Part shown: in pieces, positions 1 to 64,000 of the stretch
Layout: each line of letters opens with the position of its first letter
Position numbering within the stretch: the stretch's first letter is position 1
NCBI GenBank assembly: GCA_944392265.1
Contig: CALXWC010000006.1
Coordinates: 133-64,132 of the forward strand
Length of the DNA: 64,000 bases
From: an uncultured Alphaproteobacteria bacterium
Lineage (GTDB): Bacteria; Pseudomonadota; Alphaproteobacteria; RF32; CAG-239
Direction: 5' to 3'
Program-made: the position numbers and the translations under genes
Notes under the pieces: model-generated
Told to the model about the DNA's origin: nothing
The model's input: the letters and a program-made list of their open reading frames with translations, nothing else
The model's database searches: none

Positions 1-141
1 TTTTACATCATCTGCCGTACCCATTAAAACAATTTTATGAACTTCCTCATCACTGATTTGAGGTACTGTGTTTTGAGCATAACTTACCCCTGCATAAAAA
101 AACACAACAAGTGCGAAGAATAATTTCATTAATCTTTTCAT
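1..141 (-). CDS. hypothetical secreted protein, N-terminal fragment (gene runs off window start)
   Basis: Reverse-strand ATG at 141-139 reads MKRLMKLFFALVVFFYAGVSYAQNTVPQISDEEVHKIVLMGTADDVK with no stop down to base 1. The basic then hydrophobic N-terminus resembles a Sec signal peptide. It is absent from the ORF track because it is truncated. Confidence 0.4.
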   Translation of the reverse strand, partial: MKRLMKLFFALVVFFYAGVSYAQNTVPQISDEEVHKIVLMGTADDVK

Positions 142-311
142 ATTTTCCCTTCCCTAATTTGCGTGAACTTGTTTACTGTTTTCCATCAATAATTTTAAAT
201 TTATCTCCTATCTTATTAAAATTTCATTTAAAAAAAATCGCTTTGATTATAAAACATTTTTATGTATGCTAAAGAAAATCAATAATTTTTAACAAAAAGC
301 ACAGGTTTTCA

Positions 312-935
312 ATGAAATTCACACCAATCGATATAAACAACTGGAACCGAATAGAATATTTTGAACATTATCATAAAAACATTCCTTGCACCTATAGCAT
401 GACGGTCAAGTTAGATATTACAGAGATAAATAGTAAAAACAAAAATTTATATTCCACCCTGCTCTTTTGCCTTACCCAAATCATCAATCGACATCAAGAA
501 TTTCGCACTTGTTTTAACTCTGAAGGCACATTGGGCTTTTTTGATGAAATGATACCGAGCTACACGGTCTTTAACCCGGAAACAGAAACTTTTACCAGCC
601 TATGGACAAGCGGAACCCAAGATTATGACACGTTTTATCAAGCATATAAAAAAGATGTTGCAACATTTGGCAAAAATCAAGGTCTGATTGGCAAGCCTGA
701 TATGCCGGAAAATGTTTTCAATGTATCAATGATTCCTTGGGCAAGTTTTGATGCTTTTAACCTCAATCTGCAAAAAGGTTATGACTATTTATTGCCGATT
801 TTTACCTTTGGAAAATATTATAAAGAAAATGATAAATATTGGCTGCCTTTAAGCATTCAAGTTCATCACGCGGTGTGTGATGGCTTTCACACCTGCCGAT
901 TGATTAACGAATTGCAAGAAATGCTCAAGGCTTAA
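312..935 (+). CDS. cat: type A chloramphenicol O-acetyltransferase
   Basis: 207 aa. The N-terminus MKFTPIDINNWNRIEYFEHY and the C-terminal catalytic motif VHHAVCDGFH are classic CAT (CatA-type) signatures, and the length is typical. Confidence 0.9.
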   Translation: MKFTPIDINNWNRIEYFEHYHKNIPCTYSMTVKLDITEINSKNKNLYSTLLFCLTQIINRHQEFRTCFNSEGTLGFFDEMIPSYTVFNPETETFTSLWTSGTQDYDTFYQAYKKDVATFGKNQGLIGKPDMPENVFNVSMIPWASFDAFNLNLQKGYDYLLPIFTFGKYYKENDKYWLPLSIQVHHAVCDGFHTCRLINELQEMLKA

Positions 936-946
936 TTGCAAACAAG

Positions 947-981
947 TTGACAAAACTTTCAAAACACTATATTTTTGTCTA
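947..981 (+). promoter_or_regulatory. sigma70-like promoter, copy A of a duplicated promoter/leader cassette
   Basis: TTGACA at 947-952, then TATATT (spacer 15) or TATTTT (spacer 17). 31 of 35 nt match 2154-2188. It lies exactly 73 nt upstream of the ATG at 1020. Confidence 0.55.
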
Positions 982-1019
982 CAGAACAAAATATAATTGT
1001 AACTAAAAAAATAACTATT

Positions 1020-1592
1020 ATGAAAGCATTAAAACAACTATTTTCTTCTGAAAAACGCCGTGAAGAAATGAAAAATTTCAAAGCTCAATGCGAAGTGCTT
1101 GAAACAAAAGTTTCTGCTTTTCTTCAAAACAAGAGCAAAGATATCCCATCAGGAAAACTTGCCATTAGAAATTTACAACACCCTATCTTAAATAAAGATG
1201 ATGCAGTTGCTTTTTTTGGCGAGTTTCTGGGAGAAGAAGTAAACAAGCATCTGGTCGCTTTAGTAAAGCTTGAGGAACAATATTCTCCTCAAAAAAACAA
1301 AATGCTGTGCTGGACTTATAAAAACTTCTTTATCCGCCTCACTGACAAAAAAGAGTATGGATACTTTGCTGATAGAATGTTCTCAAAGCTTGTCATAACC
1401 GACGAAGTTTTCAGCATTCCGGTTGCGCCTTTCACGAACTTAAAAATAAAAGTCCGTAATGAAGAAATTTTCCCTATAGACATCGTTTCTGACGAACGGG
1501 GAAAGCAAGAACGCATCAAAAAGACATTGCAAGTCTACGCAACAAAAAAGCCTTTGAGCAAAGTGCTTGAAGACATAAAATGTCTTTCCTAA
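1020..1592 (+). CDS. hypothetical protein
   Basis: The ORF track gives 975..1592 from a TTG that lies inside the promoter/leader repeat. The first ATG (1020, MKALKQLFSS) is more plausible. I recognise no motif. A hairpin terminator follows. Confidence 0.55.
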   Translation: MKALKQLFSSEKRREEMKNFKAQCEVLETKVSAFLQNKSKDIPSGKLAIRNLQHPILNKDDAVAFFGEFLGEEVNKHLVALVKLEEQYSPQKNKMLCWTYKNFFIRLTDKKEYGYFADRMFSKLVITDEVFSIPVAPFTNLKIKVRNEEIFPIDIVSDERGKQERIKKTLQVYATKKPLSKVLEDIKCLS

Positions 1593-1627
1593 AAAAAAGC
1601 GAGGTGAATTCACCCCGCTTTTTTTGT
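1592..1627 (+). terminator. rho-independent terminator
   Basis: aaaaaaaGCGAGGTGaattCACCCCGCttttttt: GC-rich stem with one mismatch, followed by a T-run, immediately after the stop codon. Confidence 0.7.
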
Positions 1628-1666
1628 GATGATAAAGACTGCCTGAAAGCAATCTGAAAATTAGCC

Positions 1667-2044
1667 TTAACAATGCCGAACAGACTTCTTAGCAAAATAA
1701 ATTTGGCAGATTTTCATAAAAGCCCAATCATTTGCAATTCTGATATTAACATAATCGCCATCTGAATATTGATAAAAAATCCACGTTCTTATTGCTATAA
1801 ATCTTTCGTAAAGAAAATCATTTCCATGCTTTTTCATGCATATAAACTGGATAAATCCGATAATCCATGCCCAAAAAGGCAAGACCCAATATCCGGCTTT
1901 TTCTTTATAAATAAGTTTACAGCGCCACAAAATAAATTTTACATATCCGTTATAAAGCAGAGCTACAACAAACGGCACAACAAATAATGTTGCAAAAAAT
2001 AATAAAACGTTTTCCATAAGGCATAAATTTAAATTATAAGACAT
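1667..2044 (-). CDS. hypothetical membrane protein
   Basis: 125 aa with at least two long hydrophobic, Trp/Phe-rich segments (LLFFATLFVVPFVVALL, WVLPFWAWIIGFIQFI). No recognisable family. Confidence 0.45.
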   Translation of the reverse strand: MSYNLNLCLMENVLLFFATLFVVPFVVALLYNGYVKFILWRCKLIYKEKAGYWVLPFWAWIIGFIQFICMKKHGNDFLYERFIAIRTWIFYQYSDGDYVNIRIANDWAFMKICQIYFAKKSVRHC

Positions 2045-2153
2045 AATTACAAAATATTATCCCTATAGTACTAAATTCACATTCAAAAAGTCAATGAAAA
2101 GTTCCTCATATATTTTCTATTACAAAAACATTCAACTTTTAATTTTGCATATA

Positions 2154-2188
2154 TTGACAAAACTTTCAAAGTGTTATATTTTTGTCTA
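2154..2188 (+). promoter_or_regulatory. sigma70-like promoter, copy B of the duplicated promoter/leader cassette
   Basis: TTGACA at 2154-2159 with the same spacing and -10 region as copy A. It is also exactly 73 nt upstream of its ATG (2227). Confidence 0.55.
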
Positions 2189-2226
2189 TAAGAAAATATA
2201 ATTATAAACTTAAAAATTATTTTTAT

Positions 2227-2421
2227 ATGAAACAGTTTTTTTTAGAATTTATCGGCCTAGCTATTGTTGGGATTGTTTTATCGTATATTGTTACTTTGCT
2301 TATATCCAAAGACATGGTAACATGGCAAACAATAGTCTATCCTCCTTTAATAATCTCTGCAGTTTATTGCATTGCTAAAGCTCTTGAAAATGGCTATGGA
2401 GAAGATGCCGTTGATGACTGA
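2227..2421 (+). CDS. small hypothetical two-helix membrane protein
   Basis: The track ORF 2182..2421 starts at a TTG inside the leader repeat; the first ATG is at 2227 (MKQFFLEFIGLAIVGIVLSYIVTLLI). Two hydrophobic helices and an acidic C-terminus. Confidence 0.45.
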   Translation: MKQFFLEFIGLAIVGIVLSYIVTLLISKDMVTWQTIVYPPLIISAVYCIAKALENGYGEDAVDD

Positions 2422-2460
2422 TTGATTGTTTTTAGTTATTAACTTAAATTCATTAAAATT

Positions 2461-3048
2461 ATGAATAAAATCGATACAATCATTTTGTTGACAACTATGA
2501 TTATTGTAGTTGTTGGTTTTATTGCTTTGTTTGTCTTTCATCGTATTAAAATTTCAAAAACAAGAAAACATATTCAAGATGAGCTAAGCGGTAAAGAAGG
2601 CGTTTATGACGGTCCGTCAGGAGAACCTCTGTGGAACGGAAAACTTCCTGAAAAAGTGTATAATTACACCGAGCCGCGCTATGTTTATGAAAATTTGGTT
2701 GAAACGACGGAATTTCAACCCCAAAACGGACGCATTATCGGTTATAGAATTTCTCCAAGTTTGGTCATTCATTCACGCGTGCAACTAATTAAACCATCTT
2801 CGGTTGCGCTCTACCGTGATCGCTTTGGCGGAAAATTATTGGAATTTTCTGATGTCAAGGCACTTGTATCTGCTTGGCAAGAAGTTTCAAAATTACGAGT
2901 TACAGCGGGAGACACTCCTCTGAATGCTAAATTCATTTATGCCACTCGACGAGGCACATTGGTTATCTGCAAAATTAATAACATGACTTGGGAAGAAGCT
3001 TCTAACCTACCCAATCTTGATGTATGTTTTTTAATTTTGAAACGCTAA
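2461..3048 (+). CDS. hypothetical protein with N-terminal transmembrane anchor
   Basis: 195 aa. N-terminal TIILLTTMIIVVVGFIALFVF followed by a soluble domain. No family recognised. A terminator follows. Confidence 0.5.
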   Translation: MNKIDTIILLTTMIIVVVGFIALFVFHRIKISKTRKHIQDELSGKEGVYDGPSGEPLWNGKLPEKVYNYTEPRYVYENLVETTEFQPQNGRIIGYRISPSLVIHSRVQLIKPSSVALYRDRFGGKLLEFSDVKALVSAWQEVSKLRVTAGDTPLNAKFIYATRRGTLVICKINNMTWEEASNLPNLDVCFLILKR

Positions 3049-3055
3049 TAAATTG

Positions 3056-3091
3056 AAAGTCTTGTATATTCTTGTACAAGGCTTTTTTTTG
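3056..3091 (+). terminator. rho-independent terminator
   Basis: GTCTTGTA..TACAAGGC stem followed by an 8-T run just after the stop at 3048. Confidence 0.6.
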
Positions 3092-3313
3092 ATTTTAAAC
3101 TTAATAAAATCTAAAGACTCCATATTCAATAAACAAAATTTTTCAAAATTTGCATTAAAAATTGAAAAAAATTAAACATTTTCTACTTTTTTTATCATAT
3201 TTTTCAGAGTTTTCCTATCTTTTGCAATAATATAGACATAATTAATTGACAAACATCATCAGTCATATAATCTGAAAATTGCGACTCAAGAAAATTTTTA
3301 AAGGAGAATAAAA

Positions 3314-4690
3314 ATGGCTAACGAATTAAATGAAGAAGCATTACAAGAAGAAATAAACGAACAAGAAGAATATCTTGAAGAAGAGGCTGGAAATGAAAAC
3401 GAACAACAAGAAAAAAATGAAAAAAAAGTTCGTATAACAATTCAAAAGCCTAATTTGTTTTTAGATGAAAATGAATACAAACAACGCCTTGTTACTGCAA
3501 TAAAAGAAAATAATGCCAGCTGGGTTCAAAATATCTCCTCACAACTTGAGACGCAAAATATGGGAAGTGTGACCCCAGAAGCCATTGATGATTATATATA
3601 CAAAACCAATATTCAAGAAATAACCTCTACTTCAAGAAACGCATTTGTAAACGGTGATTTAGAGACCGGTTACAATCAACTTTTGAAGTTTTGCTTATTT
3701 AATCCGGCAGAAGAAGCATATATGCAATACACTGAAGGTGATAATTTAAGTCAAAAAATTCCAACATATGTCACACAAAGATTGGGAAATTTGCCAAGTT
3801 TCAAAGGTGTTGTTGATCTTGGAAACTGCGTCTATGACATAATGGTAAATGACGGCGACGTCTATCAGGCTAACTTAAGCTACACAAAATTATGCCAAAT
3901 AGAAGATCAATATTCTGATGAAGAAAAAGCAAAATTAAACTTTATTGCTTCAAAAATGTTTCTAAATATCAGTGAGCTGAAAGGTAAAGGTTTGGCTGGT
4001 TTAAACGCACAAGGAAACGAACTTGAATGCTTAAACAAGGTCTTAAATTACACTTCAGATTATAATCTGATTGTTTACAGCCAAAAAAGATTATCACCCA
4101 AAAATGATAAACTTGTGGTCAGAGCATATAAACACGCTTTAGAAAACAATAACGAACCACAAAATTTATACAATATTTGCATGGCTTTGTCTGATATTTA
4201 TGCCAGAAGAGGAAGAGCAATCGGCTTTGTATACGAAGGCGGAGAAAAGAGTTTATCTTTACAAAAAGCTCAAAGATATTTGATGAATGCATATAGATAT
4301 GCATCTCCGGATAATAGATTAAACGTATTAAAGAAACTATCTTCCTTGCAACTTGAAGACGGTAACACAAAAGGATGGGAAAACACCAAAACCGTTATTG
4401 CCTATAAGTTCCTGAAAGGTGAAGAACGTTGCTTTGCGCTCAACGCCATCGGAGACAAAGTAAAAAATGTTCAATATTACCAAATGGCTCTTGAAGAATG
4501 CGATAAAGCATCTTTACCTGAACCTAATAAACGTAATATTAAAGAAATCACCTATGGCAAAATGATAAAATTAATGCCGGAAGGACAAGAAAAACAACAA
4601 GCAATTCAAACGTTAAATAAACTCAGAAAAGAAAATATGCTCGAATTTAACAGTTTGTTGCTCTTATTAGGTAATGATAAACAAAAATAA
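3314..4690 (+). CDS. hypothetical protein, acidic N-terminus
   Basis: 458 aa. AGGAG RBS 5-6 nt upstream of the ATG. The first ~35 aa are E/N/Q-rich and the remainder looks helical. No family recognised. Confidence 0.6.
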   Translation: MANELNEEALQEEINEQEEYLEEEAGNENEQQEKNEKKVRITIQKPNLFLDENEYKQRLVTAIKENNASWVQNISSQLETQNMGSVTPEAIDDYIYKTNIQEITSTSRNAFVNGDLETGYNQLLKFCLFNPAEEAYMQYTEGDNLSQKIPTYVTQRLGNLPSFKGVVDLGNCVYDIMVNDGDVYQANLSYTKLCQIEDQYSDEEKAKLNFIASKMFLNISELKGKGLAGLNAQGNELECLNKVLNYTSDYNLIVYSQKRLSPKNDKLVVRAYKHALENNNEPQNLYNICMALSDIYARRGRAIGFVYEGGEKSLSLQKAQRYLMNAYRYASPDNRLNVLKKLSSLQLEDGNTKGWENTKTVIAYKFLKGEERCFALNAIGDKVKNVQYYQMALEECDKASLPEPNKRNIKEITYGKMIKLMPEGQEKQQAIQTLNKLRKENMLEFNSLLLLLGNDKQK

Positions 4691-4708
4691 AATTATTGAT
4701 TAACTTGT

Positions 4709-4746
4709 AAAAGCCGTTATAAAAAATAACGGCTTTTATTTTTTTA
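4709..4746 (+). terminator. rho-independent terminator
   Basis: AAAAGCCGTTATaaaaaATAACGGCTTTT followed by a T-rich tract. Confidence 0.75.
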
Positions 4747-4755
4747 GGGGAAATC

Positions 4756-5241
4756 ATGTTAAAAAATTTATTTGCAAAAACAAACAACAAATTACAAAAC
4801 TGGCTGCAATATATGAAGAAAAAAGTATGGCTTCCGATGCAAAGAAAATATAAATCGCCGCACTATCTGGCCCGCTCAAATGCTATTGGTATGGGCTTGG
4901 CCTTTGCACCCTTCCCCGGACAAATTCCTGTTGTTGTTGCTCTATGGATGATATGCAAAAGAACCAATTTTCGTTTTAGTTTATCAATTTCCGTTGCGTG
5001 GACATTTATCTCTAACGTGTTTACAAATCTCCCATTATTTTATCTTTATTACATAACCGGAAACCTGTTGTTAGGCGCAGAAAACAATTTATCTTATAAT
5101 CAGTGGCAAAATATGTTTGGGCAAAATTTTGAAGAAGCCATAAAAGTTCTTGGCAGCAGATTTTTACTCGGAAGCTTATTTTATATGATTATATTTGGTT
5201 GCTTGGGATATTTCTTAGCTTTAAGAAAACAAAAAAACTAA
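4756..5241 (+). CDS. DUF2062-like membrane protein
   Basis: 161 aa. RSNAIGMGLAFAPFPGQIPVVVAL and the following hydrophobic segments resemble the DUF2062 family pattern. This is recalled from memory, not searched. Confidence 0.45.
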   Translation: MLKNLFAKTNNKLQNWLQYMKKKVWLPMQRKYKSPHYLARSNAIGMGLAFAPFPGQIPVVVALWMICKRTNFRFSLSISVAWTFISNVFTNLPLFYLYYITGNLLLGAENNLSYNQWQNMFGQNFEEAIKVLGSRFLLGSLFYMIIFGCLGYFLALRKQKN

Positions 5242-5879
5242 AAGCTTGTCTTGTCTTCCAACTTATCATAACGTTTATGAATACATTGAATGGCGGTTTT
5301 GTGCACACCTTGCGTAATGTCATAATAAACAAAGCGCCCCTCTTTTCTTGAAGAAAGGAAACCATCTTCTTTCAAACGCTTAAGATACTGAGAAACTTTG
5401 AGCTGTTCACTATCAATTCCTTTAATAATATCAGACACATTGCTCTCGCCATTAAGCGTTAAAAACTCCAAAATTCGCATCTTATCAAAATTAGCAAAAA
5501 GCTTAATTCTGTTTGCTACCATCAGCGTAAAATCTTTGGGCAATAATGCTTTTTCGGAAAGATAATAAAAACTGTCTGTCATATAGGCAAAAAGCTTGCG
5601 AATACATTCAAAAATACTAGCCGGATATTCTTCATATATTTCATAATAAACAAAGATTCCTTTGCGTTTGGTTTTAACCAAATTTGCATCACGCAATTTT
5701 TTTAGGCTTTGAGAAACAAAGATTTGTTCTTCATTCAAGCTCTTAGCCAAAGCAGAAACGGAAGTTGGCCCATAGACATCCAAATATTCCAATATTCGCA
5801 AACGCAACGGATGAGAAATATATCCAATCCCGCGTACAGCTTTTTTCATAATCTCTATGGGCAACTGTTTTTCCGTCAT
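5238..5879 (-). CDS. ArsR/SmtB-family regulator with two tandem winged-HTH domains
   Basis: Two internally similar halves: HPLRLRILEYL..VSALAKSL..VSQSLKKLRDANLV..KGIFVYYEI and DKMRILEFL..VSDIIKGI..VSQYLKRLKEDGFL..EGRFVYYDI. Confidence 0.7.
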   Translation of the reverse strand: MTEKQLPIEIMKKAVRGIGYISHPLRLRILEYLDVYGPTSVSALAKSLNEEQIFVSQSLKKLRDANLVKTKRKGIFVYYEIYEEYPASIFECIRKLFAYMTDSFYYLSEKALLPKDFTLMVANRIKLFANFDKMRILEFLTLNGESNVSDIIKGIDSEQLKVSQYLKRLKEDGFLSSRKEGRFVYYDITQGVHKTAIQCIHKRYDKLEDKTSF

Positions 5880-5894
5880 CTGTCAAACTCTCGT

Positions 5895-6257
5895 TTATTT
5901 TAAATAAGGTTTTACCAAAGTATCAAACTTTTTCTCATAGGCTTCTGACCAGCCCATCATATAATCATCGCCAAAGGCAAACAGTGGCGTTCCGACCATT
6001 TGACCCAGATTATATTTTTTAGCAGCCTTAAATAAAAGCTTGTAACCATCCGGTGTTTGAACATTTATCTTTTCCATTTGCAAATCCGGATATTTTTTAT
6101 TGATATAATCTTGAGCATGATGGCAATGCGGACAATAATCAGAATAGAAAAAATAGATTTTATTATTAGCAATTTCAGAATCAATTTTTGCAGCCTTTAA
6201 TTCAAGTCCAACAAAAACACACAAAGCTAAAACCAATAAACCGATAATTTTTTTCAT
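5895..6257 (-). CDS. secreted thioredoxin-fold oxidoreductase (CPHC active site)
   Basis: 120 aa. Signal peptide MKKIIGLLVLALCVFVGLELKA. YCPHCHH is a DsbA-type CxxC motif in a glutaredoxin-sized fold. Confidence 0.6.
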   Translation of the reverse strand: MKKIIGLLVLALCVFVGLELKAAKIDSEIANNKIYFFYSDYCPHCHHAQDYINKKYPDLQMEKINVQTPDGYKLLFKAAKKYNLGQMVGTPLFAFGDDYMMGWSEAYEKKFDTLVKPYLK

Positions 6258-6267
6258 AGTCTTTATC

Positions 6268-6846
6268 CTATTCTATGCAACAATCGACTGCTTTTCTCAC
6301 AAAAGCTTTCATTTTTGCCAAGGTTCCTGTTTTTTCTTCTTGAGGTTGAGCCACAACTTCTGCGGATTCTTCAATTTTTTTGGAAAGCTTTTTAATATCC
6401 TCTGTTTTATCTTCCAACCATTTAACATCATCCACATTGAGCATATTCATATTCAAGCCCCAGAATAAACAATACAATTCATAAGCTTGGTCAAATAATT
6501 TATAAGCTTCTTTAGGATGATTAAGAGATTGTTGCTTTGTTCCAACTTCCATCAAGCGCATGGATGAAGCCAATAAATGCTTTGAAATGCACCATACTTC
6601 TCCCTCATATGCCGGAATAACTTTTTGCATTAATTCTTTACGCATTTCTCTAATATTTTGAATCAAATCATAAAAAGAAGTTTTACCAGTTTTTGCGCCG
6701 GAAAATACCAAATGTTCTTCAATGCTGATAAGATTCATAATTGCAATAGTCAAATCTTGATCTGAAGACAAATCTTTAGGGTTAACTTTTTTAGAACTGT
6801 CAATTTTTTCAACAAATTCTTTAACGCTTTCAATTTTTTTCATCAC
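6268..6846 (-). CDS. hypothetical protein ending in DCCIE
   Basis: 192 aa, helical and cytoplasmic-looking, with a C-terminal vicinal Cys pair. First gene of the apparent operon 6846 to 5238. Confidence 0.5.
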   Translation of the reverse strand: MMKKIESVKEFVEKIDSSKKVNPKDLSSDQDLTIAIMNLISIEEHLVFSGAKTGKTSFYDLIQNIREMRKELMQKVIPAYEGEVWCISKHLLASSMRLMEVGTKQQSLNHPKEAYKLFDQAYELYCLFWGLNMNMLNVDDVKWLEDKTEDIKKLSKKIEESAEVVAQPQEEKTGTLAKMKAFVRKAVDCCIE

Positions 6847-6874
6847 ACTTCTCCAAATAGTAAATCTTACACAT

Positions 6875-6904
6875 ATTATATTTGTAATATATAAAAATTG
6901 TCAA
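6875..6904 (-). promoter_or_regulatory. sigma70-like promoter for the 6846-5238 operon
   Basis: The reverse strand reads TTGACA (6904-6899), an 18-nt spacer, then TATAAT (6880-6875), about 30 nt upstream of the ATG at 6846. Confidence 0.5.
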
Positions 6905-6934
6905 GTATTAAATTGCAATATTGAATAAATTTAC

Positions 6935-7473
6935 ACATAAAAAAAAGCACCTTTTCCAAGGTGCTTTTCTTAAAACTGGGGCGAACGATCGGGCTGGAGA
7001 AAAAAATAATTTCCGGTGGAAATTATTTTGACGACAGGCGCAGATTTGTTAGCTTTAAGGAACGCGACAGCGCATCCGAAAAAGCGTTACAAATCAAGTG
7101 ACCGCAGCGAGTTAGAGTTTTTTTTGTAAAACTCTTACGAGCCAGACGAACCTTGGTTCGAGCCCGTCTCTGATACATAAAAAAAGCACCTTTTCTAAGG
7201 TGCTTTTCTTAAAACTGGGGCGAACGATCGGGCTGGAGGAAAAAATAATTTCCGGTGGAAATTATTTTGACGACAGGCGCAGATTTGTTAGCTTTAAGGA
7301 AAGCAACAGCGCATCCGAAAAAGCGTTACAAATCAAGTGACCGCAGCGAGTTAGAGTTTTTTTGTAAAACTCTTACGAGCCAGACGAACCTTGGTTCGAG
7401 CCCGTCTCTGATACACAAAAAAAAGCACCTTTTCCAAGGTGCTTTTCTTAAAACTGGGGCGAACGATCGGGCT
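6935..7473. repeat. tandem repeat, ~2.2 copies of a ~238-240 bp unit ending inside tRNA-His
   Basis: Units start near 6935, 7175 and 7413. Each contains the hairpin AAAAGCACCTTttccAAGGTGCTTTT and the 19-nt string tggggcgaacgatcgggct (6977-6995, 7216-7234, 7455-7473). Full units add ~180 bp with further hairpins. By manual alignment, copies 1 and 2 differ by about four substitutions and two homopolymer-length changes. Confidence 0.9.
7415..7447 (-). terminator. rho-independent terminator of tRNA-His (repeated at ~6940-6970 and ~7180-7210)
   Basis: On the reverse strand, AAAAGCACCTTggaaAAGGTGCTTTT is followed by a T-run, beginning 8 nt after the tRNA CCA end. Confidence 0.8.
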
Positions 7474-7531
7474 CGAACCGACGACAACCGGTACCACAAA
7501 CCGGGGCTCTACCAACTGAGCTACGTTCGCC
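7455..7531 (-). tRNA. tRNA-His (anticodon GTG) with encoded G-1 and 3' CCA
   Basis: Manual cloverleaf on the reverse strand: G(-1) GCGAACG TA GCTC AGTTGGTA GAGC C CCGGT TTGTGGT ACCGG TTGTC GTCGG TTCGAGC CCGAT CGTTCGC C CCA. All stems pair, the anticodon loop is TT-GTG-GT, and G-1 pairs with C73. Confidence 0.93.
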
Positions 7532-7683
7532 ATTAACAGAAGTGCTTTTACTAAAAAAAATAATCAAAGTCAAGTAATATTTTATGAAAAAAATTAACAA
7601 TTTATTTTCATTTTGCATTTATAATATTTTTAATTTTGGTATACAGAAGCGTCAAATCAATCGAATCTAGCAAGGTAAATAAG

Positions 7684-8880
7684 ATGAATAACAAGAAGAT
7701 ATCCATAGTAAAAACAAGTATTTGCAGCTTTATATTGGGCATTATGGCTATAAGTAACGCCCATGCAAGCGTATCTTCTATTCTTATTGATGCAGAAACC
7801 GGAAAAGTATTATCAGAAAGCAATGCCGATGAAAGACGTTATCCGGCATCTTTGACCAAGCTCATGACCTTGTATATAACTTTTGACGCATTAGAAAACG
7901 GCATCATCAAATGGGATGACAAATTGCCTGTTTCTCGTAAAGCTGCCAATATGGCTCCTTCCAAAATCGGTGTTAAAGCAGGAGAAAAAATCAGCGTTAA
8001 AGACGCTGTTATGGCATTAATTGTTAAATCTGCCAATGACTGCGCCGTTGTTTTGGCAGAAGCTTTAGGATATTCTGAAGAAAACTTTGCCAAAACCATG
8101 ACACATGTTGCCAAAGAACTTGGCATGAAAGACACCACATTTTACAATGCTTCCGGATTACCAAACCGCAATCAAAAAACCACAGCTCGTGATATGGCTC
8201 TTTTAGGCGGTGCGTTATATCATCACTTTCCACAATATTACAAACTTTTTTCCACCAGAAAATTCACTTATAAAGGTAGAACCATTTATACCCATAACCA
8301 TCTTTTGAAAAATTTCAAAGGAGCAGACGGCATGAAAACCGGTTTTACCAACGCAGCCGGATTTAACATTGTGACTTCAGCCCACAGAGACGGAAATCGC
8401 GTTATTGCCGTAACCATGGGACACAGAATGTTAAAACAAAGAGATAAAAAAGTTGCTTCTTTAATGGAAAAAGGCTTACAAAAACTTGCCTTGAACCAAA
8501 CTCAAGAAGAAATAAAAGTTGCTCAAGAACAAAACAGCTACAAAAATGAAGTAAAAGAACAAATTGCCGATAATAGCTTAACGGTAAATAACAGCAACGA
8601 GATTTACAATTGGGGTGTTCAGGTCGGAGCATTTTCAAATTATGCCAAAGCCAGAAATTATGCACAAAACATCAAAGAAAAAATTGCTTCACAATCAGAG
8701 CAAACAATCGTTGATGTAGAGCCGATTCAAAACGGTGGCGCAGTTGTTTATCGCTCCAAAATAATCGGTTTTGAGAAAAAAGAAGCAAAAAACTTGTGCA
8801 ACCACTTGAAAAAATCACACAAATCTTGCATAGTCATAACTGTAAACAATTCGGAACTGACTTTAGCTAATAAACTCTAA
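7684..8880 (+). CDS. D-alanyl-D-alanine carboxypeptidase (PBP5/6 class) with C-terminal SPOR domain
   Basis: SxxK (ASLTKLMT), SxN (KSANDC) and KTG (MKTGFT) motifs. Signal peptide from the ATG at 7684 (MNNKKISIV..AHA). The C-terminal WGVQVGAFSNYAKARNYA..YRSKIIGFEKKEAKNLC is SPOR-like. The track start at 7636 is probably too early. Confidence 0.85.
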   Translation: MNNKKISIVKTSICSFILGIMAISNAHASVSSILIDAETGKVLSESNADERRYPASLTKLMTLYITFDALENGIIKWDDKLPVSRKAANMAPSKIGVKAGEKISVKDAVMALIVKSANDCAVVLAEALGYSEENFAKTMTHVAKELGMKDTTFYNASGLPNRNQKTTARDMALLGGALYHHFPQYYKLFSTRKFTYKGRTIYTHNHLLKNFKGADGMKTGFTNAAGFNIVTSAHRDGNRVIAVTMGHRMLKQRDKKVASLMEKGLQKLALNQTQEEIKVAQEQNSYKNEVKEQIADNSLTVNNSNEIYNWGVQVGAFSNYAKARNYAQNIKEKIASQSEQTIVDVEPIQNGGAVVYRSKIIGFEKKEAKNLCNHLKKSHKSCIVITVNNSELTLANKL

Positions 8881-9692
8881 TGACACAAGATATCAATACA
8901 AAAAAAGCACATATCATTGTAATCAGCAATGAAAAAGGCGGCACGGGAAAATCCACAATATCTATGCATCTGGCCATAAAACTGATGCAAGAAGGTTTCA
9001 GTGTGGCAACTTTTGACTTGGATGGACGCCAAGGCAGTTTATCCAAATACATTGAAAACAGACGCAAATTTTGTGAACAACAAAACATTAATTTACCGAT
9101 TCCCGAGCATACAAAGATATCTCCTGAAGAAAATCCCTATTTACATGCTCAAGCCAGAGATTCTTTAGCATCTCAGATTCGTCAAAAAAGCAACTCTTAT
9201 GATGCAATCATTTTAGATACTCCCGGTACAAAGAATTACCTGTTTGAAGAAGCTCATAAATATGCTGATACGGTAATTACCCCGATTTCAGATAGCTTAA
9301 TAGACTTAAATGTCATTGCCGATATTGATTATCAAACCAACCGCGTATTAAAACCGGGTCATTATTCCAACTTTATCTGGGATATCAAAAAATATATGGC
9401 CTCCCAAGGCAAACCTTACTTAAACTGGATTGTAACCGGCAACCGTTTATCCAGCTTCAACTCCAAAAACAAAACAGCAATTTTTGCTCATTTGGAACGT
9501 TTGTCCAAGATATATGGCTTCAGATTATTTTCCGGCTTAAAAGACCGTGTTATATATAAAGAGCTCTTTTTGGAAGGTTTAACGGTTTTAGACATGGGTA
9601 CACCGGCGCTAAAATGCAAAATGACCGTATCCCACATTGCCGCCAAAAGAGAAATCAATGCTCTTGCCGAATTTATATCTCCGGAAGAATAA
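8880..9692 (+). CDS. mipZ: division-plane positioning ATPase MipZ (ParA/MinD superfamily)
   Basis: IVISNEKGGTGKSTISMHLA (deviant Walker A), DLDGRQGSLSKYIENRR and GLKDRVIYKELFLEGLTVLDM closely follow my recollection of Caulobacter MipZ. The ATG overlaps the upstream stop (TAATG). Confidence 0.8.
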   Translation: MTQDINTKKAHIIVISNEKGGTGKSTISMHLAIKLMQEGFSVATFDLDGRQGSLSKYIENRRKFCEQQNINLPIPEHTKISPEENPYLHAQARDSLASQIRQKSNSYDAIILDTPGTKNYLFEEAHKYADTVITPISDSLIDLNVIADIDYQTNRVLKPGHYSNFIWDIKKYMASQGKPYLNWIVTGNRLSSFNSKNKTAIFAHLERLSKIYGFRLFSGLKDRVIYKELFLEGLTVLDMGTPALKCKMTVSHIAAKREINALAEFISPEE

Positions 9693-9785
9693 AATGATTT
9701 TATAAGTAGATAAGTTGAATGAACACTTGTCTTTATAAGCAAAAATGATATCTTCACATATATGCAATAATTATTGGAGGCAAGA

Positions 9786-11405
9786 ATGTTACAAACGATT
9801 CAAACAACGCCATTTTCAGATCAAAAGATGGGAACCGGTGGTTTGCGCAAAAAAACAAAAGTAATGATGCAACCACATTATTTTGAAAACTTTATTCAAA
9901 GTATCTTTAACACAATCGAAAACTTAAATAAAAAAACATTTGTTGTCGGCGGAGACGGTCGTTTTTATAACGAAATTGCCATCCAAAAATTTATCAAGAT
10001 GGCCATTGCCAACAATGTATCCAAACTCATCATCGGTCAAAACGGATTATTATCCACACCTGCCTCCTCCAATATTTTGTTAAAATATAAAACAGATGGA
10101 GGATTTGTATTTTCTGCCTCACACAATCCAGGCGGCATCAATGGTGACTTTGGTGTAAAATATGCCAACGAAACCGGTGGTCAAATTCCAACCAGCATCA
10201 GCGATAAAATATATGCTATTTCTAAAACGATTACTGAATTTAAGTTTTATGAAATGGAAGATATTGATTTAAGTCAATTAAGAAAATTCAAAATCGAAAA
10301 TACTGAAATTGAAATTATCGATTCGGTAAAAGATTATGTTGAAATGATGCAAAACATCTTTGATTTTGAAGCCTTAAAAAATCTGTTTGCTCGCGGTTTC
10401 ACTATGAAGTTTGATGCCTTTAATGCTGTAACAGGACCTTACGCGCAAAAGATTTTTGAAGACATTTTGGGTGCAGCCAAAGGCAGCGTTATCAACTATA
10501 ATCCGCTTCCTGATTTTGGCGGCAAACACCCTGACCCGAATTTAACTTATGCAACCGAGTTATTAGAAATTATGAACACACCGAACTCTCCTGATTTTGG
10601 TGCAGCCAATGACGGAGACGGTGACAGAAATATGATTTTGGGCAGAAACTTCTTTGTTTCACCTAGTGATTCTTTAGCTATTTTAACAGACTATCACAAA
10701 ATCATTCCGGCTTACAAAAACGGCATTTACGGTGTGGCAAAATCATGCCCAACCTCAACCGCCGTCGAAAGAGTAGCCAAAGCGCTTAACCTTCCTTATT
10801 ATGAAGTTCCAACCGGATGGAAATATTTTGTAAACTTAATGGATTCTAACAGAATAACCCTGTGCGGTGAAGAAAGCTTTGGAACAGGCTCCAGCCACAT
10901 TAGAGAAAAAGACGGTATCTGGGCCGTATTATTCTGGCTCAGCATCATTGCCAAAACAGGAATGAGTGTTGAAGAAATCACCAGAGATCACTGGAAAAAA
11001 TACGGAAGAAGCTATTATTTAAGATTTGACTTTGAAGGTCTGGAAACCGAAGTCGCAGACAAATTGATGCAAGATTTGGAAGCAAAACTCCCCAAACTTG
11101 CCGGATTAAAATTTGATGACTTTAAGGTAGAAACGGCTCACCCGTTTGTTTACAATGATCCTGTTGACAAGAGCTCTACCAAAAACGGTTTAATCGTCAA
11201 ATTTGAAGATGGCTCTCGCATTGTATACAGATTATCCGGCACGGGAAGCAGTGGTGCTACGTTGCGTGTATATCTCGAAAAATATAGCAAAAACCGTTTG
11301 AATGAAGCACCCAGACAAATGTTGGATAATTTGCTTGCCATTGCAATGGAAATTGCTGAAATAACTCAAAGAACCGGAAAAAAAGAGGCTGATATTGTTA
11401 CTTAA
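9786..11405 (+). CDS. pgm: phosphoglucomutase (alpha-D-glucose phosphate-specific)
   Basis: Active-site SASHNPGG, metal loop NDGDGDRN and sugar loop CGEESFG. GGAGG RBS upstream of the ATG at 9786 (track start 9774 is a TTG). Confidence 0.9.
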   Translation: MLQTIQTTPFSDQKMGTGGLRKKTKVMMQPHYFENFIQSIFNTIENLNKKTFVVGGDGRFYNEIAIQKFIKMAIANNVSKLIIGQNGLLSTPASSNILLKYKTDGGFVFSASHNPGGINGDFGVKYANETGGQIPTSISDKIYAISKTITEFKFYEMEDIDLSQLRKFKIENTEIEIIDSVKDYVEMMQNIFDFEALKNLFARGFTMKFDAFNAVTGPYAQKIFEDILGAAKGSVINYNPLPDFGGKHPDPNLTYATELLEIMNTPNSPDFGAANDGDGDRNMILGRNFFVSPSDSLAILTDYHKIIPAYKNGIYGVAKSCPTSTAVERVAKALNLPYYEVPTGWKYFVNLMDSNRITLCGEESFGTGSSHIREKDGIWAVLFWLSIIAKTGMSVEEITRDHWKKYGRSYYLRFDFEGLETEVADKLMQDLEAKLPKLAGLKFDDFKVETAHPFVYNDPVDKSSTKNGLIVKFEDGSRIVYRLSGTGSSGATLRVYLEKYSKNRLNEAPRQMLDNLLAIAMEIAEITQRTGKKEADIVT

Positions 11406-12462
11406 ACATACAATATATTTTGGCATTATAACATTTTTGAGCTTGCTTGCATATAAGGCAAATGCAGGATTGTATGGTTTTACTCAAGCAAACCCTTATA
11501 GCAAGCAAGAGCTCAATTCTCAATCGCAGGACTTTCCTGAACAAATCAACAATTATCGTGATTTGATGAGAGAAAATGTTATTATGCTTTCTCAATTTGC
11601 CAAAAGTCAAAATCCACAATTTGAGATATTGGTTCATGAAGCATTGCCTTTGTTAGAAGATGATATCTGGGAATATCATTTGAACGATTACAATCTGTCT
11701 AGAAAAAACGGATATACGGAGGATAATGACAGCTTATTATCCTTACAAGAAAATTTACATCCCAAAAATTTTCAAAACTTAAAAGAAAAATACATCCAAA
11801 ACATAGACGCCATTGTAATTAATAATTATCTTTGCCAAGATAAGCAATATACCGTTCCTCAAGACAAAAGACTGGTTAGTATTGAATATTGCCCGCAAAA
11901 AGAAATTTCGCCCCAAACAGCATTAAGCTATATAATTACTGACAGCCAATATGCTTTCAAAGACATAAAACATCAGCCAGCATTTGAAATGAACGCACAA
12001 AATATCAGCTCTGTTCAAGATGCTAAAAATATTGCTTTTGTCTTAGACACATCCAGATTCAAAAGCGAATATGACTTTTTAACCGAGCTCAATAATTCTA
12101 ACTTTGATGTCATAGTTATATCTCCGTTCTTTCAAGGAAAGCCATTAAGCAAAGAAGAAATCAATCACTTAAAATATAAGAAAAACGGAGCCACACGCAA
12201 AATTTATGCGGCTATAAACGTTTCAGAAGCAGACCCTACCAAGTTTTATTGGAAAAAAGATTGGAAAGTTGGTAATCCCGCTTGGTTGGTGCGTCCGTCT
12301 TTGGTTGATGAGCAAGGAATTATCACCCAATATTGGAATCCTTCATGGCAAAAAATCTTGTCTGCGCACTTCAAAGGCATAATGGATTTAGGCTTTGACG
12401 GAGCCTTTTTAACCGGATTGGAAAATTATCAACATTTTGAAAAAATAACCCCCTTGGAATAA
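11395..12462 (+). CDS. secreted putative glycoside hydrolase (GH114 / TM1410-like)
   Basis: Signal-like N-terminus (IITFLSLLAYKANA). The C-terminal INVSEADPTKFYWKKDW..YWNPSWQ..LGFDGAFLTGLENY resembles the (S/G)EAE-x-YR-x-YW...GFDG pattern of the MJ1477/TM1410 family. The TTG start overlaps the pgm end by 11 nt and is uncertain. Confidence 0.45.
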   Translation: MLLKHTIYFGIITFLSLLAYKANAGLYGFTQANPYSKQELNSQSQDFPEQINNYRDLMRENVIMLSQFAKSQNPQFEILVHEALPLLEDDIWEYHLNDYNLSRKNGYTEDNDSLLSLQENLHPKNFQNLKEKYIQNIDAIVINNYLCQDKQYTVPQDKRLVSIEYCPQKEISPQTALSYIITDSQYAFKDIKHQPAFEMNAQNISSVQDAKNIAFVLDTSRFKSEYDFLTELNNSNFDVIVISPFFQGKPLSKEEINHLKYKKNGATRKIYAAINVSEADPTKFYWKKDWKVGNPAWLVRPSLVDEQGIITQYWNPSWQKILSAHFKGIMDLGFDGAFLTGLENYQHFEKITPLE

Positions 12463-12474
12463 GAGATAAAAAAC

Positions 12475-12741
12475 ATGAATGAATTAGAAGTTTTAGAAAT
12501 ATCAAGAGATGCGGTATTCACGCTATTAAAGGTTGTTTCTCCTATTTTGCTTGTTGCCTTATTTTTAGGATTAATCGTTGGTATTTTTCAGGCCCTGACC
12601 CAAATTCAAGAAATGACATTGGCATTTGTTCCCAAAATTATTGGAGTTTTTGCCACCATCATTATCTTGTTTCCCTTTATGCTTAATCAAATGAAAGGCT
12701 TAACAGACGGCTTGTTTGATAAAATTGCAAACGGTGGTTAA
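12475..12741 (+). CDS. fliQ: flagellar export apparatus protein FliQ
   Basis: 88 aa with two hydrophobic helices and the FQALTQIQEMTLAFVPKI motif; followed by fliR and flhB. Confidence 0.9.
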   Translation: MNELEVLEISRDAVFTLLKVVSPILLVALFLGLIVGIFQALTQIQEMTLAFVPKIIGVFATIIILFPFMLNQMKGLTDGLFDKIANGG

Positions 12742-12747
12742 AACAAA

Positions 12748-13503
12748 ATGACGCAGCTTTTTAATCTGGAACTTTACAAATTTTTGCTCATATTTTTAAG
12801 GTTCGGCAGCGCCATGATGTTGATGCCCGGATTTTCAGCCGGGTATGTCGGCACAAAATTCAGACTATGCATTGCCTTAAGCATCAGCTTGCTTTTAATA
12901 CCTTTTTTGTCAGACAAATTGCCTAATGTTTCAGATAATTTCGGAACGAACCTGTCTATTTTGCTCATTGAAATTACCTATGGTGTTTTTATAGGAATTT
13001 TTATGCAAATTTTGATGTTTGCCATAGATTTAGGTGGCAACTTAGCCGGACAAGCCATTGGTTTTTCCAATGCCCAAATGTTTGATCCGGCATTTAATCA
13101 ACAATCTATCATCATCAACACGTTTTTAAGCTTAACCGCCTTAACCATCATATTCATAACCGACTTACATCATCTGATGTTAAGTGCCGCCATAGAAAGC
13201 TATTCAATTTTGCCTGTTGGCGGAGAAATTATGACACAAGACATTGCCAAAACAATTGCGCAAGTAGTCAATAAAAGCTTTATCATCGGCTTTAAGTTAG
13301 GCTCCCCTTTTGTGGCTTTTGCCATAGTTTTTTATGTTGGAATGGGGCTTTTATCTCGCTTAATGCCACAATTAAACATATTCTTTTTATCAATGCCTTT
13401 GCAAATATATTTAGGCCTTGGCTTAGTTTGCATCACATCATCTACAATCATAATATGGTTTTGCAAGTATTATGAAGATGCATTGCAGATGTTTTTGAAA
13501 TAG
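12748..13503 (+). CDS. fliR: flagellar export apparatus protein FliR
   Basis: 251 aa polytopic membrane protein between fliQ and flhB. LRFGSAMMLMPGF is a FliR-like N-terminus. Confidence 0.85.
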   Translation: MTQLFNLELYKFLLIFLRFGSAMMLMPGFSAGYVGTKFRLCIALSISLLLIPFLSDKLPNVSDNFGTNLSILLIEITYGVFIGIFMQILMFAIDLGGNLAGQAIGFSNAQMFDPAFNQQSIIINTFLSLTALTIIFITDLHHLMLSAAIESYSILPVGGEIMTQDIAKTIAQVVNKSFIIGFKLGSPFVAFAIVFYVGMGLLSRLMPQLNIFFLSMPLQIYLGLGLVCITSSTIIIWFCKYYEDALQMFLK

Positions 13504-13512
13504 GAGGAAATC

Positions 13513-14583
13513 ATGGTCGCACCCGAAGATGATGATGAAGCCTCCAAGACGGAAGAACCGTCGGAACGAAAGATAGAAAAAGCCAAAGAAGAAGGTGATA
13601 TTGCGGTATCTCAAGATGCCAAAAGTTTTATTATGTTTTTAGCCATGTTAGCGGTTGTCTGGATGGTTGTTCCGTTGATGTTTCGCTGGTTTTATGAATT
13701 TAGCTTAAAATTTGTTGAGCTTCCGGATCAATTACCGACGGATGTAGCCGGAATTCAAAGACTATTCATCAGCTGCGGCGTCGCTTTGCTCAAAATATTA
13801 AGCATACCCTTCCTTATTTTTATTGTCTTTGGTATCACCGCGAGCATTTCTCAAACCGGCTTTATTTATGCCCCCAAAAAGTTGGAACCAAACTGGAATA
13901 AGTTAAACATTTTTGCAGCATTGCCCAACTTTATCAACATGAAAAAAATCGTAGAGAGCCTTAAAGGTCTTATCAAAATCTCTATCATCGGTTATGTAAG
14001 CCTGATTGTTGTCACCCCATATATAGACAAGACCAACCTACTCCCGACAATGAGCAACATTGGTATTTTACGCTTCATACATAAGTTGGTTGTGCTCTTG
14101 ATTTTTACCGTTGTTATTGCCATTTTTGTATTAGCTGTTGCCGATTATCTTTATCAGCGTTATACTCACTTAAAAAAATTAAGAATGACCAAACAAGAAC
14201 TCAAAGAAGAATACAAACAAACAGAAGGAGACCCTATTGTCAAATCACGCATCAGACAAGTCAGAATGGAAAGAGCGCGCCATCGTATGATGGAAAACGT
14301 GCCCAAAGCCGATGTGGTTATTGTCAACCCGACGCATTATGCTGTAGCTCTTGAATATAAGATGGAAAAAATGGATGCGCCGGTTGTCGTTGCAAAAGGT
14401 ATAGATTTTTTGGCTTTGCGCATTCGTGAAGTTGCCGAAGAGCATGAGGTTCCGATTGTAGAAAATCCACCTTTGGCGCGTGCTCTTTTTGCCAGTGTTG
14501 AAATAGACCAAACCATTCCGCCAGAACATTTTAAAGCCGTTGCAGAGGTTATCAGTTATGTTATGCAGCTCAAGAATTCATAA
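13513..14583 (+). CDS. flhB: flagellar export switch protein FlhB
   Basis: N-terminal EDDDEASKTEEPSERKIEKAKEEGDIAVSQD, four TM helices and the autocleavage site NPTHYAVAL. Confidence 0.92.
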   Translation: MVAPEDDDEASKTEEPSERKIEKAKEEGDIAVSQDAKSFIMFLAMLAVVWMVVPLMFRWFYEFSLKFVELPDQLPTDVAGIQRLFISCGVALLKILSIPFLIFIVFGITASISQTGFIYAPKKLEPNWNKLNIFAALPNFINMKKIVESLKGLIKISIIGYVSLIVVTPYIDKTNLLPTMSNIGILRFIHKLVVLLIFTVVIAIFVLAVADYLYQRYTHLKKLRMTKQELKEEYKQTEGDPIVKSRIRQVRMERARHRMMENVPKADVVIVNPTHYAVALEYKMEKMDAPVVVAKGIDFLALRIREVAEEHEVPIVENPPLARALFASVEIDQTIPPEHFKAVAEVISYVMQLKNS

Positions 14584-14617
14584 ACGTCCGGACAAACAAT
14601 TGAAAAAATATTTGATA

Positions 14618-17218
14618 ATGCTTGCCTATGCATTGGTAGCACTATCTTTGAGCATTATTGCTTTGTTTGTATATCCTGAATATTTTATGGCACTGGTCTT
14701 GTCTATCATTGCATTGATAATTTTAAGCCTGCTGATAACCATAAAAACACTTAATAGCGCCGAAAAAGCCATGAGTTACGGTGGCTTAGCCAATGAAATT
14801 ATTCGTAATGATTTTGAAATTGAAAGAGTGGAAAACTCCTCCGGAGAAGCAATCTTACAAAATTCTCCGGCAGAAGATTTGTTCCATCAATATCCGGTTT
14901 TAAGCTTTTTAGAACACTACATATCCAAACAAGAAAACAATGAAACCGCTTTGCAACAAATCAAAAATGCTTGCAACAACTTAGCCTCCACCACGGTTAC
15001 TTTGGCTCTGCATTTAACGGAAGATAATAAAATATTTAACAATGATGAATGGTTTGAAATAAGCGTAAAACCAATATATCTGAAAAAAACAGATATCTTT
15101 AACGGCCCCTTTTCCATAAAAAAAATAAAAAAAGACGCCTTTTTATACTGGCATATTAAAAACATTACGGCCCAAAAAAATATGGATAGCATTTTCCAAC
15201 ATGAAAGCAAATCTTTGCACGATTTTTTGGATTATTTGCCCATTAGTTTATATATTTGTGATGAAAACAGCAAAATAGAATATGCCAACCATGCTTTATC
15301 TCGCTTCTTAAATTGCAAAAGAGAAGAATTAAACGGCAAAAACCTGACAGACTTTATGCCGAAATTTTCACGTATTCCAGACAAAAAAGAACAGTGGAAC
15401 GGCATCATCTATTTTAACAACAAACCCAACACCACCACTGAAACTTTGGTTTATCAAGAAAGATTTAAGGAAGAAAATAAACTCAAAGCCAGAGGTGTTA
15501 TTGTTGACAATATTCCAACCGATGCTGAATTGAAAAATAACCTAAACAATGCATTTGACCAAATAAGCTGGCTGTTTAACAATGCTCCGGTCGGAATTTT
15601 ATATTTGGATGCAAACGGCAATATATCAAGACTAAATACGCAAGCTTCCGAATTCTTAGAAGCAGGAAGCTTGGCCGAAAATTTGATAAATAAAAACATA
15701 TTTGACTTCATCCAACCAGAAGATCAGGAAAATCTTCTTAAAGAAATAAAGAACACATATTCTAAAGATCATCAAAATACAAGCATAGATGTTCATATCA
15801 AAAATTCGGAAGATGTAAAAATTGCCCAATTTTATCTTTCTCCGATGCAAAAAATTCACAGCATTCATAGCTCGGAAAAGGAAGGTATTGTTGTCTATAT
15901 CATAGATGCCACCAAACAAAAATCTTTGGAAGTTCAATTTGCCCAAGCTCAAAAAATGCAAGCTGTCGGACAATTGGCCGGTGGTGTTGCGCACGACTTT
16001 AATAACCTTTTGACGGCCATGATTGGTTTTTGTGACCTTTTGTTACAAAGACACGGCGTCGGCGACCCTTCTTTTGCAGATTTAATCCAAATCAAACAAA
16101 ATGCCAACCGCGCAGCCGGATTAGTCAGACAATTATTGGCTTTTTCAAGAAAACAACCCTTAAAACCCAAACTCATCAACATTACGGAAAACTTTACCGA
16201 ATTAAACCATATGTTAAAACGAATTTTGGGCGAGCAAATCAGCTTAAAGTTCTACCATGGTTCAGATTTAGGTTTTGTCAGAGTAGACCCTGTTCAGTTT
16301 TCACAAGTGATTATCAACTTGGCGGTCAATGCCAAAGACGCCATGAAAGGAAATGGCACATTAACTATCTCTACGCATGTTGAGATTATGAATGAGCCAT
16401 ATCATTTCGGCTCAGATGTTGTCCCTGCCGGAGAGTTTGTTGTTATTGATGTAAAAGATACCGGATGCGGAATTCCTAAAGAAAACCTCACCAGAATTTT
16501 TGAACCGTTCTTCTCAACCAAAGAAAACGTTGTCGGCTCTGGAACAGGTTTAGGATTAGCCATGGTTTACGGTATCGTTCAACAAACCAAAGGCTTTATT
16601 AAGGTAGAAAGTACAGTCAACGTGGGAACAACCTTCTCTATTTATTTGCCAAGAGTAGATAATGATACCGAAGACCAAGAACAAGCTCCTCAAGCACAAG
16701 ATATTGTTGTAAATAAAGACGGCACCCCTATTTTAACCGTACAAGAAACGGTAAAAGCTCCTGTTGCCATTAATGAAAAATTGATTTTTGGCTTAAATGT
16801 ATCTTCTTCCATTGACCGTAAAGAAAACACTAAAGATGCCAACAACACGCGCATTCTTTTTGTTGAAGACGAAGATTCGGTTAGAACATTTGCTTTGCGT
16901 GCTTTGAAGAAAAAAGGCTATGATGTGGTTGGTTGTAACTCTGCCGAAAATGCCTTAGAACAATTAGCACAAGACACAAACTTTGACTTACTCATTACCG
17001 ATATGGTTATGCCCGGAAAAACCGGTGCCGAATTAGCCGCCATTGTTAAAGAAAAAATACCGAACATCAAAGTTATTTTGGCATCCGGATACTCTGAAGA
17101 AATTGCCAAAAGAGAACTTTCTGAAAAAGAAAATTTTGAATTTATGGCCAAGCCGTTTAGTTTGGGAGACTTGACTGCAAAAGTTTTTGATGTATTAAAT
17201 AAAGATACAAACAACTAA
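14618..17218 (+). CDS. cckA: hybrid sensor histidine kinase/response regulator, CckA-like
   Basis: Two N-terminal TM helices, PAS-like regions, H-box GQLAGGVAHDFNNLLTAMIGF, an N/G1/G2 ATPase region (NLAVNAKDAM, DTGCGI, GSGTGLGLA) and a C-terminal receiver (ILFVEDED..DLLITDMVMP). The start is uncertain: 14540 and 14558 overlap flhB, and 14618 is the first ATG after the flhB stop. Confidence 0.65.
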   Translation: MLAYALVALSLSIIALFVYPEYFMALVLSIIALIILSLLITIKTLNSAEKAMSYGGLANEIIRNDFEIERVENSSGEAILQNSPAEDLFHQYPVLSFLEHYISKQENNETALQQIKNACNNLASTTVTLALHLTEDNKIFNNDEWFEISVKPIYLKKTDIFNGPFSIKKIKKDAFLYWHIKNITAQKNMDSIFQHESKSLHDFLDYLPISLYICDENSKIEYANHALSRFLNCKREELNGKNLTDFMPKFSRIPDKKEQWNGIIYFNNKPNTTTETLVYQERFKEENKLKARGVIVDNIPTDAELKNNLNNAFDQISWLFNNAPVGILYLDANGNISRLNTQASEFLEAGSLAENLINKNIFDFIQPEDQENLLKEIKNTYSKDHQNTSIDVHIKNSEDVKIAQFYLSPMQKIHSIHSSEKEGIVVYIIDATKQKSLEVQFAQAQKMQAVGQLAGGVAHDFNNLLTAMIGFCDLLLQRHGVGDPSFADLIQIKQNANRAAGLVRQLLAFSRKQPLKPKLINITENFTELNHMLKRILGEQISLKFYHGSDLGFVRVDPVQFSQVIINLAVNAKDAMKGNGTLTISTHVEIMNEPYHFGSDVVPAGEFVVIDVKDTGCGIPKENLTRIFEPFFSTKENVVGSGTGLGLAMVYGIVQQTKGFIKVESTVNVGTTFSIYLPRVDNDTEDQEQAPQAQDIVVNKDGTPILTVQETVKAPVAINEKLIFGLNVSSSIDRKENTKDANNTRILFVEDEDSVRTFALRALKKKGYDVVGCNSAENALEQLAQDTNFDLLITDMVMPGKTGAELAAIVKEKIPNIKVILASGYSEEIAKRELSEKENFEFMAKPFSLGDLTAKVFDVLNKDTNN

Positions 17219-17229
17219 GGTCAAACCAA

Positions 17230-17961
17230 ATGAATCATACAATAACACAATTGCCACTGGAATTACCGCATAGACCGGCTTTAGGTAAGGAAGATTTTTT
17301 AATCTCTCCTTGCAACAAAGAAGCCGTTATGGCAATTGACCTCTGGCCGCAATGGGAATTTTTTGCGCTTTGCATTTATGGTAGTGAAGGCTGCGGCAAA
17401 ACACATTTAGCAAACGTGTTTTCAAACCGTGTCAGCTTATTGACCCATTACCCGTACAAAATTCCTAACATCAAAGCAAGTCAGGTGAAGGTTGACAATA
17501 TATATGATTTATTTCAAGAAAACTCCTGCCTCATTGTTGAGGATTTAGATACCAACGTCAATGAAGAAGCCCTCTTTCATTTGTATAATCTATACAGAAA
17601 TGAAGGCGGCAACATCTTGTTTACATCTCAGCAAGCACCTGCCAGATTAAACTTCAAATTAAAAGATTTGCAATCTCGCTTAAATATCATTCCGTCAATT
17701 GAAATCAAAGACCCTGACGATGAGTTACTTTCAAGCTTGCTTATAAAGCTGTTTATGGATAGACAGATTAATATCTCTCCTGAAATTATTTCTTACCTAT
17801 TGAAGAATATGCAACGCTCTTTTTCATATGCAAGAAAGATTGTCGCTGAGATTGATATGATTTCTCTTGCACAAAAAAGAGCCATAACCACTCAACTGGT
17901 GAAAGAGGCTATGAACTCTTTAGATAATGATCCTCAAGGTGAATTATTTAAGTTTGATTAA
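17230..17961 (+). CDS. hdaA: DnaA-related regulatory protein HdaA-like
   Basis: 243 aa. N-terminal QLPLELPHRPALGKEDFLISPCN, Walker A-like GSEGCGKTHLANVF, and size and architecture like alphaproteobacterial HdaA. Confidence 0.6.
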   Translation: MNHTITQLPLELPHRPALGKEDFLISPCNKEAVMAIDLWPQWEFFALCIYGSEGCGKTHLANVFSNRVSLLTHYPYKIPNIKASQVKVDNIYDLFQENSCLIVEDLDTNVNEEALFHLYNLYRNEGGNILFTSQQAPARLNFKLKDLQSRLNIIPSIEIKDPDDELLSSLLIKLFMDRQINISPEIISYLLKNMQRSFSYARKIVAEIDMISLAQKRAITTQLVKEAMNSLDNDPQGELFKFD

Positions 17962-18875
17962 GCGTTAAAATTCAAACCCCAATCTTTATATCTGGCCGGG
18001 TCGTCAATCCAGTTTTCTCTGACTTTAACAAATAAGAACAAATGGACACGATCTTCTAAAAGCTCTTCAATTTCTTTGCGTGCGGCTTGACCAATTTTTT
18101 TAATCATACTACCGCCCTTACCCAAAACAATCACTTTTTGGCTATCGCGCTCCACATAAATTGTAATCTCGGCTCTGACACTTCCGTCTTCTCTTCTTTC
18201 CCATAATTCAGGCTCAACGGTCAAGGCATAAGGTAATTCTTGTCTTAAGTATAAGAATAATTTTTCACGCACAATTTCAGCTGCCAATAATTTTAACGGC
18301 ATATCTGAAATTTGCTCTTCATCATAATACCAAGGGCTTTCAGGTAAGTTATCTGCCAAATATTTATAAAAATCTTCGATTTGTTCACCGGTCAAGGCCG
18401 AAACCATAAAGGTTTCTTTAAAGTTTCCGGCTTGGTTTAATTCAGCAGACAAGGCAAGCAACTTTTCTTTAGCAATTAAATCAATTTTGTTAAGCAACAA
18501 AACCGCACTGATTTTATTCTTATTGAGTTTTTGCACAATTGCTTTGGTTTCATCATCAAAACCACGTTTGGCATCAACTACCAAAACAACAATATCAGCG
18601 TCGCCGACACCGCTCCAAGAAGAAGCAACCATAGCTCTGTCTAATCTTCTTTTCGGTTTAAAAATCCCCGGCGTATCAATAAAAATAATCTGTGTATTTT
18701 CAAAAATACCAATACCTTTCACTTGAGTTCTGGTTGTTTGAACTTTTGGTGAAACAATAGAAACTTTTGAACCGACAAAGTTATTGGTAACGGTTGATTT
18801 TCCGGCATTAGGAGCACCGATTAAAGCCACAAATCCGCAACGAGTTTGAGAATTTTGAGAATTTATGTCGTTCAT
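17958..18875 (-). CDS. era: GTPase Era
   Basis: G1 GAPNAGKST, G3 DTPG, G4 NKID and a C-terminal KH domain (VIVLGKGGSMIKKIG). Located downstream of rnc. Confidence 0.95.
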   Translation of the reverse strand: MNDINSQNSQTRCGFVALIGAPNAGKSTVTNNFVGSKVSIVSPKVQTTRTQVKGIGIFENTQIIFIDTPGIFKPKRRLDRAMVASSWSGVGDADIVVLVVDAKRGFDDETKAIVQKLNKNKISAVLLLNKIDLIAKEKLLALSAELNQAGNFKETFMVSALTGEQIEDFYKYLADNLPESPWYYDEEQISDMPLKLLAAEIVREKLFLYLRQELPYALTVEPELWERREDGSVRAEITIYVERDSQKVIVLGKGGSMIKKIGQAARKEIEELLEDRVHLFLFVKVRENWIDDPARYKDWGLNFNA

Positions 18876-19540
18876 TTTTTCTCCAATTTCTTCAACATTT
18901 TTGCAGCGGCTTCTTGTTCAGCAAGTTTTTTATTTCTACCCTCGCCTATTTCGGGAGCAACTTTTTCCAAATTAACGGAGATATAAAAGATAGGCTCGTG
19001 TTCACTTCCTTCTCTTTTTTCCAGTTTATAAACCGGCATTCCCAAACCTTTGGCATGAGAAACTTCTTGCAACTTTGTTTTGGCATCTTTAGGCGGTTCC
19101 ATATTTTTATCAATCAAATCGCGCCAATGATGTTGAACAAAGCTCATAGCTTGCATGCAACCGGCATCTAAATAAATTGCACCGATAACAGCTTCGCAAA
19201 CATCACACAACACATTTTCATTATGACGAATATCTTCATCGCTCACAATCATATATTCATCCAAGTGCAAAATTCTTGCTACCATGGCAACCGTTTCTTT
19301 GCATACCAAAGCCGTATGTCTTTGCGACAAACTTCCCTCTGGTTCATGCGGAAAAATATTGATGAGTAAAGAAGCAATGGTCAAGCCCAATACTCTATCA
19401 CCCAAAAACTCTAATCTTTCGTAGTTTTTATCAACATCGGAAGAAAAACTGCTGTGCGTTAAAGCTTGTTTGAGCAAGGCTTTATTTTTATATACATAGC
19501 CTAAGTTTTTCTCAAGGATATCAATTGTTTTTTGTTCCAT
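18872..19540 (-). CDS. rnc: ribonuclease III
   Basis: Signature ERLEFLGDRVLG and a C-terminal dsRBD. Stop/start overlap with era. Confidence 0.95.
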   Translation of the reverse strand: MEQKTIDILEKNLGYVYKNKALLKQALTHSSFSSDVDKNYERLEFLGDRVLGLTIASLLINIFPHEPEGSLSQRHTALVCKETVAMVARILHLDEYMIVSDEDIRHNENVLCDVCEAVIGAIYLDAGCMQAMSFVQHHWRDLIDKNMEPPKDAKTKLQEVSHAKGLGMPVYKLEKREGSEHEPIFYISVNLEKVAPEIGEGRNKKLAEQEAAAKMLKKLEKK

Positions 19541-19555
19541 TTTGCGCTCCTTGAA

Positions 19556-20284
19556 CTAACTTATCTTATCAAACAATCTGTCCCAACGAATTTTTTTGGG
19601 CCATGTCCAAGGCAAATACCAAGCACCCTCATCATTATGAGAATAAAATAAAAAGCGTGCTTTTCCGATTAAATTTTCAGCAGGAACAAAACCAACACTG
19701 ACACGACTATCATCAGATTGATCTCTGTTATCTCCCATCATAAAATAGTTATCTTTAGGGATGGTTACTTCAGGCATATCATCAACCATTTCGAAGTCTG
19801 AAACTTCTATAATATTGTGCTTTTTACCTTCAGGCAAAGTCTCAATATATTGGTTAAATCTTTTAGCATTTCCATTTTCGTCTCTTAAAACAAAATCTTC
19901 AATTTTTTCACGTTCAAGCATTTTTCCGTTAATATACAAACGTCCTTTTTCCATCTTGATTTTATCACCCGGAAGTCCGATAACACGCTTGATAAAGTCT
20001 GTTGAATTATCTTGAGGAAACTTAAATACAACTACATCTCCTCTTTGTGGTCTATCATCCCAGATTCTACCATCAAACAATGGTAAGCTGAATGGGAAAG
20101 AGTGCTTGGAATATCCATATGTATATTTTGAAACAAAAAGATAATCCCCAACATACAAGGTCGGATACATTGAACCTGACGGAATACGAAATGGTTCAAA
20201 TAAAAATGTTCTGATAACCAATGCAATAAAAATAGCAATAACAACTGTTTTTATTGTTTCTAAAATGCCTTCATCTTTTTCCAT
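19556..20284 (-). CDS. lepB: signal peptidase I
   Basis: SGSMYPTL (catalytic Ser), KRVIGLPGDKI (catalytic Lys box) and GDNRDQSDDSR. AGAGG RBS before the ATG at 20284 (the track TTG at 20305 is less likely). Confidence 0.9.
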   Translation of the reverse strand: MEKDEGILETIKTVVIAIFIALVIRTFLFEPFRIPSGSMYPTLYVGDYLFVSKYTYGYSKHSFPFSLPLFDGRIWDDRPQRGDVVVFKFPQDNSTDFIKRVIGLPGDKIKMEKGRLYINGKMLEREKIEDFVLRDENGNAKRFNQYIETLPEGKKHNIIEVSDFEMVDDMPEVTIPKDNYFMMGDNRDQSDDSRVSVGFVPAENLIGKARFLFYSHNDEGAWYLPWTWPKKIRWDRLFDKIS

Positions 20285-20429
20285 ATTTACCTCTATTAAA
20301 AACAAGAAAAGACACCTCTTTAGAAATTATTTTATCTCAAAAAAATATCTAACGAGGCATCACTTCTCACATACTACTCATAATTTCCGAGATAGCAACA
20401 AAAATTTATCCAATTAACAAAGTTTTAGA

Positions 20430-21080
20430 TTATTTTTTTCTAATTTGACCAATCAGGTTTTCAAAAGGAATAAGTCCCAAACCGCCACGACTGTCTTCAG
20501 ATTGATCGCGGTTATCTCCCATAAAGAAATAATATCCCTCGGGAACTTGAAATTCTTCGATATTATCAAGAAATTTATCATCAGAAATTTCAATAATCGA
20601 ATGTGTTACGCCATTAGGTAAAGTTTCTTTATAATGAGAAAAATTAAAAGTCTTATTGCGTCTGTCTGTATATGAATATTCTCCCACATATGTTCTGGGT
20701 ACAATTTTACCATTAATATACAATCGCCCATTTTCAAGCTTAATTTTATCATTCGGTAAACCGATTAAACGCTTCACAAACGCCCATCTTGCTTTGGGAT
20801 GATTTGAACGAAAGACAATAATATCTCCTCTTTTGGGTTGCTTTGGGAAAAGTCTTATTCCTTCTAAAAAAGATATGTTGAACGGAAGGGTAAATCGTGA
20901 ATATCCATAGTCAAATTTGGTCACAAAATCCCATTCTTCGGAAGACATTGTCGGCAACATCGAAACCGAAAAAATTTTATATTTTTCAAAAACAAAAACT
21001 TTTAAGATAAAAGATATAAAGACACCTAAGAAAACCACTCTGAAAATTTGCCACAATCGAAATTTCCAGCTTTTCTTCAT
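20430..21080 (-). CDS. signal peptidase I paralog
   Basis: SVSMLPTM, KRLIGLPNDKI and GDNRDQSEDSR: the Ser/Lys boxes are retained. It is shorter at the C-terminus than the neighbouring copy. Its start overlaps the acpS stop. Confidence 0.8.
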   Translation of the reverse strand: MKKSWKFRLWQIFRVVFLGVFISFILKVFVFEKYKIFSVSMLPTMSSEEWDFVTKFDYGYSRFTLPFNISFLEGIRLFPKQPKRGDIIVFRSNHPKARWAFVKRLIGLPNDKIKLENGRLYINGKIVPRTYVGEYSYTDRRNKTFNFSHYKETLPNGVTHSIIEISDDKFLDNIEEFQVPEGYYFFMGDNRDQSEDSRGGLGLIPFENLIGQIRKK

Positions 21081-21484
21081 TAGATTCTCTCAATCACCAC
21101 ATAAGCCTGAGCCCATGGATAATCATCAGACATAGAAACATTAATATTAATGTTTCCGCTCTCACACAAACTTTGTGCTACCATCAAAGCACCACCTGAC
21201 AATTTTATGGTTGGTTTGCCTGATTGCAAATGTTTAATCTCAATATTGCGCCAAAAAACACCTTTTCTAAAACCTGTTCCCAATGCTTTGGAGCAAGCTT
21301 CTTTGGCAGAAAATCTTTTTGCTACCATAGAAGCATATTCCCTTTTAGAAACATTTTTTCTTCTGTTCATTTCGGCAATTTCATCTTTAGTAAAGATTTT
21401 ATGCATAAAATGCGTACTATATTTTTCAAGTGTATCTTCAATTCGAGAAATATTTGCTATATCACAACCAATACCGACAATCAT
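21080..21484 (-). CDS. acpS: holo-[acyl-carrier-protein] synthase
   Basis: 134 aa with MIVGIGCDIANISRIE and AKEACSKALGTG motifs. Confidence 0.9.
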   Translation of the reverse strand: MIVGIGCDIANISRIEDTLEKYSTHFMHKIFTKDEIAEMNRRKNVSKREYASMVAKRFSAKEACSKALGTGFRKGVFWRNIEIKHLQSGKPTIKLSGGALMVAQSLCESGNININVSMSDDYPWAQAYVVIERI

Positions 21485-21501
21485 AACATCCTCTTTCTAA
21501 T

Positions 21502-23646
21502 TTATTGATTTGCTCTGGAAACATAAGATACCACTTTAGACGCGCGCAATGCCGTAATAATATCTGTTAAATGCTTCAAATTTTTAACTTCAACATCCAC
21601 CAAAAGTTCAAAATAACTAATTGTTCTGTTTACAATATTTAAGTTAGAAATATTTCCTTCATAACGGGCAACCATATTTGAAAATTCGCCCAAAGCACCT
21701 GGTTCGTTGGCAAGCATAACTTTTAAGCGTCCGGTGTAAACACCGTCTTGAGTTGCTTCTTCACCCCAAGAAACGTCCAACCAACGTTCCGGCTCATTTG
21801 AATATTTTTCCAACTGTTTACAATCTATTGTATGAATAGCCACACCCTTACCCGTAGTCACAATACCTACAATTCTATCCCCCGGAAGAGGATGGCAACA
21901 ACCTGAAAAATGTACAGCCATTCCTGGAATAAGGCCGTTAATTTTCATATTTTCTTTTTTGCTTTTACTTAAGGTCTTTTTAAATACAGGTTTAAGTGAA
22001 TTAACCACTTTTTCCAATTTTGATTGTTTATATGCCGGATAAATGGCTTTCAAAACATCCCAACCGCTGACTAAACCTTCTCCGACTTTTGCATAAATAT
22101 CATCAATTGATTCTGCTTCAAAATTGGGCAATACATTAACTAAAGATTTTTCTGAAAACTCTAAATTTTCACCCTTGAACAAACGTTCCAACGTCTGTCT
22201 ACCCATAGTAATAAATTGTTCTCTCTTATGAGCTCTCACATAACGGCGAATTGCCGCTTTTGCTTTTCCGGTAACAACAAATCTATCCCACTCAGGGGAT
22301 GGGTGTTGTGCTTTTGAGGTCAAGATATCAACTTGATCACCATTTTGCAAAACAGTGCGAAGCGGCTTGATTTCTCCATTAATTTTGGCGCCGACACAGG
22401 TATTACCTACAGAGGAGTGAACGGCATAAGCAAAATCCACCGGAGTTGAGTTAATAGGCAAGCCGATTAAATCGCCTTTTGGTGTGAAACAGAAAACCTG
22501 ATCATTATACATCTCAAGCTTTGTATTTTCCAAAAACTCTTCAGGGTTAGAAGCTTGTTCCAAAATTTCCAACAATTCTCTAAGCCATTTGAAGTTTCTG
22601 CCGACAACTCTTTCACCTTGTTTATAAGCCCAGTGAGCAGCCACACCTTTTTCTGCCACTTCATGCATTTCATAAGTGCGGATTTGAATTTCAATTCTGG
22701 TATTTTCAGGGCCGATAACACCGGTATGAATAGACTTATATCCATTGGGTTTTGGGGTAGAAATATAATCCTTAAAGCGGCGCGGAACCATATGATATTT
22801 ACTATGGACAATACCCAAAGCCTGATAACAGGTAGCCACATCATCAACGCAAATTCTAAAGGCCATGATATCGCACAATTGCTCAAAAGAAGCATTTTTT
22901 TGTTGCATCTTACGCCAAATGGAATATGGGGTCTTTTCTCTTCCGGTAATGGTAGCCTTAATACCGTTTTCTTCCATATCTTTTTGCAATTGAGATATGA
23001 TTTTCGGAACCAAGCTATTGCCTTGTTCTCTTAAAAAATTCAAACGAGCGACAATAGAATCATGAGCTTCTTTATGCAATTCGGCAAAAGCAATTTCTTC
23101 CAACTCGCTTTTAACCTCTTGCATACCGATACGTTCTGCTAAAGGAGCATAAATATCCAAAGTTTCTTTAGCAATTCTGGCTCTTTTTTCAGGAGCACAA
23201 AAATGCAAAGTACGCATATTGTGCAAACGGTCAGCTAATTTAATTAATAAAACGCGAATATCTTCAGACATCGCGAGCAATAATTTTCTAAAATTTTCTG
23301 CTTGTTTTTTGTTAGCGGATTTTTGTTCAATCATGGCCAATTTGGTCACGCCGTCAACAATCTGAGCCACTTGATCACCAAACAAGCTCTTAATTTCTTC
23401 AATAGTTGTATCTGTATCTTCAACCGTGTCATGTAAAAGACCGGCAACAATAGATGCGCAATCAAGCTTAAACTTGGTAAGAATACCGGCAACTTCCACC
23501 GGATGAGAGTAATACGGGTCGCCGGAGGCACGCAATTGCGCACCATGTTTTTTCATGGCGAATACATAGGCTCGGTTCAATGCATCTTCATCGACATCCG
23601 GGTCATAAGATTTTACTAAATCAACTAATTCATACTGTCTTAACAT
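21502..23646 (-). CDS. spoT: bifunctional (p)ppGpp synthetase/hydrolase (Rsh/SpoT)
   Basis: HD hydrolase motif LLHDTVEDT, synthetase motif RFKDYISTPKPNGYKSIHT, and TGS and ACT-like C-terminal domains. I prefer the ATG at 23646 (MLRQYELVDLV) over the track TTG at 23676. Confidence 0.93.
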   Translation of the reverse strand: MLRQYELVDLVKSYDPDVDEDALNRAYVFAMKKHGAQLRASGDPYYSHPVEVAGILTKFKLDCASIVAGLLHDTVEDTDTTIEEIKSLFGDQVAQIVDGVTKLAMIEQKSANKKQAENFRKLLLAMSEDIRVLLIKLADRLHNMRTLHFCAPEKRARIAKETLDIYAPLAERIGMQEVKSELEEIAFAELHKEAHDSIVARLNFLREQGNSLVPKIISQLQKDMEENGIKATITGREKTPYSIWRKMQQKNASFEQLCDIMAFRICVDDVATCYQALGIVHSKYHMVPRRFKDYISTPKPNGYKSIHTGVIGPENTRIEIQIRTYEMHEVAEKGVAAHWAYKQGERVVGRNFKWLRELLEILEQASNPEEFLENTKLEMYNDQVFCFTPKGDLIGLPINSTPVDFAYAVHSSVGNTCVGAKINGEIKPLRTVLQNGDQVDILTSKAQHPSPEWDRFVVTGKAKAAIRRYVRAHKREQFITMGRQTLERLFKGENLEFSEKSLVNVLPNFEAESIDDIYAKVGEGLVSGWDVLKAIYPAYKQSKLEKVVNSLKPVFKKTLSKSKKENMKINGLIPGMAVHFSGCCHPLPGDRIVGIVTTGKGVAIHTIDCKQLEKYSNEPERWLDVSWGEEATQDGVYTGRLKVMLANEPGALGEFSNMVARYEGNISNLNIVNRTISYFELLVDVEVKNLKHLTDIITALRASKVVSYVSRANQ

Positions 23647-23783
23647 TGAACCTCTAAAACCTCTATAAAATAACAACGATAACTTCTGTTAGCATATAAA
23701 ACTTTTGCTGATACTACAACAAAAAAAAATAAAAATTATGTTAAAAATACATAAAATAAGCTTATATGGAGCATCAAACAGAC

Positions 23784-23813
23784 ATAAAAAAAGAGAGGCA
23801 ATGCCTCTCTTTA
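23784..23813 (-). terminator. rho-independent terminator between rpoZ and spoT
   Basis: The reverse strand reads AAGAGAGGCattGCCTCTCTT followed by a 7-T run, about 25 nt after the rpoZ stop. Confidence 0.7.
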
Positions 23814-23835
23814 TCAAAATTGATATGATAAATGA

Positions 23836-24318
23836 TTATTCTTCATCATAATCATCAAAATCGCCGCCCATATCCGGACCGTCACCATAACCCGGCTCAT
23901 CATCAAAATCCAAGTCGGCATCAGCGTCACCTTCAGCATCAAAATCAATATCTGCATCGTCTTCGCCATGAACTTGCATAGCTTCACCGATATCTGCATC
24001 AGAAAGCAAGCCGGAGAATTGTTCATCCAAATCAGACAATTCTTTTTCAGCGGCAACAATTTCCATCTCTTCTTCTTCAGGCTCTTCAACTTCAACATAT
24101 TTTTGCAAGCCCATAACCAAAGACTTTTGCAATTCTTCAATGCTGACGGTTTCATCAGCAATTTCTCTCAATGCAACAACCGTGTTTTTATCATTATCTC
24201 TGGGAAGAGTTAAAGGAGCACCGGAAGCAATATCCTTAGCTCTTTGAGCTGCCACCATCAACAATTCATAACGATTTGGAATTTTATCAATACAATCTTC
24301 TACTGTTACGCGAGCCAT
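23836..24318 (-). CDS. rpoZ: RNA polymerase omega subunit with long acidic C-terminal extension
   Basis: The N-terminal [30 protein letters not shown] is canonical omega. The C-terminal half of this 160-aa protein is strongly D/E-rich. Confidence 0.9.
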
Positions 24319-24448
24319 AATATTTCACCTTAAATTAAAAGCTAAATAAACAAAATTACACTACTTATACATAAGCTTATTTTGAAATGCAATAAAATTT
24401 TGCAAAAAAAATACAAAAAACATATTTAAGTCTATGATTTTATTTATA

Positions 24449-25705
24449 TTAATAATGCATAGCAATCGGATTACCCACTAACATGAAATCCATTTTTTTG
24501 AATTTTTCTTTCAAAATTTTGCGATTCTTTTTCACCTCGATTACATCGCTCATCGGCGCCTTATACATTTCAAGAATTCCTTGCATTGTTGAAAGCTGAA
24601 ACATTTGCGCATCAAAATTATAGCGTCTGACTTCAGGCAAATAATATCCCCTTGAAAAAGCTTTCAATTCGAGCAAAGTTTTGCGATTAACTTGCCCTAC
24701 TCGATAAGCTTTAATAGTTTTATCACAAGTATAGGCCCAAGATTTTAAATCAAACCCTTTGGGTGCCACAATTTTTAAAAACTCAGTCTCTTTTTTTGGG
24801 CCCAAAATTTTTAATTTCTGCACCAAACGTTGACACGGATTAACCATATCTTTAATTTGGTTGTTGTTAGGAATACCTGTTTTTTCATCAATTTCATATT
24901 GATCAAGCAACGCTCCTGCATTAAATATGGCAGATAAATTATCTGTATTTTTGGCATAATCCAATACACCGTCCAACGTATCTGCAAAAGCCTTTACATC
25001 TGTTGCGGTCAACAAACTTGTCTGCGTCGGATCCATGGTTCTAAAATCGCTACGCGTAACCTTTTTTTCCTCAGGCTTTGCATCTGGCGCATATTTTTCA
25101 ACCGGAACAAGTTTTTTTACTTTTTCATAAAATTTATCATTATAAACCACCTTCGGATAGCTTGGATAAAAATTCGGTATTTCAATATTTGGATTATTTT
25201 GTGGCCAAGCTTCAGGCATCAAAATAAAATATAAAGAAGGAGAAACGAACTCAATGTTCGGAATATCTTTTAGCTGAGGAGCGATTCTATCCGGAAACTT
25301 ATTTTTGGTTTCTTTAATACCCGGAAGATTTAATATTTTCTCCGGAATACCTGGAACTGTATGCATATATGGTCCCACATACGGATAAATTTCTTTCGGA
25401 ATACTCTCAATCATCTGTTGAAGAACTTTCTCCTCCGGAAAAGCTAATCTTTTTTGCCTTGTTCCGTTATCAGATATTCTTTTCTTAAACTCCGGATCAA
25501 AAACTTTTTCAATATTCCATGAATAATCATATTTATAATCATAAAAATCATTCACGGCATATTTTTTGCTCAGTTCCTCATAAGAAGGTAACTCTTCATC
25601 CAAATTTATTTTAAAATATTTGGCATAATCTTGAGGTGTCAACGCCAAGGCTGAAGGCACACTCAAGAAAAATCCCAAAGTAAGAATTAAAGACTTTTTA
25701 CTCAT
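24449..25705 (-). CDS. hypothetical secreted protein
   Basis: 418 aa with signal peptide MSKKSLILTLGFFLSVPSALA. The ATG overlaps the stop of the upstream gene (TAATG). No family recognised. Confidence 0.6.
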   Translation of the reverse strand: MSKKSLILTLGFFLSVPSALALTPQDYAKYFKINLDEELPSYEELSKKYAVNDFYDYKYDYSWNIEKVFDPEFKKRISDNGTRQKRLAFPEEKVLQQMIESIPKEIYPYVGPYMHTVPGIPEKILNLPGIKETKNKFPDRIAPQLKDIPNIEFVSPSLYFILMPEAWPQNNPNIEIPNFYPSYPKVVYNDKFYEKVKKLVPVEKYAPDAKPEEKKVTRSDFRTMDPTQTSLLTATDVKAFADTLDGVLDYAKNTDNLSAIFNAGALLDQYEIDEKTGIPNNNQIKDMVNPCQRLVQKLKILGPKKETEFLKIVAPKGFDLKSWAYTCDKTIKAYRVGQVNRKTLLELKAFSRGYYLPEVRRYNFDAQMFQLSTMQGILEMYKAPMSDVIEVKKNRKILKEKFKKMDFMLVGNPIAMHY

Positions 25706-27141
25706 TAGTTTCTATTAATCCGAACACGAAATGTTAAAGTTTTTTCAGCATTTTTCGGAACATCAATTTTCCAAACAAGCTGAGAAGCATTTTTCTTTTC
25801 AGAGGCAATATTTTCTTGCAAAACCTCCCAAACATCATAGATATTTTGTTTGAAAATCAATTGTTTATTTTCATCAGTTGAATTTCTGAACTTAACTTCC
25901 ACACCATATTCATAAATGTCTTTTGCCAACATCTTAACCTGTGTGATTTTGCCTTGTGCAAAAATATCAAATGCGCGACCGACAGACAAATCAAATTTTT
26001 CACCAACGGCAATAGATTTCAAACTATTTTCGCCAATGAAAAGATTATTTTGCTGTTTGCTTTTATCATAAAAGCGCAATATTCCGGACGGAAGCGGCAC
26101 ACCAAGATTATTTTTCTTCAAATTTTCAAATTTGAACGTAATTTCAGGGTTTAATTTTTCAAAGTTTCCCTGACGAACACCGTAACGCAAATATAAAGGA
26201 GAATTAAAGACATATTCTTTTTCATATTTAACATTATCTAAATTCAAAAGCTTAATTTGTTTGGATTGATTATTTTTAAGAGTCGTTTTCTCAGGCAATG
26301 AATATGTATAATAATCAGCAAAGCGATTGGCCGGAACGGAAGCACTGACACCGGCGGCACTATCCATTGCCATTTCCATCTTTGCACTTCTTGCCAACAT
26401 CGGACGAACCACATTTACATAAGCGGGAGCACTCTGGTTAACATCTCCGGCAATGACCTGAATTTTTGCATTGGAAAAATCTACACCCGTATCATTATTT
26501 AAAGAGATCCATGTATTCAAATTTAAGGTATCTTCATTAATGATTTCTGCCACATAATCGGCTTTCCAGCTCAAACCATTAGTCAAATAAGTTAAAGATA
26601 CATCTTTTTCACCGGCTTTTTTATTGGTTAATTTAGCCTCTAAAGATGGTTTAACCTGCAAGTTTTCAGGAATTTGCTCAAAAATCAAACGCCCCGGAAA
26701 TTTTGTTTCCACACCGTAATCAAATTGTAAAATCGGCATTCCGTTAATATAATTAAGCAAAATTGCTTTATCATAAACCACCTCTCCTGTTTTAGGATTC
26801 TCAACGGCAGTTTTAACTTCTTTACCGATATAAGCCTCATTAAGATTCTGATTATCAAGCAAATCATATTTATAATTTTGTTCTATAATAGATACATCTT
26901 TAGCTTGAAACAATGCACTTTCAGGACGCATTTGACGAGAAACACCTTCAAACATCAGTTGATTTTCACCTTCGGGCAAAGATACCTTTCTCACATCATT
27001 TACCAAAGCCAAATTATTAGAATAAATATTCAAAGTTGTATTTTGTTCTTGTTTCACGGCAATCTCTTTTGCTTGCAAAGAAGGAACTGAAAGCAAGGAA
27101 ACACCGCACAAAGCAATCAAGCTCAGATTGATTTTATTCAT
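25705..27141 (-). CDS. secreted DUF4139-like protein
   Basis: GGAGG RBS before the ATG at 27141. Signal peptide MNKINLSLIALCGVSLLSVPSLQA. The N-terminal pattern (IYSNNLALVNDVRKVSLPEGENQLMFEGV) resembles DUF4140/DUF4139 proteins from memory. Confidence 0.5.
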   Translation of the reverse strand: MNKINLSLIALCGVSLLSVPSLQAKEIAVKQEQNTTLNIYSNNLALVNDVRKVSLPEGENQLMFEGVSRQMRPESALFQAKDVSIIEQNYKYDLLDNQNLNEAYIGKEVKTAVENPKTGEVVYDKAILLNYINGMPILQFDYGVETKFPGRLIFEQIPENLQVKPSLEAKLTNKKAGEKDVSLTYLTNGLSWKADYVAEIINEDTLNLNTWISLNNDTGVDFSNAKIQVIAGDVNQSAPAYVNVVRPMLARSAKMEMAMDSAAGVSASVPANRFADYYTYSLPEKTTLKNNQSKQIKLLNLDNVKYEKEYVFNSPLYLRYGVRQGNFEKLNPEITFKFENLKKNNLGVPLPSGILRFYDKSKQQNNLFIGENSLKSIAVGEKFDLSVGRAFDIFAQGKITQVKMLAKDIYEYGVEVKFRNSTDENKQLIFKQNIYDVWEVLQENIASEKKNASQLVWKIDVPKNAEKTLTFRVRINRN

Positions 27142-27288
27142 AAAAACCTCCATTATCAGCACAATCTGAAAACAAGTGTAGCTTAAAAAAAAATAAAAAA
27201 GAAGAACTATTTTAATTTATCACTAGACTCGATGAAATTATTGAAATATAAATAGACTAAATTAACAGATTTTAATAAGGAGCAAATA

Positions 27289-27792
27289 ATGGCTTGGACA
27301 GATGAGATGGTTAACCAATTAAGAGAAATGTGGAAAGAAGGGTTAACCACAGGTGAAATCGGAAAAAGATTAGGTGTATCTAAAAACTCTATTGTTGGAA
27401 AAGTACACCGTTTAGGTTTATCCGGACGTCCTTCCCCGATTAAGAAAAAAGAAGATAACAATTCAACAACCACCCCCGCACAACCTGTAGCCGAGGTTGA
27501 AAAGAAAACCACAACAAAAGAAAAAACAGAAAAAAAGGTAACAAAAACACAAGTTGCCCCTAAAGAAGAAAAAGAAGAAGTGGTTGAAACAATTAAACCT
27601 CAAGAATTAAACAAATCTAAACACCATCATGGTAAAACAATGTTAACGGATTTAGACAACCACACATGCCGTTGGCCTATAGGTGATCCGAAAGATGAAA
27701 ATTTTCATTTTTGCGGAAAGAAAGTTCGCCTTGGTCAAACATATTGCGATGAACATGCTAATATTGCTTATGTAAAGGCTTCAAAAAAATAA
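27289..27792 (+). CDS. gcrA: cell-cycle transcriptional regulator GcrA
   Basis: MAWTDEMVNQLREMWKEGLTTGEIGKRLGVSKNSIVGKVHRLGL and the C-terminal CRWPIGDP..FCG..YCDEH are GcrA hallmarks. Confidence 0.9.
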   Translation: MAWTDEMVNQLREMWKEGLTTGEIGKRLGVSKNSIVGKVHRLGLSGRPSPIKKKEDNNSTTTPAQPVAEVEKKTTTKEKTEKKVTKTQVAPKEEKEEVVETIKPQELNKSKHHHGKTMLTDLDNHTCRWPIGDPKDENFHFCGKKVRLGQTYCDEHANIAYVKASKK

Positions 27793-27823
27793 ATTAACGC
27801 TTTCTAGTAGGAAAGGATAAATT

Positions 27824-28651
27824 ATGTCATTAGGAACGATTTTTTCTTTTATTGCCGCTGCAATCATTGTTCTGGGTTCAATTTTAACGGCAACGGATTC
27901 TCCGGGAGCTTTTATTGATATCCCAAGTATGATTATTGTGATTGGCGGAACAATCGTGGCCGCGTTCATATCTTATGAAACCAAAACCGCAATCGGCGCC
28001 TTCAAACTTATGGGAGATACTTTCAAAAAGCATGGTGATTCCGATGTTTCTCTAAAAGAAGAAATCGGTCGAATTGTTCGCTGGGCATATATTGTGCAAA
28101 AAAACGGCTTACAAGGTCTGGAAAATGAAATCACCGATAAATTAAGAGAAGAAGATCCTTTCATTGCTTATGCCACAGACTTGGTTGTAACCGGATATAC
28201 CGGCCAAGAAATCAACCAAATTTTGGATCAAATGTTGGAAGCAGAAACAGAAAGAAACAAACAATCATTGGATGCCCTGAAAAAAATGGGTGGTGACGCC
28301 CCCGCTTTTGGTATGCTCGGTACTTTAATTGGTTTGATTATCATGCTTGGTAAAATGGGTGGAGATCCGTCTGCCATTGGTCCAAGTATGGCCGTTGCTT
28401 TGGTAACAACATTCTACGGTATCATTTTAGCTCGTTTGATATTTATTCCGCTATCAACAAAAGTTTCTTCCAGATATGATGTCAGTATGTTTAAGAATAC
28501 AATGATTAAGGAAGGATTAGTCCTATTGGCTGAAAGAAAGAGTCCTCGTTATATTCAAGATAAGATTAACTCTTTCGTCGATGTTAAAGATCAGTTCTTA
28601 ATCGATAGAGATATGAACACAAATACAAATGCATCTCCGTCTGAGAACTAG
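27824..28651 (+). CDS. motA: flagellar stator protein MotA/PomA family
   Basis: 275 aa with four TM segments and APAFGMLGTLIGLI..ALVTTFYG (MotA/TolQ/ExbB channel motif). Followed by motB. Confidence 0.8.
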   Translation: MSLGTIFSFIAAAIIVLGSILTATDSPGAFIDIPSMIIVIGGTIVAAFISYETKTAIGAFKLMGDTFKKHGDSDVSLKEEIGRIVRWAYIVQKNGLQGLENEITDKLREEDPFIAYATDLVVTGYTGQEINQILDQMLEAETERNKQSLDALKKMGGDAPAFGMLGTLIGLIIMLGKMGGDPSAIGPSMAVALVTTFYGIILARLIFIPLSTKVSSRYDVSMFKNTMIKEGLVLLAERKSPRYIQDKINSFVDVKDQFLIDRDMNTNTNASPSEN

Positions 28652-28659
28652 GAGGTTTT

Positions 28660-29316
28660 ATGAAAAAGAAACCAGAAGAACCGATTGATGAAGGTTGGAT
28701 GGCAACTTATGGTGATATGGTCACCTTGCTCTTATGCTTCTTTGTTATGATGGCAACTGTTTCAAAACCAGATTTAGCTCTTTTTGAGCAAATTCAAGCC
28801 AGTATGAACAATGCTTTGGGCAATAAGAATAATGAACGTCCGCTTCAATTAATGAAAGCAGATTTGGAAGACGATATAAAATCAACAGACATCAGCGATA
28901 AAATGTCTTTAGGCAGCGATTCGCAAGGCTTGGTTTTAGAGTTGGACGGAGACACCTTCTTTACGCAAGGTTCTGCTGATTTAAGCTCTCAAGCAATTGC
29001 TGTCTTAAAAAGAATTTCAGCCACCCTTCTCTCTGACAGATATAAAAACTTCAAATTTAGTATTGAAGGTCATACCAGCGATGAAAAATTTTCCAGCCCT
29101 CAATTTCCGTCAAACTGGGAACTTTCAGCTGCCAGAGCGGCATCTGTGGTCAGATTTTTGGAAGGAAGAGGCATTCCGCGTGTACGCATGCAAGCTGTTG
29201 GTTTATATGATGTTTCACCCAAGTATCCTAACTTAGACGTTTACGGGGAACCTATTCCCAACAACAGAAAAAGAAATCGTCGCGTGGTTATCCATATTGA
29301 ACCATCATACCAATAA
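28660..29316 (+). CDS. motB: flagellar stator protein MotB (OmpA-like C-terminus)
   Basis: N-terminal WMATYGDMVTLLLCFF contains the conserved Asp. The C-terminal NWELSAARAASVVRFL..NRRVVI is a peptidoglycan-binding motif. Confidence 0.85.
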   Translation: MKKKPEEPIDEGWMATYGDMVTLLLCFFVMMATVSKPDLALFEQIQASMNNALGNKNNERPLQLMKADLEDDIKSTDISDKMSLGSDSQGLVLELDGDTFFTQGSADLSSQAIAVLKRISATLLSDRYKNFKFSIEGHTSDEKFSSPQFPSNWELSAARAASVVRFLEGRGIPRVRMQAVGLYDVSPKYPNLDVYGEPIPNNRKRNRRVVIHIEPSYQ

Positions 29317-29352
29317 AAAAAGCCCGATATTTTTGTATCGGGCTTTTTTTTA
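29315..29352. terminator. bidirectional rho-independent terminator
   Basis: aaaaaaAGCCCGATAtttttgTATCGGGCTtttttttt lies between convergent motB and the 29354 gene. Confidence 0.85.
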
Positions 29353-29353
29353 T

Positions 29354-30229
29354 TTAGTTTCTGCAATTTCTTAGAAAAAAACGCCAAGAGGTAATTTTTT
29401 TTTGGGTTTCCTCTTGAATGTATTTTTTCTTTCTGAGAATATACGAATATACCCAAGAAAACTGCCAAAAACCGTTAAAACAATACATGTTAATTTTTAA
29501 CGGATATTTTTTTGCCAAACGTTTTGATGCTACCTTGACATCAGAAGGCACCTCAAAATTCAAAGGTTTTTGCAACTTACCGGAATACCGAGAGATGCGA
29601 TCATAAATTGATGCAACTTCAGAAAAGAGCAACACACCTTTGCATATTCCTTTGCAATTGTACACTTGCATCATATCGTCAACACTTTCTTCTGGAACAT
29701 AATAAAAGGTCGAATCAACAATATTAGCAAGAGCTTTTGCATCCACTTTATCCGGATACTGTTTATCCAAAAACTCAAAAGTTTGTTTCAAACGCAATGA
29801 CAACCGTTTAGTCAAACACATAATGACTTTCCAACCATTGTCATTTTTAACGGCATTATAAATATCCAAACAATTAAGTCCGGTATTTGTCCCTTTATCC
29901 AGAATCATCAGTTGAGAAGACATAACGCCCAAAGCTTCACACACTCGCGCAAGTTTCTGCCCTTCAGATTCACCTGGGTTATTTGTGTATTTTGACAAAG
30001 GACCAACCCCGCCAACACACAAAATAGTCGGATAATATCCATAAGCATGATAAATTTGAAAATAAATATCAACAGCGTAGAAAGCAGAGGTTATGTCATC
30101 ATCCACACAAGCCAAATATTTTGCAGGTGTAACCTTTCCTCTTGCATCAAAACAATTTGTTCTCACACTCAACTGAGCCAAAATTATTTTAGCATCAGCA
30201 TAATCTTGTTCACAAAAAAACTTTTCCAT
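29354..30229 (-). CDS. DUF218 (YdcF/ElyC/SanA-like) domain protein
   Basis: ILCVGGVGP..ESEGQKLARVCEALGV..LDKGTNTGLN fits the DUF218 pattern (GG...SE...GV...S-x-NT-x-xN). The start is uncertain (ATG 30229, MEKFF, versus the track start 30259). Confidence 0.45.
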   Translation of the reverse strand: MEKFFCEQDYADAKIILAQLSVRTNCFDARGKVTPAKYLACVDDDITSAFYAVDIYFQIYHAYGYYPTILCVGGVGPLSKYTNNPGESEGQKLARVCEALGVMSSQLMILDKGTNTGLNCLDIYNAVKNDNGWKVIMCLTKRLSLRLKQTFEFLDKQYPDKVDAKALANIVDSTFYYVPEESVDDMMQVYNCKGICKGVLLFSEVASIYDRISRYSGKLQKPLNFEVPSDVKVASKRLAKKYPLKINMYCFNGFWQFSWVYSYILRKKKYIQEETQKKITSWRFFLRNCRN

Positions 30230-30291
30230 ATAATTAATTTTAATAATAAAAAAACACATTATAGATATAATAGATTAGCGCTCAAAGTTCA

Positions 30292-30332
30292 ACAAAAAAA
30301 ATGTCCTCGACTTCAAATTTGCCAAGGACATT
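30292..30332 (-). terminator. rho-independent terminator after the ars-like operon
   Basis: The reverse strand reads AATGTCCTtggcaaatttgaagtcgAGGACATT followed by an 8-T run. Confidence 0.55.
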
Positions 30333-30358
30333 ACTTTATAAAGGAAACTTATCTAAAC

Positions 30359-30625
30359 TTATTTACAACAGCATCCGCAAGAACCGGTTTGCATATTAAA
30401 CCAGCTTTCTACTTGCTCTTTGGATGGAACACCGCCAACAAAAGCAATATTACCGTCAATTACAATAGCAGGCGTAGACATCACACCATAAGAAATAATT
30501 GCCGAAATATCTTCCACCTTTTCAATTGTTCCGGAAAATCCATGCGCTTTAGCCACTTCTTCAACCACCTCAAAAGTTGCTTTGCACTTAGGGCACCCCA
30601 TTCCCAAAACCTTTATTTCTTTCAT
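30359..30625 (-). CDS. thioredoxin-fold protein (redox-active disulfide protein 2-like) with Cys-rich tail
   Basis: MKEIKVLGMGCPKCK (CxxC) and an 88-aa thioredoxin-like fold. The C-terminus is GSCGCCCK. Confidence 0.7.
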   Translation of the reverse strand: MKEIKVLGMGCPKCKATFEVVEEVAKAHGFSGTIEKVEDISAIISYGVMSTPAIVIDGNIAFVGGVPSKEQVESWFNMQTGSCGCCCK

Positions 30626-30634
30626 ATTTTTCTC

Positions 30635-31603
30635 CTACAACATATTAAGTAAATATCCGGTAGCAATAAAGGCCACCAACAAATAACCGATAAACATCAT
30701 CAATAGTTTTAAGCTAAATACTTTTTTGAGCATCATCATTTCGGGCAAAGAAATTGTTGCAATACTCATAAATGCTACTAATGCCGTACCAACAGGAACA
30801 CCTTTCATCAACAACACTTGAACCAATGGAACAATACCGGCCTGAGAAGCATAAATCGGAATTCCGACCACAGTGGCAAAAGGCACAGCCCAAATGTTAT
30901 CAGCCCCCATATATTTTACGAAGAATTCTTGCGGAATATAGCCATGCATATATGCACCGATTACCAATCCGATTAAAATATATAGATAAAGAGATTTTAC
31001 CAAATTCCATGAAAATTCATGGGCATATTTCACTAAAGCAACTGCTTTTTCTCTCATACTTGAACAAGCGCAAACACTCGGGGCAACTTTTGGGATATTG
31101 AGCGCCAAATATTTTTCCACATGAAACTTATCTGCCAAATATCCGGCCAATACTGAAATAATTGTTCCGGAAATAATATAAATTGAAACAATATAAGCGC
31201 CATAGCTTCCCATTCCAAGCAACATTATTGCCGCAATTTCACTAATTAATGGCGAACTCACCAAAAAAGCCACACTCACCCCAAAAGGAACTCCGGCTGC
31301 AATAAAGCCCATAAACAGCGGAATGGAAGAGCAAGAGCAAAACGGCGTAACCACCCCTAAAAATACCGCTAAAAAATAACCACTCCAGCGCGATTTTCCG
31401 GATAAATAATCCCTCACCTTTTCAGGACTCAGTTGAGAACGAAACAATGAGATGATAAATATCAATAAATATAAAAGCACAAAAATCTTTGTACTATCTT
31501 CAATAAAGAAATGGACTGCTGAACCTAAATGCGTTTCTTTGGTCAAGCCCATCTGCAAAATAGCCCAATCTGCCAAATGCGTAAAAACTTCTAACAATTG
31601 CAC
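30635..31603 (-). CDS. permease, COG0701/DUF318-like (ArsP-type family)
   Basis: 322 aa polytopic membrane protein. The VTPFCSCSSIPLF motif is typical of this permease family. Flanked by arsR and the thioredoxin-like gene. Confidence 0.65.
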   Translation of the reverse strand: MQLLEVFTHLADWAILQMGLTKETHLGSAVHFFIEDSTKIFVLLYLLIFIISLFRSQLSPEKVRDYLSGKSRWSGYFLAVFLGVVTPFCSCSSIPLFMGFIAAGVPFGVSVAFLVSSPLISEIAAIMLLGMGSYGAYIVSIYIISGTIISVLAGYLADKFHVEKYLALNIPKVAPSVCACSSMREKAVALVKYAHEFSWNLVKSLYLYILIGLVIGAYMHGYIPQEFFVKYMGADNIWAVPFATVVGIPIYASQAGIVPLVQVLLMKGVPVGTALVAFMSIATISLPEMMMLKKVFSLKLLMMFIGYLLVAFIATGYLLNML

Positions 31604-31896
31604 CCTCCGTTACAACAATCAGTCAGCAAAAATTTGGTAATTTGCTTAATCAGACAACAATTAGGCTTATAAAAAATCTGTTTTCCTTGTTTTTCAAAAG
31701 AACAAAGCCCGACATTTGCCATCAAACTCAAATGAAAAGAGAGTGTATTTCTCGGAAAATCGTTCATCAAAGCCGAAATTTCCGTCGGTGTAATCCCTTC
31801 TTTACTATGCTCAACCAAAATTCTGAAAATCTGCAAACGAGTTTCATTACTCAAGGCATCAAACACAGCGGCTATATCTGTTAAATTATTTGTCAT
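31591..31896 (-). CDS. arsR: ArsR/SmtB-family metalloregulator with Cys-rich C-terminus
   Basis: ALSNETRLQIFRILVE..ISALM..LSFHLSLMANVGL..QGKQIFYK is a wHTH. The tail is LLTDCCNGGCNC. Overlaps the permease start by 13 nt. Confidence 0.8.
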   Translation of the reverse strand: MTNNLTDIAAVFDALSNETRLQIFRILVEHSKEGITPTEISALMNDFPRNTLSFHLSLMANVGLCSFEKQGKQIFYKPNCCLIKQITKFLLTDCCNGGCNC

Positions 31897-31953
31897 ATCA
31901 GATTCCTTATTTCTACATTTCTAGAAATATAGAAATATCATAAAAGAGTCAAG

Positions 31954-31985
31954 AAAAAGCAGTCGAAAAAATCGACTGCTTTTTC
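31954..31985 (-). terminator. rho-independent terminator
   Basis: aaaaaGCAGTCGAaaaaaaTCGACTGCttttt, directly after the stop of the 31991 gene. Confidence 0.7.
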
Positions 31986-31990
31986 TAAAC

Positions 31991-32719
31991 TCACTTTCCT
32001 AAGCGATAGATAAATCTAAACTTATCTGCTTTAACCGTGTTGCGACCAACGTGAACCATAGCCTGACCGGATGAAATCGGAGCCATTGAAGCATCTTCAT
32101 CCAAAGCACTCCATTGAATAAAATCTTGCTTTAACACATCAAAATAATAATCAACAAACTGCTTTTTTCCAAGCTTGCGACGGATGAACCAAACAATATG
32201 CCGTTCATGCCGGTTACAAATAAAGCGACCACGAATAGCATAATCTAACTTCGTACCGCCATATTTTTTAACAGCGAAATCTACTACCTTTTCCTTAACC
32301 AAGGACCAAGGCTCTATCAAGCTCTGCATTCCGTCATTCACATCAACAAAGAGCTGGAAATTCTTCTTAACTCCCAATTCAGGTATGTCAAAACTCATCT
32401 CAGATACAAAAGCCACAGACTCTTCCGCACTGCGAAAAACATTCACGGGAACCATAAAATATGTCTTTTCAAATGGTTCTTCCTCAAGAATTTGGGGCTT
32501 AGCCGTAAACCAGCAAGTAATACCCAACAAGATATCGGAATATTTCACAATCCAAAGGGTATAGCTTTCTCCCCTTCGGTAAATCTGTTTACCATCCTCA
32601 ATATAGTCTTGAGTACAGCGCACGGTTTTTAAGCGCATACGACGAACACCCTGAGCCAAATGAGAATTGCTGCTCATTTGAGATAAAATCTGCTTCTCGG
32701 AAAAATTTGCGTAAAACAT
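31991..32719 (-). CDS. hypothetical protein
   Basis: Long ORF with no recognisable motif. The start is uncertain (track TTG 32764, ATG 32719, or a later ATG at MSSNS). Confidence 0.5.
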   Translation of the reverse strand: MFYANFSEKQILSQMSSNSHLAQGVRRMRLKTVRCTQDYIEDGKQIYRRGESYTLWIVKYSDILLGITCWFTAKPQILEEEPFEKTYFMVPVNVFRSAEESVAFVSEMSFDIPELGVKKNFQLFVDVNDGMQSLIEPWSLVKEKVVDFAVKKYGGTKLDYAIRGRFICNRHERHIVWFIRRKLGKKQFVDYYFDVLKQDFIQWSALDEDASMAPISSGQAMVHVGRNTVKADKFRFIYRLGK

Positions 32720-32859
32720 AAAAATATATTTTAAGGTAAAACAATAAAGATAAATAATTCTCAAAACAAATTCACTAATAACACAATTAAGAATATTTAC
32801 AACAAAAAAACTCCCTGCTTTTTTAGGAGCAAGGAGTTTTTGTAAAGTCTGACTATGAA

Positions 32860-35721
32860 TTATTCATCATCGCCGTTAGATTCCACTTCAGGCTCGGTCA
32901 CAATACCGTCGTCGTCATTTTCAATGACGCTTTCGCCCAAAATTTCACTTCCGGTTTCTTCTTCTAATTCTTCTTCGTCATCTTCATCGGCGTCAAGCCA
33001 TGTTACAGAAACAACTCTTTCATCTTCGGCTGTTCTAAACAAGATAACACCTTGTGTCTTACGACCGGCAATTCTGATATCAGAAACCGGCATACGAATA
33101 AGTTTACCACCGTCAGTAACCATCATAATCTGGTTGTTATCTTCAATTGGGAAGGAGCTGACGATTTCTTTGTTGCGGGCAGACATTTCCATATTGGCAA
33201 TACCTTGACCGCCACGACCGGTAACACGATATTCATAAGAAGATGTACGTTTACCATAGCCTGTAGAAGTAACAGAAAGAATAAATTGTTCATTTTCTTT
33301 CATCTTCAGATATTTATCTTCAGACAAGATATCCGTATTCATACCCGTATCAGCCAAAGCAATTTCATCTTCTCTGACGTTTCTTTCAGCCATCAAGCGT
33401 TTGATTGCAGAACGAACACGAGCATATTCATCTCTTTCTTCGGTTGTAGCTTCACTATGGTTCAAAATAGACATGGAGATAACTTCATCACCATCGGCTA
33501 ATTTAATACCGCGAACACCTGTTGAGTTACGTCCGACAAAGACACGAACTTCCGTTACCGGGAAACGAATACATTTACCGCTTCTTGCCGCTAACATAAT
33601 ATCGTTATCTTCGTGACAAATACGAACATTGATAAGTTTGTCGCCTTCATCAAGTTTCATGGCAATCTTACCGTTAGATTGAACATTGACAAAGTCCATC
33701 AAAGAGTTACGACGAACATTACCCTGAGCCGTTGCAAACATAACGGACATATTCTCGCACTCAGCCTCATTCTCCGGCAATTTCAAAATAGTTGTAATTG
33801 TTTCACCGGCATCCAAAGGCAAGAGGTTGATAAACGGTTTACCCTTAGAGGTTGGAGAACCCAAAGGCAATTTATAAACCTTCATTTTATATACCAAACC
33901 TTTAGAAGAGAAGAAGAGTACCGGTGTGTGTGTAGATGCCACAAACAAACGAGAAACAAAATCTTCTTCTTTGGTAGCCATACCGGACTTACCTTTACCA
34001 CCGCGTTTTTGTGCTTTATAAGCATTCAAAGGAACGCGTTTAATATAGCCGGCATCTGTAACCGTAACCACCATATCTTCACGTTGGATAAGAGATTCAA
34101 TATCAGTATCATATTCAATATCTTCAATCTTAGAGCGACGAGGTGTTGCATATTCATCTTTAATGGCAACAAATTCATCACGCATGATGCCATAGAGTTT
34201 TTCTCTTGATGCTAAAATGGAGAGATATTCTTTAATATCTTCACCGATAGATGTTAACTCTTCGTGGATTTTATCTCTTTCCAAGCCGGTTAAGCGTTGC
34301 AATTTCAAATCAAGAATTGCTTTTGCTTGTGCTTCAGAAAGACGATAAGTTCCGTTTTCAACCTTTCTATCAGGTTCATCAATAAGTTTAACCAATGGTT
34401 CAACATCTCCGGCAGGCCAAGCTTTGGCAAGCAAAGCATCTTTAGCTTCTTGCGGGTTGGAAGATGTACGGATGAGATCAATAACCGGGTCAATATTTTC
34501 TACGGCAATAGCCAAACCAACCAAAACGTGAGCTCTGTCACGAGCTTTGTTCAATAAGAAAATGGTACGACGACGAATAACTTCTTCACGGAAGGCAACA
34601 AAGGCAGAAATAATGTCTTTCAAGTTCATCATCATCGGACGACCGCCGTTAATGGCGAGCATATTCATACCAAAGCTGGTTTGCAGTTGGGTAAACTTAT
34701 AAAGTTGGTTCAAGACCACATCGGCTTGGAAATCTTTTTTGATTTCGATAACCACGCGAACACCTTGACGGTCAGATTCATCGCGGATATCGGAAATACC
34801 GTCAATTTTCTTTTCTTTAACAAGTTCGGCAATCTTTGTAACCAACATAGATTTATTAACCTGATACGGCACTTCATGCACAATGATAGCTTCTTTATCT
34901 TTTCTAAGCTCTTCAATAGTGCATTTTGCACGCATCACAACCGAACCACGTCCGGTAAGGTAAGCAGATTTTGCACCGCTATAACCCAAAATCAAACCGC
35001 CTGTCGGAAAATCTGGTCCCGGAACAATACGGATTAAATCTTCAATTGAAATGAGCGGATCATCAATATAAGCGCAACAAGCATCCAACACCTCACCCAA
35101 GTTGTGTGGCGGAATGTTGGTTGCCATACCAACGGCAATACCGTTTGCACCGTTAACAAGCAAGTTTGGATAAGCTGCCGGCAAAACGGTTGGTTCTTGC
35201 AAGCTTTCATCATAGTTCGGCATAAAGTCAACGGTATCTTTTTCAATATCGTCAATAAGGGCATGAGCCACTTTTGCCAAACGAGCCTCGGTATAACGCA
35301 TTGCAGCGGCGCTATCACCATCCATAGAACCGAAGTTACCTTGACCATCAATCAATGGAACGCGCATGGAGAACGGTTGCGCCATTCTGACCATTGCTTC
35401 ATAAACAGAACTGTCACCGTGCGGGTGATATTTACCCAAAACATCACCGACGATACGGGCTGACTTTCTGAATGGACGGTTATAATCATATCCGTTTTCA
35501 TATGCAGAATAAATAATACGGCGATGCACCGGCTTCAAACCGTCGCGCACATCCGGCAAAGCACGAGAAACAATAACGCTCATGGCATAATCCAAATAAG
35601 AGCGTCTCATTTCATCACAAATACCGATAGGCGAAATATCCTGACCGCTGTTTGGATTAACGGTTTCGGCCACAACGCCTAAATTCTCGTTTTCTTCACT
35701 CACTTTTTTATCCTTTTTCAA
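32860..35721 (-). CDS. gyrA: DNA gyrase subunit A
   Basis: [24 protein letters not shown], active-site [10 protein letters not shown] and C-terminal beta-pinwheel repeats. Strongly acidic last ~50 aa. TTG (35721) or GVG-type GTG (35703) start. Confidence 0.95.
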
Positions 35722-35977
35722 ATTACAAACTGCATAAAATTTAGCAAAAATATCTTTCCCTCACCAGTAAATATTAGAACTTACACACATAAAAAAGCAC
35801 AAATTCCTCTCTACGGCCAAAAAAACCGCCTTATTTTTGATTATGAGTAAAAACAAAAACAAAAAAGTTAACACAAAATCGCTGTATCAAGCAAAAAAAG
35901 CCTAAAAAAATGGTATAGATATCTGCTTAATTTTGTGGTATGATGAAGCAAAACTAACAAAATAACGGATATTTATT

Positions 35978-36751
35978 ATGACTAAAAATAAGCAACAGCT
36001 CATAGAAGAAGCCATCAATAAAATTATTGAAAGAGCCTGCAATCAACAAATTCAATCTAACATTGCCTTGGATGAAGAACAATTAGAGTTGTTGCATCAG
36101 TTAAACATATTTTGTGTTCATCAATCTTTATGTGACCCTGAGGTAAAAAGAGACCCTCGCAAAATTCCCTATATGTCCGGCCGAGAACTCAAAATCGCGC
36201 TGATTGCATTATGTTTAGCACGCTCTTTAATGAACCCTCGCGCCCCAAAAAATTATAACAAAGAATATTTTGAAGAAAATATCAATGTTGAAACAATTGA
36301 TGGCAACATCAAAAACATCACCTTTAAAAACATCTCAGAAAAAGAAATTGATAAGGCCTTAAACATTGAGCTTATTTGTGATTGGATGATTTATCGTGAC
36401 CAAAACGGCAAAGGCATCAGAGCCTTGATGGATGAAAAAAACTTTTATCAAGACTTAGAAGATTATATCAAAGGCGGACATCCGGTTTATGAGTTTGCTC
36501 GTTTTGAACGCAAATTTTATGAACACAAACAAGGAAAAGAACGAGCCACTAAAGAAAGCGCACAAGAAGCTTTTCGTAATACGATTGTTCAGCAAGTTGC
36601 CACAGAGATAGCCAAACAACAAATTGCTTTAGGGCAAAACCCAATGGAGTTGGTTAATCTCTTATTTTCTTCTCAAGATTATAATTACGCCATTCAAAAA
36701 ATTTTGGAAAAACCGGCCCCTATTCCGCAAATTGAAAATAAGAAAAAATAA
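35978..36751 (+). CDS. hypothetical protein
   Basis: 257 aa, helical. No family recognised. Confidence 0.55.
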   Translation: MTKNKQQLIEEAINKIIERACNQQIQSNIALDEEQLELLHQLNIFCVHQSLCDPEVKRDPRKIPYMSGRELKIALIALCLARSLMNPRAPKNYNKEYFEENINVETIDGNIKNITFKNISEKEIDKALNIELICDWMIYRDQNGKGIRALMDEKNFYQDLEDYIKGGHPVYEFARFERKFYEHKQGKERATKESAQEAFRNTIVQQVATEIAKQQIALGQNPMELVNLLFSSQDYNYAIQKILEKPAPIPQIENKKK

Positions 36752-36937
36752 TATTGCAACATTTTTTCATAATTTTGTCCATTTACATACTTTCTAAAAT
36801 ATGATATAAACATAACTGAGAAAATTAAGGTTATGTTTATTATTTTAGGAAGTTTGAATTTTTTGAGGTAACTCAGAGAATAATAATTTTTCTGAAGTGT
36901 ATAGCATAGCTAATTGTCTAACACAAAAAACAAAAAA

Positions 36938-37459
36938 ATGAAATTAAACATTCAAAATCTACTTCCTAGAGTAATTATGTGCAAGGAAGTTCAAACCGGA
37001 GATTGTTTTCCTAATGGAGAACTTCTGAAATGTAAAAAGAAGTATCACTTATCGCGGATAAAAGTGTGTCCTTGGCATACAGAAGTATACCTCAAGGAAT
37101 TCCCTGGGAAAGTCTTTAACAGCGTCCAATTTGCAGAATGCTTCAAACTAGAAGTAGAGATAAAAAAATTACTCCAAGCAAAAAAACGCGAAGGAAGAAT
37201 CATTGCCACTTTTTCTAAAGAGAACATGCCGCAGATTATTCTGAGCAACACAGGTATACTTGACTTATCCTCTTATAAAGAGGATATTGCCCTGTTGGAA
37301 TTAGGTGAAGTTTTCACTATCGGCAGAAATGTTGATTGTGACATAAAAATAAAAAACGACACCATATACTCCCCTCTGCATTGCTACATCAGCAAGACAA
37401 CAATAGGGAAATATGCTCTGTACGATTGTTCCCTCAATGGTACTTTTGTATCATTATAA
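36938..37459 (+). CDS. FHA-domain protein (FHA at extreme C-terminus, apparently short)
   Basis: FTIGRNVDCDIKIKNDTIYSPLHCYI..YALYDCSLNGTFVSL matches the FHA core (G-R..D..I....S..H..I......D.S.NGT.V), but the ORF stops 4 aa after NGT. The N-terminal ~100 aa has C/H spacing (CKEVQTGDC..C..C.WH). Confidence 0.6.
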   Translation: MKLNIQNLLPRVIMCKEVQTGDCFPNGELLKCKKKYHLSRIKVCPWHTEVYLKEFPGKVFNSVQFAECFKLEVEIKKLLQAKKREGRIIATFSKENMPQIILSNTGILDLSSYKEDIALLELGEVFTIGRNVDCDIKIKNDTIYSPLHCYISKTTIGKYALYDCSLNGTFVSL

Positions 37460-37477
37460 AGATTATTCTCACTCAAA

Positions 37478-37520
37478 ACAAAAAAAGAGAAAAGCATGTA
37501 AGCTTTTCTCTTTTTTTGTT
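37478..37520. terminator. bidirectional rho-independent terminator
   Basis: aaaaaaAGAGAAAAGCatgtaaGCTTTTCTCTtttttt lies between the convergent FHA gene and ssb. Confidence 0.8.
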
Positions 37521-37533
37521 TTTATTTCATACA

Positions 37534-37995
37534 TTAAAACGGAATATCGTCATCCAAATCAGCAGAAGGTGCTGCAGGAGCTGCATCCCAACCGGAAGCA
37601 GAACCTGAGAAAACATCATTACCACCGGCCGGAACACCATCGCCACGACCATCTAACAAAACCAATGTACCGGCATAGTTTTGCAAAACGATTTCTGTTG
37701 TATAGCGTTCTTGTCCGTTATTATCTTCCCATCTGCGAGTTTGGAGCTGACCTTCCAAATAAACTTTAGAGCCTTTGCGCAAATATCTTTCGGCAATATC
37801 AGCCAATTGAGCATTAAAAATAACCACGCGGTGCCATTCTGTTCTTTCTTTTCTCTCACCGGAGGCTTTATCTTTCCAAACATCAGAGGTTGCAATATTC
37901 AAATTAACGATTTTTGTACCGTTGGCTGTATTGCTTACTTTCGGGTCTGCACCCAAATTACCAACCAAAATCACTTTATTAATGCTACTGACCAT
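37534..37995 (-). CDS. ssb: single-stranded DNA-binding protein
   Basis: OB-fold N-terminus ([14 protein letters not shown]), a Gly-rich linker and the C-terminal DDDIPF tip. Confidence 0.95.
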
Positions 37996-38072
37996 AATAT
38001 CACCTTACTTAATCTAATAAATTAAAAAACTGCTACCGATTATATATGGAAAAAAAGAGAAAGAAACAAAAA

Positions 38073-39188
38073 TCAATAAACCTGTGTATATTCTTTATCT
38101 TTATATAAATAAATAGAGTAGCCCACGGATGTTTGCGGATATCCGTTCAAATAAGAAATATTTCCCCAAGGCATATTAAGCTGAAACTGTTTATTTTTAT
38201 TAATCAAAGAATTAAAAGAATAAGAATTTGCTCTTTTCACCATATCTGCCCATAACTGCACGGCAATGTAAGAATATACGGTCAGACCTTTGGGGTCAAT
38301 TCCGTGCAAACGTAATCTAACCAAAGTTTCCGTAAAATCAGGATTATTCACAAAGTTAGGCAAAGCCATAAAATATGTGTTGTTGACATATTTCTCATAT
38401 TCTTCAAATAAATAGTTTTGAACTTGATATTGGTTCACAAAAATTGCCAAATTTTTATCTTCTTTACGCAAGGCTTTTAAGGTTTTTCCAACCGCTTTTT
38501 TATCACCCAAAATCATCACGACTTTAGCTTGATACTTCATCACGTCTTCAGCTAACTTATCATAATCTTTTTTATAGCGGATAAAATTAAAACTTTTGAA
38601 ATCAAGATGTTTTCCGGCCTTAAAAAACTCTTCCTGCAGAGCCTCAGCAATCCCGATAACATCTTTATCGGCACCGTTGTAAATCAAGGCCATTTTTTGC
38701 AAATCAAAATTTTTGAGATAATATGTAAAAAAGCTCAAGCTTTGCAAGTCACTGTTTCCCGTTAACAAAAACAAGCTTTGCGGCTTATCTGCAAGCTCAT
38801 ATCTGCTGATAGGGGTTGGGATAATTTGCAAGATTTTGGCTTTTGCATAAATCTGAGCAGAACGGTTTAATGCATTCTGACAAAAAGGTCCGATGACCAA
38901 ATCCATTTTATCTTGTCTTGAAGAAACAGACATCATCTGAGCCGTAGATACGGCCAACACATCATCACATTGGTCATCTACCTCAATCAGACGAATTTTC
39001 TCGCCTTTCAACCCGCCGGATTTATTCAACTCTTCTACGGCAATTTTGGCCCCTGTAATCAGCTCTTTTCCAAGCGGAGCAAACTCTCCTTGCATCGGAG
39101 CGACAACGGCCACATTAATATCTGCCAAAGCAGAAAAAGGTAAAATAAGGGCTGCAGACAAAATTATTTTGGATAAAATTTTAAACAT
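38073..39188 (-). CDS. periplasmic solute-binding protein, LivJ/LivK (branched-chain amino acid type) family
   Basis: Signal peptide, then INVAVVAPMQGEFAPLGKELITGAKIAVEELNKSGGLKGEKIRLIEVDDQCD, typical of type I PBPs of the Leu/Ile/Val family. No cognate permease or ATPase genes are adjacent. Confidence 0.7.
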   Translation of the reverse strand: MFKILSKIILSAALILPFSALADINVAVVAPMQGEFAPLGKELITGAKIAVEELNKSGGLKGEKIRLIEVDDQCDDVLAVSTAQMMSVSSRQDKMDLVIGPFCQNALNRSAQIYAKAKILQIIPTPISRYELADKPQSLFLLTGNSDLQSLSFFTYYLKNFDLQKMALIYNGADKDVIGIAEALQEEFFKAGKHLDFKSFNFIRYKKDYDKLAEDVMKYQAKVVMILGDKKAVGKTLKALRKEDKNLAIFVNQYQVQNYLFEEYEKYVNNTYFMALPNFVNNPDFTETLVRLRLHGIDPKGLTVYSYIAVQLWADMVKRANSYSFNSLINKNKQFQLNMPWGNISYLNGYPQTSVGYSIYLYKDKEYTQVY

Positions 39189-39268
39189 ATAATCTTAAAC
39201 ACTTTATTTTCAACACAACCCTTAATAATAATTTCTTTTTCTATTTTTGCAAGAGCTTATTTAGGAAA

Positions 39269-40219
39269 TCAGCCAATTTGCTGTAAATCATCCAAAGGAA
39301 CGATTTCGGCTAAGACATCCCCTTCCCAAACAATATGTCCGGAGGTTAAAACCTGCAGTATTCCGTCCACGGAAGCCAAAACAGGCTGAACTTCGGCCAA
39401 ATTATCGGCAACGGCAATTTTTCCGATAACATCTCCTTTGTTAACTTTACTTCCTAACTGAGCTTCAGGATAAAAAAGTCCGCAAGAAGGAGAAAAAATT
39501 TTATTCCTTTTTTCAAAGCGATAAACAGGAGATTTGTTTGTATTACTTTGAGATTTTTCAATTAATTCTAAGTTTTCTAAAACCGCGCAAACAGCATTGA
39601 AAACCAAATTAATTTTTTCAGGCACATATTCGTTATGTCCGCCACATTCAATGGTTATATTGGCAACACCTGCTCTGTCTAAAGCCGCATTAAACGTGCC
39701 GTGCAAAGAAGGAATGCTGGCATCATCTGAATATTGATTATAGGGTAATCCGCAAGCTTTAACCATGGGCTCATAATCAAATTTAGTATAAATTGCAAAC
39801 GGATTAGAGCTTTTTGAGGTATGCAAATCCAAAACAAAATCAGCTTTTGTCGCCAATTCAAAAATAGCGGCACATACACGAGCGTTAACATCTCCGTCTT
39901 TTTTTCCGGGGAAGCAACGGTTAAAATCTTTTCCGTCAAGCATGCTAAATTTGCCAAAGGTAGAAAAATATGTTCGTTGCATCCACGCCATTGGATTAGC
40001 ATAAGGCACAATATGCACCTCACCACATTTAAGATTATTCATCAAAAAAGAATGCAGTTGGTACAAAGCCCATTGAGAGGTTTCTCCGCCGTGCAAACCG
40101 GATTGAATATATAAAACCTTGCCGGCTTTCGGGGCTTGATAAACAAACTCGTTTAAGCAAATTTCGGTTGCCCCGCCGACCATTAAAACTTTATGTTTTT
40201 TTACTGAATAATCAATCAT
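39269..40219 (-). CDS. succinylglutamate desuccinylase/aspartoacylase (AstE/AspA, M14-like) family amidohydrolase
   Basis: SGLHGGE zinc-ligand motif near the N-terminus, a later DLH motif, and a C-terminal beta-barrel-like segment GDVIGKIAV..DGILQV..GDVLAEIV typical of this family. Confidence 0.6.
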   Translation of the reverse strand: MIDYSVKKHKVLMVGGATEICLNEFVYQAPKAGKVLYIQSGLHGGETSQWALYQLHSFLMNNLKCGEVHIVPYANPMAWMQRTYFSTFGKFSMLDGKDFNRCFPGKKDGDVNARVCAAIFELATKADFVLDLHTSKSSNPFAIYTKFDYEPMVKACGLPYNQYSDDASIPSLHGTFNAALDRAGVANITIECGGHNEYVPEKINLVFNAVCAVLENLELIEKSQSNTNKSPVYRFEKRNKIFSPSCGLFYPEAQLGSKVNKGDVIGKIAVADNLAEVQPVLASVDGILQVLTSGHIVWEGDVLAEIVPLDDLQQIG

Positions 40220-41903
40220 GTGTTATTCCATCGTTAAAGTTTGTCATCAAAATTTGTTTATTATAATCTTTACCAAATAAAGATGTATACAAACTATTAA
40301 CTATTGGCAACCATTTTTTATTCAAGACAACTTTGTTGTTGGAAATATTAAACGGAGAAGAACCGTTTTTAGCTTTACCGACAATACGAACAATCTGTGC
40401 TCCGCTCGGAACTTCTTGTCCTTTTTTAAGGCTAATTCCGGCCAAGCCCACATAAATACGATCTTGAGATAAATCAATATTATAACCAAAATCATGGTCT
40501 TTTGAAAAATCCCATTTCCAAGAACCGTCGGCTTGTTTATCCAAAGCATAAATTCCGGGCTTAATATCAATAACAGAAATAGCTGTTCCTTGTTGTTTGC
40601 CCATCATTTTAATATAAAAAGTACCGTCACTTTGCAAAGATTGTTTATACAAGGCATCAGAATTATCTTTTACTTCTCTAAACACGTCCATTACTTGTGG
40701 GTTTGTGCAATCTGCATAGCTTGCCAAAAAGGCCAATCTGTGAATTCCGACCAATCCCGAATTCTCAGCGTCCAAACTCAATTGTTCGGTTGGTCCTTGT
40801 TGACGGTCATTAACCTCATTAATGTAAATATGATTATCTTTATCTATAATCAAATCAGCGCCGCACAAACCGACTTTACCGCATTTAGCCATCAAAGAGC
40901 CGAGTTTTTGAGCAATTTCACCAACTTTATCATTAATTTCATCAGGAAACTCATATCCCAAAGAGTTTCCCACGCCATTAGACGGACTTCTGGTTAAATT
41001 TTTATCACCAATGGCTTTTAAGGATGCACGAGCCGCTAAAACAACCGTGTTTTCATCATTAATGCCAAGTCCCTGACCTTTTTCAAGCAAAGAATAAATG
41101 GTATCGGGATTAAAAGCATCGTCTTTTGCTCCGAGCATACCTTTGCTCATGCTTTTAGTTTGTTCATCAGCCACCAAGTTACCGACAAACATAGACATAT
41201 TGCTACAAAATCCTTCAATGCATTTTGCAATTTTTACGCTACCTCTTTGTTGAGCCAAATTTTGCTTAAATGCTTCAAAATCTTTAACAATGCTGGTTCC
41301 TTTTCCGCCACCGCTTTCAAAGTTTTCGGCACCGCAAGATTGAATAACCACTTTGCCGCTTTGACCTTGATATTTGGCATAAAGTTTATCCATATCTTCT
41401 TCGGTCAAATCTTTCACATTCACAACCTCTGACGGGATAAAACAATCTTGCAAACCGGCTTCAAACAAAATCTTCTGCAAATTTGTTTTTTCTTCAAAGA
41501 AAAGTCTTAAATTCTGTTCGTTGGAAGCTTCTATTTTAGCACCCTTGAGAGCAAGGTTACCTGACCAATATTTTCCGACCGGAGCTTCCACAAAAAGAGC
41601 AACCTTTTTACCTTTCACAATTTCTGTCGGAATTGCACTGACGATTTGGTGAATTTCTTTTGGAGTTTCGCTGATACCTGTTGTATCAAACCCCGGAGAA
41701 TATTGAGTAATCCCTTTAAAGAGCTGTTGTTTCGGAGCACCGCCGGCAATAATGGCTTTACCACCTTTTGCGACAACCTCTTCCAAAATTCCGCCACGTT
41801 GCGGATAAAAAGCCGGCATAACAAACAAAACATCGTTTTTGCTCAAATTAGCAACAGTATCATCAAACAAAACTTTAACTTTTTTACTCAAATCGGAAAA
41901 CAT
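40212..41903 (-). CDS. ATP-grasp family ligase (unknown substrate)
   Basis: GGAGGG RBS before the ATG at 41903. The C-terminal catalytic region GLCGADLIIDKDNHIYINEVNDRQQG fits the ATP-grasp E-x-N-x-R metal-binding motif, and there is a Gly-rich loop ESGGGKG. Overlaps the downstream amidohydrolase gene by 8 nt. Confidence 0.5.
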   Translation of the reverse strand: MFSDLSKKVKVLFDDTVANLSKNDVLFVMPAFYPQRGGILEEVVAKGGKAIIAGGAPKQQLFKGITQYSPGFDTTGISETPKEIHQIVSAIPTEIVKGKKVALFVEAPVGKYWSGNLALKGAKIEASNEQNLRLFFEEKTNLQKILFEAGLQDCFIPSEVVNVKDLTEEDMDKLYAKYQGQSGKVVIQSCGAENFESGGGKGTSIVKDFEAFKQNLAQQRGSVKIAKCIEGFCSNMSMFVGNLVADEQTKSMSKGMLGAKDDAFNPDTIYSLLEKGQGLGINDENTVVLAARASLKAIGDKNLTRSPSNGVGNSLGYEFPDEINDKVGEIAQKLGSLMAKCGKVGLCGADLIIDKDNHIYINEVNDRQQGPTEQLSLDAENSGLVGIHRLAFLASYADCTNPQVMDVFREVKDNSDALYKQSLQSDGTFYIKMMGKQQGTAISVIDIKPGIYALDKQADGSWKWDFSKDHDFGYNIDLSQDRIYVGLAGISLKKGQEVPSGAQIVRIVGKAKNGSSPFNISNNKVVLNKKWLPIVNSLYTSLFGKDYNKQILMTNFNDGITHD

Positions 41904-42208
41904 ATTCCCTCCACAAAATTGAAACACCGTTTTAACGGTTAAATAACTAAAAGACAAGGATTAATTAGAAAAAAAATTTTAAAATAAAATAACAGCCCCC
42001 AAGGAGCGTCGGAGAGAAAGTCTTATAGACTCAATATGTAAAATATCATTTTTCATCATAGTGAGAGCATAAATACCACAATCACGTTTCAATGTCAATC
42101 ATTTTGTCTAAAATCGGTGAAAAAAAATATCACAATTTCTGTTGCCAGAAAAAAAATATGTGTTTATATTGTGCAAAAGAACAAAATAAAAACAAAATCG
42201 AGGCAAAA

Positions 42209-45031
42209 ATGGCAAATGATTTTATTGAAATAAAAGGCGGTAGAGAACATAACCTCAAAAACATTGATGTTAATATTCCCAAAAACAAATTAACCGTCAT
42301 CACCGGTCTTTCCGGCTCGGGAAAATCATCTTTGGCATTTGATACCATTTATGCCGAAGGACAACGCCGCTATGTAGAAAGCTTGTCTGCCTACGCCCGC
42401 CAATTTTTAGATTTAATGAAAAAACCAGATGTAGATTCGATTGAAGGTTTATCTCCGGCTATCTCCATTGAACAAAAAACCACATCACACAACCCACGTT
42501 CAACCGTTGGCACGGTAACCGAAATTTATGACTATATGCGTTTATTGTGGGCCAGAGTCGGAACACCCTATTCTCCGGCCACAGGTCTGCCGATTGAATC
42601 TCAAACCGTATCGCAAATGGTTGATAAGATTTTGGAATTGCCTCACGGAGATAAGTTAATTTTGTCTGCCCCGATTGCCAGAGGCAAAAAAGGCGAATTT
42701 AAAAAAGAAATTGAAAATTTACAAAAACAAGGTTTTCAACGCATAAAAATTGATAATGAAATTTATGACATTGAAGAAGTTCCGGCCTTAAACAAAAATC
42801 AAAAACACGATATTGAAGTTGTTGTAGACCGTATTGTGGTCAAAGACGGTATTGCCGAACGTCTGGCTCAGTCTGTTGAAGTTGCCTTAAAATTAAGCGA
42901 TGGCTTGCTTTATGCTGAAAATCTGACCCAAAACAACAAAAGCATTTTTTCTTCAAAATTTGCTTGCCCTGTTTCCGGTTTTACGATTGAAGAAATTGAA
43001 CCTCGCTTGTTTTCTTTTAACAACCCTCAAGGAGCTTGTCCGCATTGTGACGGTATCGGCGCAAAATTATATATGGATCCGGATTTGGTTGTCCCCAATC
43101 CAAACTTATCTTTGGCTCAAGGAGCGATTGCACCATGGGAAGCCGGCAAATCTGCTTTTCATCGCCAGACCATAGATTCTCTTGCCGAGTTTTTGCACAT
43201 TTCTCCAAACACACCCTGGAAAGATTTACCCGAAAGTGCAAAACAAGTCATTCTCTATGGCTCAGGCAACATCTGCGTTCCGATGTATTATTCTCGATTT
43301 GTCAGTGAAAAACCTTTTGAAGGTGTAATACCAAATATGGAACGTCGCTTTTTAGAAACAGATTCAAGCTGGGTCAGAGAAGAGTTTTCAAAATATCAAT
43401 CTGCCGCTCCTTGTGAGTTCTGTCATGGCAAACGTTTGCGTCCAGAAGCCTTAGCCGTTAAAATCGGCGGGTTAGACATTATGGATGCCTCAGAAATGTC
43501 CATTCAAAAAGCTCTAACTTGGTTTGGCGGCATTGAAGCAACATTATCTCCGAAAAAACAAGAGATTGCACACAAGATATTAAAGGAAATCATTGAAAGA
43601 TTAACCTTCCTAAACAATGTCGGATTAGATTATTTAACCTTATCTCGCCAATCCGGAAGCTTATCAGGTGGTGAAGCTCAGCGCATTCGTTTAGCCTCTC
43701 AAATCGGCTCAGGCTTAACCGGTGTGCTTTATGTTTTAGATGAACCCTCCATCGGTCTGCACCAAAGAGATAATGACCGTCTGCTTGCCACTCTCACCCG
43801 TTTAAGAGATATCGGCAATACCGTTATTGTGGTTGAACATGATGAAGACGCAATCCGCGCAGCAGATTATCTGATAGATATGGGCCCCGGAGCCGGACAA
43901 CTCGGTGGTGAAATTACCGCTGAAGGAACGGTAAAAGAAGTTTTGAAAAATCCAAAGAGTTTAACCGCACAATATTTAAACGGTAACAAAACAATTGAAG
44001 TCCCCTCAATAAGAAGAAAAGGCAACGGAAAGTTTATTGGCGTTACGGGGGCCAAAACCAACAACCTTAAAAATGTTGACTTAAAAATCCCTCTGGGCAC
44101 ATTAACTTGCGTAACCGGAGTTTCCGGCGGCGGAAAATCTTCTCTGATTTTAGAAACCTTGTGCCAAGCCATCAATAAAGAATTAAACGGCACCAGAGGC
44201 ATGACCGGAAAATATGACAAACTTATTGGGCTTGAAAATATAGATAAAATTATTGAAATTGACCAATCCCCAATCGGCAGAACACCTCGTTCCAATCCGG
44301 CAACATATACCGGTGTATTCACCAACATCAGAGATTGGTTTGCCTCTTTGCCAGAAGCAAAAGCCAGAGGCTATAATGCCGGAAGATTCTCTTTCAATGT
44401 GGCAGGTGGACGTTGTGAGGCTTGCAAAGGTGATGGCGTTACCAAAATTGAGATGCACTTTTTACCTGATGTTTATGTAGCTTGCGATGAATGCAAGGGC
44501 AAAAGATTTAATCGAGAAACTTTAGAGATTAAATACAAAGGAAAATCCATTGCCGATGTCTTGGATATGACAGTTGATGAAGCCTATGCATTTTTTGAAA
44601 ATATTCCTTCAATTAAAAACCGTCTGGATTTGTTACGCAAAGTAGGTCTTGGGTACATTCACTTAGGACAACAAGCAACCACCTTGTCCGGCGGTGAAGC
44701 TCAACGCGTAAAGTTGTCTAAAGAACTTTCTAAACGAGCAACCGGCAAAACACTTTATATATTAGATGAACCCACGACCGGATTGCATTTTGAAGATATC
44801 AATAAGCTTTTGAAAGTTTTGCAAACATTGGTTGACCAAGGAAACTCCATTATTGTCATTGAGCATAATTTAGATGTGATAAAAACCGCAGACTATATTG
44901 TTGATATCGGCCCGGAAGGTGGTGACGGCGGTGGAAAAATTATTGCTCAAGGAACACCTGAAGAAGTATCTGAAGTTGCACAGAGCTACACGGCAAAATA
45001 CTTAAAAGACAAGCTCAAACCGACTAAATAA
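42209..45031 (+). CDS. uvrA: excinuclease ABC subunit A
   Basis: [14 protein letters not shown] and [10 protein letters not shown] Walker A motifs, zinc modules ([14 protein letters not shown]) and LSGGEAQR signatures. GAGG RBS before the ATG at 42209. The track start at 42092 adds an implausible 39-aa extension. Confidence 0.95.
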
Positions 45032-46055
45032 TATCATTTGCTTTTTTGCCTCTAACCAAAAGAGGAAAAGCAAGACGATTTTTTTCTCGGTGAGTATTAT
45101 AGCTTTTTTGCAAAGCCGTTTTCAGCGGATATAAAGGATTCGGCCTTCCGTTGGCTTCATATTTTGCTCCCAATGCCATAGATAAGTTTTTCACATCTTT
45201 GGGGTAATAATTGTGGTGTTGAACCACATACCCCAAAAATCTTTCCATTGCATGTGCTAAATTATGATTCACCTTATTTTGCTTATTTAAATTTAAGGCA
45301 TAATGTCTATAAGCTTTTGCCACATTAATAACTGCTAACTTATCAATCGGGGTTTGATTATTTATATATTCATCTTCAAACAACGTTGGTGTTTTTTGAA
45401 ACAAAGCCGCATGCGTTTTTTGGCTTAAAAGATATATTGGATGCAAAGAGATATATTGTTCGGGAAAATTTTCAGAAATCTTAAAAAACATTTCTGAATA
45501 ATCTTTAATCAGATTATAAGAAGATAAGTTTGTCTGTTCTGAAAAGTTTCTAAGATAAGGAAAGAAAAGTGCCGCATTTTTTTTGTAATTATCTTTATTA
45601 CGGTATTTTTTATCTAAAATCTTTTTCATTTTAGATAAAATCAGCATTGCCTGTTCACGTTTAACCTTATTATCTAAATCTACTCGAGATAGTTTTTGAT
45701 AAAATTCGCTTGAAAAAAGCCCATAATTTTTAGTTGATAAAACATAGTTCAAATAAGCCAATTTATCATTATCGGAAAGAACAAATTTATCAACATTCTT
45801 ATTAATCAAGGAAACCGCTTCTTTTTTAAAAGGCGTGGAATAAAAATTTTTTAATTTCCAAATTAAGTTTCCGTGAGCCTTTTTTTGTTCTTCGGCAGAA
45901 GAAAACTTTTGCATCAAAAAGCTTTGCATTTTTTCATGCAATTGATACACCGATTTTCCCTGATACAAACCTCTCGAATAATATTTGGCATAATAGCCAA
46001 CAGTTTGCATAAGGCTATCTAAAGATACATTTTCTTTCATGCTGATTTTGTCCAT
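45024..46055 (-). CDS. hypothetical protein
   Basis: 343 aa, Lys/Asn/Tyr-rich and helical. No family recognised. Its 3' end overlaps the uvrA 3' end by 8 nt (convergent). Confidence 0.5.
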
Positions 46056-46142
46056 TTTTATAAATTATACATAATAATATATATTTGACAAGCAAAAAAA
46101 AAGCCTCATTTCTGAGACTTTTTTTATTAAAGAAACAAGTTC

Positions 46143-46877
46143 TTATTTTGCACGAGCTTCATCAACGGCTTGTTGAACAACAGCTTCATCAATTGTTTGA
46201 ACCAATTTACCGTTAATAATCATAGCTGGAACACCGTTAACTTGAACTTTGCTTGCCAAAGTAGCGTTATCTTTCATAATTTGTTCAATTTTAGCAGAAT
46301 TCATATCAGCTTTCATTTGTTCCAAATTAACGCCTGCTTTAACAGCCAATTCATCAACTTTAGCTTCACTCAAAGCACCTTGGTTGGTCATAATTGCATC
46401 CAAAACTTCAGCATATTTGCCTTGCAAGTTAGCAGCCAAAGCAGCTTTAGCAGCGTAAGCAGAAGCCGGAGATACGAAAGCCATTTCTTTCAAAACAACT
46501 TTTACATCCGGATTCTTAGCAATGATGTTTTTCAAGCTTGGATAAAGAGCGTGGCAGTATCCGCAAGAAAAGTCAAAGAATTCGGCAATAACAATTTTAC
46601 CATCTTTATTTCCGATAACCGGAGAATCTGGATTATTGTTAATTTCTTCAATATTCTCATCAATCAATTTTTGAGTTTGAGCAAGTGCGTTTTCACGCAT
46701 TTTTTGTTCATAATTCTGCATAGCATTGATAATGATTTCCGGCTTTTCGAGAATAACTGCTTCAACATCAACAGGTTGATTTTCTTTATTATTCATCATA
46801 TTCATAGCCAAAGCTATACCAGAAACGATTAATGCAGCTACAGAAATAACATTAGTAACAATTTTATTCATTATCAT
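46143..46877 (-). CDS. DsbA-family thiol:disulfide oxidoreductase, membrane-anchored
   Basis: N-terminal anchor, then FFDFSCGYCHALYPSL (CxxC) and a DsbA-like C-terminus (VNGVPAMIINGK). Confidence 0.8.
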   Translation of the reverse strand: MIMNKIVTNVISVAALIVSGIALAMNMMNNKENQPVDVEAVILEKPEIIINAMQNYEQKMRENALAQTQKLIDENIEEINNNPDSPVIGNKDGKIVIAEFFDFSCGYCHALYPSLKNIIAKNPDVKVVLKEMAFVSPASAYAAKAALAANLQGKYAEVLDAIMTNQGALSEAKVDELAVKAGVNLEQMKADMNSAKIEQIMKDNATLASKVQVNGVPAMIINGKLVQTIDEAVVQQAVDEARAK

Positions 46878-47012
46878 ATTCCTTAAGGTTTAAGACATTT
46901 GAGGATTTCCTCATTATCAAATATGAGATTATAACCAAATTATTTAAAATTACTTTAATTCTATTTTTTTTCTTTTTTAATAATCACAAAAAGATTAAGA
47001 GGAAGAATTTCT

Positions 47013-47672
47013 ATGTTTCAAATAAAACTGTCATTATTTTCAAAAACAAAATCATTAGAAAACAAAATTGATTTATTTCACGATAAAATCATAGATGTTG
47101 CCATGACTTTTAAAAGAGCCATTACAGTATTTTTAAAAGAACAACGCAGCGAAGAATACAGAAAATTATGCAAACAAATCAAAAACATTGAGCATGACGC
47201 AGATAGTTTAAGAAGAGATATTGAAAATAAACTTTATTCTCATAATCTTATTCCTGATTTAAGAGCCGATGTTTTGGAACTGGTTGAAAACCTAGACCGT
47301 ATTATCAATCGTTTTGATGAAGTTGCATATAAATTTTATATTGAACGCCCTGACTTTCCGCAAGAATATCATTCTCGCATTAAAGAATTATGTGAACAGG
47401 TCAGTGATTGTGCTGAAAATATGGCGATTGCTTCAAGAGCTTTTTTCAGAGATTTCAGCATAGTAAGAGATTATTCTCAAAAAGTGTATTTTATGGAAGC
47501 TGAAAGTGACTTAACCTCAGGTAAAATGAAAGAAGCCATTTTTGATTCGGATATGCCTTTAGCAAACAAACTTCAGCTAAGCAGCATTATCGGTGAAGTT
47601 GCCGATATTGCCGATATTGCTGAAGATTGCGTTGATGAACTTCTGATTTTCACCATCAAAAGAGATATCTAA
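47013..47672 (+). CDS. DUF47/PhoU-like Pit accessory protein
   Basis: 219 aa helical protein with EHDADSLRRDI and AEDCVDEL motifs, as in the TIGR00153 family. Translationally coupled (TAATG) to the PiT gene. Confidence 0.7.
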   Translation: MFQIKLSLFSKTKSLENKIDLFHDKIIDVAMTFKRAITVFLKEQRSEEYRKLCKQIKNIEHDADSLRRDIENKLYSHNLIPDLRADVLELVENLDRIINRFDEVAYKFYIERPDFPQEYHSRIKELCEQVSDCAENMAIASRAFFRDFSIVRDYSQKVYFMEAESDLTSGKMKEAIFDSDMPLANKLQLSSIIGEVADIADIAEDCVDELLIFTIKRDI

Positions 47673-48721
47673 TGGACATAAGTTACTTTATATTTTTAAG
47701 CAGCGGCTTGTTTTTAGGCTGGTCTTTAGGAGCTAACGATGCTGCAAATGTTTTTGGAACGGCTGTGGGGAGCAAAATGGTTCGCTTCAAAACAGCTGCT
47801 TGCATTGCCTCTTTTTTCATAATTCTCGGAGCCGTATTTGGTGGATCCGGAACCAGTAAAACTCTAACTGAACTCGGTACGGTTAATGAATTGGCTGGTG
47901 CGTTCATGGTTGCACTTTCAGCAGCCTTAGCGGTATATTGGATGGTAAACAGCAGTACCCCCGTATCAACGACACAAGCCATTGTCGGAAGTATTGTCGG
48001 ATGGAATATTTATTGCGGATTTGATACCAACACCGTTATTTTGGCCAAAATCGTCAGTACATGGATTATTTGTCCTATTTTATCCGGATGTATTTCCGTT
48101 ATCTTATACTATTTAATCAAGGCCTATGTTAAAAGGGGTAAAATACACCTCATAAGACAAGATTTATACACAAGAATTGGTTTAATTTTGGCCTGCGCTT
48201 TTGGTTCATACGCATTGGGAGCCAACAATATTGCCAACGTAATGGGTGTATTTGTTGATGCCTCTCCTTTTCATGCGGTTAATATTGGAAAGATTCAACT
48301 AAGCGGAACTCAAATTTTGTTTTTTATCGGCGGTTTAGCCATCAGCTGCGGTGTATTCACCTATTCAAAAAAAATCATTAAAACAATCGGAACAGGTGTA
48401 ATGTCCATGTCTCCGATTATTGCATGGATTGTTGTAATTTCTCAATCTATTGTCTTGTTTTTATTTGCCTCTCAAGGCTTAAAAGAGATAATGATGAATA
48501 TGGGATTAGCCCCTCTTCCGTTAGTTCCGGTTTCAAGCTCTCAGGCTGTTATCGGTGCCGTTATCGGAATTGGCATAGCCAAAGGTGGCAGAGAAGTAAA
48601 CTGGTCTATTTTAGGCAAAGTAGCCTTAGGTTGGGTAACCACACCAATTATCTCCGCATCAATTTGTTTTGTATGTTTATTTTTCTTAGAAAATGTTTTT
48701 AATTTGGTCGTATATCACTAA
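47672..48721 (+). CDS. pit: inorganic phosphate transporter, PiT family
   Basis: GANDAANVFGTAVGS and a second half with GANNIANVMG, the duplicated PHO4 signature. Polytopic. Confidence 0.9.
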   Translation: MDISYFIFLSSGLFLGWSLGANDAANVFGTAVGSKMVRFKTAACIASFFIILGAVFGGSGTSKTLTELGTVNELAGAFMVALSAALAVYWMVNSSTPVSTTQAIVGSIVGWNIYCGFDTNTVILAKIVSTWIICPILSGCISVILYYLIKAYVKRGKIHLIRQDLYTRIGLILACAFGSYALGANNIANVMGVFVDASPFHAVNIGKIQLSGTQILFFIGGLAISCGVFTYSKKIIKTIGTGVMSMSPIIAWIVVISQSIVLFLFASQGLKEIMMNMGLAPLPLVPVSSSQAVIGAVIGIGIAKGGREVNWSILGKVALGWVTTPIISASICFVCLFFLENVFNLVVYH

Positions 48722-48751
48722 AAAAAAGTGCTTAAAAAGCACTTTTTTTTA
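48721..48751. terminator. bidirectional rho-independent terminator
   Basis: aaaaaaAGTGCTTaaaAAGCACTtttttttt lies between pit and the convergent 48754 gene. Confidence 0.75.
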
Positions 48752-48753
48752 TT

Positions 48754-49542
48754 TTAGAAACCTAAATCCAAGTTATTCCATCCTTGGCTCTTTTTCTCTT
48801 TTTCTTTTGTTTCTTCTTTTTTCTTCTTGGTCATCCATACACCTTTGGCCTTTTCTTTTTCGCTGACCAATTCTTTTTGCTCTTTGGTTTGTGGAACACC
48901 TATCGGCAATAATTGGTTAAGTAAAGCCGGAGAAACAAAGTTTGTTTTATTTTTTTCAAAAGTATCGACCATAGCGTCAATCACTTGAGCTGCCGGACGA
49001 GCGTTAAAGACTTTAACTCCGTTTGGAGAATAAACAGCAAAAGAATAACAAGGAGCAGAGAGCATCACATCTGTCACATCCACACCACGAACAAAACGCA
49101 AAACTACACGAGGCTGCATCATACATTCTTCACGCACATTAAACAAAACATTTTTATCATCCATAAAAAGTTGAGACAAAACATTTTGCTTAATATCATC
49201 TTTAATCACACCGCAAAATGCCGTTAATGCCATACCATCAATGGTATAGCCTTCATAATCATCAGAGAGGACGCTAACTTCATAACAAAAAATCTGCTCA
49301 GCTTGGGCAATATTTTTCCAAGCTGTATTTCCAATAGCTTGTTTAATTTCCAACAAGATTTCTTTTTTAGGAGTATCTTTCTTTTCTTGACGGACCTCTT
49401 CCCTACGCCAAGATTCCTTATCTTGTTTAAAAGAAGTAATTCCATCTTCCGTATCAGTAAAAAAATCATCATTTCCCAAAGCATTAAACGGAAATGAGAA
49501 ACACAATAAAGAAAGTATAAAAATTTTTTTAATCATATTCAT
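48754..49542 (-). CDS. hypothetical secreted protein
   Basis: 262 aa with signal peptide MIKKIFILSLLCFSFPFNALG and a Lys/Glu-rich C-terminal tail. No family recognised. Confidence 0.55.
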   Translation of the reverse strand: MNMIKKIFILSLLCFSFPFNALGNDDFFTDTEDGITSFKQDKESWRREEVRQEKKDTPKKEILLEIKQAIGNTAWKNIAQAEQIFCYEVSVLSDDYEGYTIDGMALTAFCGVIKDDIKQNVLSQLFMDDKNVLFNVREECMMQPRVVLRFVRGVDVTDVMLSAPCYSFAVYSPNGVKVFNARPAAQVIDAMVDTFEKNKTNFVSPALLNQLLPIGVPQTKEQKELVSEKEKAKGVWMTKKKKEETKEKEKKSQGWNNLDLGF

Positions 49543-49763
49543 CTCCCAAAAGATGAGTCAATCATACAAACGAAGCAAAAATAAACCAAGTATTTTTTTT
49601 ATATAATATGAATGTATAATAAAATTAATAATAAATTATAAAATTTGCGCTAAATTTTGTTTCAAAAATGTGAAATTTTTATCAAAAAAGAGGATATCGT
49701 CTATAAAAGCTTGATTTTTTATGTTAAACTAATAAAAGATTAAACCAAAAGGTTGAGGTAAAA

Positions 49764-50531
49764 ATGTATATTTGGGTAATTTTGGCAACATTTATGCTGG
49801 CATTGTACTCTTTCAATTTATCGTATCGTTCAGATATCAGAGAAATTGAATTAGAGCCGCTTGCGCGTTCCTTAATTTCCAAAGTTCTTATAAAACAACA
49901 AGCCGGTGGGCAATATATAAAAGCACACACACCTCCGTATGCCAAAATTACAAATGAAGAGGGTATACCAGTTTCAGCCAGCAGCGTCACATATTCACCG
50001 GGAGTCCTAAGCATAGAACAATTTACACCCGAAAACGGAGGAAGTTATCTCCCCTATGGTTTTGTAGACGACGAAAACGTTATAACCGAAATTTATTGCA
50101 TTGATGAAGCAGGAACATCTTCTGTTCCATGTAGCGAAGAGAATTCTAAACCTTATTTACTGACATATACCGTTTTACCGCAAAAATGGTTAAGTATTAA
50201 AACAGGTGTTCCAAGTAATGACTTTTTAAATGCAATGAAAGATATGGTTGGCGATGATCCCGGATTTGGATATCCTATTTGCCTAAAATATATTGAAGGA
50301 GATTCTGAAGAGAAAAAATGTGACCAACTCGGATTAAGAAGCCGTACGGGAACATATAAGATTGGTTATGATGAAGACGGGAATTCACTCGTTAGTGAAG
50401 CTTTGGCTTTTGAAATACCTAAATATATTGCAAACAACGGGACATTTGCAGAAACTTGTAACAATTCCTCAAATAACGATATGTGCTTGGCATATATATA
50501 CAAAATAAGCATAAAAAAATATACGGAATAA
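49764..50531 (+). CDS. hypothetical membrane-anchored, Cys-containing protein (partner of the giant pilin-like protein)
   Basis: GAGGT RBS. It starts directly with the hydrophobic helix MYIWVILATFMLALYSF. Six Cys in the soluble part suggest an extracytoplasmic location. It ends 39 nt upstream of the next gene. Confidence 0.6.
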   Translation: MYIWVILATFMLALYSFNLSYRSDIREIELEPLARSLISKVLIKQQAGGQYIKAHTPPYAKITNEEGIPVSASSVTYSPGVLSIEQFTPENGGSYLPYGFVDDENVITEIYCIDEAGTSSVPCSEENSKPYLLTYTVLPQKWLSIKTGVPSNDFLNAMKDMVGDDPGFGYPICLKYIEGDSEEKKCDQLGLRSRTGTYKIGYDEDGNSLVSEALAFEIPKYIANNGTFAETCNNSSNNDMCLAYIYKISIKKYTE

Positions 50532-50570
50532 TTTTTATAGGAAGACAAAAGATATTTAAGGAGAAAACCG

Positions 50571-53500
50571 ATGTTAAAAGAAATTAATAAGTTAAGATCA
50601 CAAAGAGGCAGCCTGATGGTTGAAGCTTTGGCAATGCTTGGATTAATTTCCATGGTAACTCCTGTTGTATATAAAAAAGCGGCCGAACGCACAAATGAAA
50701 TGCAAGATATTAACGCAGCAAGCCAAGTCCGAACCGTTGTTAACGGAATTGATGCCTATTTAAGAGATAACTACTCTGTTATCACCAGCGGAGGAACCGT
50801 AACCTCTAATTCCGCGTCTGAATCCTATAAAGAAGTAAACTATGCTGATTTTGGCTTTAATGATAGTTCTACAGAAACCAAGACATCAGCTCCGATTAAT
50901 ATTGAACACTTTAGAGATTATTTGCCAATTGGTTTCCAAAACCAAGGTAAAATATTTAAAGATTTACAAGTTGTAATTAAAGAAACAAAAGACCCTGAAG
51001 GTACAAGAAAAGCACTTACAACCATTCTTGTTGCCCACCCCAAAGATGGTGGACAAGGCTTCACAAAAATCAGAACATCTCGTATTGCATCCATGATTGG
51101 AACAAACGGTGGTTATGTTGACGGAGACAAAGCAACCGGTGTACAAGGTGTTTGGCAAATTCCGACAGATGAATTTCCAGATGAAATTAAAAACAATTTA
51201 AAAGACGGAACTATTGTTGCTACATCTCTTGAATCTGTAGCAGATGGCACGGGAGGAGGAACCAACGTATTATACCGTGTTGCTATGCCTGGTCGTGAAG
51301 ATTTAAACATGATGGAAACCACATTAAACATGGGTGGAAAGAACATTTCTAACATTACCAATTTAATTGCGGATACTCAAAATAATACAGTTAATATCAA
51401 GGGAAACGCAGATACAGAAACAACTCTTAATGTTACTGGTGATGGTGTATTTTCTTCTAGCTTAAAAGCTGCCAGAGAAAACTTCTTAGCAGAAGAAGGG
51501 TATACTCAAATTAAACAAAAACTTTACGTTGGTGACAGTATAGAAGATTCTTCAGCAAAATTCATGGTAGATGGCAACACAGGAAGCATAAGTGCTCTTG
51601 GAGGAAATTTATATGCCGGATATTATAACGGTAACCCATATCTGCGCTTTGGATCAAACGCCTCTCCTCGATTACTCAAAGTAGATGAAAGCCAAGCTTC
51701 GTTTATGGAAGATAAAGTTACGATAGATGCTGCCGGCAATACAGACATTGTCGGAGATACGAGTATTGATGGTACTTTAGCAGCTGTCCAATCTGGTGGT
51801 GAAAATAAATATGCATTTACAACAGACGCTGAAGAAGCTCAATTCTATGATGAAACACTTCATGTATTAAAAGATGCCAGAAGAGTAGATATAGGTAATG
51901 AAGGAAATCCAGCAAATTTAAGAGTATACGGAGAAACTATACTCAATGATTTAACCGTAGAACAAGACTTTAAAGCGGGACATGTTGCAGGTACAAGTGA
52001 CTACGGACTCAATGTAAATGGCGGCACAGGAAATGTCTTAATCAAAAAAGATTTAGAGGTTAACGGTAGTGGTACATTTAACGACTTGTTTTTTGTAAGA
52101 GATCAAGGCGGTAACGATGTATTAACAGTTAATAGCGCAGCAAATGGAAAAACCTATATTAAAGAATTAGCTGTCGGTAACAGTTCTGCAAACAATTATC
52201 AAGGCGGCACAGATAGAGGCACACACATATCCCTCTCTGGTCAAAAAACGATTCTAGCTGGAGGAGATGAATTCACAATTGGAACGACCGGTGGCGGAAT
52301 CAAAATAAAAGCAGAAGATCAAAAGCTTTCACTTGGAAGTGGCGTTCGAACAGATCAAGACAAAAACGAGTTGGTAATCACTTCTAACCAAGCTCAACTA
52401 AATAGTGCTCTAAGAATTAGGACTGATGATCAAGGAGCTGGTATCTTAGCCATAAACAATGAAACAGACTCCAGTAAATTTTATCAGGATAAAGATGGCT
52501 ATACAATGTCAACTTCAGATTACCCTATTTACATTCGTAAAGGTGCTATTGAGATTATGCCAAATGAAGGAACAGGAACTTCCTCTGATTCAGAAAGATT
52601 TGGCTATATCAAAGCCGATCGTTTTGTCAGCAATAACAGATTCGTCGGTTCAGGCAACAACGCTCAATTTCCAGACGGAACCGCTAGCATAGATGGTAAT
52701 ACGGTTAGTAACCCATATACATATGAGGTAAATCCGGCATATACATCAATGATGAATGATATTAAGTTATCTTCACGCGGCGGCGCACGCTTAAGCGATA
52801 TATTACCAGACTTTATCAACAAAGGTATCTACGTTCTGGATAATACTTACGAAGGAAACAGCGACTGGGAAACAGCACAATTTAAGAGTGACGGCGTACT
52901 TCAAGGGTTAAGTGATTGCTCTGATGTCAACTGTGATACTTCTCCTTGGTTAGGTTTTATTCCTACCCCTCATTGTCCGCCAAACTATGCTGCTGTGGCT
53001 ACAATTACACCGATTCGCTTTAATATGGCGCAAGCAGGTATTGCTATTCAAGGCGATGGAACATTCCCTGGAGGATCATCACCAAGAGTTACGATTGCTC
53101 AAACCAACAACCCAAAAAATGCGGAATTAAAAATCAGTGAAAACGGTGGTACTGCGGTTGATAGCTATCTTCCTTTTGCCTATATAACAGATAACAGTCA
53201 GGACCCGAAAAATTCATACAGCATTGCTGGAAGCGGTATGCAGTCTCCTACATATTGGGTAAATTTTGTCAATCACCCATATAACTTCCAAATTAACACA
53301 TGGCTGAACACAACCATAAAAAAATATTACCAAGATTCTAAATTCCAAGGATGGCATGGTATTATGGGCTTTATTTATCCGGCTCAACAATATGCAGAAA
53401 TTCAAGGAAAATCTCAGAGTGATTATAAATCAGATGATATTATTTGGAACCTATTTCCGGTTCGTCCGCAAGAGCTCTCTGCAATTGCAACAATATACTG

Positions 53501-53654
53501 CTACTTTGATAGAGAACAATACAGCACACCTATGGTTGATCCTTATTTACCACACAATGCCGCAATTGGTTCTATCAGATACGGACATGACGCACAAAAT
53601 TCTAAATCTGTGAACTACAATGATCCGACATTAAACTATGACAACCAATGGTAA
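50571..53654 (+). CDS. giant (1027 aa) protein with type IV prepilin-like N-terminal signal and repetitive solenoid-like body
   Basis: AGGAG RBS. The N-terminus is MLKEINKLRSQRG/SLMVEALAMLGLISMVTPVVY: a basic leader, Gly at -1, Glu at +5, then a hydrophobic helix. The G/N/T/D-rich body has recurring N-x-x-[IV]-x-G...[IL]-x-[VG] strands. All four Cys lie in the last ~270 aa. A strong terminator follows. Confidence 0.6.
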   Translation: MLKEINKLRSQRGSLMVEALAMLGLISMVTPVVYKKAAERTNEMQDINAASQVRTVVNGIDAYLRDNYSVITSGGTVTSNSASESYKEVNYADFGFNDSSTETKTSAPINIEHFRDYLPIGFQNQGKIFKDLQVVIKETKDPEGTRKALTTILVAHPKDGGQGFTKIRTSRIASMIGTNGGYVDGDKATGVQGVWQIPTDEFPDEIKNNLKDGTIVATSLESVADGTGGGTNVLYRVAMPGREDLNMMETTLNMGGKNISNITNLIADTQNNTVNIKGNADTETTLNVTGDGVFSSSLKAARENFLAEEGYTQIKQKLYVGDSIEDSSAKFMVDGNTGSISALGGNLYAGYYNGNPYLRFGSNASPRLLKVDESQASFMEDKVTIDAAGNTDIVGDTSIDGTLAAVQSGGENKYAFTTDAEEAQFYDETLHVLKDARRVDIGNEGNPANLRVYGETILNDLTVEQDFKAGHVAGTSDYGLNVNGGTGNVLIKKDLEVNGSGTFNDLFFVRDQGGNDVLTVNSAANGKTYIKELAVGNSSANNYQGGTDRGTHISLSGQKTILAGGDEFTIGTTGGGIKIKAEDQKLSLGSGVRTDQDKNELVITSNQAQLNSALRIRTDDQGAGILAINNETDSSKFYQDKDGYTMSTSDYPIYIRKGAIEIMPNEGTGTSSDSERFGYIKADRFVSNNRFVGSGNNAQFPDGTASIDGNTVSNPYTYEVNPAYTSMMNDIKLSSRGGARLSDILPDFINKGIYVLDNTYEGNSDWETAQFKSDGVLQGLSDCSDVNCDTSPWLGFIPTPHCPPNYAAVATITPIRFNMAQAGIAIQGDGTFPGGSSPRVTIAQTNNPKNAELKISENGGTAVDSYLPFAYITDNSQDPKNSYSIAGSGMQSPTYWVNFVNHPYNFQINTWLNTTIKKYYQDSKFQGWHGIMGFIYPAQQYAEIQGKSQSDYKSDDIIWNLFPVRPQELSAIATIYCYFDREQYSTPMVDPYLPHNAAIGSIRYGHDAQNSKSVNYNDPTLNYDNQW

Positions 53655-53663
53655 GTCTGATTA

Positions 53664-53710
53664 CTCACAAAAAAAAGAACCGATGAAATGTCGGTTCTTT
53701 TTTTTGTGAG
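53664..53710 (+). terminator. rho-independent terminator
   Basis: A perfect 20-bp inverted repeat, CTCACAAAAAAAAGAACCGAtgaaatgTCGGTTCTTTTTTTTGTGAG. Confidence 0.85.
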
Positions 53711-53814
53711 ATATATGTATAAAAACTCAAAAATTAAGTTTTATTTAGAAAATAAATAATATATTATCCTTAGAGGATTAATCTATTTATATCAGAAGAC
53801 TTCTGGGGTACTCT

Positions 53815-54336
53815 ATGGCTGACTTGGACGACTTTGACGCATTTGAAGAAGAGGAAGAACAATCATCAAATATTAATAAAAAGAAGATTGTTATTTTTCT
53901 TTTGCCTATTTTAATTGCCATCGGCATTGCTGTTGGAATGTATCATACATTTGGAACTTCGGACCAAAATCAAGAAGGCCGCCCCTATAAAATATTAAAT
54001 GAGACAGAAAACACACAGCAACCCCTAATTTTTTACGATTTACCCGAAATCAATACCCCACTAAAAAAGACTTCGGAAGCAAATGAAGTTTTACGCTTAA
54101 ATATGGCAATAGAGCTGACCAATCGTGAAGATATTCCAAAGATAGAAATTTTACTGCCCCGCTTTTACGATATCATTTTGGCGCATATAAACGGATTAAC
54201 GAATGCCGAAATTTCTGGTACGGAAGGCATGTACTGGTTAAAGCAAGAATTGTTATATCGATTGCGTTTAGCAGCAGCACCCATCAACATTGCTGACATT
54301 GATATAAAAAGTATAGAGATTCAAAAGAACATCTAA
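53815..54336 (+). CDS. fliL: flagellar basal body-associated protein FliL
   Basis: Acidic N-terminus, a single TM (IVIFLLPILIAIGIAVG) and a C-terminal FliL-like region (VLRLNMAIEL..ILLPRFYDIIL..LKQELLYRL). Upstream of fliM. Confidence 0.75.
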   Translation: MADLDDFDAFEEEEEQSSNINKKKIVIFLLPILIAIGIAVGMYHTFGTSDQNQEGRPYKILNETENTQQPLIFYDLPEINTPLKKTSEANEVLRLNMAIELTNREDIPKIEILLPRFYDIILAHINGLTNAEISGTEGMYWLKQELLYRLRLAAAPINIADIDIKSIEIQKNI

Positions 54337-54337
54337 G

Positions 54338-55420
54338 TTGGATAAGGAAAGAAAAGTGGCTGAAGAAAACAACAAATCAAAATCACCAAACAACAATTGG
54401 GCTGATAAGATAGAAATACAGGAAGATACCTCTTTTTCAGACGAAGATGGCGGAAAAATTTTAAATCAAGAAGAAATTGATTCTCTTCTGGGCTACCATT
54501 CAGATGAAAATGACGAAAATGGTCTGCATGCTGTTAGAACAGGTGTTCATGCAATTTTAAACAGCAGTTCTGTTTCTTATGAACGCTTGCCAATGTTAGA
54601 AATTGTATTTGACCGCCTCATTCGTCTAATGGCCACTTCTCTTAGAAACTTTACCCAAGATAACGTGGAAGTTTCTTTGGAATCAATTGAATCGATGCGT
54701 TTTGGAGAATATTTAGACGCGCTCACACTTCCAACATTGTTAACCGTATTCAAAGCGGAAGAATGGGATAACTATGGTCTGATTTCTTTAGACAGTTCTT
54801 TGGTATATTCAATCGTTGACGTTCTGTTAGGTGGAAGACGAGGTACGGCGGCCATGCGCATAGAAGGTCGTCCTTATACCACAATTGAATTAAACTTGGT
54901 AAAAGATATGCTTCAATTGGTCTTAAATGATTTATCAACAGCCTTTGACCCTATCACATCTGTTAACTTCTCCTACGATAGGACAGAGACCAACCCCAGA
55001 TTTGCCACCATTTCACGCCTATCTAACGCTGTTATTGTTGCACGCTTACGTGTAGATATGGAAGATCGCGGCGGAAAAATAGACTTAATGATTCCTTATG
55101 CAACGCTAGAACCCGTAAGAGAATTGTTGCTCCAAATGTTTATGGGAGAAAGATTCGGTCGAGACGCCATTTGGGAAAACCATTTAATGGAACAATTATG
55201 GGAAACCGACGTTGAATTAAGGGCGGTTATGAAAGACGTTGAAGTTAAGTTTGGTGAAATTTCTTCATGGAAAGAAGGATCTTTTCTACCTTTAGAGATG
55301 TTACCCAATGATGATATATCTCTTTTGTGCGGTGATGTTCCTCTGCTTGTCGGTTCAATGGGCCGAAAAGGAGACAAGGTCGTTGTCAAAGTAAAAGGAA
55401 AGGCTGAAAAAAATGGATAA
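54338..55420 (+). CDS. fliM: flagellar motor switch protein FliM
   Basis: N-terminal LNQEEIDSLLG (CheY-P binding-type motif), a middle domain (EIVFDRLIRLMATSLRNF) and a C-terminal SpoA-like segment. TTG start. Confidence 0.85.
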   Translation: MDKERKVAEENNKSKSPNNNWADKIEIQEDTSFSDEDGGKILNQEEIDSLLGYHSDENDENGLHAVRTGVHAILNSSSVSYERLPMLEIVFDRLIRLMATSLRNFTQDNVEVSLESIESMRFGEYLDALTLPTLLTVFKAEEWDNYGLISLDSSLVYSIVDVLLGGRRGTAAMRIEGRPYTTIELNLVKDMLQLVLNDLSTAFDPITSVNFSYDRTETNPRFATISRLSNAVIVARLRVDMEDRGGKIDLMIPYATLEPVRELLLQMFMGERFGRDAIWENHLMEQLWETDVELRAVMKDVEVKFGEISSWKEGSFLPLEMLPNDDISLLCGDVPLLVGSMGRKGDKVVVKVKGKAEKNG

Positions 55421-55853
55421 TTTAGATTTATTCATCAATTTGGTTGTTATAGCATTATTAATTCCGACAATTATCTACGTTTATCAGTTAGATAAAAACC
55501 TAAATTTAATGCGCGAAAATCAAAGTGAATTATTCAAATTGATTGAAGCTTTGAATGAAGCCACTTACAAAGCTGAAAACAGCATTCCGAAATTAAAAAC
55601 CGTTACGGAAAAATCAAGTAACAACTTAAAAGAAGTTGTCGACAGCGCCAAAGAATTAAAAAATGATTTGATGTTTATTAATGAACGTGCAGACAATTTG
55701 GCAGACAGATTGGAAGGCGCCATCAAAAACAGCCGTCAAATCAAAGAAGATACGACAAACATAAATTCTGTTGCAGAAAAAAAGAATGATATTTTAGACG
55801 AGCGTTCCGAAGCAGAAATGGAACTCTTAAAAGCTCTTCGTTCTATAAAATAA
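55413..55853 (+). CDS. hypothetical flagellar-cluster protein (N-terminal TM plus coiled coil)
   Basis: 146 aa. Overlaps the fliM end by 8 nt. One TM helix followed by a coiled-coil-like sequence. Possibly the DUF6468-type protein seen in alphaproteobacterial flagellar loci (from memory, unverified). Confidence 0.5.
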   Translation: MDNLDLFINLVVIALLIPTIIYVYQLDKNLNLMRENQSELFKLIEALNEATYKAENSIPKLKTVTEKSSNNLKEVVDSAKELKNDLMFINERADNLADRLEGAIKNSRQIKEDTTNINSVAEKKNDILDERSEAEMELLKALRSIK

Positions 55854-55869
55854 AAAGGATAAAGGCAAA

Positions 55870-56520
55870 ATGAATATAAAAAAATCTAAATTTAAGGTTC
55901 GTTTACTCCCCTTATTTATTTTTGTGGGAGTGTTATCTTTATCCATCAAAATCAATTATGTATACAACACCATTATCAATCGAGAATTACCAAAAATCAG
56001 TATTTCTCAAAACAAAGCATTGGCTGAAGAAAAAGAAAAAGCAGAGACACAACAACTCAACAACATCTTAAACGGCAATGCTCAAAATGTTAATACAGGA
56101 AGCTTTCAAAACAATTCTGCTTTCACACAATCAGAAATCAACATTTTGCAAGAATTAGCCGAAAGAAGAGAAGCTCTCGATGTTCGTTCTGAAGAAATTG
56201 ATAAAAAAGCTTTGCAGTTAAAAGTGGCTGAAAGTGAAATAGATAAAAAACTTGCTCAATTAAAAGTCTATGAAGAAAAATTGCAAAAACTCATCAATCA
56301 ATATAACGAACAAGAAAGAGCCCAATTGGCAACTTTGGTAAAAATGTATTCAACAATGAAACCCAAAGATGCAGCTCGCATATTTAATACATTTGAAATA
56401 GATATTTTGGTTGCCATTTTAAGAGAAATGAAACCAAGCTCATCTTCAGCTATTTTATCCCAAATGGATTCGATTAAAGCAAGAGAAGTAACGACAGCAT
56501 TAATCGGTAAAAACGTATAG
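55870..56520 (+). CDS. MotE-like / MgtE_N-type flagellar protein
   Basis: N-terminal anchor, a coiled coil, and a C-terminal MKPKDAARIFNTFEIDILVAILREMKPSSSSAILSQMD resembling the MgtE intracellular N-domain motif of MotE/FlbB-type proteins. Confidence 0.55.
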   Translation: MNIKKSKFKVRLLPLFIFVGVLSLSIKINYVYNTIINRELPKISISQNKALAEEKEKAETQQLNNILNGNAQNVNTGSFQNNSAFTQSEINILQELAERREALDVRSEEIDKKALQLKVAESEIDKKLAQLKVYEEKLQKLINQYNEQERAQLATLVKMYSTMKPKDAARIFNTFEIDILVAILREMKPSSSSAILSQMDSIKAREVTTALIGKNV

Positions 56521-56528
56521 AGGTTTCT

Positions 56529-59500
56529 GTGGTTATTAAGTTGAAAAATAAATATATTTATTATCTTTGGATAAGCTTGTTGCTTATCCTTAGCATTTGT
56601 TTTTCATCAATGGAAGTCTCAGCAAAACTTCTTCAAATTAATAATTACGGCAATAAAAAGATTATGGTATTGGATATAAAAGACGATACTGATTACAGCG
56701 TAAATATTAAGGATAATTTATTGAACTTAAACTTACCTAACGGCGCTGAAAATATTTATAATAATTTAAATGCTGATTTTGTTTTGGATAAAAAACTCTC
56801 TCAAAACAAAAAAGAGCTTATAATCACACTTGATAACTATTATACCGTTAAGACCAAAAACCAAGACGGATACTTAATTTTAGAGTTAAATCGTATCAAT
56901 ACCCCAAAAGCACCGATAAAAAGCATAAACAAAATCTTTGCTGATTGTATTATCACGGATAAAGAAACGACCGTTGTATTTCAATACAAAGAAAAACCTA
57001 GATACTCCGTTATTTCAGAAAAAGACGCCACAATTGTTTCTTTCTTAAGCAATATAAACCTCCAAGCTCCGAATTTGGGTAAATGCTTTAGTAAAAAAAT
57101 TGAAAAGAGCCCTAATAAATTTGGCGGCTTAGATATCAGATTGCCCAACACATTAATAAAATCGGATGAAATGAACAATCAATTACGTCTGCAATTTGCC
57201 CTTGGCTCACAACCGTTGCCTAATGCAAACAACACGCCGATAAAAACTTTACCTCGTGACAATGAGTTAAATACCTCAAAAAAAGATGAAGTCATCAGCT
57301 TGGCTTTTCCTTGGAACAATGAAGTGGGTTTGAGTGTTTTCACCAGAGGAAAATATATTTGGGTTGCATTCGACCATGTAAGAAAATTAGACATTGAAGA
57401 CCTCAAACGTCAAAGCAACTTATTGGTTCAAGATATCATCCAGCTACCTTCGACCAAAGCCACAATTTTAAGGATAACTCCAAGAAAAGATGTTAAAATC
57501 GGTTTACGTCAAGAGGGTTTACTCTGGATTATCGATTTGTATACGCACGATATTGAATATCAAACCAATGAACTTCCCGTATTTGTTCAATATGACAGTA
57601 TGAAACAATCATATCTTTATATTCCGACCACGACGGGAGGAAATGTTATTTCCATCATAGACCCAGAAATCGGTGATGTTATTTTAATGGGAACCAACAC
57701 CGCCATAAAAGAAGCTATCAATGAAGATTATAAATATCAAGATTTTGAAATATTAAAATCTAAACAAGGTTTTGCACTCGTACCAAATGCTTCTGATGTT
57801 ACCTTAACCAGAGGCATCAGCGGATTTAGTATTAAGGGTGAAAAAAGAGGATTAAACATATCTGACAATTTAGATTCTCTTAAAAGGCAACAAAGTCTTA
57901 AGCTTGAAGCCAGCGCAGACGTCTTTGGCCTCAAACTTCCGGAACAATTATTTAATATGACCTTTACGGAAGCACAACAACAATTGCAAGAAGATATCAA
58001 AAAATCTAAAGGTGCGGCAAAAATTGAAGCAAAATTAAGACTGGCCAAATATTATTTAGGCATGGGACTTGGCACGGAAGCTTTAAGAGAGCTTGAAGAA
58101 ATAAAAGACAAAATAAAACCTGAAACATATTTTGCATTAACCGGTATCGGAAACTTTTTGTTGCGTCGCTATGATCAAGCTATGGATGATTTTTCTCAAC
58201 AAGGTTTGGAAAATAACAATCAAGCTGTATTTTGGCGTGTTTTGGCCTCTTCTGCATTAAATTATAAGCAAGAAAACAATATCATTTTATTATCTTTTAT
58301 ATCTGTTATCAGAGATTATCCGCAAGAATTAAAAGAGCGCATTGCCTTGGTGGCCGCTGAAACAGCCATAAAATCTTATGATGATATATCTACACAAAAC
58401 TTTATGGATATTTTGAAAAATTCAAAAGATAAAGAAGCCAGAAAATCTCATATTTTGTATTTGAACGCTCAAAAATTTAATGCGCAAGGATACCCAAACA
58501 ATGCAATGAGAGAATATTCAGCTGCACTTTTGTATAAATCTCAAAAGTACAATGCATTAGCGCGCTATGAAAAAGTAAATTTAGCCCTTAAACTCAACAC
58601 CATTTCTTACAGCAATGCAATTGCAGAAATGCAAAAATTGCGTTTTGCATGGGGTGAGCCCAAGTTTAAATTAATGCTACTCAACAAATTAGCCGAAGTT
58701 TATGTCTTGAACAAAGAATACAACAAAGCTCTTGCTGCATATCAAGAAAGCTTAAATTTAGCATCAAGCAATCAAGATGAAGCTATTTTAGATAAAATGG
58801 TGAAGTTGTTTGAAGATATATATATGAATAACCGTGCAGATGAAATGCCTCCATTAAAAGCCATTGCTTTGTATAAAGATTATGAATGGCTTGGCCCAAG
58901 AAGCAAATATTATACCGAAATTGCGCAAAAAGTTGCAGACAGAATGGTTGCATCAGACTTACTTGAAAGCGCCGCTAATATCTTAAAAGAGCAATTACGA
59001 TTAATCAATTTGGATAATGAACAAAAAGCCCAAATTGGAGCCAGACTTGCCCTCATTTACCTTTTTGAGGATGACAATATGGCCGCATTAAAAATTTTAG
59101 ACAACACGGATGCTCAAGATATTTCAGCCAATCAGCAAAAATATCGCAAGATAATAAAAGCACAAGCCTTATCTAATATGAAAAGAACAGATGAAGCTCT
59201 GGATTTGTTAAAAGATGATACCAGTAAAAATGCCTTGTTGCTAAAAACAGAAATATATTGGAAATCTGAACAATGGAGCAAAGCTGCAGATACTATTAAA
59301 TTCTTGATAGAAAAGCCTAAAAAAGGTCAAAAACTTTCTCAAGAACAGATTAATTATATTTTAGATTGGATTTTAGCATTGAAAAAATCCGGTAAGAACA
59401 CTGTGGTTTACAGAATAAGAAACACATTCTTGCCATATTTCAAAGACACCAAACAATATGCAACATTCAATGTCTTAACATCTAATCTTGAGACCAATCG

Positions 59501-59627
59501 TGTGGATATGCAAGCAATCAATCAAGCTGTTGAAAGCATCTCTGCATATAGCGATTTTTCAAAAATCTATAATGATAATTTGCTTAACCAAATTCCCAAG
59601 CAAGTTCCTCTAAAACAGGACAACTAA
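56529..59627 (+). CDS. large (1032 aa) secreted or anchored protein with TPR-like C-terminal half, flagellar-cluster associated
   Basis: GTG start. N-terminal hydrophobic segment [20 protein letters not shown]. The C-terminal half has repeated helical A/Y/L-rich motifs ([33 protein letters not shown]) suggestive of TPR. Confidence 0.55.
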
Positions 59628-59628
59628 G

Positions 59629-61608
59629 ATGCCTTTTAAGATAAATTCGCCTTTTGCTCCCGCCGGAGATCAACCTCAAGCAATTAAAGAGCTATGTGAA
59701 GGCATCAATCAAGGTGTGGCTTCTCAGGTATTGTTAGGTGTAACTGGCTCCGGAAAAACTTTTACGATGGCCAAAATTATAGAACAAACCCAGCGCCCTG
59801 CTCTGATTATGGCTCCAAATAAAATTCTGGCCGCACAATTATATTCGGAAATGAAAGAATTTTTTCCAGATAATCATGTTGAATATTTTGTATCTTATTA
59901 CGATTATTATCAGCCGGAAGCCTATATTCCCAAAACAGATACCTATATAGAAAAAGATTCTGCACTCAATGAACAAATAGACCGTATGAGAAACGCTGCA
60001 ACCAGAAGCTTGTTGGAAAACAGAGATGTTATCATTGTTGCATCAGTTTCCTGCATCTATGGTTTAGGAGATGTTGAATCTTATTCTGCCATGACCATAC
60101 CTTTAGAGGTTGGTGAAGAAATCAGCATCAAAGATGTTGCCAAAAGGTTAACCGAGCTCCAATATGAAAGAAATCAAAATAACTTTGTACGTAGCACATT
60201 TCGTATCAATGGAGATGTATTAGATATTTTTCCGGCGCATTATGAAGACCGCGCATGGAGAATATCTTTCTTTGGCGATGAGATTGAAACAATCCACGAG
60301 TTCGATTCCCTAACCGGCAAAAAGACCGCATCTTTAAACAATGTAACGGTCTATCCGGCCAACCACTATGTAACCCCTCGTCCGGCAATTTCTCAGGCCT
60401 TGGTCGGCATCAAAAAAGAATTAAAAGAAAGAGTGGAAGAGTTTAAGGAACAAAACAAACTTGTAGAAGCGCAAAGAATAGAACAAAGAACCAGATTTGA
60501 CATTGAAATGTTGGAAACAACCGGCCATTGTAAAGGAATTGAAAATTACTCAAGATATCTAACCGGACGCAAAGCCGGAGATCCTCCTCCGACATTGTTT
60601 GAATATTTACCGCATGATGCTTTGATTTTTATTGATGAGAGTCATATTTCCGTACCTCAAATCGGTGGTATGTATAAAGGAGACTATAACCGCAAACACA
60701 CTTTGGCAGAATTTGGCTTTAGATTACCTTCTTGTGTAGACAACCGCCCGCTCAAATTTTATGAATGGGACAAGATGCGCGGACAAACCATTTTTGTTTC
60801 AGCCACCCCCGGAGATTGGGAGTTAGAACAAAGCCACGGCGTTTTTGTGGAGCAAGTTATCCGTCCAACGGGTTTGTCTGACCCACTTTGCATTATCAGA
60901 CCGGTAGAAGATCAGATTGATGATTTAATGCACGAGTGCCGCAAAACCGCAGAAAAAGGCGAACGCGTTTTGGTCACCACCTTAACCAAGAAAATGGCGG
61001 AAGATTTAACCGAATATCTAAATGAAAACGGCATTAAAGTCAGATATCTGCACTCAGATATTGATACATTAGAGCGCATAGAAATCATCAGAGATTTAAG
61101 ACTTGGTGTTTTTGATGTATTGGTCGGTATCAACTTGTTACGAGAAGGATTAGATATTCCCGAATGTTCTTTAGTTGCAATCTTAGATGCCGATAAGGAA
61201 GGATTTTTGCGTTCCACCCGCTCACTTATTCAAACCATCGGTAGAGCTGCCCGTAATGCTGAAGGCCGCGTTATTTTATATGCCGATAAGATGACTGATT
61301 CTCTAAAAGCCGCATTAGATGAAACCAACAGAAGAAGAGAAAAACAAATAAAGTATAATGCTGAACACGGCATTACGCCGCAAACAATTAAAAAGAAAAT
61401 CTCCAATGCCTTAGATGAAATGACCAAAGGCGATTATGTTGAAGTTTCAAAAGAAAAATCAGATATTTCTCAAGTTAAAAACATAGATAAAAAGCTCAAA
61501 GACTTGAACAAAGCCATGAGAGAAGCTGCCGCTAACTTAGAATTTGAACAAGCCATGATATACAGAGATGAAATTAAAAAGCTTGAAGAAATGTACCTCA
61601 AGAACTAA
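59629..61608 (+). CDS. uvrB: excinuclease ABC subunit B
   Basis: [12 protein letters not shown] Walker A, DESH box ([11 protein letters not shown]) and the C-terminal UVR motif [16 protein letters not shown]. Confidence 0.95.
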
Positions 61609-61640
61609 AAAAAAGCACTCTATAAAGAGTGCTTTTAATT
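61607..61640. terminator. bidirectional rho-independent terminator
   Basis: aaaaaaaaGCACTCtataaaGAGTGCtttt lies between convergent uvrB and the rubredoxin-fusion gene. Confidence 0.75.
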
Positions 61641-61643
61641 TTC

Positions 61644-62315
61644 TTACATTTCTTTTTGTTCAAAGAAAGATTTGTCAACACCGCACAACGGGCAAACCCA
61701 ATCTTCCGGCAATTCTTCAAACGGGGTTTCTTCGTCATAAACATAACCACAAACAGTGCATACCCATTTCAAATTTTTTTTCTCTTCAGCCATTTTTTTC
61801 TCCTTTTCAGCATGAGAGTTAGATTTATATTCATTAAAACTTTTCAAAACTTCATTTTTAAATCCGTTACGATAATCAGCATAAGTCAAAGCCTCATCAC
61901 AAAGCAAGCATTCAGCATCCAAAACCTCAGCCACAAACATCGTGTTGCTTGAAAACTGTTGTTTGCTGATAACCTTAGCTTTAATAATAGCTGTAGACTT
62001 TGGATAATAAGGTAAATCATCTTTCATCAATGGAGAGATAACATCCCATTTATTCACATTGCGAGAAGATTGAAAACCAAAGTTAGCCAACACAAAGGGA
62101 TCAACACTTTTTCCCAATATACTCAAAGAGAAGATATTTGTTTTTTCAATCACCTCTTTGGTATAGCTTTGATTACCGCAAGAAATAATGATGATATTCG
62201 GACCATGCGCCACTTGTGTAACCGCATCAATCAAACTTCCGACCAAATGCCCGTTATCATTGGCACCGAGCACATAAAGACCGTTGGTCAATCTAAAAAG
62301 AGCATTTTCATCCAT
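61644..62315 (-). CDS. flavin reductase-like domain fused to C-terminal rubredoxin (high-molecular-weight rubredoxin type)
   Basis: The N-terminal [27 protein letters not shown] is flavin reductase-like. The C-terminal [19 protein letters not shown] is the rubredoxin CxxCG..CPxCG motif. Confidence 0.8.
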
Positions 62316-62430
62316 AATTCATCATCCTTAAAAAAACTTATAAGTATTATATAGTGAATAAAAAATAATTTTCAAATTGTTCTTAAATTTTTTTTTGCTA
62401 AAATGGGGAAAACTAGCAAAAGAGAGACAA

Positions 62431-63963
62431 ATGCCAAAAGAACTGGAAATATCCGAAGATTTTTCAAAAGCCTTTGAGTTGATTGAAAAAAGCAACAAGC
62501 ACCTTTTCATCACCGGAAAGGCAGGGTCTGGAAAATCAACTTTTTTGGAATATTGCCAAAACCATTTAAACAAAAATATGGTTATGCTGGCTCCAACGGG
62601 TGTTTCAGCCTTAAACATCAAAGGTCAAACCATTCATAGGTTCTTTGGCTTTCCGGTAAACATCAGCGTAGAAAAAATAAAATCTTTGGAGTTCACGCCT
62701 CGCGCCAAGAGGATATATAAAAACTTAGAAACGCTGATTATAGATGAAGTCTCAATGTTAAGGGCAGATTTGCTTGATTGTATCAATTGCTTTTTAGAGC
62801 TTTACGGACCGGTCAAAGGCGCGCCCTTCGGCGGTGTTCAGGTTGTTTTTGTCGGAGATTTATATCAGCTTCCACCGGTTATTTCTAAAGCAGAAGCCCC
62901 CTATTTTTATCAAAAATATGAAACCGCTTATTTTTTTAGTGCCGAAGTTTTCAAAAAAATCCCGCTTGAAGTTATAGAGTTAAAAAAGATTTATCGTCAA
63001 AAAGACCAAGATTTTATTGAAATGCTCAGCCGTTTTCGCAACAATACAGTCACCAAAGAAGATATTCAAAAACTAAACTCTCGCCTCAATCAAGAGCAAA
63101 AGTTTTATAATTTAACCGAGTTTCAAATCTTTTTGACTGCGACCAATCTTCAAGCAGAAAAAATAAACCAACAACATCTAGAAAAACTAGATGGCATTAC
63201 CTATTGTTCTGATGCATTTGTTGAAGGAAATTTTAATCAAGATTCATACCCAACGGCTGAAACCCTATATTTCAAAATCGGTTCTCAAATAATGTTTTTG
63301 AACAATGACAGCAAGAACAGATGGGTTAATGGCTCATTGGGATATATTGAAAAAATTTTTATGGAAAACGGGAAAATCAAACATATTTCTGTTCGCTTGA
63401 TGCAAGATTATAAACTGGTTGAAGTATTCCCCTATTCTTGGGAAATTTTCAAATATAAGATTGAAGGTAAAGAAATTATATCTGAAGTTGCCGGTTCTTT
63501 CACACAATTTCCGTTCCGTTTGGCATGGGCGGTCACCATTCACAAAAGCCAAGGCAAAACATTTGACCATGTGGTAATAGACATTGGTCAAGGCACCTTT
63601 GCTACCGGACAACTTTATGTGGCATTGAGCCGTTGCACATCTTTTGAAGGCATAAGCTTAACCAAAGCCATATCGCCAAGACATATTTTAACTGATGAAA
63701 AAATCAACGATTTTTTAAGCACATATCTTCCACATGAGCAAACTTTGGCAGAAAAAAGCAAAATTTTGCAAGAGTCGATATATCAAAAAAACAAATTATT
63801 GATAGAATATACCAAAGCCAACGGAGAAGAATCAAAAAGGATGATAATTCCACAACATATAAGCAAAAACAATCTATTAGCCTATTGCATTCAAAGAAAT
63901 GAACAAAGAACTTTTGTAATTGAACGAATAAAAAGTATAAAAATTTTAAAAAATAATAACTAA
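62431..63963 (+). CDS. pif1: PIF1/RecD-like SF1B DNA helicase with C-terminal WYL-like domain
   Basis: Walker A GKAGSGKST, IIDEVSM, GDLYQLPPV and AVTIHKSQGKTFDHVVI. The C-terminal KRMIIPQHISKNNLLAYCIQRNEQRTFVIERIKSI is WYL-like. ATG at 62431 preferred over the track start 62377. Confidence 0.8.
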   Translation: MPKELEISEDFSKAFELIEKSNKHLFITGKAGSGKSTFLEYCQNHLNKNMVMLAPTGVSALNIKGQTIHRFFGFPVNISVEKIKSLEFTPRAKRIYKNLETLIIDEVSMLRADLLDCINCFLELYGPVKGAPFGGVQVVFVGDLYQLPPVISKAEAPYFYQKYETAYFFSAEVFKKIPLEVIELKKIYRQKDQDFIEMLSRFRNNTVTKEDIQKLNSRLNQEQKFYNLTEFQIFLTATNLQAEKINQQHLEKLDGITYCSDAFVEGNFNQDSYPTAETLYFKIGSQIMFLNNDSKNRWVNGSLGYIEKIFMENGKIKHISVRLMQDYKLVEVFPYSWEIFKYKIEGKEIISEVAGSFTQFPFRLAWAVTIHKSQGKTFDHVVIDIGQGTFATGQLYVALSRCTSFEGISLTKAISPRHILTDEKINDFLSTYLPHEQTLAEKSKILQESIYQKNKLLIEYTKANGEESKRMIIPQHISKNNLLAYCIQRNEQRTFVIERIKSIKILKNNN

Positions 63964-64000
63964 AATCAAAAAAAAGACTTGAGAAAATATTTTTTTGAGG

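Follow-up and report, generated by a model that had tools for sequence, protein, structure and literature searches.

The 64-kb window analysed here (64,000 nucleotides of one contig) carries a single tRNA-His(GTG) gene, placed at 7455-7530 on the minus strand by both ARAGORN and Rfam (Rfam tRNA score, 61.8 bits). Running into its 3' end is an array (6935-7473) for which TRF reports a period of 239, 2.3 copies, and 97% matches, in agreement with a sequence-only reading of the same DNA that had proposed tandem repeats of the tRNA-His 3' end and its terminator (Table 1). Each 239-bp unit consists of four parts: a 61-bp segment, here A+T, that joins the tRNA 3' end (T-loop position 58 to CCA) to the tRNA's own terminator hairpin; a structured core; a 14-nt palindrome (CGAACC-TT-GGTTCG); and a short stretch of the host T-stem copied in inverted orientation. 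The 19-mer TGGGGCGAACGATCGGGCT matches exactly at all three positions given for it in that reading (A0, A1, and A2), against 0 occurrences expected by chance (100 shuffles), and every copy is preceded, as described earlier, by an A-run, hairpin, and T-run of identical kind. The 182-bp payload (6996-7177 and 7235-7416) is absent from the rest of the 64 kb (blastn), and its two cores, C1 and C2, are 97.8% identical (blastn). Both hairpins picked out previously, one an 11-bp perfect stem and the other the imperfect GCGAGTTAGAG.../...CTCTTACGAGC pairing, are present. The inverted sequence GGTTCGAGCCCG is likewise present, but its description as T-arm-like did not hold: it is half of the palindrome joined to inverted T-loop/T-stem bases of the host tRNA.

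Table 1. Features of the tRNA-His array (window positions 6935-7531).
Feature	Position	Strand	Basis or remark
Intact tRNA-His(GTG)	7455..7531	-	encoded G-1 at 7531; ARAGORN, Rfam, sequence
A2, last 19 nt of tRNA-His, proximal repeat member	7455-7473	-	sequence
T2, terminator-like hairpin and CTTAAAAC spacer	7417..7454	.	sequence; native host DNA
Palindrome h4, AGCCCG, and 12-nt spacer, unit 2	7385..7416	+	sequence
h4, CGAACC-TT-GGTTCG	7385-7398	+	sequence
AGCCCG, inverted copy of tRNA-His positions 58-63	7399-7404	+	sequence
Core C2, GGAGG...GAGCCAGA	7235..7384	+	model R1, 166.5 bits, E=1.6e-39
Hairpin h1 in C2	7243-7267	+	consensus fold
Junction GACGACAGGCGCA in C2	between h1 and h2	+	sequence
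Long hairpin h2 in C2	7277-7342	+	consensus fold
Junction AAGTGACC in C2	between h2 and h3	+	sequence
Irregular hairpin h3 in C2	7346-7381	+	consensus fold
A1, tRNA-His 3'-end copy, 19 nt (positions 58-76, with CCA)	7216..7234	-	exact match
T1, second terminator-hairpin copy, one loop substitution	7178..7215	.	sequence
h4, AGCCCG, and spacer, unit 1	7147..7177	+	sequence
Core C1	6996..7146	+	R1, 165.4 bits, E=3.1e-39; blastn
A0, distal 19-nt tRNA-His 3'-end copy	6977..6995	-	exact match
T0, distal terminator-hairpin copy	6935..6976	.	sequence, TRF

The hairpin of T2 is built of an A-run, a GCACCTT/AAGGTGC stem, and a T-run, and is therefore terminator-like on either strand; a terminator scan did not flag it. 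The same hairpin is found in a strain whose site is empty (L059), and relatives carry orthologous, species-specific hairpins in its place. The palindrome h4 is either invariant or preserved as a stem (loops TT, TC, or TTTA) across all tRNA-His-type loci, and the bases that follow AGCC match each host's own T-stem (CCCG, CTCAT, or CCCC). At its distal end, T0 abuts unique DNA that holds the promoter of a divergent ORF (6268-6846), read as TTGACA-18-TATAAT from 6904 to 6875 on the minus strand.

Since the two units differ at approximately 7 positions, they do not represent a collapsed or duplicated read path of a single copy. A sister scaffold from the same strain (L001, short-read) has an N-gap exactly at the array together with a chimeric-looking array copy, and because of the gap a count of at least two is more secure in that sample than any exact copy number. 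This scaffold, and the metagenome-assembled nature of the contig itself, would suit the explanation that assembly joined two strain variants of what is really a single-copy locus. That explanation is extremely improbable, however, as the variant positions of T1 and those at the beginning of C2 are only about 40 nt from each other, so that single reads span the junction; at least two units are also found in independent assemblies from other species, with multi-copy arrays at no fewer than 5 other species or loci.

The core is a non-coding, highly structured segment of about 150 nt (GGAGG...GAGCCAGA). A consensus fold built on 11 cores comprises 45 pairs, with 95.1% of cells paired and double-sided changes in 21 pairs (74 cells). 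On four of five measures it outscored every one of 500 shuffles (the fifth, pair types, gave 2/500), and slid controls reached 34-47% paired. Within h2 and h3, 10 variable G-U cells and one invariant G-U pair stand against a single C-A cell, and this asymmetry identifies the folded strand as the plus strand, antisense to tRNA-His. The junctions are invariant among cores whereas the stems vary, and the alignment reads as compensatory substitution in stems rather than synonymous change. The covariance model (R1) finds every core copy at 115-171 bits, and over the loci examined its core matches lie in arrays; one further match (L017, 7484-7634, 24.5 bits) was rejected as an unrelated tandem repeat.

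Between species, the right half of the core is 82-99% identical where the adjacent PBP genes are 73-81% identical. Judged by these identities, the core is more strongly conserved than the coding gene beside it; it is not decaying scar DNA. This bears directly on the view that larger elements (phage, ICE, or islet) repeatedly used the tRNA-His attB and were then deleted down to their att arms, leaving inert scars. tRNA genes are integration hot spots in these lineages, as illustrated by an islet beside a degenerate tRNA-His 3' copy in three loci (L007, L008, and L010, not L009), by prophage insertion after tRNA-Pro (L047) or a pseudo-copy of it (L042), and by the decay of distal tRNA copies at four loci (L025, L030, L035, and L039). 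Nevertheless, inert scars are a very unlikely account: no locus has genes between core halves, the core is colinear in every species with h2 spanning its middle and changing by compensation, it is more conserved than coding DNA, and the duplicated block carries a species-specific host terminator, which is unexpected for a block of foreign origin. The earlier suggestion of a collapsed remnant of tandem elements is not supported, in view of the same colinearity, conservation, and compensatory maintenance of helices.

The occurrence of the core in relatives, on which the sequence-only reading had made its interpretation depend, extends at tRNA-His loci to about 10 related MAG species. The full tRNA-His architecture is present in other species at L013, L014, L016, L018, L035, L037, and L039, and partial cores at L002, L006, L015, and L017; in every case the repeated tRNA piece and terminator are the host's own. 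The insertion is uniform: the core, in antisense orientation, splits a partial copy of tRNA-His precisely between positions 57 and 58, and an intact tRNA-His is kept, with its 3' end and host terminator (61 bp) flanking the core on either side. L011-L018 were obtained from a genome-collection scan with a right-end motif; because the pattern searched for was the core's right end, any apparent "5'-truncation" of distal copies is a biased impression. Separately, a 2-kb AbiEi/AbiEii islet accompanies the degenerate tRNA-His 3' copy of L007, L008, and L010 and is missing from L009.

A second type of locus involves tRNA-Pro, where the core sits in the sense orientation at position 37 (anticodon loop) of partial tRNA-Pro copies. 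The pseudo-copy lies downstream of the gene in one set of loci (L041, L042, L044-L046, and L051) and upstream of it in another (L053-L057), the duplicated material being the 3' part with its terminator or the 5' part with the upstream region, respectively. The interrupted copies cover only positions 27-76 or 1-37, a 36-nt tRNA copy begins at about position 40, and the flank has GGG-CT in place of the native GGG-AG. Cores can stack head-to-tail without a tRNA piece between them, and such arrays hold 1, 2, or at least 3 cores among strains with identical RadC. Beyond these two types, a right-end fragment of the core and a GGAGG+h1 segment flank a tRNA-Ala-like 3' fragment at L011, which belongs to the same MAG as L014. 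A metagenome scan returned mostly chance matches and three tRNA-Lys(CTT) loci (L021, L025, and L030) with the same layout around another core, missed by R1, whose homology to the alpha-type core is unproven. Viral scans yielded tRNA-Pro loci and chance matches only, and no match to the core was found in 72,556 plasmids. In all, many uncultured Alphaproteobacteria-like MAGs carry the core, several of them from gut or faecal samples.

Copy number also varies within species, with strains of one species carrying 0, 1, 2, or at least 3 copies per locus. Within the window's own species, one strain (L059) has the exact empty site, and presence or absence differs in a second species as well (L004 vs L006). 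Of the options raised by the sequence-only reading, a small non-autonomous tRNA-targeting element is the best supported by this polymorphism in copy number, by the exact same-species empty site, by the placement of the core at His, Pro, and Ala-like sites, and by the lack of a nearby recombinase.

That lack emerged from gene searches that covered the window. Among its 50 large ORFs, Pfam revealed no integrase (the enzyme sought in the earlier reading), recombinase, transposase, or RT, and the same ORF scans found no relaxase, integron integrase, or conjugation genes nearby. The insert itself has no ORF. A small candidate in the core (31-48 codons in the window, L016, and L013) was discarded, its start and frame being unconserved elsewhere: the start is TTG, ATG, or CTG in some species and absent from L014, L018, L039, and the Pro type, and the frame is broken in L035. 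At gathering thresholds, Rfam 15 identified tRNA alone in the whole window. The core therefore matches no Rfam 15 family (including tRNA-like, tmRNA, group I intron, small ribozymes, 6S, and Y RNA), so the Rfam scan suggested earlier gave no assignment; other matches at E<=10 over 6800-7700 scored 10-23 bits and fell mostly on the terminator hairpins. Several named structures were considered and set aside: tmRNA and two-piece tmRNA (ARAGORN negative, no acceptor 5' strand); group II intron domain V, hammerhead, and twister (no fit by eye and none by Rfam); a tRNA intron (the core is antisense at tRNA-His, and the interrupted copies at tRNA-Pro are partial); and an IS110 bridge RNA (loops not reprogrammed between His and Pro, no CT core at both ends). 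No description of such a module was found in a literature search.

The features of the fold could also belong to an RNA gene, that is, a structured sRNA of the host or of an islet, encoded on the plus strand, terminated by T, and tandemly duplicated, with the tRNA pieces as its borders. Strong helix covariation and the one-strand G-U asymmetry argue for such a gene, as do invariant junctions combined with variable stems (the pattern of functional RNAs), conservation above that of the neighbouring coding gene, and a hairpin with a U-run 3' of the core on the plus strand in every context. At L053-L057, moreover, the core directly follows a duplicate of the tRNA-Pro upstream region and 5' half and directly precedes an intact tRNA-Pro, so that co-transcription and release by RNase P are possible. 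On balance we consider this sRNA gene somewhat unlikely. The unit yielded no sigma-70-like promoter; the one candidate examined in the core (TTGACG-N16-TAGCTT) was rejected, as its -35 is unconserved (L018, L039, and the Pro type) and its "-10" bases, which form the sole conserved TA...T hexamer, pair and covary with their partner within h2. The upstream context varies (an A copy, palindrome X, another core, or a tRNA 5' half), a terminator-like hairpin stands just 5' of the core at most loci, the orientation relative to the tRNA is reversed between His and Pro, no Rfam family matches, and the core is missing from some strains of the same species and is thus dispensable. The reverse-strand version proposed earlier, a duplicated minus-strand sRNA ending at h1, is contradicted by the G-U/A-C asymmetry, which points to the plus strand, and again no promoter was found.

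Several sRNA genes of bacteria are duplicated in tandem, e.g., PrrF1/PrrF2 and AbcR1/AbcR2. Like these and the Breaker-type orphan motifs, the present array has tandem structured modules of 150 nt, each followed by a terminator-like hairpin, with conserved junctions and variable, covarying stems; unlike tandem sRNA genes, its core has no promoter that we could find, is dispensable within a species, and always lies within a tRNA-gene fragment, in no fixed orientation to the tRNA.

The fold might instead act at the DNA level, as a cis site for recombination, transfer, or packaging (oriT-like, attC-like, or a secondary attB platform) that folds as ssDNA and serves a conjugative element or phage. 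A strand-specific conserved fold with no promoter would suit such a site, the flanking terminator-like hairpins would shield it from transcription, and a serine-recombinase prophage uses the duplicated tRNA 3' end as an alternative attachment (L042 vs L047). In addition, h2 followed by the invariant AAGTGACCGC resembles, at 7/12 bases, the inverted-repeat-plus-nic layout of MOBQ-type oriT. We nevertheless regard a cis site as decidedly unlikely: that resemblance is limited to 7/12 bases, genes for a relaxase, an integron integrase, or conjugation are missing from the vicinity, the 72,556 plasmids gave 0 matches, and the unit boundaries do not fit the integron core-site consensus of R'' (RYYYAAC) and R' (GTTRRRY). 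Integron attC sites and CTX-type ssDNA substrates do share with the core a strand-specific conserved fold with little conservation of stem sequence, arrays of short units at one site, and a closing stem derived from inverted target copies; they differ in that here no IntI/Xer-type gene is near, R'/R'' motifs are absent, the units have no ORF, and the attachment point is a tRNA loop.

Comparison with integrating elements is similarly divided. Tandem islands linked to ssrA have been described in Dehalococcoides (PMC3146451). As in tRNA-targeting islands of tyrosine integrases, direct repeats of the tRNA 3' end start in the T-loop (His) or the anticodon region (Pro), the intact tRNA is preserved, a displaced distal copy can decay, and tandem units occupy one tRNA. 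These sublocations recall the classes of tRNA integration, with crossover in the T-loop or the anticodon loop, that Williams reportedly distinguished in 2002. By contrast with such islands, the insert is only 150-180 bp, gene-free, and without an integrase near it, and it is a conserved fold; the repeat includes the host terminator; the core junctions have no identical overlap of 6-8 bp; and the core duplicates head-to-tail without an intervening tRNA piece. Hence the integrase-att scar postulated earlier stands as regards the tRNA 3'-end repeats and fails as regards the host terminator in the repeat and the core ends, which share no overlap. In line with this, attachment sites of tyrosine or serine recombinases were rejected for want of a consistent overlap or central dinucleotide at the left, right, and head-to-tail junctions: GGGCT^GGAGG and GAGCCAGA^CGAACC have no common overlap, nor does the head-to-tail junction GAGC(C/T)AGA^(G/A)GAGG.

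CIMEs derive from ICEs by deletion, are kb-sized, and have bona fide attL and attR as their boundaries. Similarities to them include a non-autonomous and presumably helper-dependent unit, flanks formed by att-region repeats with no recombination or transfer genes in between, and accretion-like tandem arrays; however, no parent element is known for the core, the unit is 10-100 times smaller, and the conserved feature is a single-strand fold. CIMEs and other recombinase-less "hitcher" elements are reviewed elsewhere (PMC5704250; PMC11389934). The core also falls in the 100-300 bp class of MITE, PATE, and IS91-like elements, being non-coding, with subterminal hairpins and several loci per genome. 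It departs from MITEs and PATEs in having neither TIR nor TSD, with h1 and h3 unrelated and freely varying in sequence, and from IS91-like elements in that no HUH transposase was seen for it. Read in reverse orientation, the left flank terminates in GTTC(G) at the His site and in CTTG at the Pro site (GGTTC(G)^ and ATCTTG^ at the core edge); over these two junctions, this is compatible with the IS91 target tetranucleotides, GTTC and CTTG. With no terminal inverted repeats, target-site duplication, or shared overlap at the core ends, no known transposition or site-specific chemistry fits them cleanly.

Taken together, the module looks like a small helper-dependent mobile element or an RNA gene, and not like a simple integration scar. 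We tentatively favour the former, in which the core is a helper-dependent, highly structured mobile module residing in the loops of tRNA-gene copies and belonging to a family unmatched in Rfam 15; its mobility we infer from its distribution only. Under this model, the core would move, or would have moved, via a single-stranded intermediate (ssDNA or plus-strand RNA) handled by an enzyme encoded elsewhere, and insertion into a tRNA gene would survive only if a partial duplication rebuilt the tRNA. Once two 61-bp A+T repeats existed, unequal homologous recombination or head-to-tail reinsertion could expand the array, as may have produced the two units of the window, and recombination between the same repeats could also restore an empty site. 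The T and h1 hairpins that bracket the 19-nt tRNA copy are terminator-like on both strands and may insulate the module. Some observations can be accommodated otherwise: the identical junctions of the tRNA-His loci could reflect one ancient insertion followed by vertical descent, or exchange through homologous recombination; clean loss through recombination between the repeats would explain the empty site just as well; and a host-beneficial RNA would be no less consistent with strong purifying selection on the fold.

A more far-reaching proposal, and a rather unlikely one, is that the core is either a new kind of non-autonomous bacterial element, with a folded RNA or ssDNA intermediate and insertion into tRNA loops, or the stand-alone RNA of a recombination system that targets tRNA genes. 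As an element, it would insert at T-loop 57/58 or at about position 37 of the anticodon loop, in either orientation, and would survive only where partial duplication of the tRNA rebuilt the gene, which would make it the counterpart, in bacteria, of SINE- or retrozyme-like elements targeted to tRNA. As an RNA component, it might serve as the guide or ribozyme of an undiscovered recombination system.

Partial tRNA copies beside tRNA genes are usually taken as integrase scars, whereas the DNA between the copies here is a conserved, covarying, strand-specific fold without a match in Rfam 15. If mobile, the module would represent a new mode of tRNA-gene colonisation without an on-board recombinase, and a search for its helper enzyme would be worthwhile; if instead an RNA gene, it would define a new class of structured RNA. 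In either case, testable material is at hand in the 150-nt model, in the exact empty and filled sites of a single species, and in arrays whose copy number ranges from 0 to at least 3. The duplicated tRNA ends also serve as spare attachment sites for a prophage with a large serine recombinase, whose region in L042 (approximately 12 kb, partial) lacks a second core copy by R1; in L047 this prophage follows the functional tRNA-Pro, and in L042 the pseudo-copy.

The only tRNA gene of the window, a minus-strand tRNA-His(GTG) at 7455-7530 whose G-1 is encoded at 7531, overlaps the single tandem array found by TRF (6935-7473; period 239, 2.3 copies, 97% matches). The sequence-only reading had placed three copies of the tRNA-His 3' end here, and the 19-mer TGGGGCGAACGATCGGGCT, the complement of tRNA-His positions 58-76 with CCA included, indeed occurs exactly three times at those positions, always as an exact match, against an expectation of zero. 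On the plus strand, a terminator hairpin (T), a copied tRNA-His 3' end (A), and a payload (C) alternate in the order T0-A0-C1-T1-A1-C2-T2-A2; the two full units differ at approximately seven positions, and the payload has no further copy elsewhere in the 64-kb window. That the array is an artefact of a one-copy locus is unlikely, since only ~40 nt separate the variable positions of T1 from those at the start of C2 and independent assemblies repeatedly show multi-copy arrays. In the same strain, a scaffold from short reads (L001) has an N-gap exactly at the array, so a copy number of two may be an underestimate.

Coordinates of the array elements, the cores, and the prophage near tRNA-Pro (window positions unless a locus is named; rc, reverse complement)
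Feature	Position	Description
T0	6935-6976	A-run/hairpin/T-run and CTTAAAAC spacer
A0	6977-6995	19-mer copy
C1	6996-7177	182-bp payload
T1	7178-7215	A-run/hairpin/T-run and CTTAAAAC spacer
A1	7216-7234	19-mer copy
C2	7235-7416	182-bp payload
T2	7417-7454	A-run/hairpin/T-run and CTTAAAAC spacer
A2	7455-7473	19-mer copy inside tRNA-His
Cores	6996-7146 and 7235-7384	
DUF2924 and large-serine-recombinase prophage	L042 (rc ~1300-4050); L047/L048/L050 3433-5699; L053 3729-5708	

All data come from metagenome assemblies, and ascertainment of loci rested on a right-end motif of the payload's structured core: scanning a genome collection for it gave eight loci, each in a MAG of an uncultured (alpha)proteobacterium, and further loci came from looking up carboxypeptidase homologues. 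The order T-A-C-T-A-tRNA-His recurs in three loci (L013, L035, L037) and follows a partial C in another three (L016, L018, L039); L014 carries two head-to-tail cores at tRNA-His with no tRNA piece between them, and in L002, L006, L015, and L017 only the right part of C stands beside T-A-tRNA-His. The A copy and T hairpin of each species derive from its own tRNA end and its own terminator, and the hairpin sequences are wholly different from species to species. These loci may share one ancient insertion as their ancestor. The core proper (GGAGG...GAGCCAGA, 142-155 nt) was delimited from the head-to-tail junctions of L014 and the tRNA-Pro locus L041, together with the other tRNA-Pro loci; the remainder of the 182-bp payload comprises a palindrome (CGAACC-TT-GGTTCG), AGCC with host bases, and a spacer. 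The 2-5 bases after AGCC copy the 3' strand of the host T-stem in inverted form (CCCG in the window, CTCAT in L016, CCCC in L013). From this palindrome and these inverted bases, the 'T-arm-like' sequence of the first reading proves to combine half the palindrome with inverted insertion-site sequence. Short G-rich repeats (GGGGTGACA.../GAGGGGTGCA...) lie directly left of the distal partial core in L018 (rc, 100-300).

Searches of viral contigs and a phage collection led to the same core at tRNA-Pro(TGG) (L041, L042, L044), where an intact tRNA-Pro, its own terminator, and a perfect 20-bp palindrome made of anticodon stem and loop are followed by the core, 36 nt copied from the 3' part of tRNA-Pro, and a repeat of the terminator. 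Without the core, the second copy reads as tRNA-Pro 27-76, which places the core in its anticodon loop; the core is co-oriented with the tRNA here and antisense at tRNA-His, and its flank reads GGG-CT versus GGG-AG in the native gene. Strains with an identical RadC neighbour carry one, two, or at least three head-to-tail cores. In a second species (L053-L057; 86% RadC identity), a shorter, diverged core stands upstream of tRNA-Pro, preceded by the copied upstream 14 nt and tRNA-Pro positions 1-37, with the same junction TTTGGG/CTGGAGG; L053 has two such units. In partial tRNA-gene copies the core occupies a loop, at 57/58 of tRNA-His (antisense) and at ~37 of tRNA-Pro (sense), and one intact tRNA is always kept by an adjacent duplication, either of the 3' part with the terminator or of the 5' part with the upstream region. 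The MAG of L014 contains another locus (L011) with the right end of a core, a terminator, a 3' fragment resembling tRNA-Ala, and GGAGG with the first core hairpin (h1). At tRNA-Lys(CTT), three metagenome loci of low GC content share the layout seen at tRNA-His (T-A-payload-CGAACCTTGGTTCGAGCC-inverted host bases-T-A-tRNA), but the payload differs from the core and is not detected by a covariance model of the core (R1). Two tRNA-Lys(CTT) loci also carry a second small insert (~125-150 nt) on the 5' side of the gene (L021 2515-2713; L030 2294-2490), flanked by direct repeats of the tRNA-Lys 5' part and upstream sequence; that of L021 ends in CTTTACGAGCC, much as the alpha-type core ends on its right.

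Presence of the element varies among close relatives. An exact empty site (flank-T-tRNA-His) occurs in L059, a locus from a different sequencing run with an identical copy of the 191-aa ORF that flanks the window array, and within one species the element is absent in L004 and L005 and present in L006. One strain (L049, 3433-3470) has lost the terminator, palindrome, core, pseudo-copy, and ~270 bp beyond; its junction at an ATGTCG microhomology marks it as a product of deletion and not an original empty site. One and the same DUF2924 and large-serine-recombinase prophage lies behind the pseudo-copy in L042 and behind the functional tRNA-Pro in L047, L048, and L050, indicating that the spare tRNA end is a usable alternative attB. 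With low probability, the core itself may be a DNA-level site, whether oriT-like, attC-like, or a spare attB platform. At tRNA-His of more distant relatives (L007/L008/L010, 1760-3760) there is a 2-kb AbiEi/AbiEii toxin-antitoxin islet in which no integrase was found, flanked by a degenerate tRNA 3'-end copy (L007 1763-1790); L009 has the corresponding empty site.

An alignment of 11 cores (A4) yielded a consensus fold of three hairpins (h1; h2, long and irregular; h3, irregular) with invariant junctions GACGACAGGCGCA, AAGTGACC, and CTTAYGAGCCAGA. Standard pairing holds in 95.1% of cells over 45 pairs, falling to 34-47% when partners were slid by 1-3 columns; both-sided changes affect 21 pairs (74 cells), and on four of the five measures no column shuffle out of 500 equalled the fold (pair-type count, 2/500 shuffles). 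In h2 and h3, G-U/U-G occupies 10 variable cells and a further G-U pair is invariant, against a single C-A cell, a bias absent from h1; because these G-U pairs would be A-C mismatches on the opposite strand, the core has a selected, single-strand-specific fold that belongs to the plus strand, antisense to tRNA-His. Counted over aligned columns of these motif-selected sequences, the core's right half shows 82-99% identity between species, compared with 73-81% for the adjacent carboxypeptidase genes of those species. R1, built from A4, scores every full copy at 115-171 bits and partial copies at 29-51 bits; an unrelated ~120-bp tandem repeat (CGAGTAGTAGGCGCCGAGGGAAAAAGTACC...) in L017 (7300-7560, minus strand) matches weakly (24.5 bits). 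Conservation of the payload across species and the selected fold make an inert integration scar unlikely. The main rival is a structured sRNA gene on the plus strand, as the covarying helices and the L053-L057 core, placed behind a tRNA upstream region, would suggest; however, a promoter was looked for and not found, the upstream context varies, orientation relative to the tRNA is flipped, and the core is dispensable within species.

We instead favor a helper-dependent mobile module that would move via an RNA or single-stranded DNA intermediate, its insertions into tRNA genes persisting only when accompanied by tRNA-preserving duplications. Arrays, including the two units of the window, would be resized by unequal recombination between the 61-bp repeats formed by A plus T, or could grow by head-to-tail addition, and the empty site might come from the reverse event. 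The core junctions show no terminal inverted repeats, target duplication, or common overlap, and no known chemistry fitted them. Like this module, tRNA-targeting integrative elements keep the tRNA intact and leave tRNA-end repeats, and CIME or hitcher elements lack enzymes of their own, but the module has neither the integrase nor the identical junction overlap of the former, and among the loci searched with R1 no parent element was found for it; it also lacks the defining features of MITEs, integron cassettes, and tRNA introns. It matched no Rfam family, and literature searches found no equivalent. We file it among helper-dependent tRNA-associated elements, as a novel form; with an appreciable though low probability, it may be something further from known kinds.

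The host (~35% G+C) is marked as an alphaproteobacterium by MipZ, GcrA, and flagellar genes. Right of tRNA-His lies a conserved block (D-Ala-D-Ala carboxypeptidase, MipZ, phosphoglucomutase), and the left flank of the array differs in every related species. Among the window's 50 large ORFs, none was found to encode an integrase, transposase, or reverse transcriptase. The variable left region encodes a chloramphenicol acetyltransferase (312-935, plus strand; E=5e-76), near several ORFs without family match (975-4690). A perfect TTGACA-18-TATAAT promoter (6875-6904, minus strand), 30 nt off the distal array end, is predicted to drive a three-ORF minus-strand operon (6268-6846, 5895-6257, 5238-5879) of two ORFs without Pfam match (192 aa, and 120 aa with a faint likeness to thioredoxin) and a regulator of the ArsR/MarR type with a double winged helix. 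The plus-strand ORF at 62377-63963 encodes a stand-alone SF1 helicase, PIF1-like, whose C-terminal domain is WYL; it has no HUH/Rep domain and is thus not a Helitron-type protein. Next to the flagellar genes FliL and FliM, the plus-strand ORF at 50571-53654 encodes a protein of 1027 aa whose N-terminal region is Shufflon_N-like.

Follow-up and report, generated by a model that had tools for sequence, protein, structure and literature searches.

Immediately upstream of the flagellar gene fliL, the 64-kb window (i.e. the whole stretch of DNA that was analysed) carries two ORFs, the second encoding a protein of 1027 residues with a pilin-like N-terminus, and the question arises of what such a protein might do beside flagellar genes. 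A preliminary description of the sequence had proposed a pilin-anchored surface fibre or adhesin of a type that was not recognised, made up of a giant pilin-like protein and a Cys-rich anchored partner. Both ORFs proved to be real and to carry the sequences quoted for them. The features of the locus are listed below.

48754..49542, minus strand: conserved neighbour, 262 aa, with a Sec signal and a Lys-rich tail
49764..50531, plus strand: partner gene, ORF of 255 aa
50558-50563, plus strand: RBS of the giant gene (AAGGAG), 7 nt before the ATG, read from the sequence
50571..53654, plus strand: giant gene, ORF of 1027 aa
50571..50609, plus strand: leader peptide of the giant, MLKEINKLRSQRG, a class III-type signal with Gly(-1) at its end
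50610..51440, plus strand: PilV-like pilin module, residues 14-290, with an alpha1-N helix, Glu at +5 and then an alpha/beta domain
51441..52520, plus strand: middle region, residues 291-650, hypervariable, G/N/T/D-rich and beta-rich
52521..53651, plus strand: C-terminal module, residues 651-1027, strongly conserved, no known fold family assigned
53664..53710, plus strand: intrinsic terminator ending the two-gene unit, with the fliL start codon 104 nt downstream
53815..54336, plus strand: fliL, heading a fliL-fliM-DUF6468-MotE-like-TPR cluster (Pfam matches)

A conserved two-gene module

The stop codon of the partner gene is separated from the giant gene by a gap of 39 nt, which fits a single operon. 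The terminator has arms of 20 nt each (53664-53683 and 53691-53710) that are 100% complementary around a 7-nt loop, matching the perfect 20-bp terminator described previously, and its RNA fold had a free energy of -30 kcal/mol (z = -8.7). The GC content of the locus was unremarkable (0.37 vs ~0.36).

At least 290 matches were obtained among species-representative genomes. The partner lay directly upstream of the giant in 67 of 67 loci. Of the 69 informative species-level genomes, 65 had the pair next to fliL, 51 of them in divergent and 14 in tandem orientation; the divergent loci share an intergenic region of ~230-430 bp between the pair and fliL. Co-occurrence of the two genes and linkage to fliL in relatives, put forward in the preliminary description as a check, were therefore both observed. 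In four genomes the pair was relocated, as a unit, away from the fliL-fliM cluster; the relocated pair of L077 is found 7 kb from fliK/flgD-like genes, and those of L050 and L073 adjoin rpoN. The entire region (PhoU-PHO4 ... uvrB) was equally syntenic across the lineage. Constant pairing in hundreds of uncultured gut Alphaproteobacteria indicates that the module is a conserved part of the chromosome rather than an orphan insertion, and the terms 'orphan' and 'inserted' used previously are at odds with the pairing, the fliL linkage, the GC content and the synteny. In a large clade of gut Alphaproteobacteria the pair belongs to the chromosome, is inherited vertically and keeps its synteny. The 262-aa neighbour, which had no family match in Pfam or NCBIfam, is located beside the pair in most loci in varying orientation and did not move along in the four cases of relocation; it probably lies outside the module.

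A PilV-like pilin module and a leaderless partner

The N-terminus of the giant reads MLKEINKLRSQRG/SLMVEALAMLGLISMVTPVVY (the slash marks the predicted cleavage site), i.e. Gly(-1), Glu at +5 and a hydrophobic helix. Residues G13, S14 and E18 were at least 90% conserved among 80 homologs, and the motif G[ST][LM][LM][VI]E was present in 75 of these 80 aligned sequences. A class III-type signal was found in 95 of 125 full-length cluster representatives, nearly all of the others having a G-G-[LM]-M-I-E variant. Residues 1-50, which include Gly(-1), Glu(+5) and the helix, are the best-conserved part of the family (76% identity), and the leader and Gly aligned to those of PilS-type pilins (hhalign). 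Judged by these alignments, the class III-type signal recognised in the preliminary description is conserved and not due to chance.

Residues 78-282 of the giant matched the Pfam family PF04917 (Shufflon_N) with an E of 2.9e-13 and 50.5 bits (cutoff 27.5), improving to 3e-14 for residues 1-310 alone, and most homologs also carry a precomputed PF04917 match. A tblastn search with residues 1-310 matched only genes annotated as 'pilus tip adhesin PilV' (2267 plasmids), with coverage of up to 97%, identities of 25-29% and a best E of 3e-8, the alignments starting at residue 2. The NCBIfam PilV models gave no match to the giant (none at E<=0.1) and no PDB chain matched by sequence. An AF2 model of the giant had a mean pLDDT of 58, with a helix at residues 2-66 plus a sheet and pLDDT values of 67-84 over residues 41-220; the top PDB fold match (Foldseek) was the minor pilin TcpB, at a non-significant E of 0.13. 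On the strength of sequence comparison, homology to the PilV constant region extends over residues 1-300 of the giant and takes in the signal; the whole protein is classed as a minor pilin of modular build in the PilV class, i.e. an oversized PilV relative. The giant is thus pilin-like, as was proposed, and its N-terminal module is not of an unrecognised type but falls in a known Pfam family.

In the conjugative thin pilus (type IVb) of the IncI1/IncI2 plasmids (R64, TP114), PilV is a minor pilin that serves as the tip adhesin. The giant resembles IncI PilV in its homologous N-terminal ~300 residues, including signal and alpha1 helix, and in having a pilin module followed by a putative binding-determining part. 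It differs in being 2.4 times longer (1027 vs 413 aa in L171) and in being chromosomal and outside a pilL-V operon, whereas in L171 pilV sits in such an operon next to the prepilin peptidase. The giant also has the canonical Glu5, where L171 PilV reads G/WANLD. Shufflon repeats and the Rci recombinase were absent, the terminator being the sole inverted repeat, and the C-terminal module is conserved in the giant but switched in PilV. In PilV, the part after the pilin module selects recipient-cell receptors (PMC9045228). PilV-type tip pilins would, on this classification, not be confined to conjugative plasmids and could reach 1000-1470 residues.

The N-terminus of the partner, MYIWV.LAT, was invariant from Met1 in an alignment of 42 homologs. 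The protein has no leader and has Leu at the pilin Glu5 position and thus carries no class III signal. Comparison with the N-terminal module of the giant (hhalign) gave an E of 2.3e-5 and a probability of 76%, colinear over 165 columns, and the motif YLPYGF is common to both. The AF2 model was confident (pLDDT 84.7, pTM 0.78) and contained a long N-terminal helix at residues 2-54 plus a beta-sheet. No match was found in Pfam or NCBIfam, nor a significant PDB fold match by Foldseek. Of the six Cys, four (C112, C123, C232 and C241) were invariant in the 42 homologs, which makes an extracytoplasmic location probable. The Cys content and this location agree with the preliminary description; the 'anchored partner' itself looks like a paralog, with neither leader nor Glu5, of the pilin module in the giant.

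Cap subunits of the GspK and PilX type, from type II secretion and type IVa pili, lack Glu5; PMC8179133 discusses such subunits. The partner is like these subunits in having a hydrophobic residue at the Glu5 position (profile alignment), which is what a subunit at the top of a filament should have. It differs from them in the complete lack of a leader peptide, so that no peptidase is needed, and in having no sequence or significant fold match to them, its nearest relative being the pilin module of the giant. For type IVb pili, a dedicated partner that is pilin-like and leaderless has not been described.

Variable and conserved parts of the giant

The conservation profile of the giant has three parts, i.e. 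pilin module, hypervariable middle and conserved end, such that a pilin module at the N-terminus is joined to one or more non-pilin modules, as in modular pilins. The middle region, presumed to be a stalk or fibre, contained 12.5% G, 7.8% N, 7.8% T and 8.9% D, in keeping with the G/N/T/D-rich body noted earlier. Identity to homologs was 9-28% per 50-residue block and lengths among homologs ranged from 283 to 446 aa. The recurring strand motifs and beta-solenoid suggested previously were not confirmed, as self-blastp of residues 271-660 detected no internal repeat at E<=50 and there was no clear periodicity. AF2 did place many short strands there, but with low confidence (pLDDT 40-70). One homolog (P0075) had a sub-threshold Bactofilin match (25.8 bits vs a cutoff of 27.9) and a weak LbH_EIF2B match (E 0.0079); sub-threshold Bactofilin and left-handed beta-helix (LbH) matches appeared in one homolog clade.

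The C-terminal module holds NPAYTSMM.DIKL..RGGARLSDILPDFINKGIY and three conserved Cys as invariant columns. It had been called Cys-rich, but the C-terminal part has just four Cys (783, 788, 802 and 977). The module was detected in 357 clusters (50% identity, E<=1e-3), where it invariably formed the C-terminal end of proteins of 900-1470 aa, and once followed a Sec signal and BspA-type LRR_5 repeats (P0408, a non-pilin surface protein). It had no match in Pfam, nor in the PDB by sequence. A ligand-binding or adhesion function is probable, making the module a candidate new adhesion domain in gut colonisation. The host bacteria are common, uncultured inhabitants of the human, livestock and rodent gut.

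TcpB of Vibrio cholerae and CofB of ETEC are tip-located minor pilins of the type IVb class with a role in initiating assembly. The giant is similar to these proteins in carrying beta-rich domains after its pilin module and in being the one large minor pilin of its system. It is about twice their size, its fold match to TcpB is non-significant as noted above, and it has a dedicated pilin-like partner gene whereas the TcpB and CofB operons have none. Roles in tip location and partner-protein binding are documented for TcpB and CofB (PMC5207764, PMC6048534, PMC9565799). The modular pilins PilB and PilC of Streptococcus sanguinis likewise present at the tip a functional module grafted on a pilin module; for the extra modules of the giant, no catalogued domain was matched. 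The giant family spans ~900-1470 residues as compared to 860 for the largest modular pilin in a 2021 survey (PMC8179133).

Probable pilus presentation and alternative roles

Since the giant has a long extracellular part after its pilin module, a pilus-presented fibre or adhesin is the best reading, as the preliminary description had anticipated. The two proteins probably form a complex for the tip or for priming, through which a chromosomal type IVb-like pilus bears an adhesin. A prepilin peptidase would remove the 13-residue leader of the giant at Gly13, and the hydrophobic alpha1 helix with Glu5 would dock in the core of a filament of PilS/bundlin-type major pilins. The other ~740 residues would project outward as a fast-evolving beta-rich stalk and a conserved C-terminal module. 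The partner would probably sit at the very top or prime assembly jointly with the giant. That pilus tips can carry large modular minor pilins is established from PilV of TP114 (PMC9045228), TcpB (PMC5207764) and CofB (PMC6048534), and from modular pilins generally (PMC8179133).

Type IVb major pilins are present in the lineage. The PilS/bundlin-type family of the clade gave at least 7984 matches (PF08805, 4e-17; PF05307, 3e-12), and in related genomes these pilins are many and dispersed, with the signal G/RSMVE. In L061, such a gene is located 1.2 kb upstream of the pair, and others were estimated, from overlapping contigs of related organisms, to be ~15-17 kb from the giant; no PilS-type gene was present in the window or the extra flanks. 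The earlier statement that the 64 kb contain no pilus machinery held, as neither Pfam searches of ~50 ORFs and motif scans for a T2SSE ATPase, T2SSF platform, secretin or A24 peptidase, nor tblastn with a complete R64-type pil operon, produced a match. Pilus machinery was also absent from ~15 kb of extra flank in a sister assembly, and no prepilin peptidase, T2SSE or secretin was found in 78 orthologous loci and the surroundings of ~90 pilin loci (2.3 Mb in all, window and flank included). A T2SSF platform gene was matched just once, ahead of a related pilin gene on L169, a rumen contig of 2 kb. As no prepilin peptidase, ATPase or secretin was located, pilus assembly is something that we infer, and the machinery would be encoded elsewhere in the genome.

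The lack of a secretin or ATPase near any member would also suit a display independent of such machinery, in which the giant is anchored in the inner membrane or built into a short periplasmic pseudopilus like that of type II secretion, with a secretion or envelope role. The partner, needing no peptidase, is compatible with this arrangement, and type IVb minor pilins do mediate secretion (TcpB/TcpF and CofB/CofJ; PMC9565799, PMC6048534). Nevertheless, the many conserved PilS/bundlin-type major pilins of the lineage argue for true pili, a ~1000-residue body that includes a hypervariable region would not easily be accommodated in the periplasm and the homology of the giant is to PilV and not to the GspH-K families. 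We regard this explanation as unlikely.

The near-universal adjacency to fliL is left unexplained by a role in pili, and such strict linkage raises the question of pili-flagella coordination. The pair might instead be a flagellum-associated accessory, with the pilin-like N-termini serving as inner-membrane anchors of a periplasmic or envelope structure around the basal body that was co-opted from a type IV pilus ancestor. The immediate proximity of fliL in the 65 loci, kept despite in-place inversion of the pair, is consistent with such a role, as are the positions of relocated pairs near fliK/flgD-like genes or rpoN and the absence of pilus machinery near the pair and the pilin loci examined; recruitment of pilus proteins to a flagellar motor cage has a precedent (PMC10823254). 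However, equal synteny of the whole PhoU-PHO4 ... uvrB region means that adjacency may reflect inheritance and not function, and four genomes show both genes moved together away from the fliL-fliM cluster. No flagellar Pfam domain occurs in the pair, in the window the giant is cut off from fliL by a strong terminator and no CtrA or sigma-54 motif is common to the upstream regions, leaving adjacency alone as the conserved flagellar trait. Additionally, a hypervariable middle suits surface exposure better than a motor, and a plain anchor would not need the conserved Gly(-1)/Glu(+5). An accessory of this type is rather improbable. A stricter version, in which the pair is no pilus component at all and the pilin-derived module, a leaderless pilin-like anchor and a giant fibre anchored by its pilin part, was recruited to the flagellar apparatus and assembled beside FliL, would explain both the persistence of the linkage through inversion and the missing pilus machinery near pilin-like genes, and is more improbable still.

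Capture of a phage tail-fibre gene or prophage remnant beside fliL is effectively refuted: Foldseek returned tail-fibre-like matches among predicted viral structures (best E 3.9e-7) and T4 gp34 fragments among PDB matches (E 0.3-0.6), but the significant matches had TM-scores <=0.10 and rmsd values of 17-98 A, and so reflect only a shared extended beta-rich character, while phage genes are absent nearby, the syntenic position is stable across species-level genomes and the N-terminus of the giant is that of a pilin and not of a fibre adaptor.

The two-gene unit and the PilV-like module of its larger product

Both open reading frames of the preliminary description were confirmed, and they form a two-gene unit with the following features:

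49764..50531 (+): partner gene, encoding a pilin-like protein of 255 aa
50571..53654 (+): giant gene, encoding a PilV-like protein of 1027 aa
53664-53710: terminator with a perfect 20-nt inverted repeat, at the end of the two-gene unit
53815..54336 (+): fliL, the next gene downstream

The gap between the partner and giant genes is 39 nt and contains an AAGGAG site. The terminator RNA folds at -30 kcal/mol (z = -8.7), with the fliL start codon lying 104 nt further on, and the GC content of the locus is unremarkable.

The N-terminus of the giant, MLKEINKLRSQRG/SLMVEALAMLGLISMVTPVVY, is a class III-type signal (i.e. Gly at -1, Glu at +5 and then a hydrophobic helix). Residues 78-282 matched PF04917, the family for the constant part of the shufflon protein PilV (Pfam E 2.9e-13; 50.5 bits, cutoff 27.5), and residues 1-310 alone matched this family with an E of 3e-14. 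A tblastn search of 72,556 plasmids with residues 1-310 matched 2267 records. All of the listed matches with an annotated feature lay over genes for 'shufflon system plasmid conjugative transfer pilus tip adhesin PilV', with alignments running from residue 2 at coverages of up to 97% and identities of 25-29%. This homology backs the earlier pilin-like reading beyond a resemblance of motifs. At 90% identity the family falls into at least 276 clusters, and at least 290 matches were obtained in species-representative genomes, all of these proteins being unnamed. In an alignment of 80 sequences, conservation extends over the first ~290 residues; identity is 76% in residues 1-50, and G13, S14 and E18 are each kept in at least 90% of the sequences. 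An AF2 model of the whole protein was poor (mean pLDDT 58); it placed a 65-residue N-terminal helix before a sheet at pLDDT 67-84, past which the chain was rich in strands at low confidence. TcpB, a minor pilin of Vibrio cholerae, ranked first in a Foldseek search of the PDB, though with an E of 0.13, and no PDB sequence was matched at E<=1 by a profile of the entire giant family.

The N-terminal module belongs to PF04917, yet the giant is not an ortholog of PilV, as it lacks the shufflon (no shufflon repeats were found at the gene), the pil operon context and an NCBIfam match, and is 2.4 times longer. The giant has the design of a modular pilin but is longer than any in a published survey (maximum 860 residues; PMC8179133), and its extra modules are uncatalogued.

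The variable middle, the C-terminal module and the partner protein

The middle region of the giant is hypervariable, with 9-28% identity over 283-446 residues in the 80 sequences. Neither internal repeats nor periodicity were found in this region, and the recurring beta-solenoid repeats proposed for it in the preliminary description were not borne out. Strong conservation returns in the C-terminal ~375 residues of the same sequences, with long invariant runs such as NPAYTSMM.DIKL..RGGARLSDILPDFINKGIY. When searched alone against 1.84 billion representatives, this module was detected in 357 clusters, in all of which it occupied the C-terminal end of proteins of 900-1470 residues; essentially all of the full-length proteins begin with the class III motif of the giant. 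One homologous protein (i.e. P0408; 966 aa) is an exception, in which residues 545-909, matching the C-terminal module with an E of 4e-47, follow a Sec signal and LRR_5 repeats of the BspA type (3e-89). This architecture is of the surface-adhesin type; the module thus seems able to move from one surface protein to another. No matches to the module were present among Pfam families or PDB sequences.

The partner is hydrophobic from its very start, where a helix begins, and contains six Cys. An N-terminus of MYIWV.LAT from Met1 and four Cys are invariant in 42 homologs. The AF2 model was confident (pLDDT 84.7, pTM 0.78), with a helix over residues 2-54 and then a beta-sheet domain. A profile of the partner aligned colinearly with the N-terminal module of the giant over 165 columns (E 2.3e-5, probability 76%); the two share a YLPYGF motif, and partner residues Trp4 and Leu7 were paired with Leu15 and Glu18 (i.e. 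the +5 Glu) of the giant, respectively. There is moderate evidence that the partner is a leaderless paralog of the pilin module of the giant, devoid of the +5 Glu; the evidence is graded no higher because Foldseek gave no significant match in the PDB and no Pfam family matched any of the 42 homologs. No counterpart of such a dedicated leaderless pilin-like partner has been described for type IVb systems.

The start of the partner, MYIWVILATF (window 49764-49830), resembles that of the 145-aa PilM of the R64-type plasmid pil operon used for comparison (L171 5691-6128), which begins MGWVILAISMVFF; M.WVILA is present in both, followed by a Q-rich helix. The resemblance to PilM is no more than a lead: the hhalign comparison of profiles was not significant (E 0.01, 4% probability), and PF07419 matched none of the 42 homologs.

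Type IVb major pilins and a candidate pilus complex

Absence of pilus machinery from the 64 kb, as claimed previously, was upheld. Pfam searches of the ~50 ORFs of the window detected no T2SSE ATPase, T2SSF platform, secretin or A24 peptidase. Regular-expression scans of 2.3 Mb of loci for the T2SSE Walker A and A24 GxGDxK motifs hit only UvrA, UvrB and ABC proteins, and tblastn with all 11 proteins of the R64-type pil operon returned only PilV and PilS plus one PilR fragment, on contig L169. The window itself has no major pilin, and the DNA of a sister assembly that lengthened it by 5 kb and 10 kb contained neither pilus machinery nor a major pilin.

Description of the pair as an orphan did not hold for the lineage: PilS/Bundlin-type major pilins, absent from the window and 15 kb of flank, occur in related genomes. 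A gene located 1.2 kb upstream from the partner at a related locus (i.e. L061, 7355-8059) encodes a 234-residue protein with the N-terminus MKYTNESG/RSMVEMLGVLAIIGVL. Its matches are to two type IVb major pilin families, PilS (4e-17) and Bundlin (3e-12). The family of this protein is very large in gut Alphaproteobacteria, with at least 7984 matches, and one member carries the name 'type 4 pilus major pilin [Alphaproteobacteria bacterium]'. Hardly any variation occurs in the N-terminus MKYxNExG/RSMVEMLGVLAIIGVLSVGG... or over the first 57 residues (examples at the L061 site and on L088, L089, L090, L172, L173 and L176-L181). These genes are multi-copy and scattered singly or in tandem at core-genome positions. 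Seven loci, from sample series shared with the giant, had housekeeping neighbourhoods (e.g. rplM-rpsI, divergent in one example; RNase E; fructose-bisphosphate aldolase; sodC or ruvC), and a scan of 80 metagenome loci again found housekeeping surroundings and no machinery. Contigs overlapping giant-bearing loci of related organisms (71-75% nucleotide identity) placed PilS-type pilins at an estimated ~15-17 kb from the giant, and on two contigs such pilins lie beside a gyrA 76.6% identical to that of the window. A 2-kb rumen metagenome contig (i.e. L169) carries a T2SSF platform fragment at 31-870, with an E of 3e-22 to R64-type PilR, and ~1 kb downstream, at 1838-1975, the beginning of a pilin that is 74% identical to the PilS-like N-terminus. 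Apart from this platform fragment, no machinery gene was seen adjoining any PilS-like pilin examined. The L061 pilin, the large family, the overlapping contigs and L169 together indicate that type IVb-type major pilins are encoded in the lineage, that their signal is of the kind seen in the giant, and that the pil genes of the lineage are dispersed.

The giant has an N-terminal module homologous to a known tip minor pilin, with a conserved processing and assembly motif; it is obligately paired with a pilin-like paralog, and type IVb major pilins are present in the clade. A prepilin peptidase would cut off the 13-residue leader of the giant, which may form a complex with the partner lacking Glu5 that primes or caps a pilus of PilS-type subunits. 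The variable stalk would then present the conserved C-terminal module for binding of a putative conserved ligand. Taken as a whole, a priming or cap complex is the probable role of the pair. Precedents for tip or modular pilins exist in PilV (PMC9045228), TcpB (PMC5207764), CofB (PMC6048534) and modular pilins generally (PMC8179133). A pseudopilus or membrane-anchored role, in which no long pilus is made, is unlikely.

Genomic setting and the linkage to fliL

All genomes with the giant are from uncultured gut Alphaproteobacteria, sampled from humans, mice, chickens ('Candidatus Scatocola faecipullorum'), deer and rumen. NCBI taxonomy places 'Candidatus Scatocola' in Rhodospirillales; we take the clade with the pair to be the GTDB order RF32. 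A literature search on gut Alphaproteobacteria (RF32, CAG-239) and pili or flagella found nothing relevant.

Arrangement of the pair in related loci
Partner directly upstream of giant: 67 of 67 loci whose upstream DNA was long enough
fliL adjoining the pair: 65 of 69 informative loci
fliL divergent from partner: 51 loci (~230-430 bp between matches)
fliL in tandem after giant, as in the window: 14 loci
Pair relocated as a unit, 262-aa secreted neighbour left behind: 4 loci

The linkage to fliL is striking and, with the precedent of T4P proteins co-opted into the flagellar motor cage of Helicobacter pylori (PMC10823254), could point to the pair being a flagellar accessory. However, the PhoU-PHO4 and fliL-fliM-DUF6468-MotE-like-TPR-uvrB flanks, with their non-flagellar genes, are as syntenic as the fliL-pair linkage, a strong terminator lies between the giant and fliL in the window, and the pair has left the fliL-fliM cluster in four genomes. 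Pfam detected no flagellar domain in either protein, and the sequence preceding the partner at 43 loci revealed neither a conserved CtrA box nor a conserved sigma-54 promoter. A flagellar role is, in our view, unlikely. Since the flanking genes are equally syntenic, the pair locus is old and vertically inherited, and the earlier claim of an insertion was not sustained. A phage-fibre origin is effectively excluded; Foldseek matches of the giant to phage fibres among predicted viral structures (TM<=0.10) were non-specific and reflected extended beta-rich character only.

The ~50 ORFs of the window are those of an ordinary alphaproteobacterial chromosome by Pfam (e.g. MipZ, GcrA, FliR, FlhB, MotA/B, GyrA, UvrA/B, PhoU/PHO4). 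The 262-aa secreted protein (window 48754-49542, minus strand) is conserved, has a Sec signal, a Lys-rich C-terminal tail and no family match; its gene lies next to the pair in most genomes, with an orientation that varies. In two rumen genomes (L050 and L073, about 1-9200), the relocated pair lies directly behind a histidine kinase and an lptCAB-rpoN-hpf-ptsN cluster. After fliL-fliM, window positions 55413-59627 encode a DUF6468 protein, a MotE-like protein (weak MgtE_N match) and a 1032-aa protein with one TPR match and no assigned flagellar role; this order is kept in essentially all related loci, with uvrB directly next. Upstream of rnc and era, at 19556-21080 (minus strand), are two tandem signal peptidase I (Peptidase_S26) genes. 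The contig edge carries a full-length gene of the chloramphenicol acetyltransferase family (312-935, plus strand; PF00302, 5e-76), which in the sister assembly (L175) adjoins ankyrin-repeat and unannotated genes.
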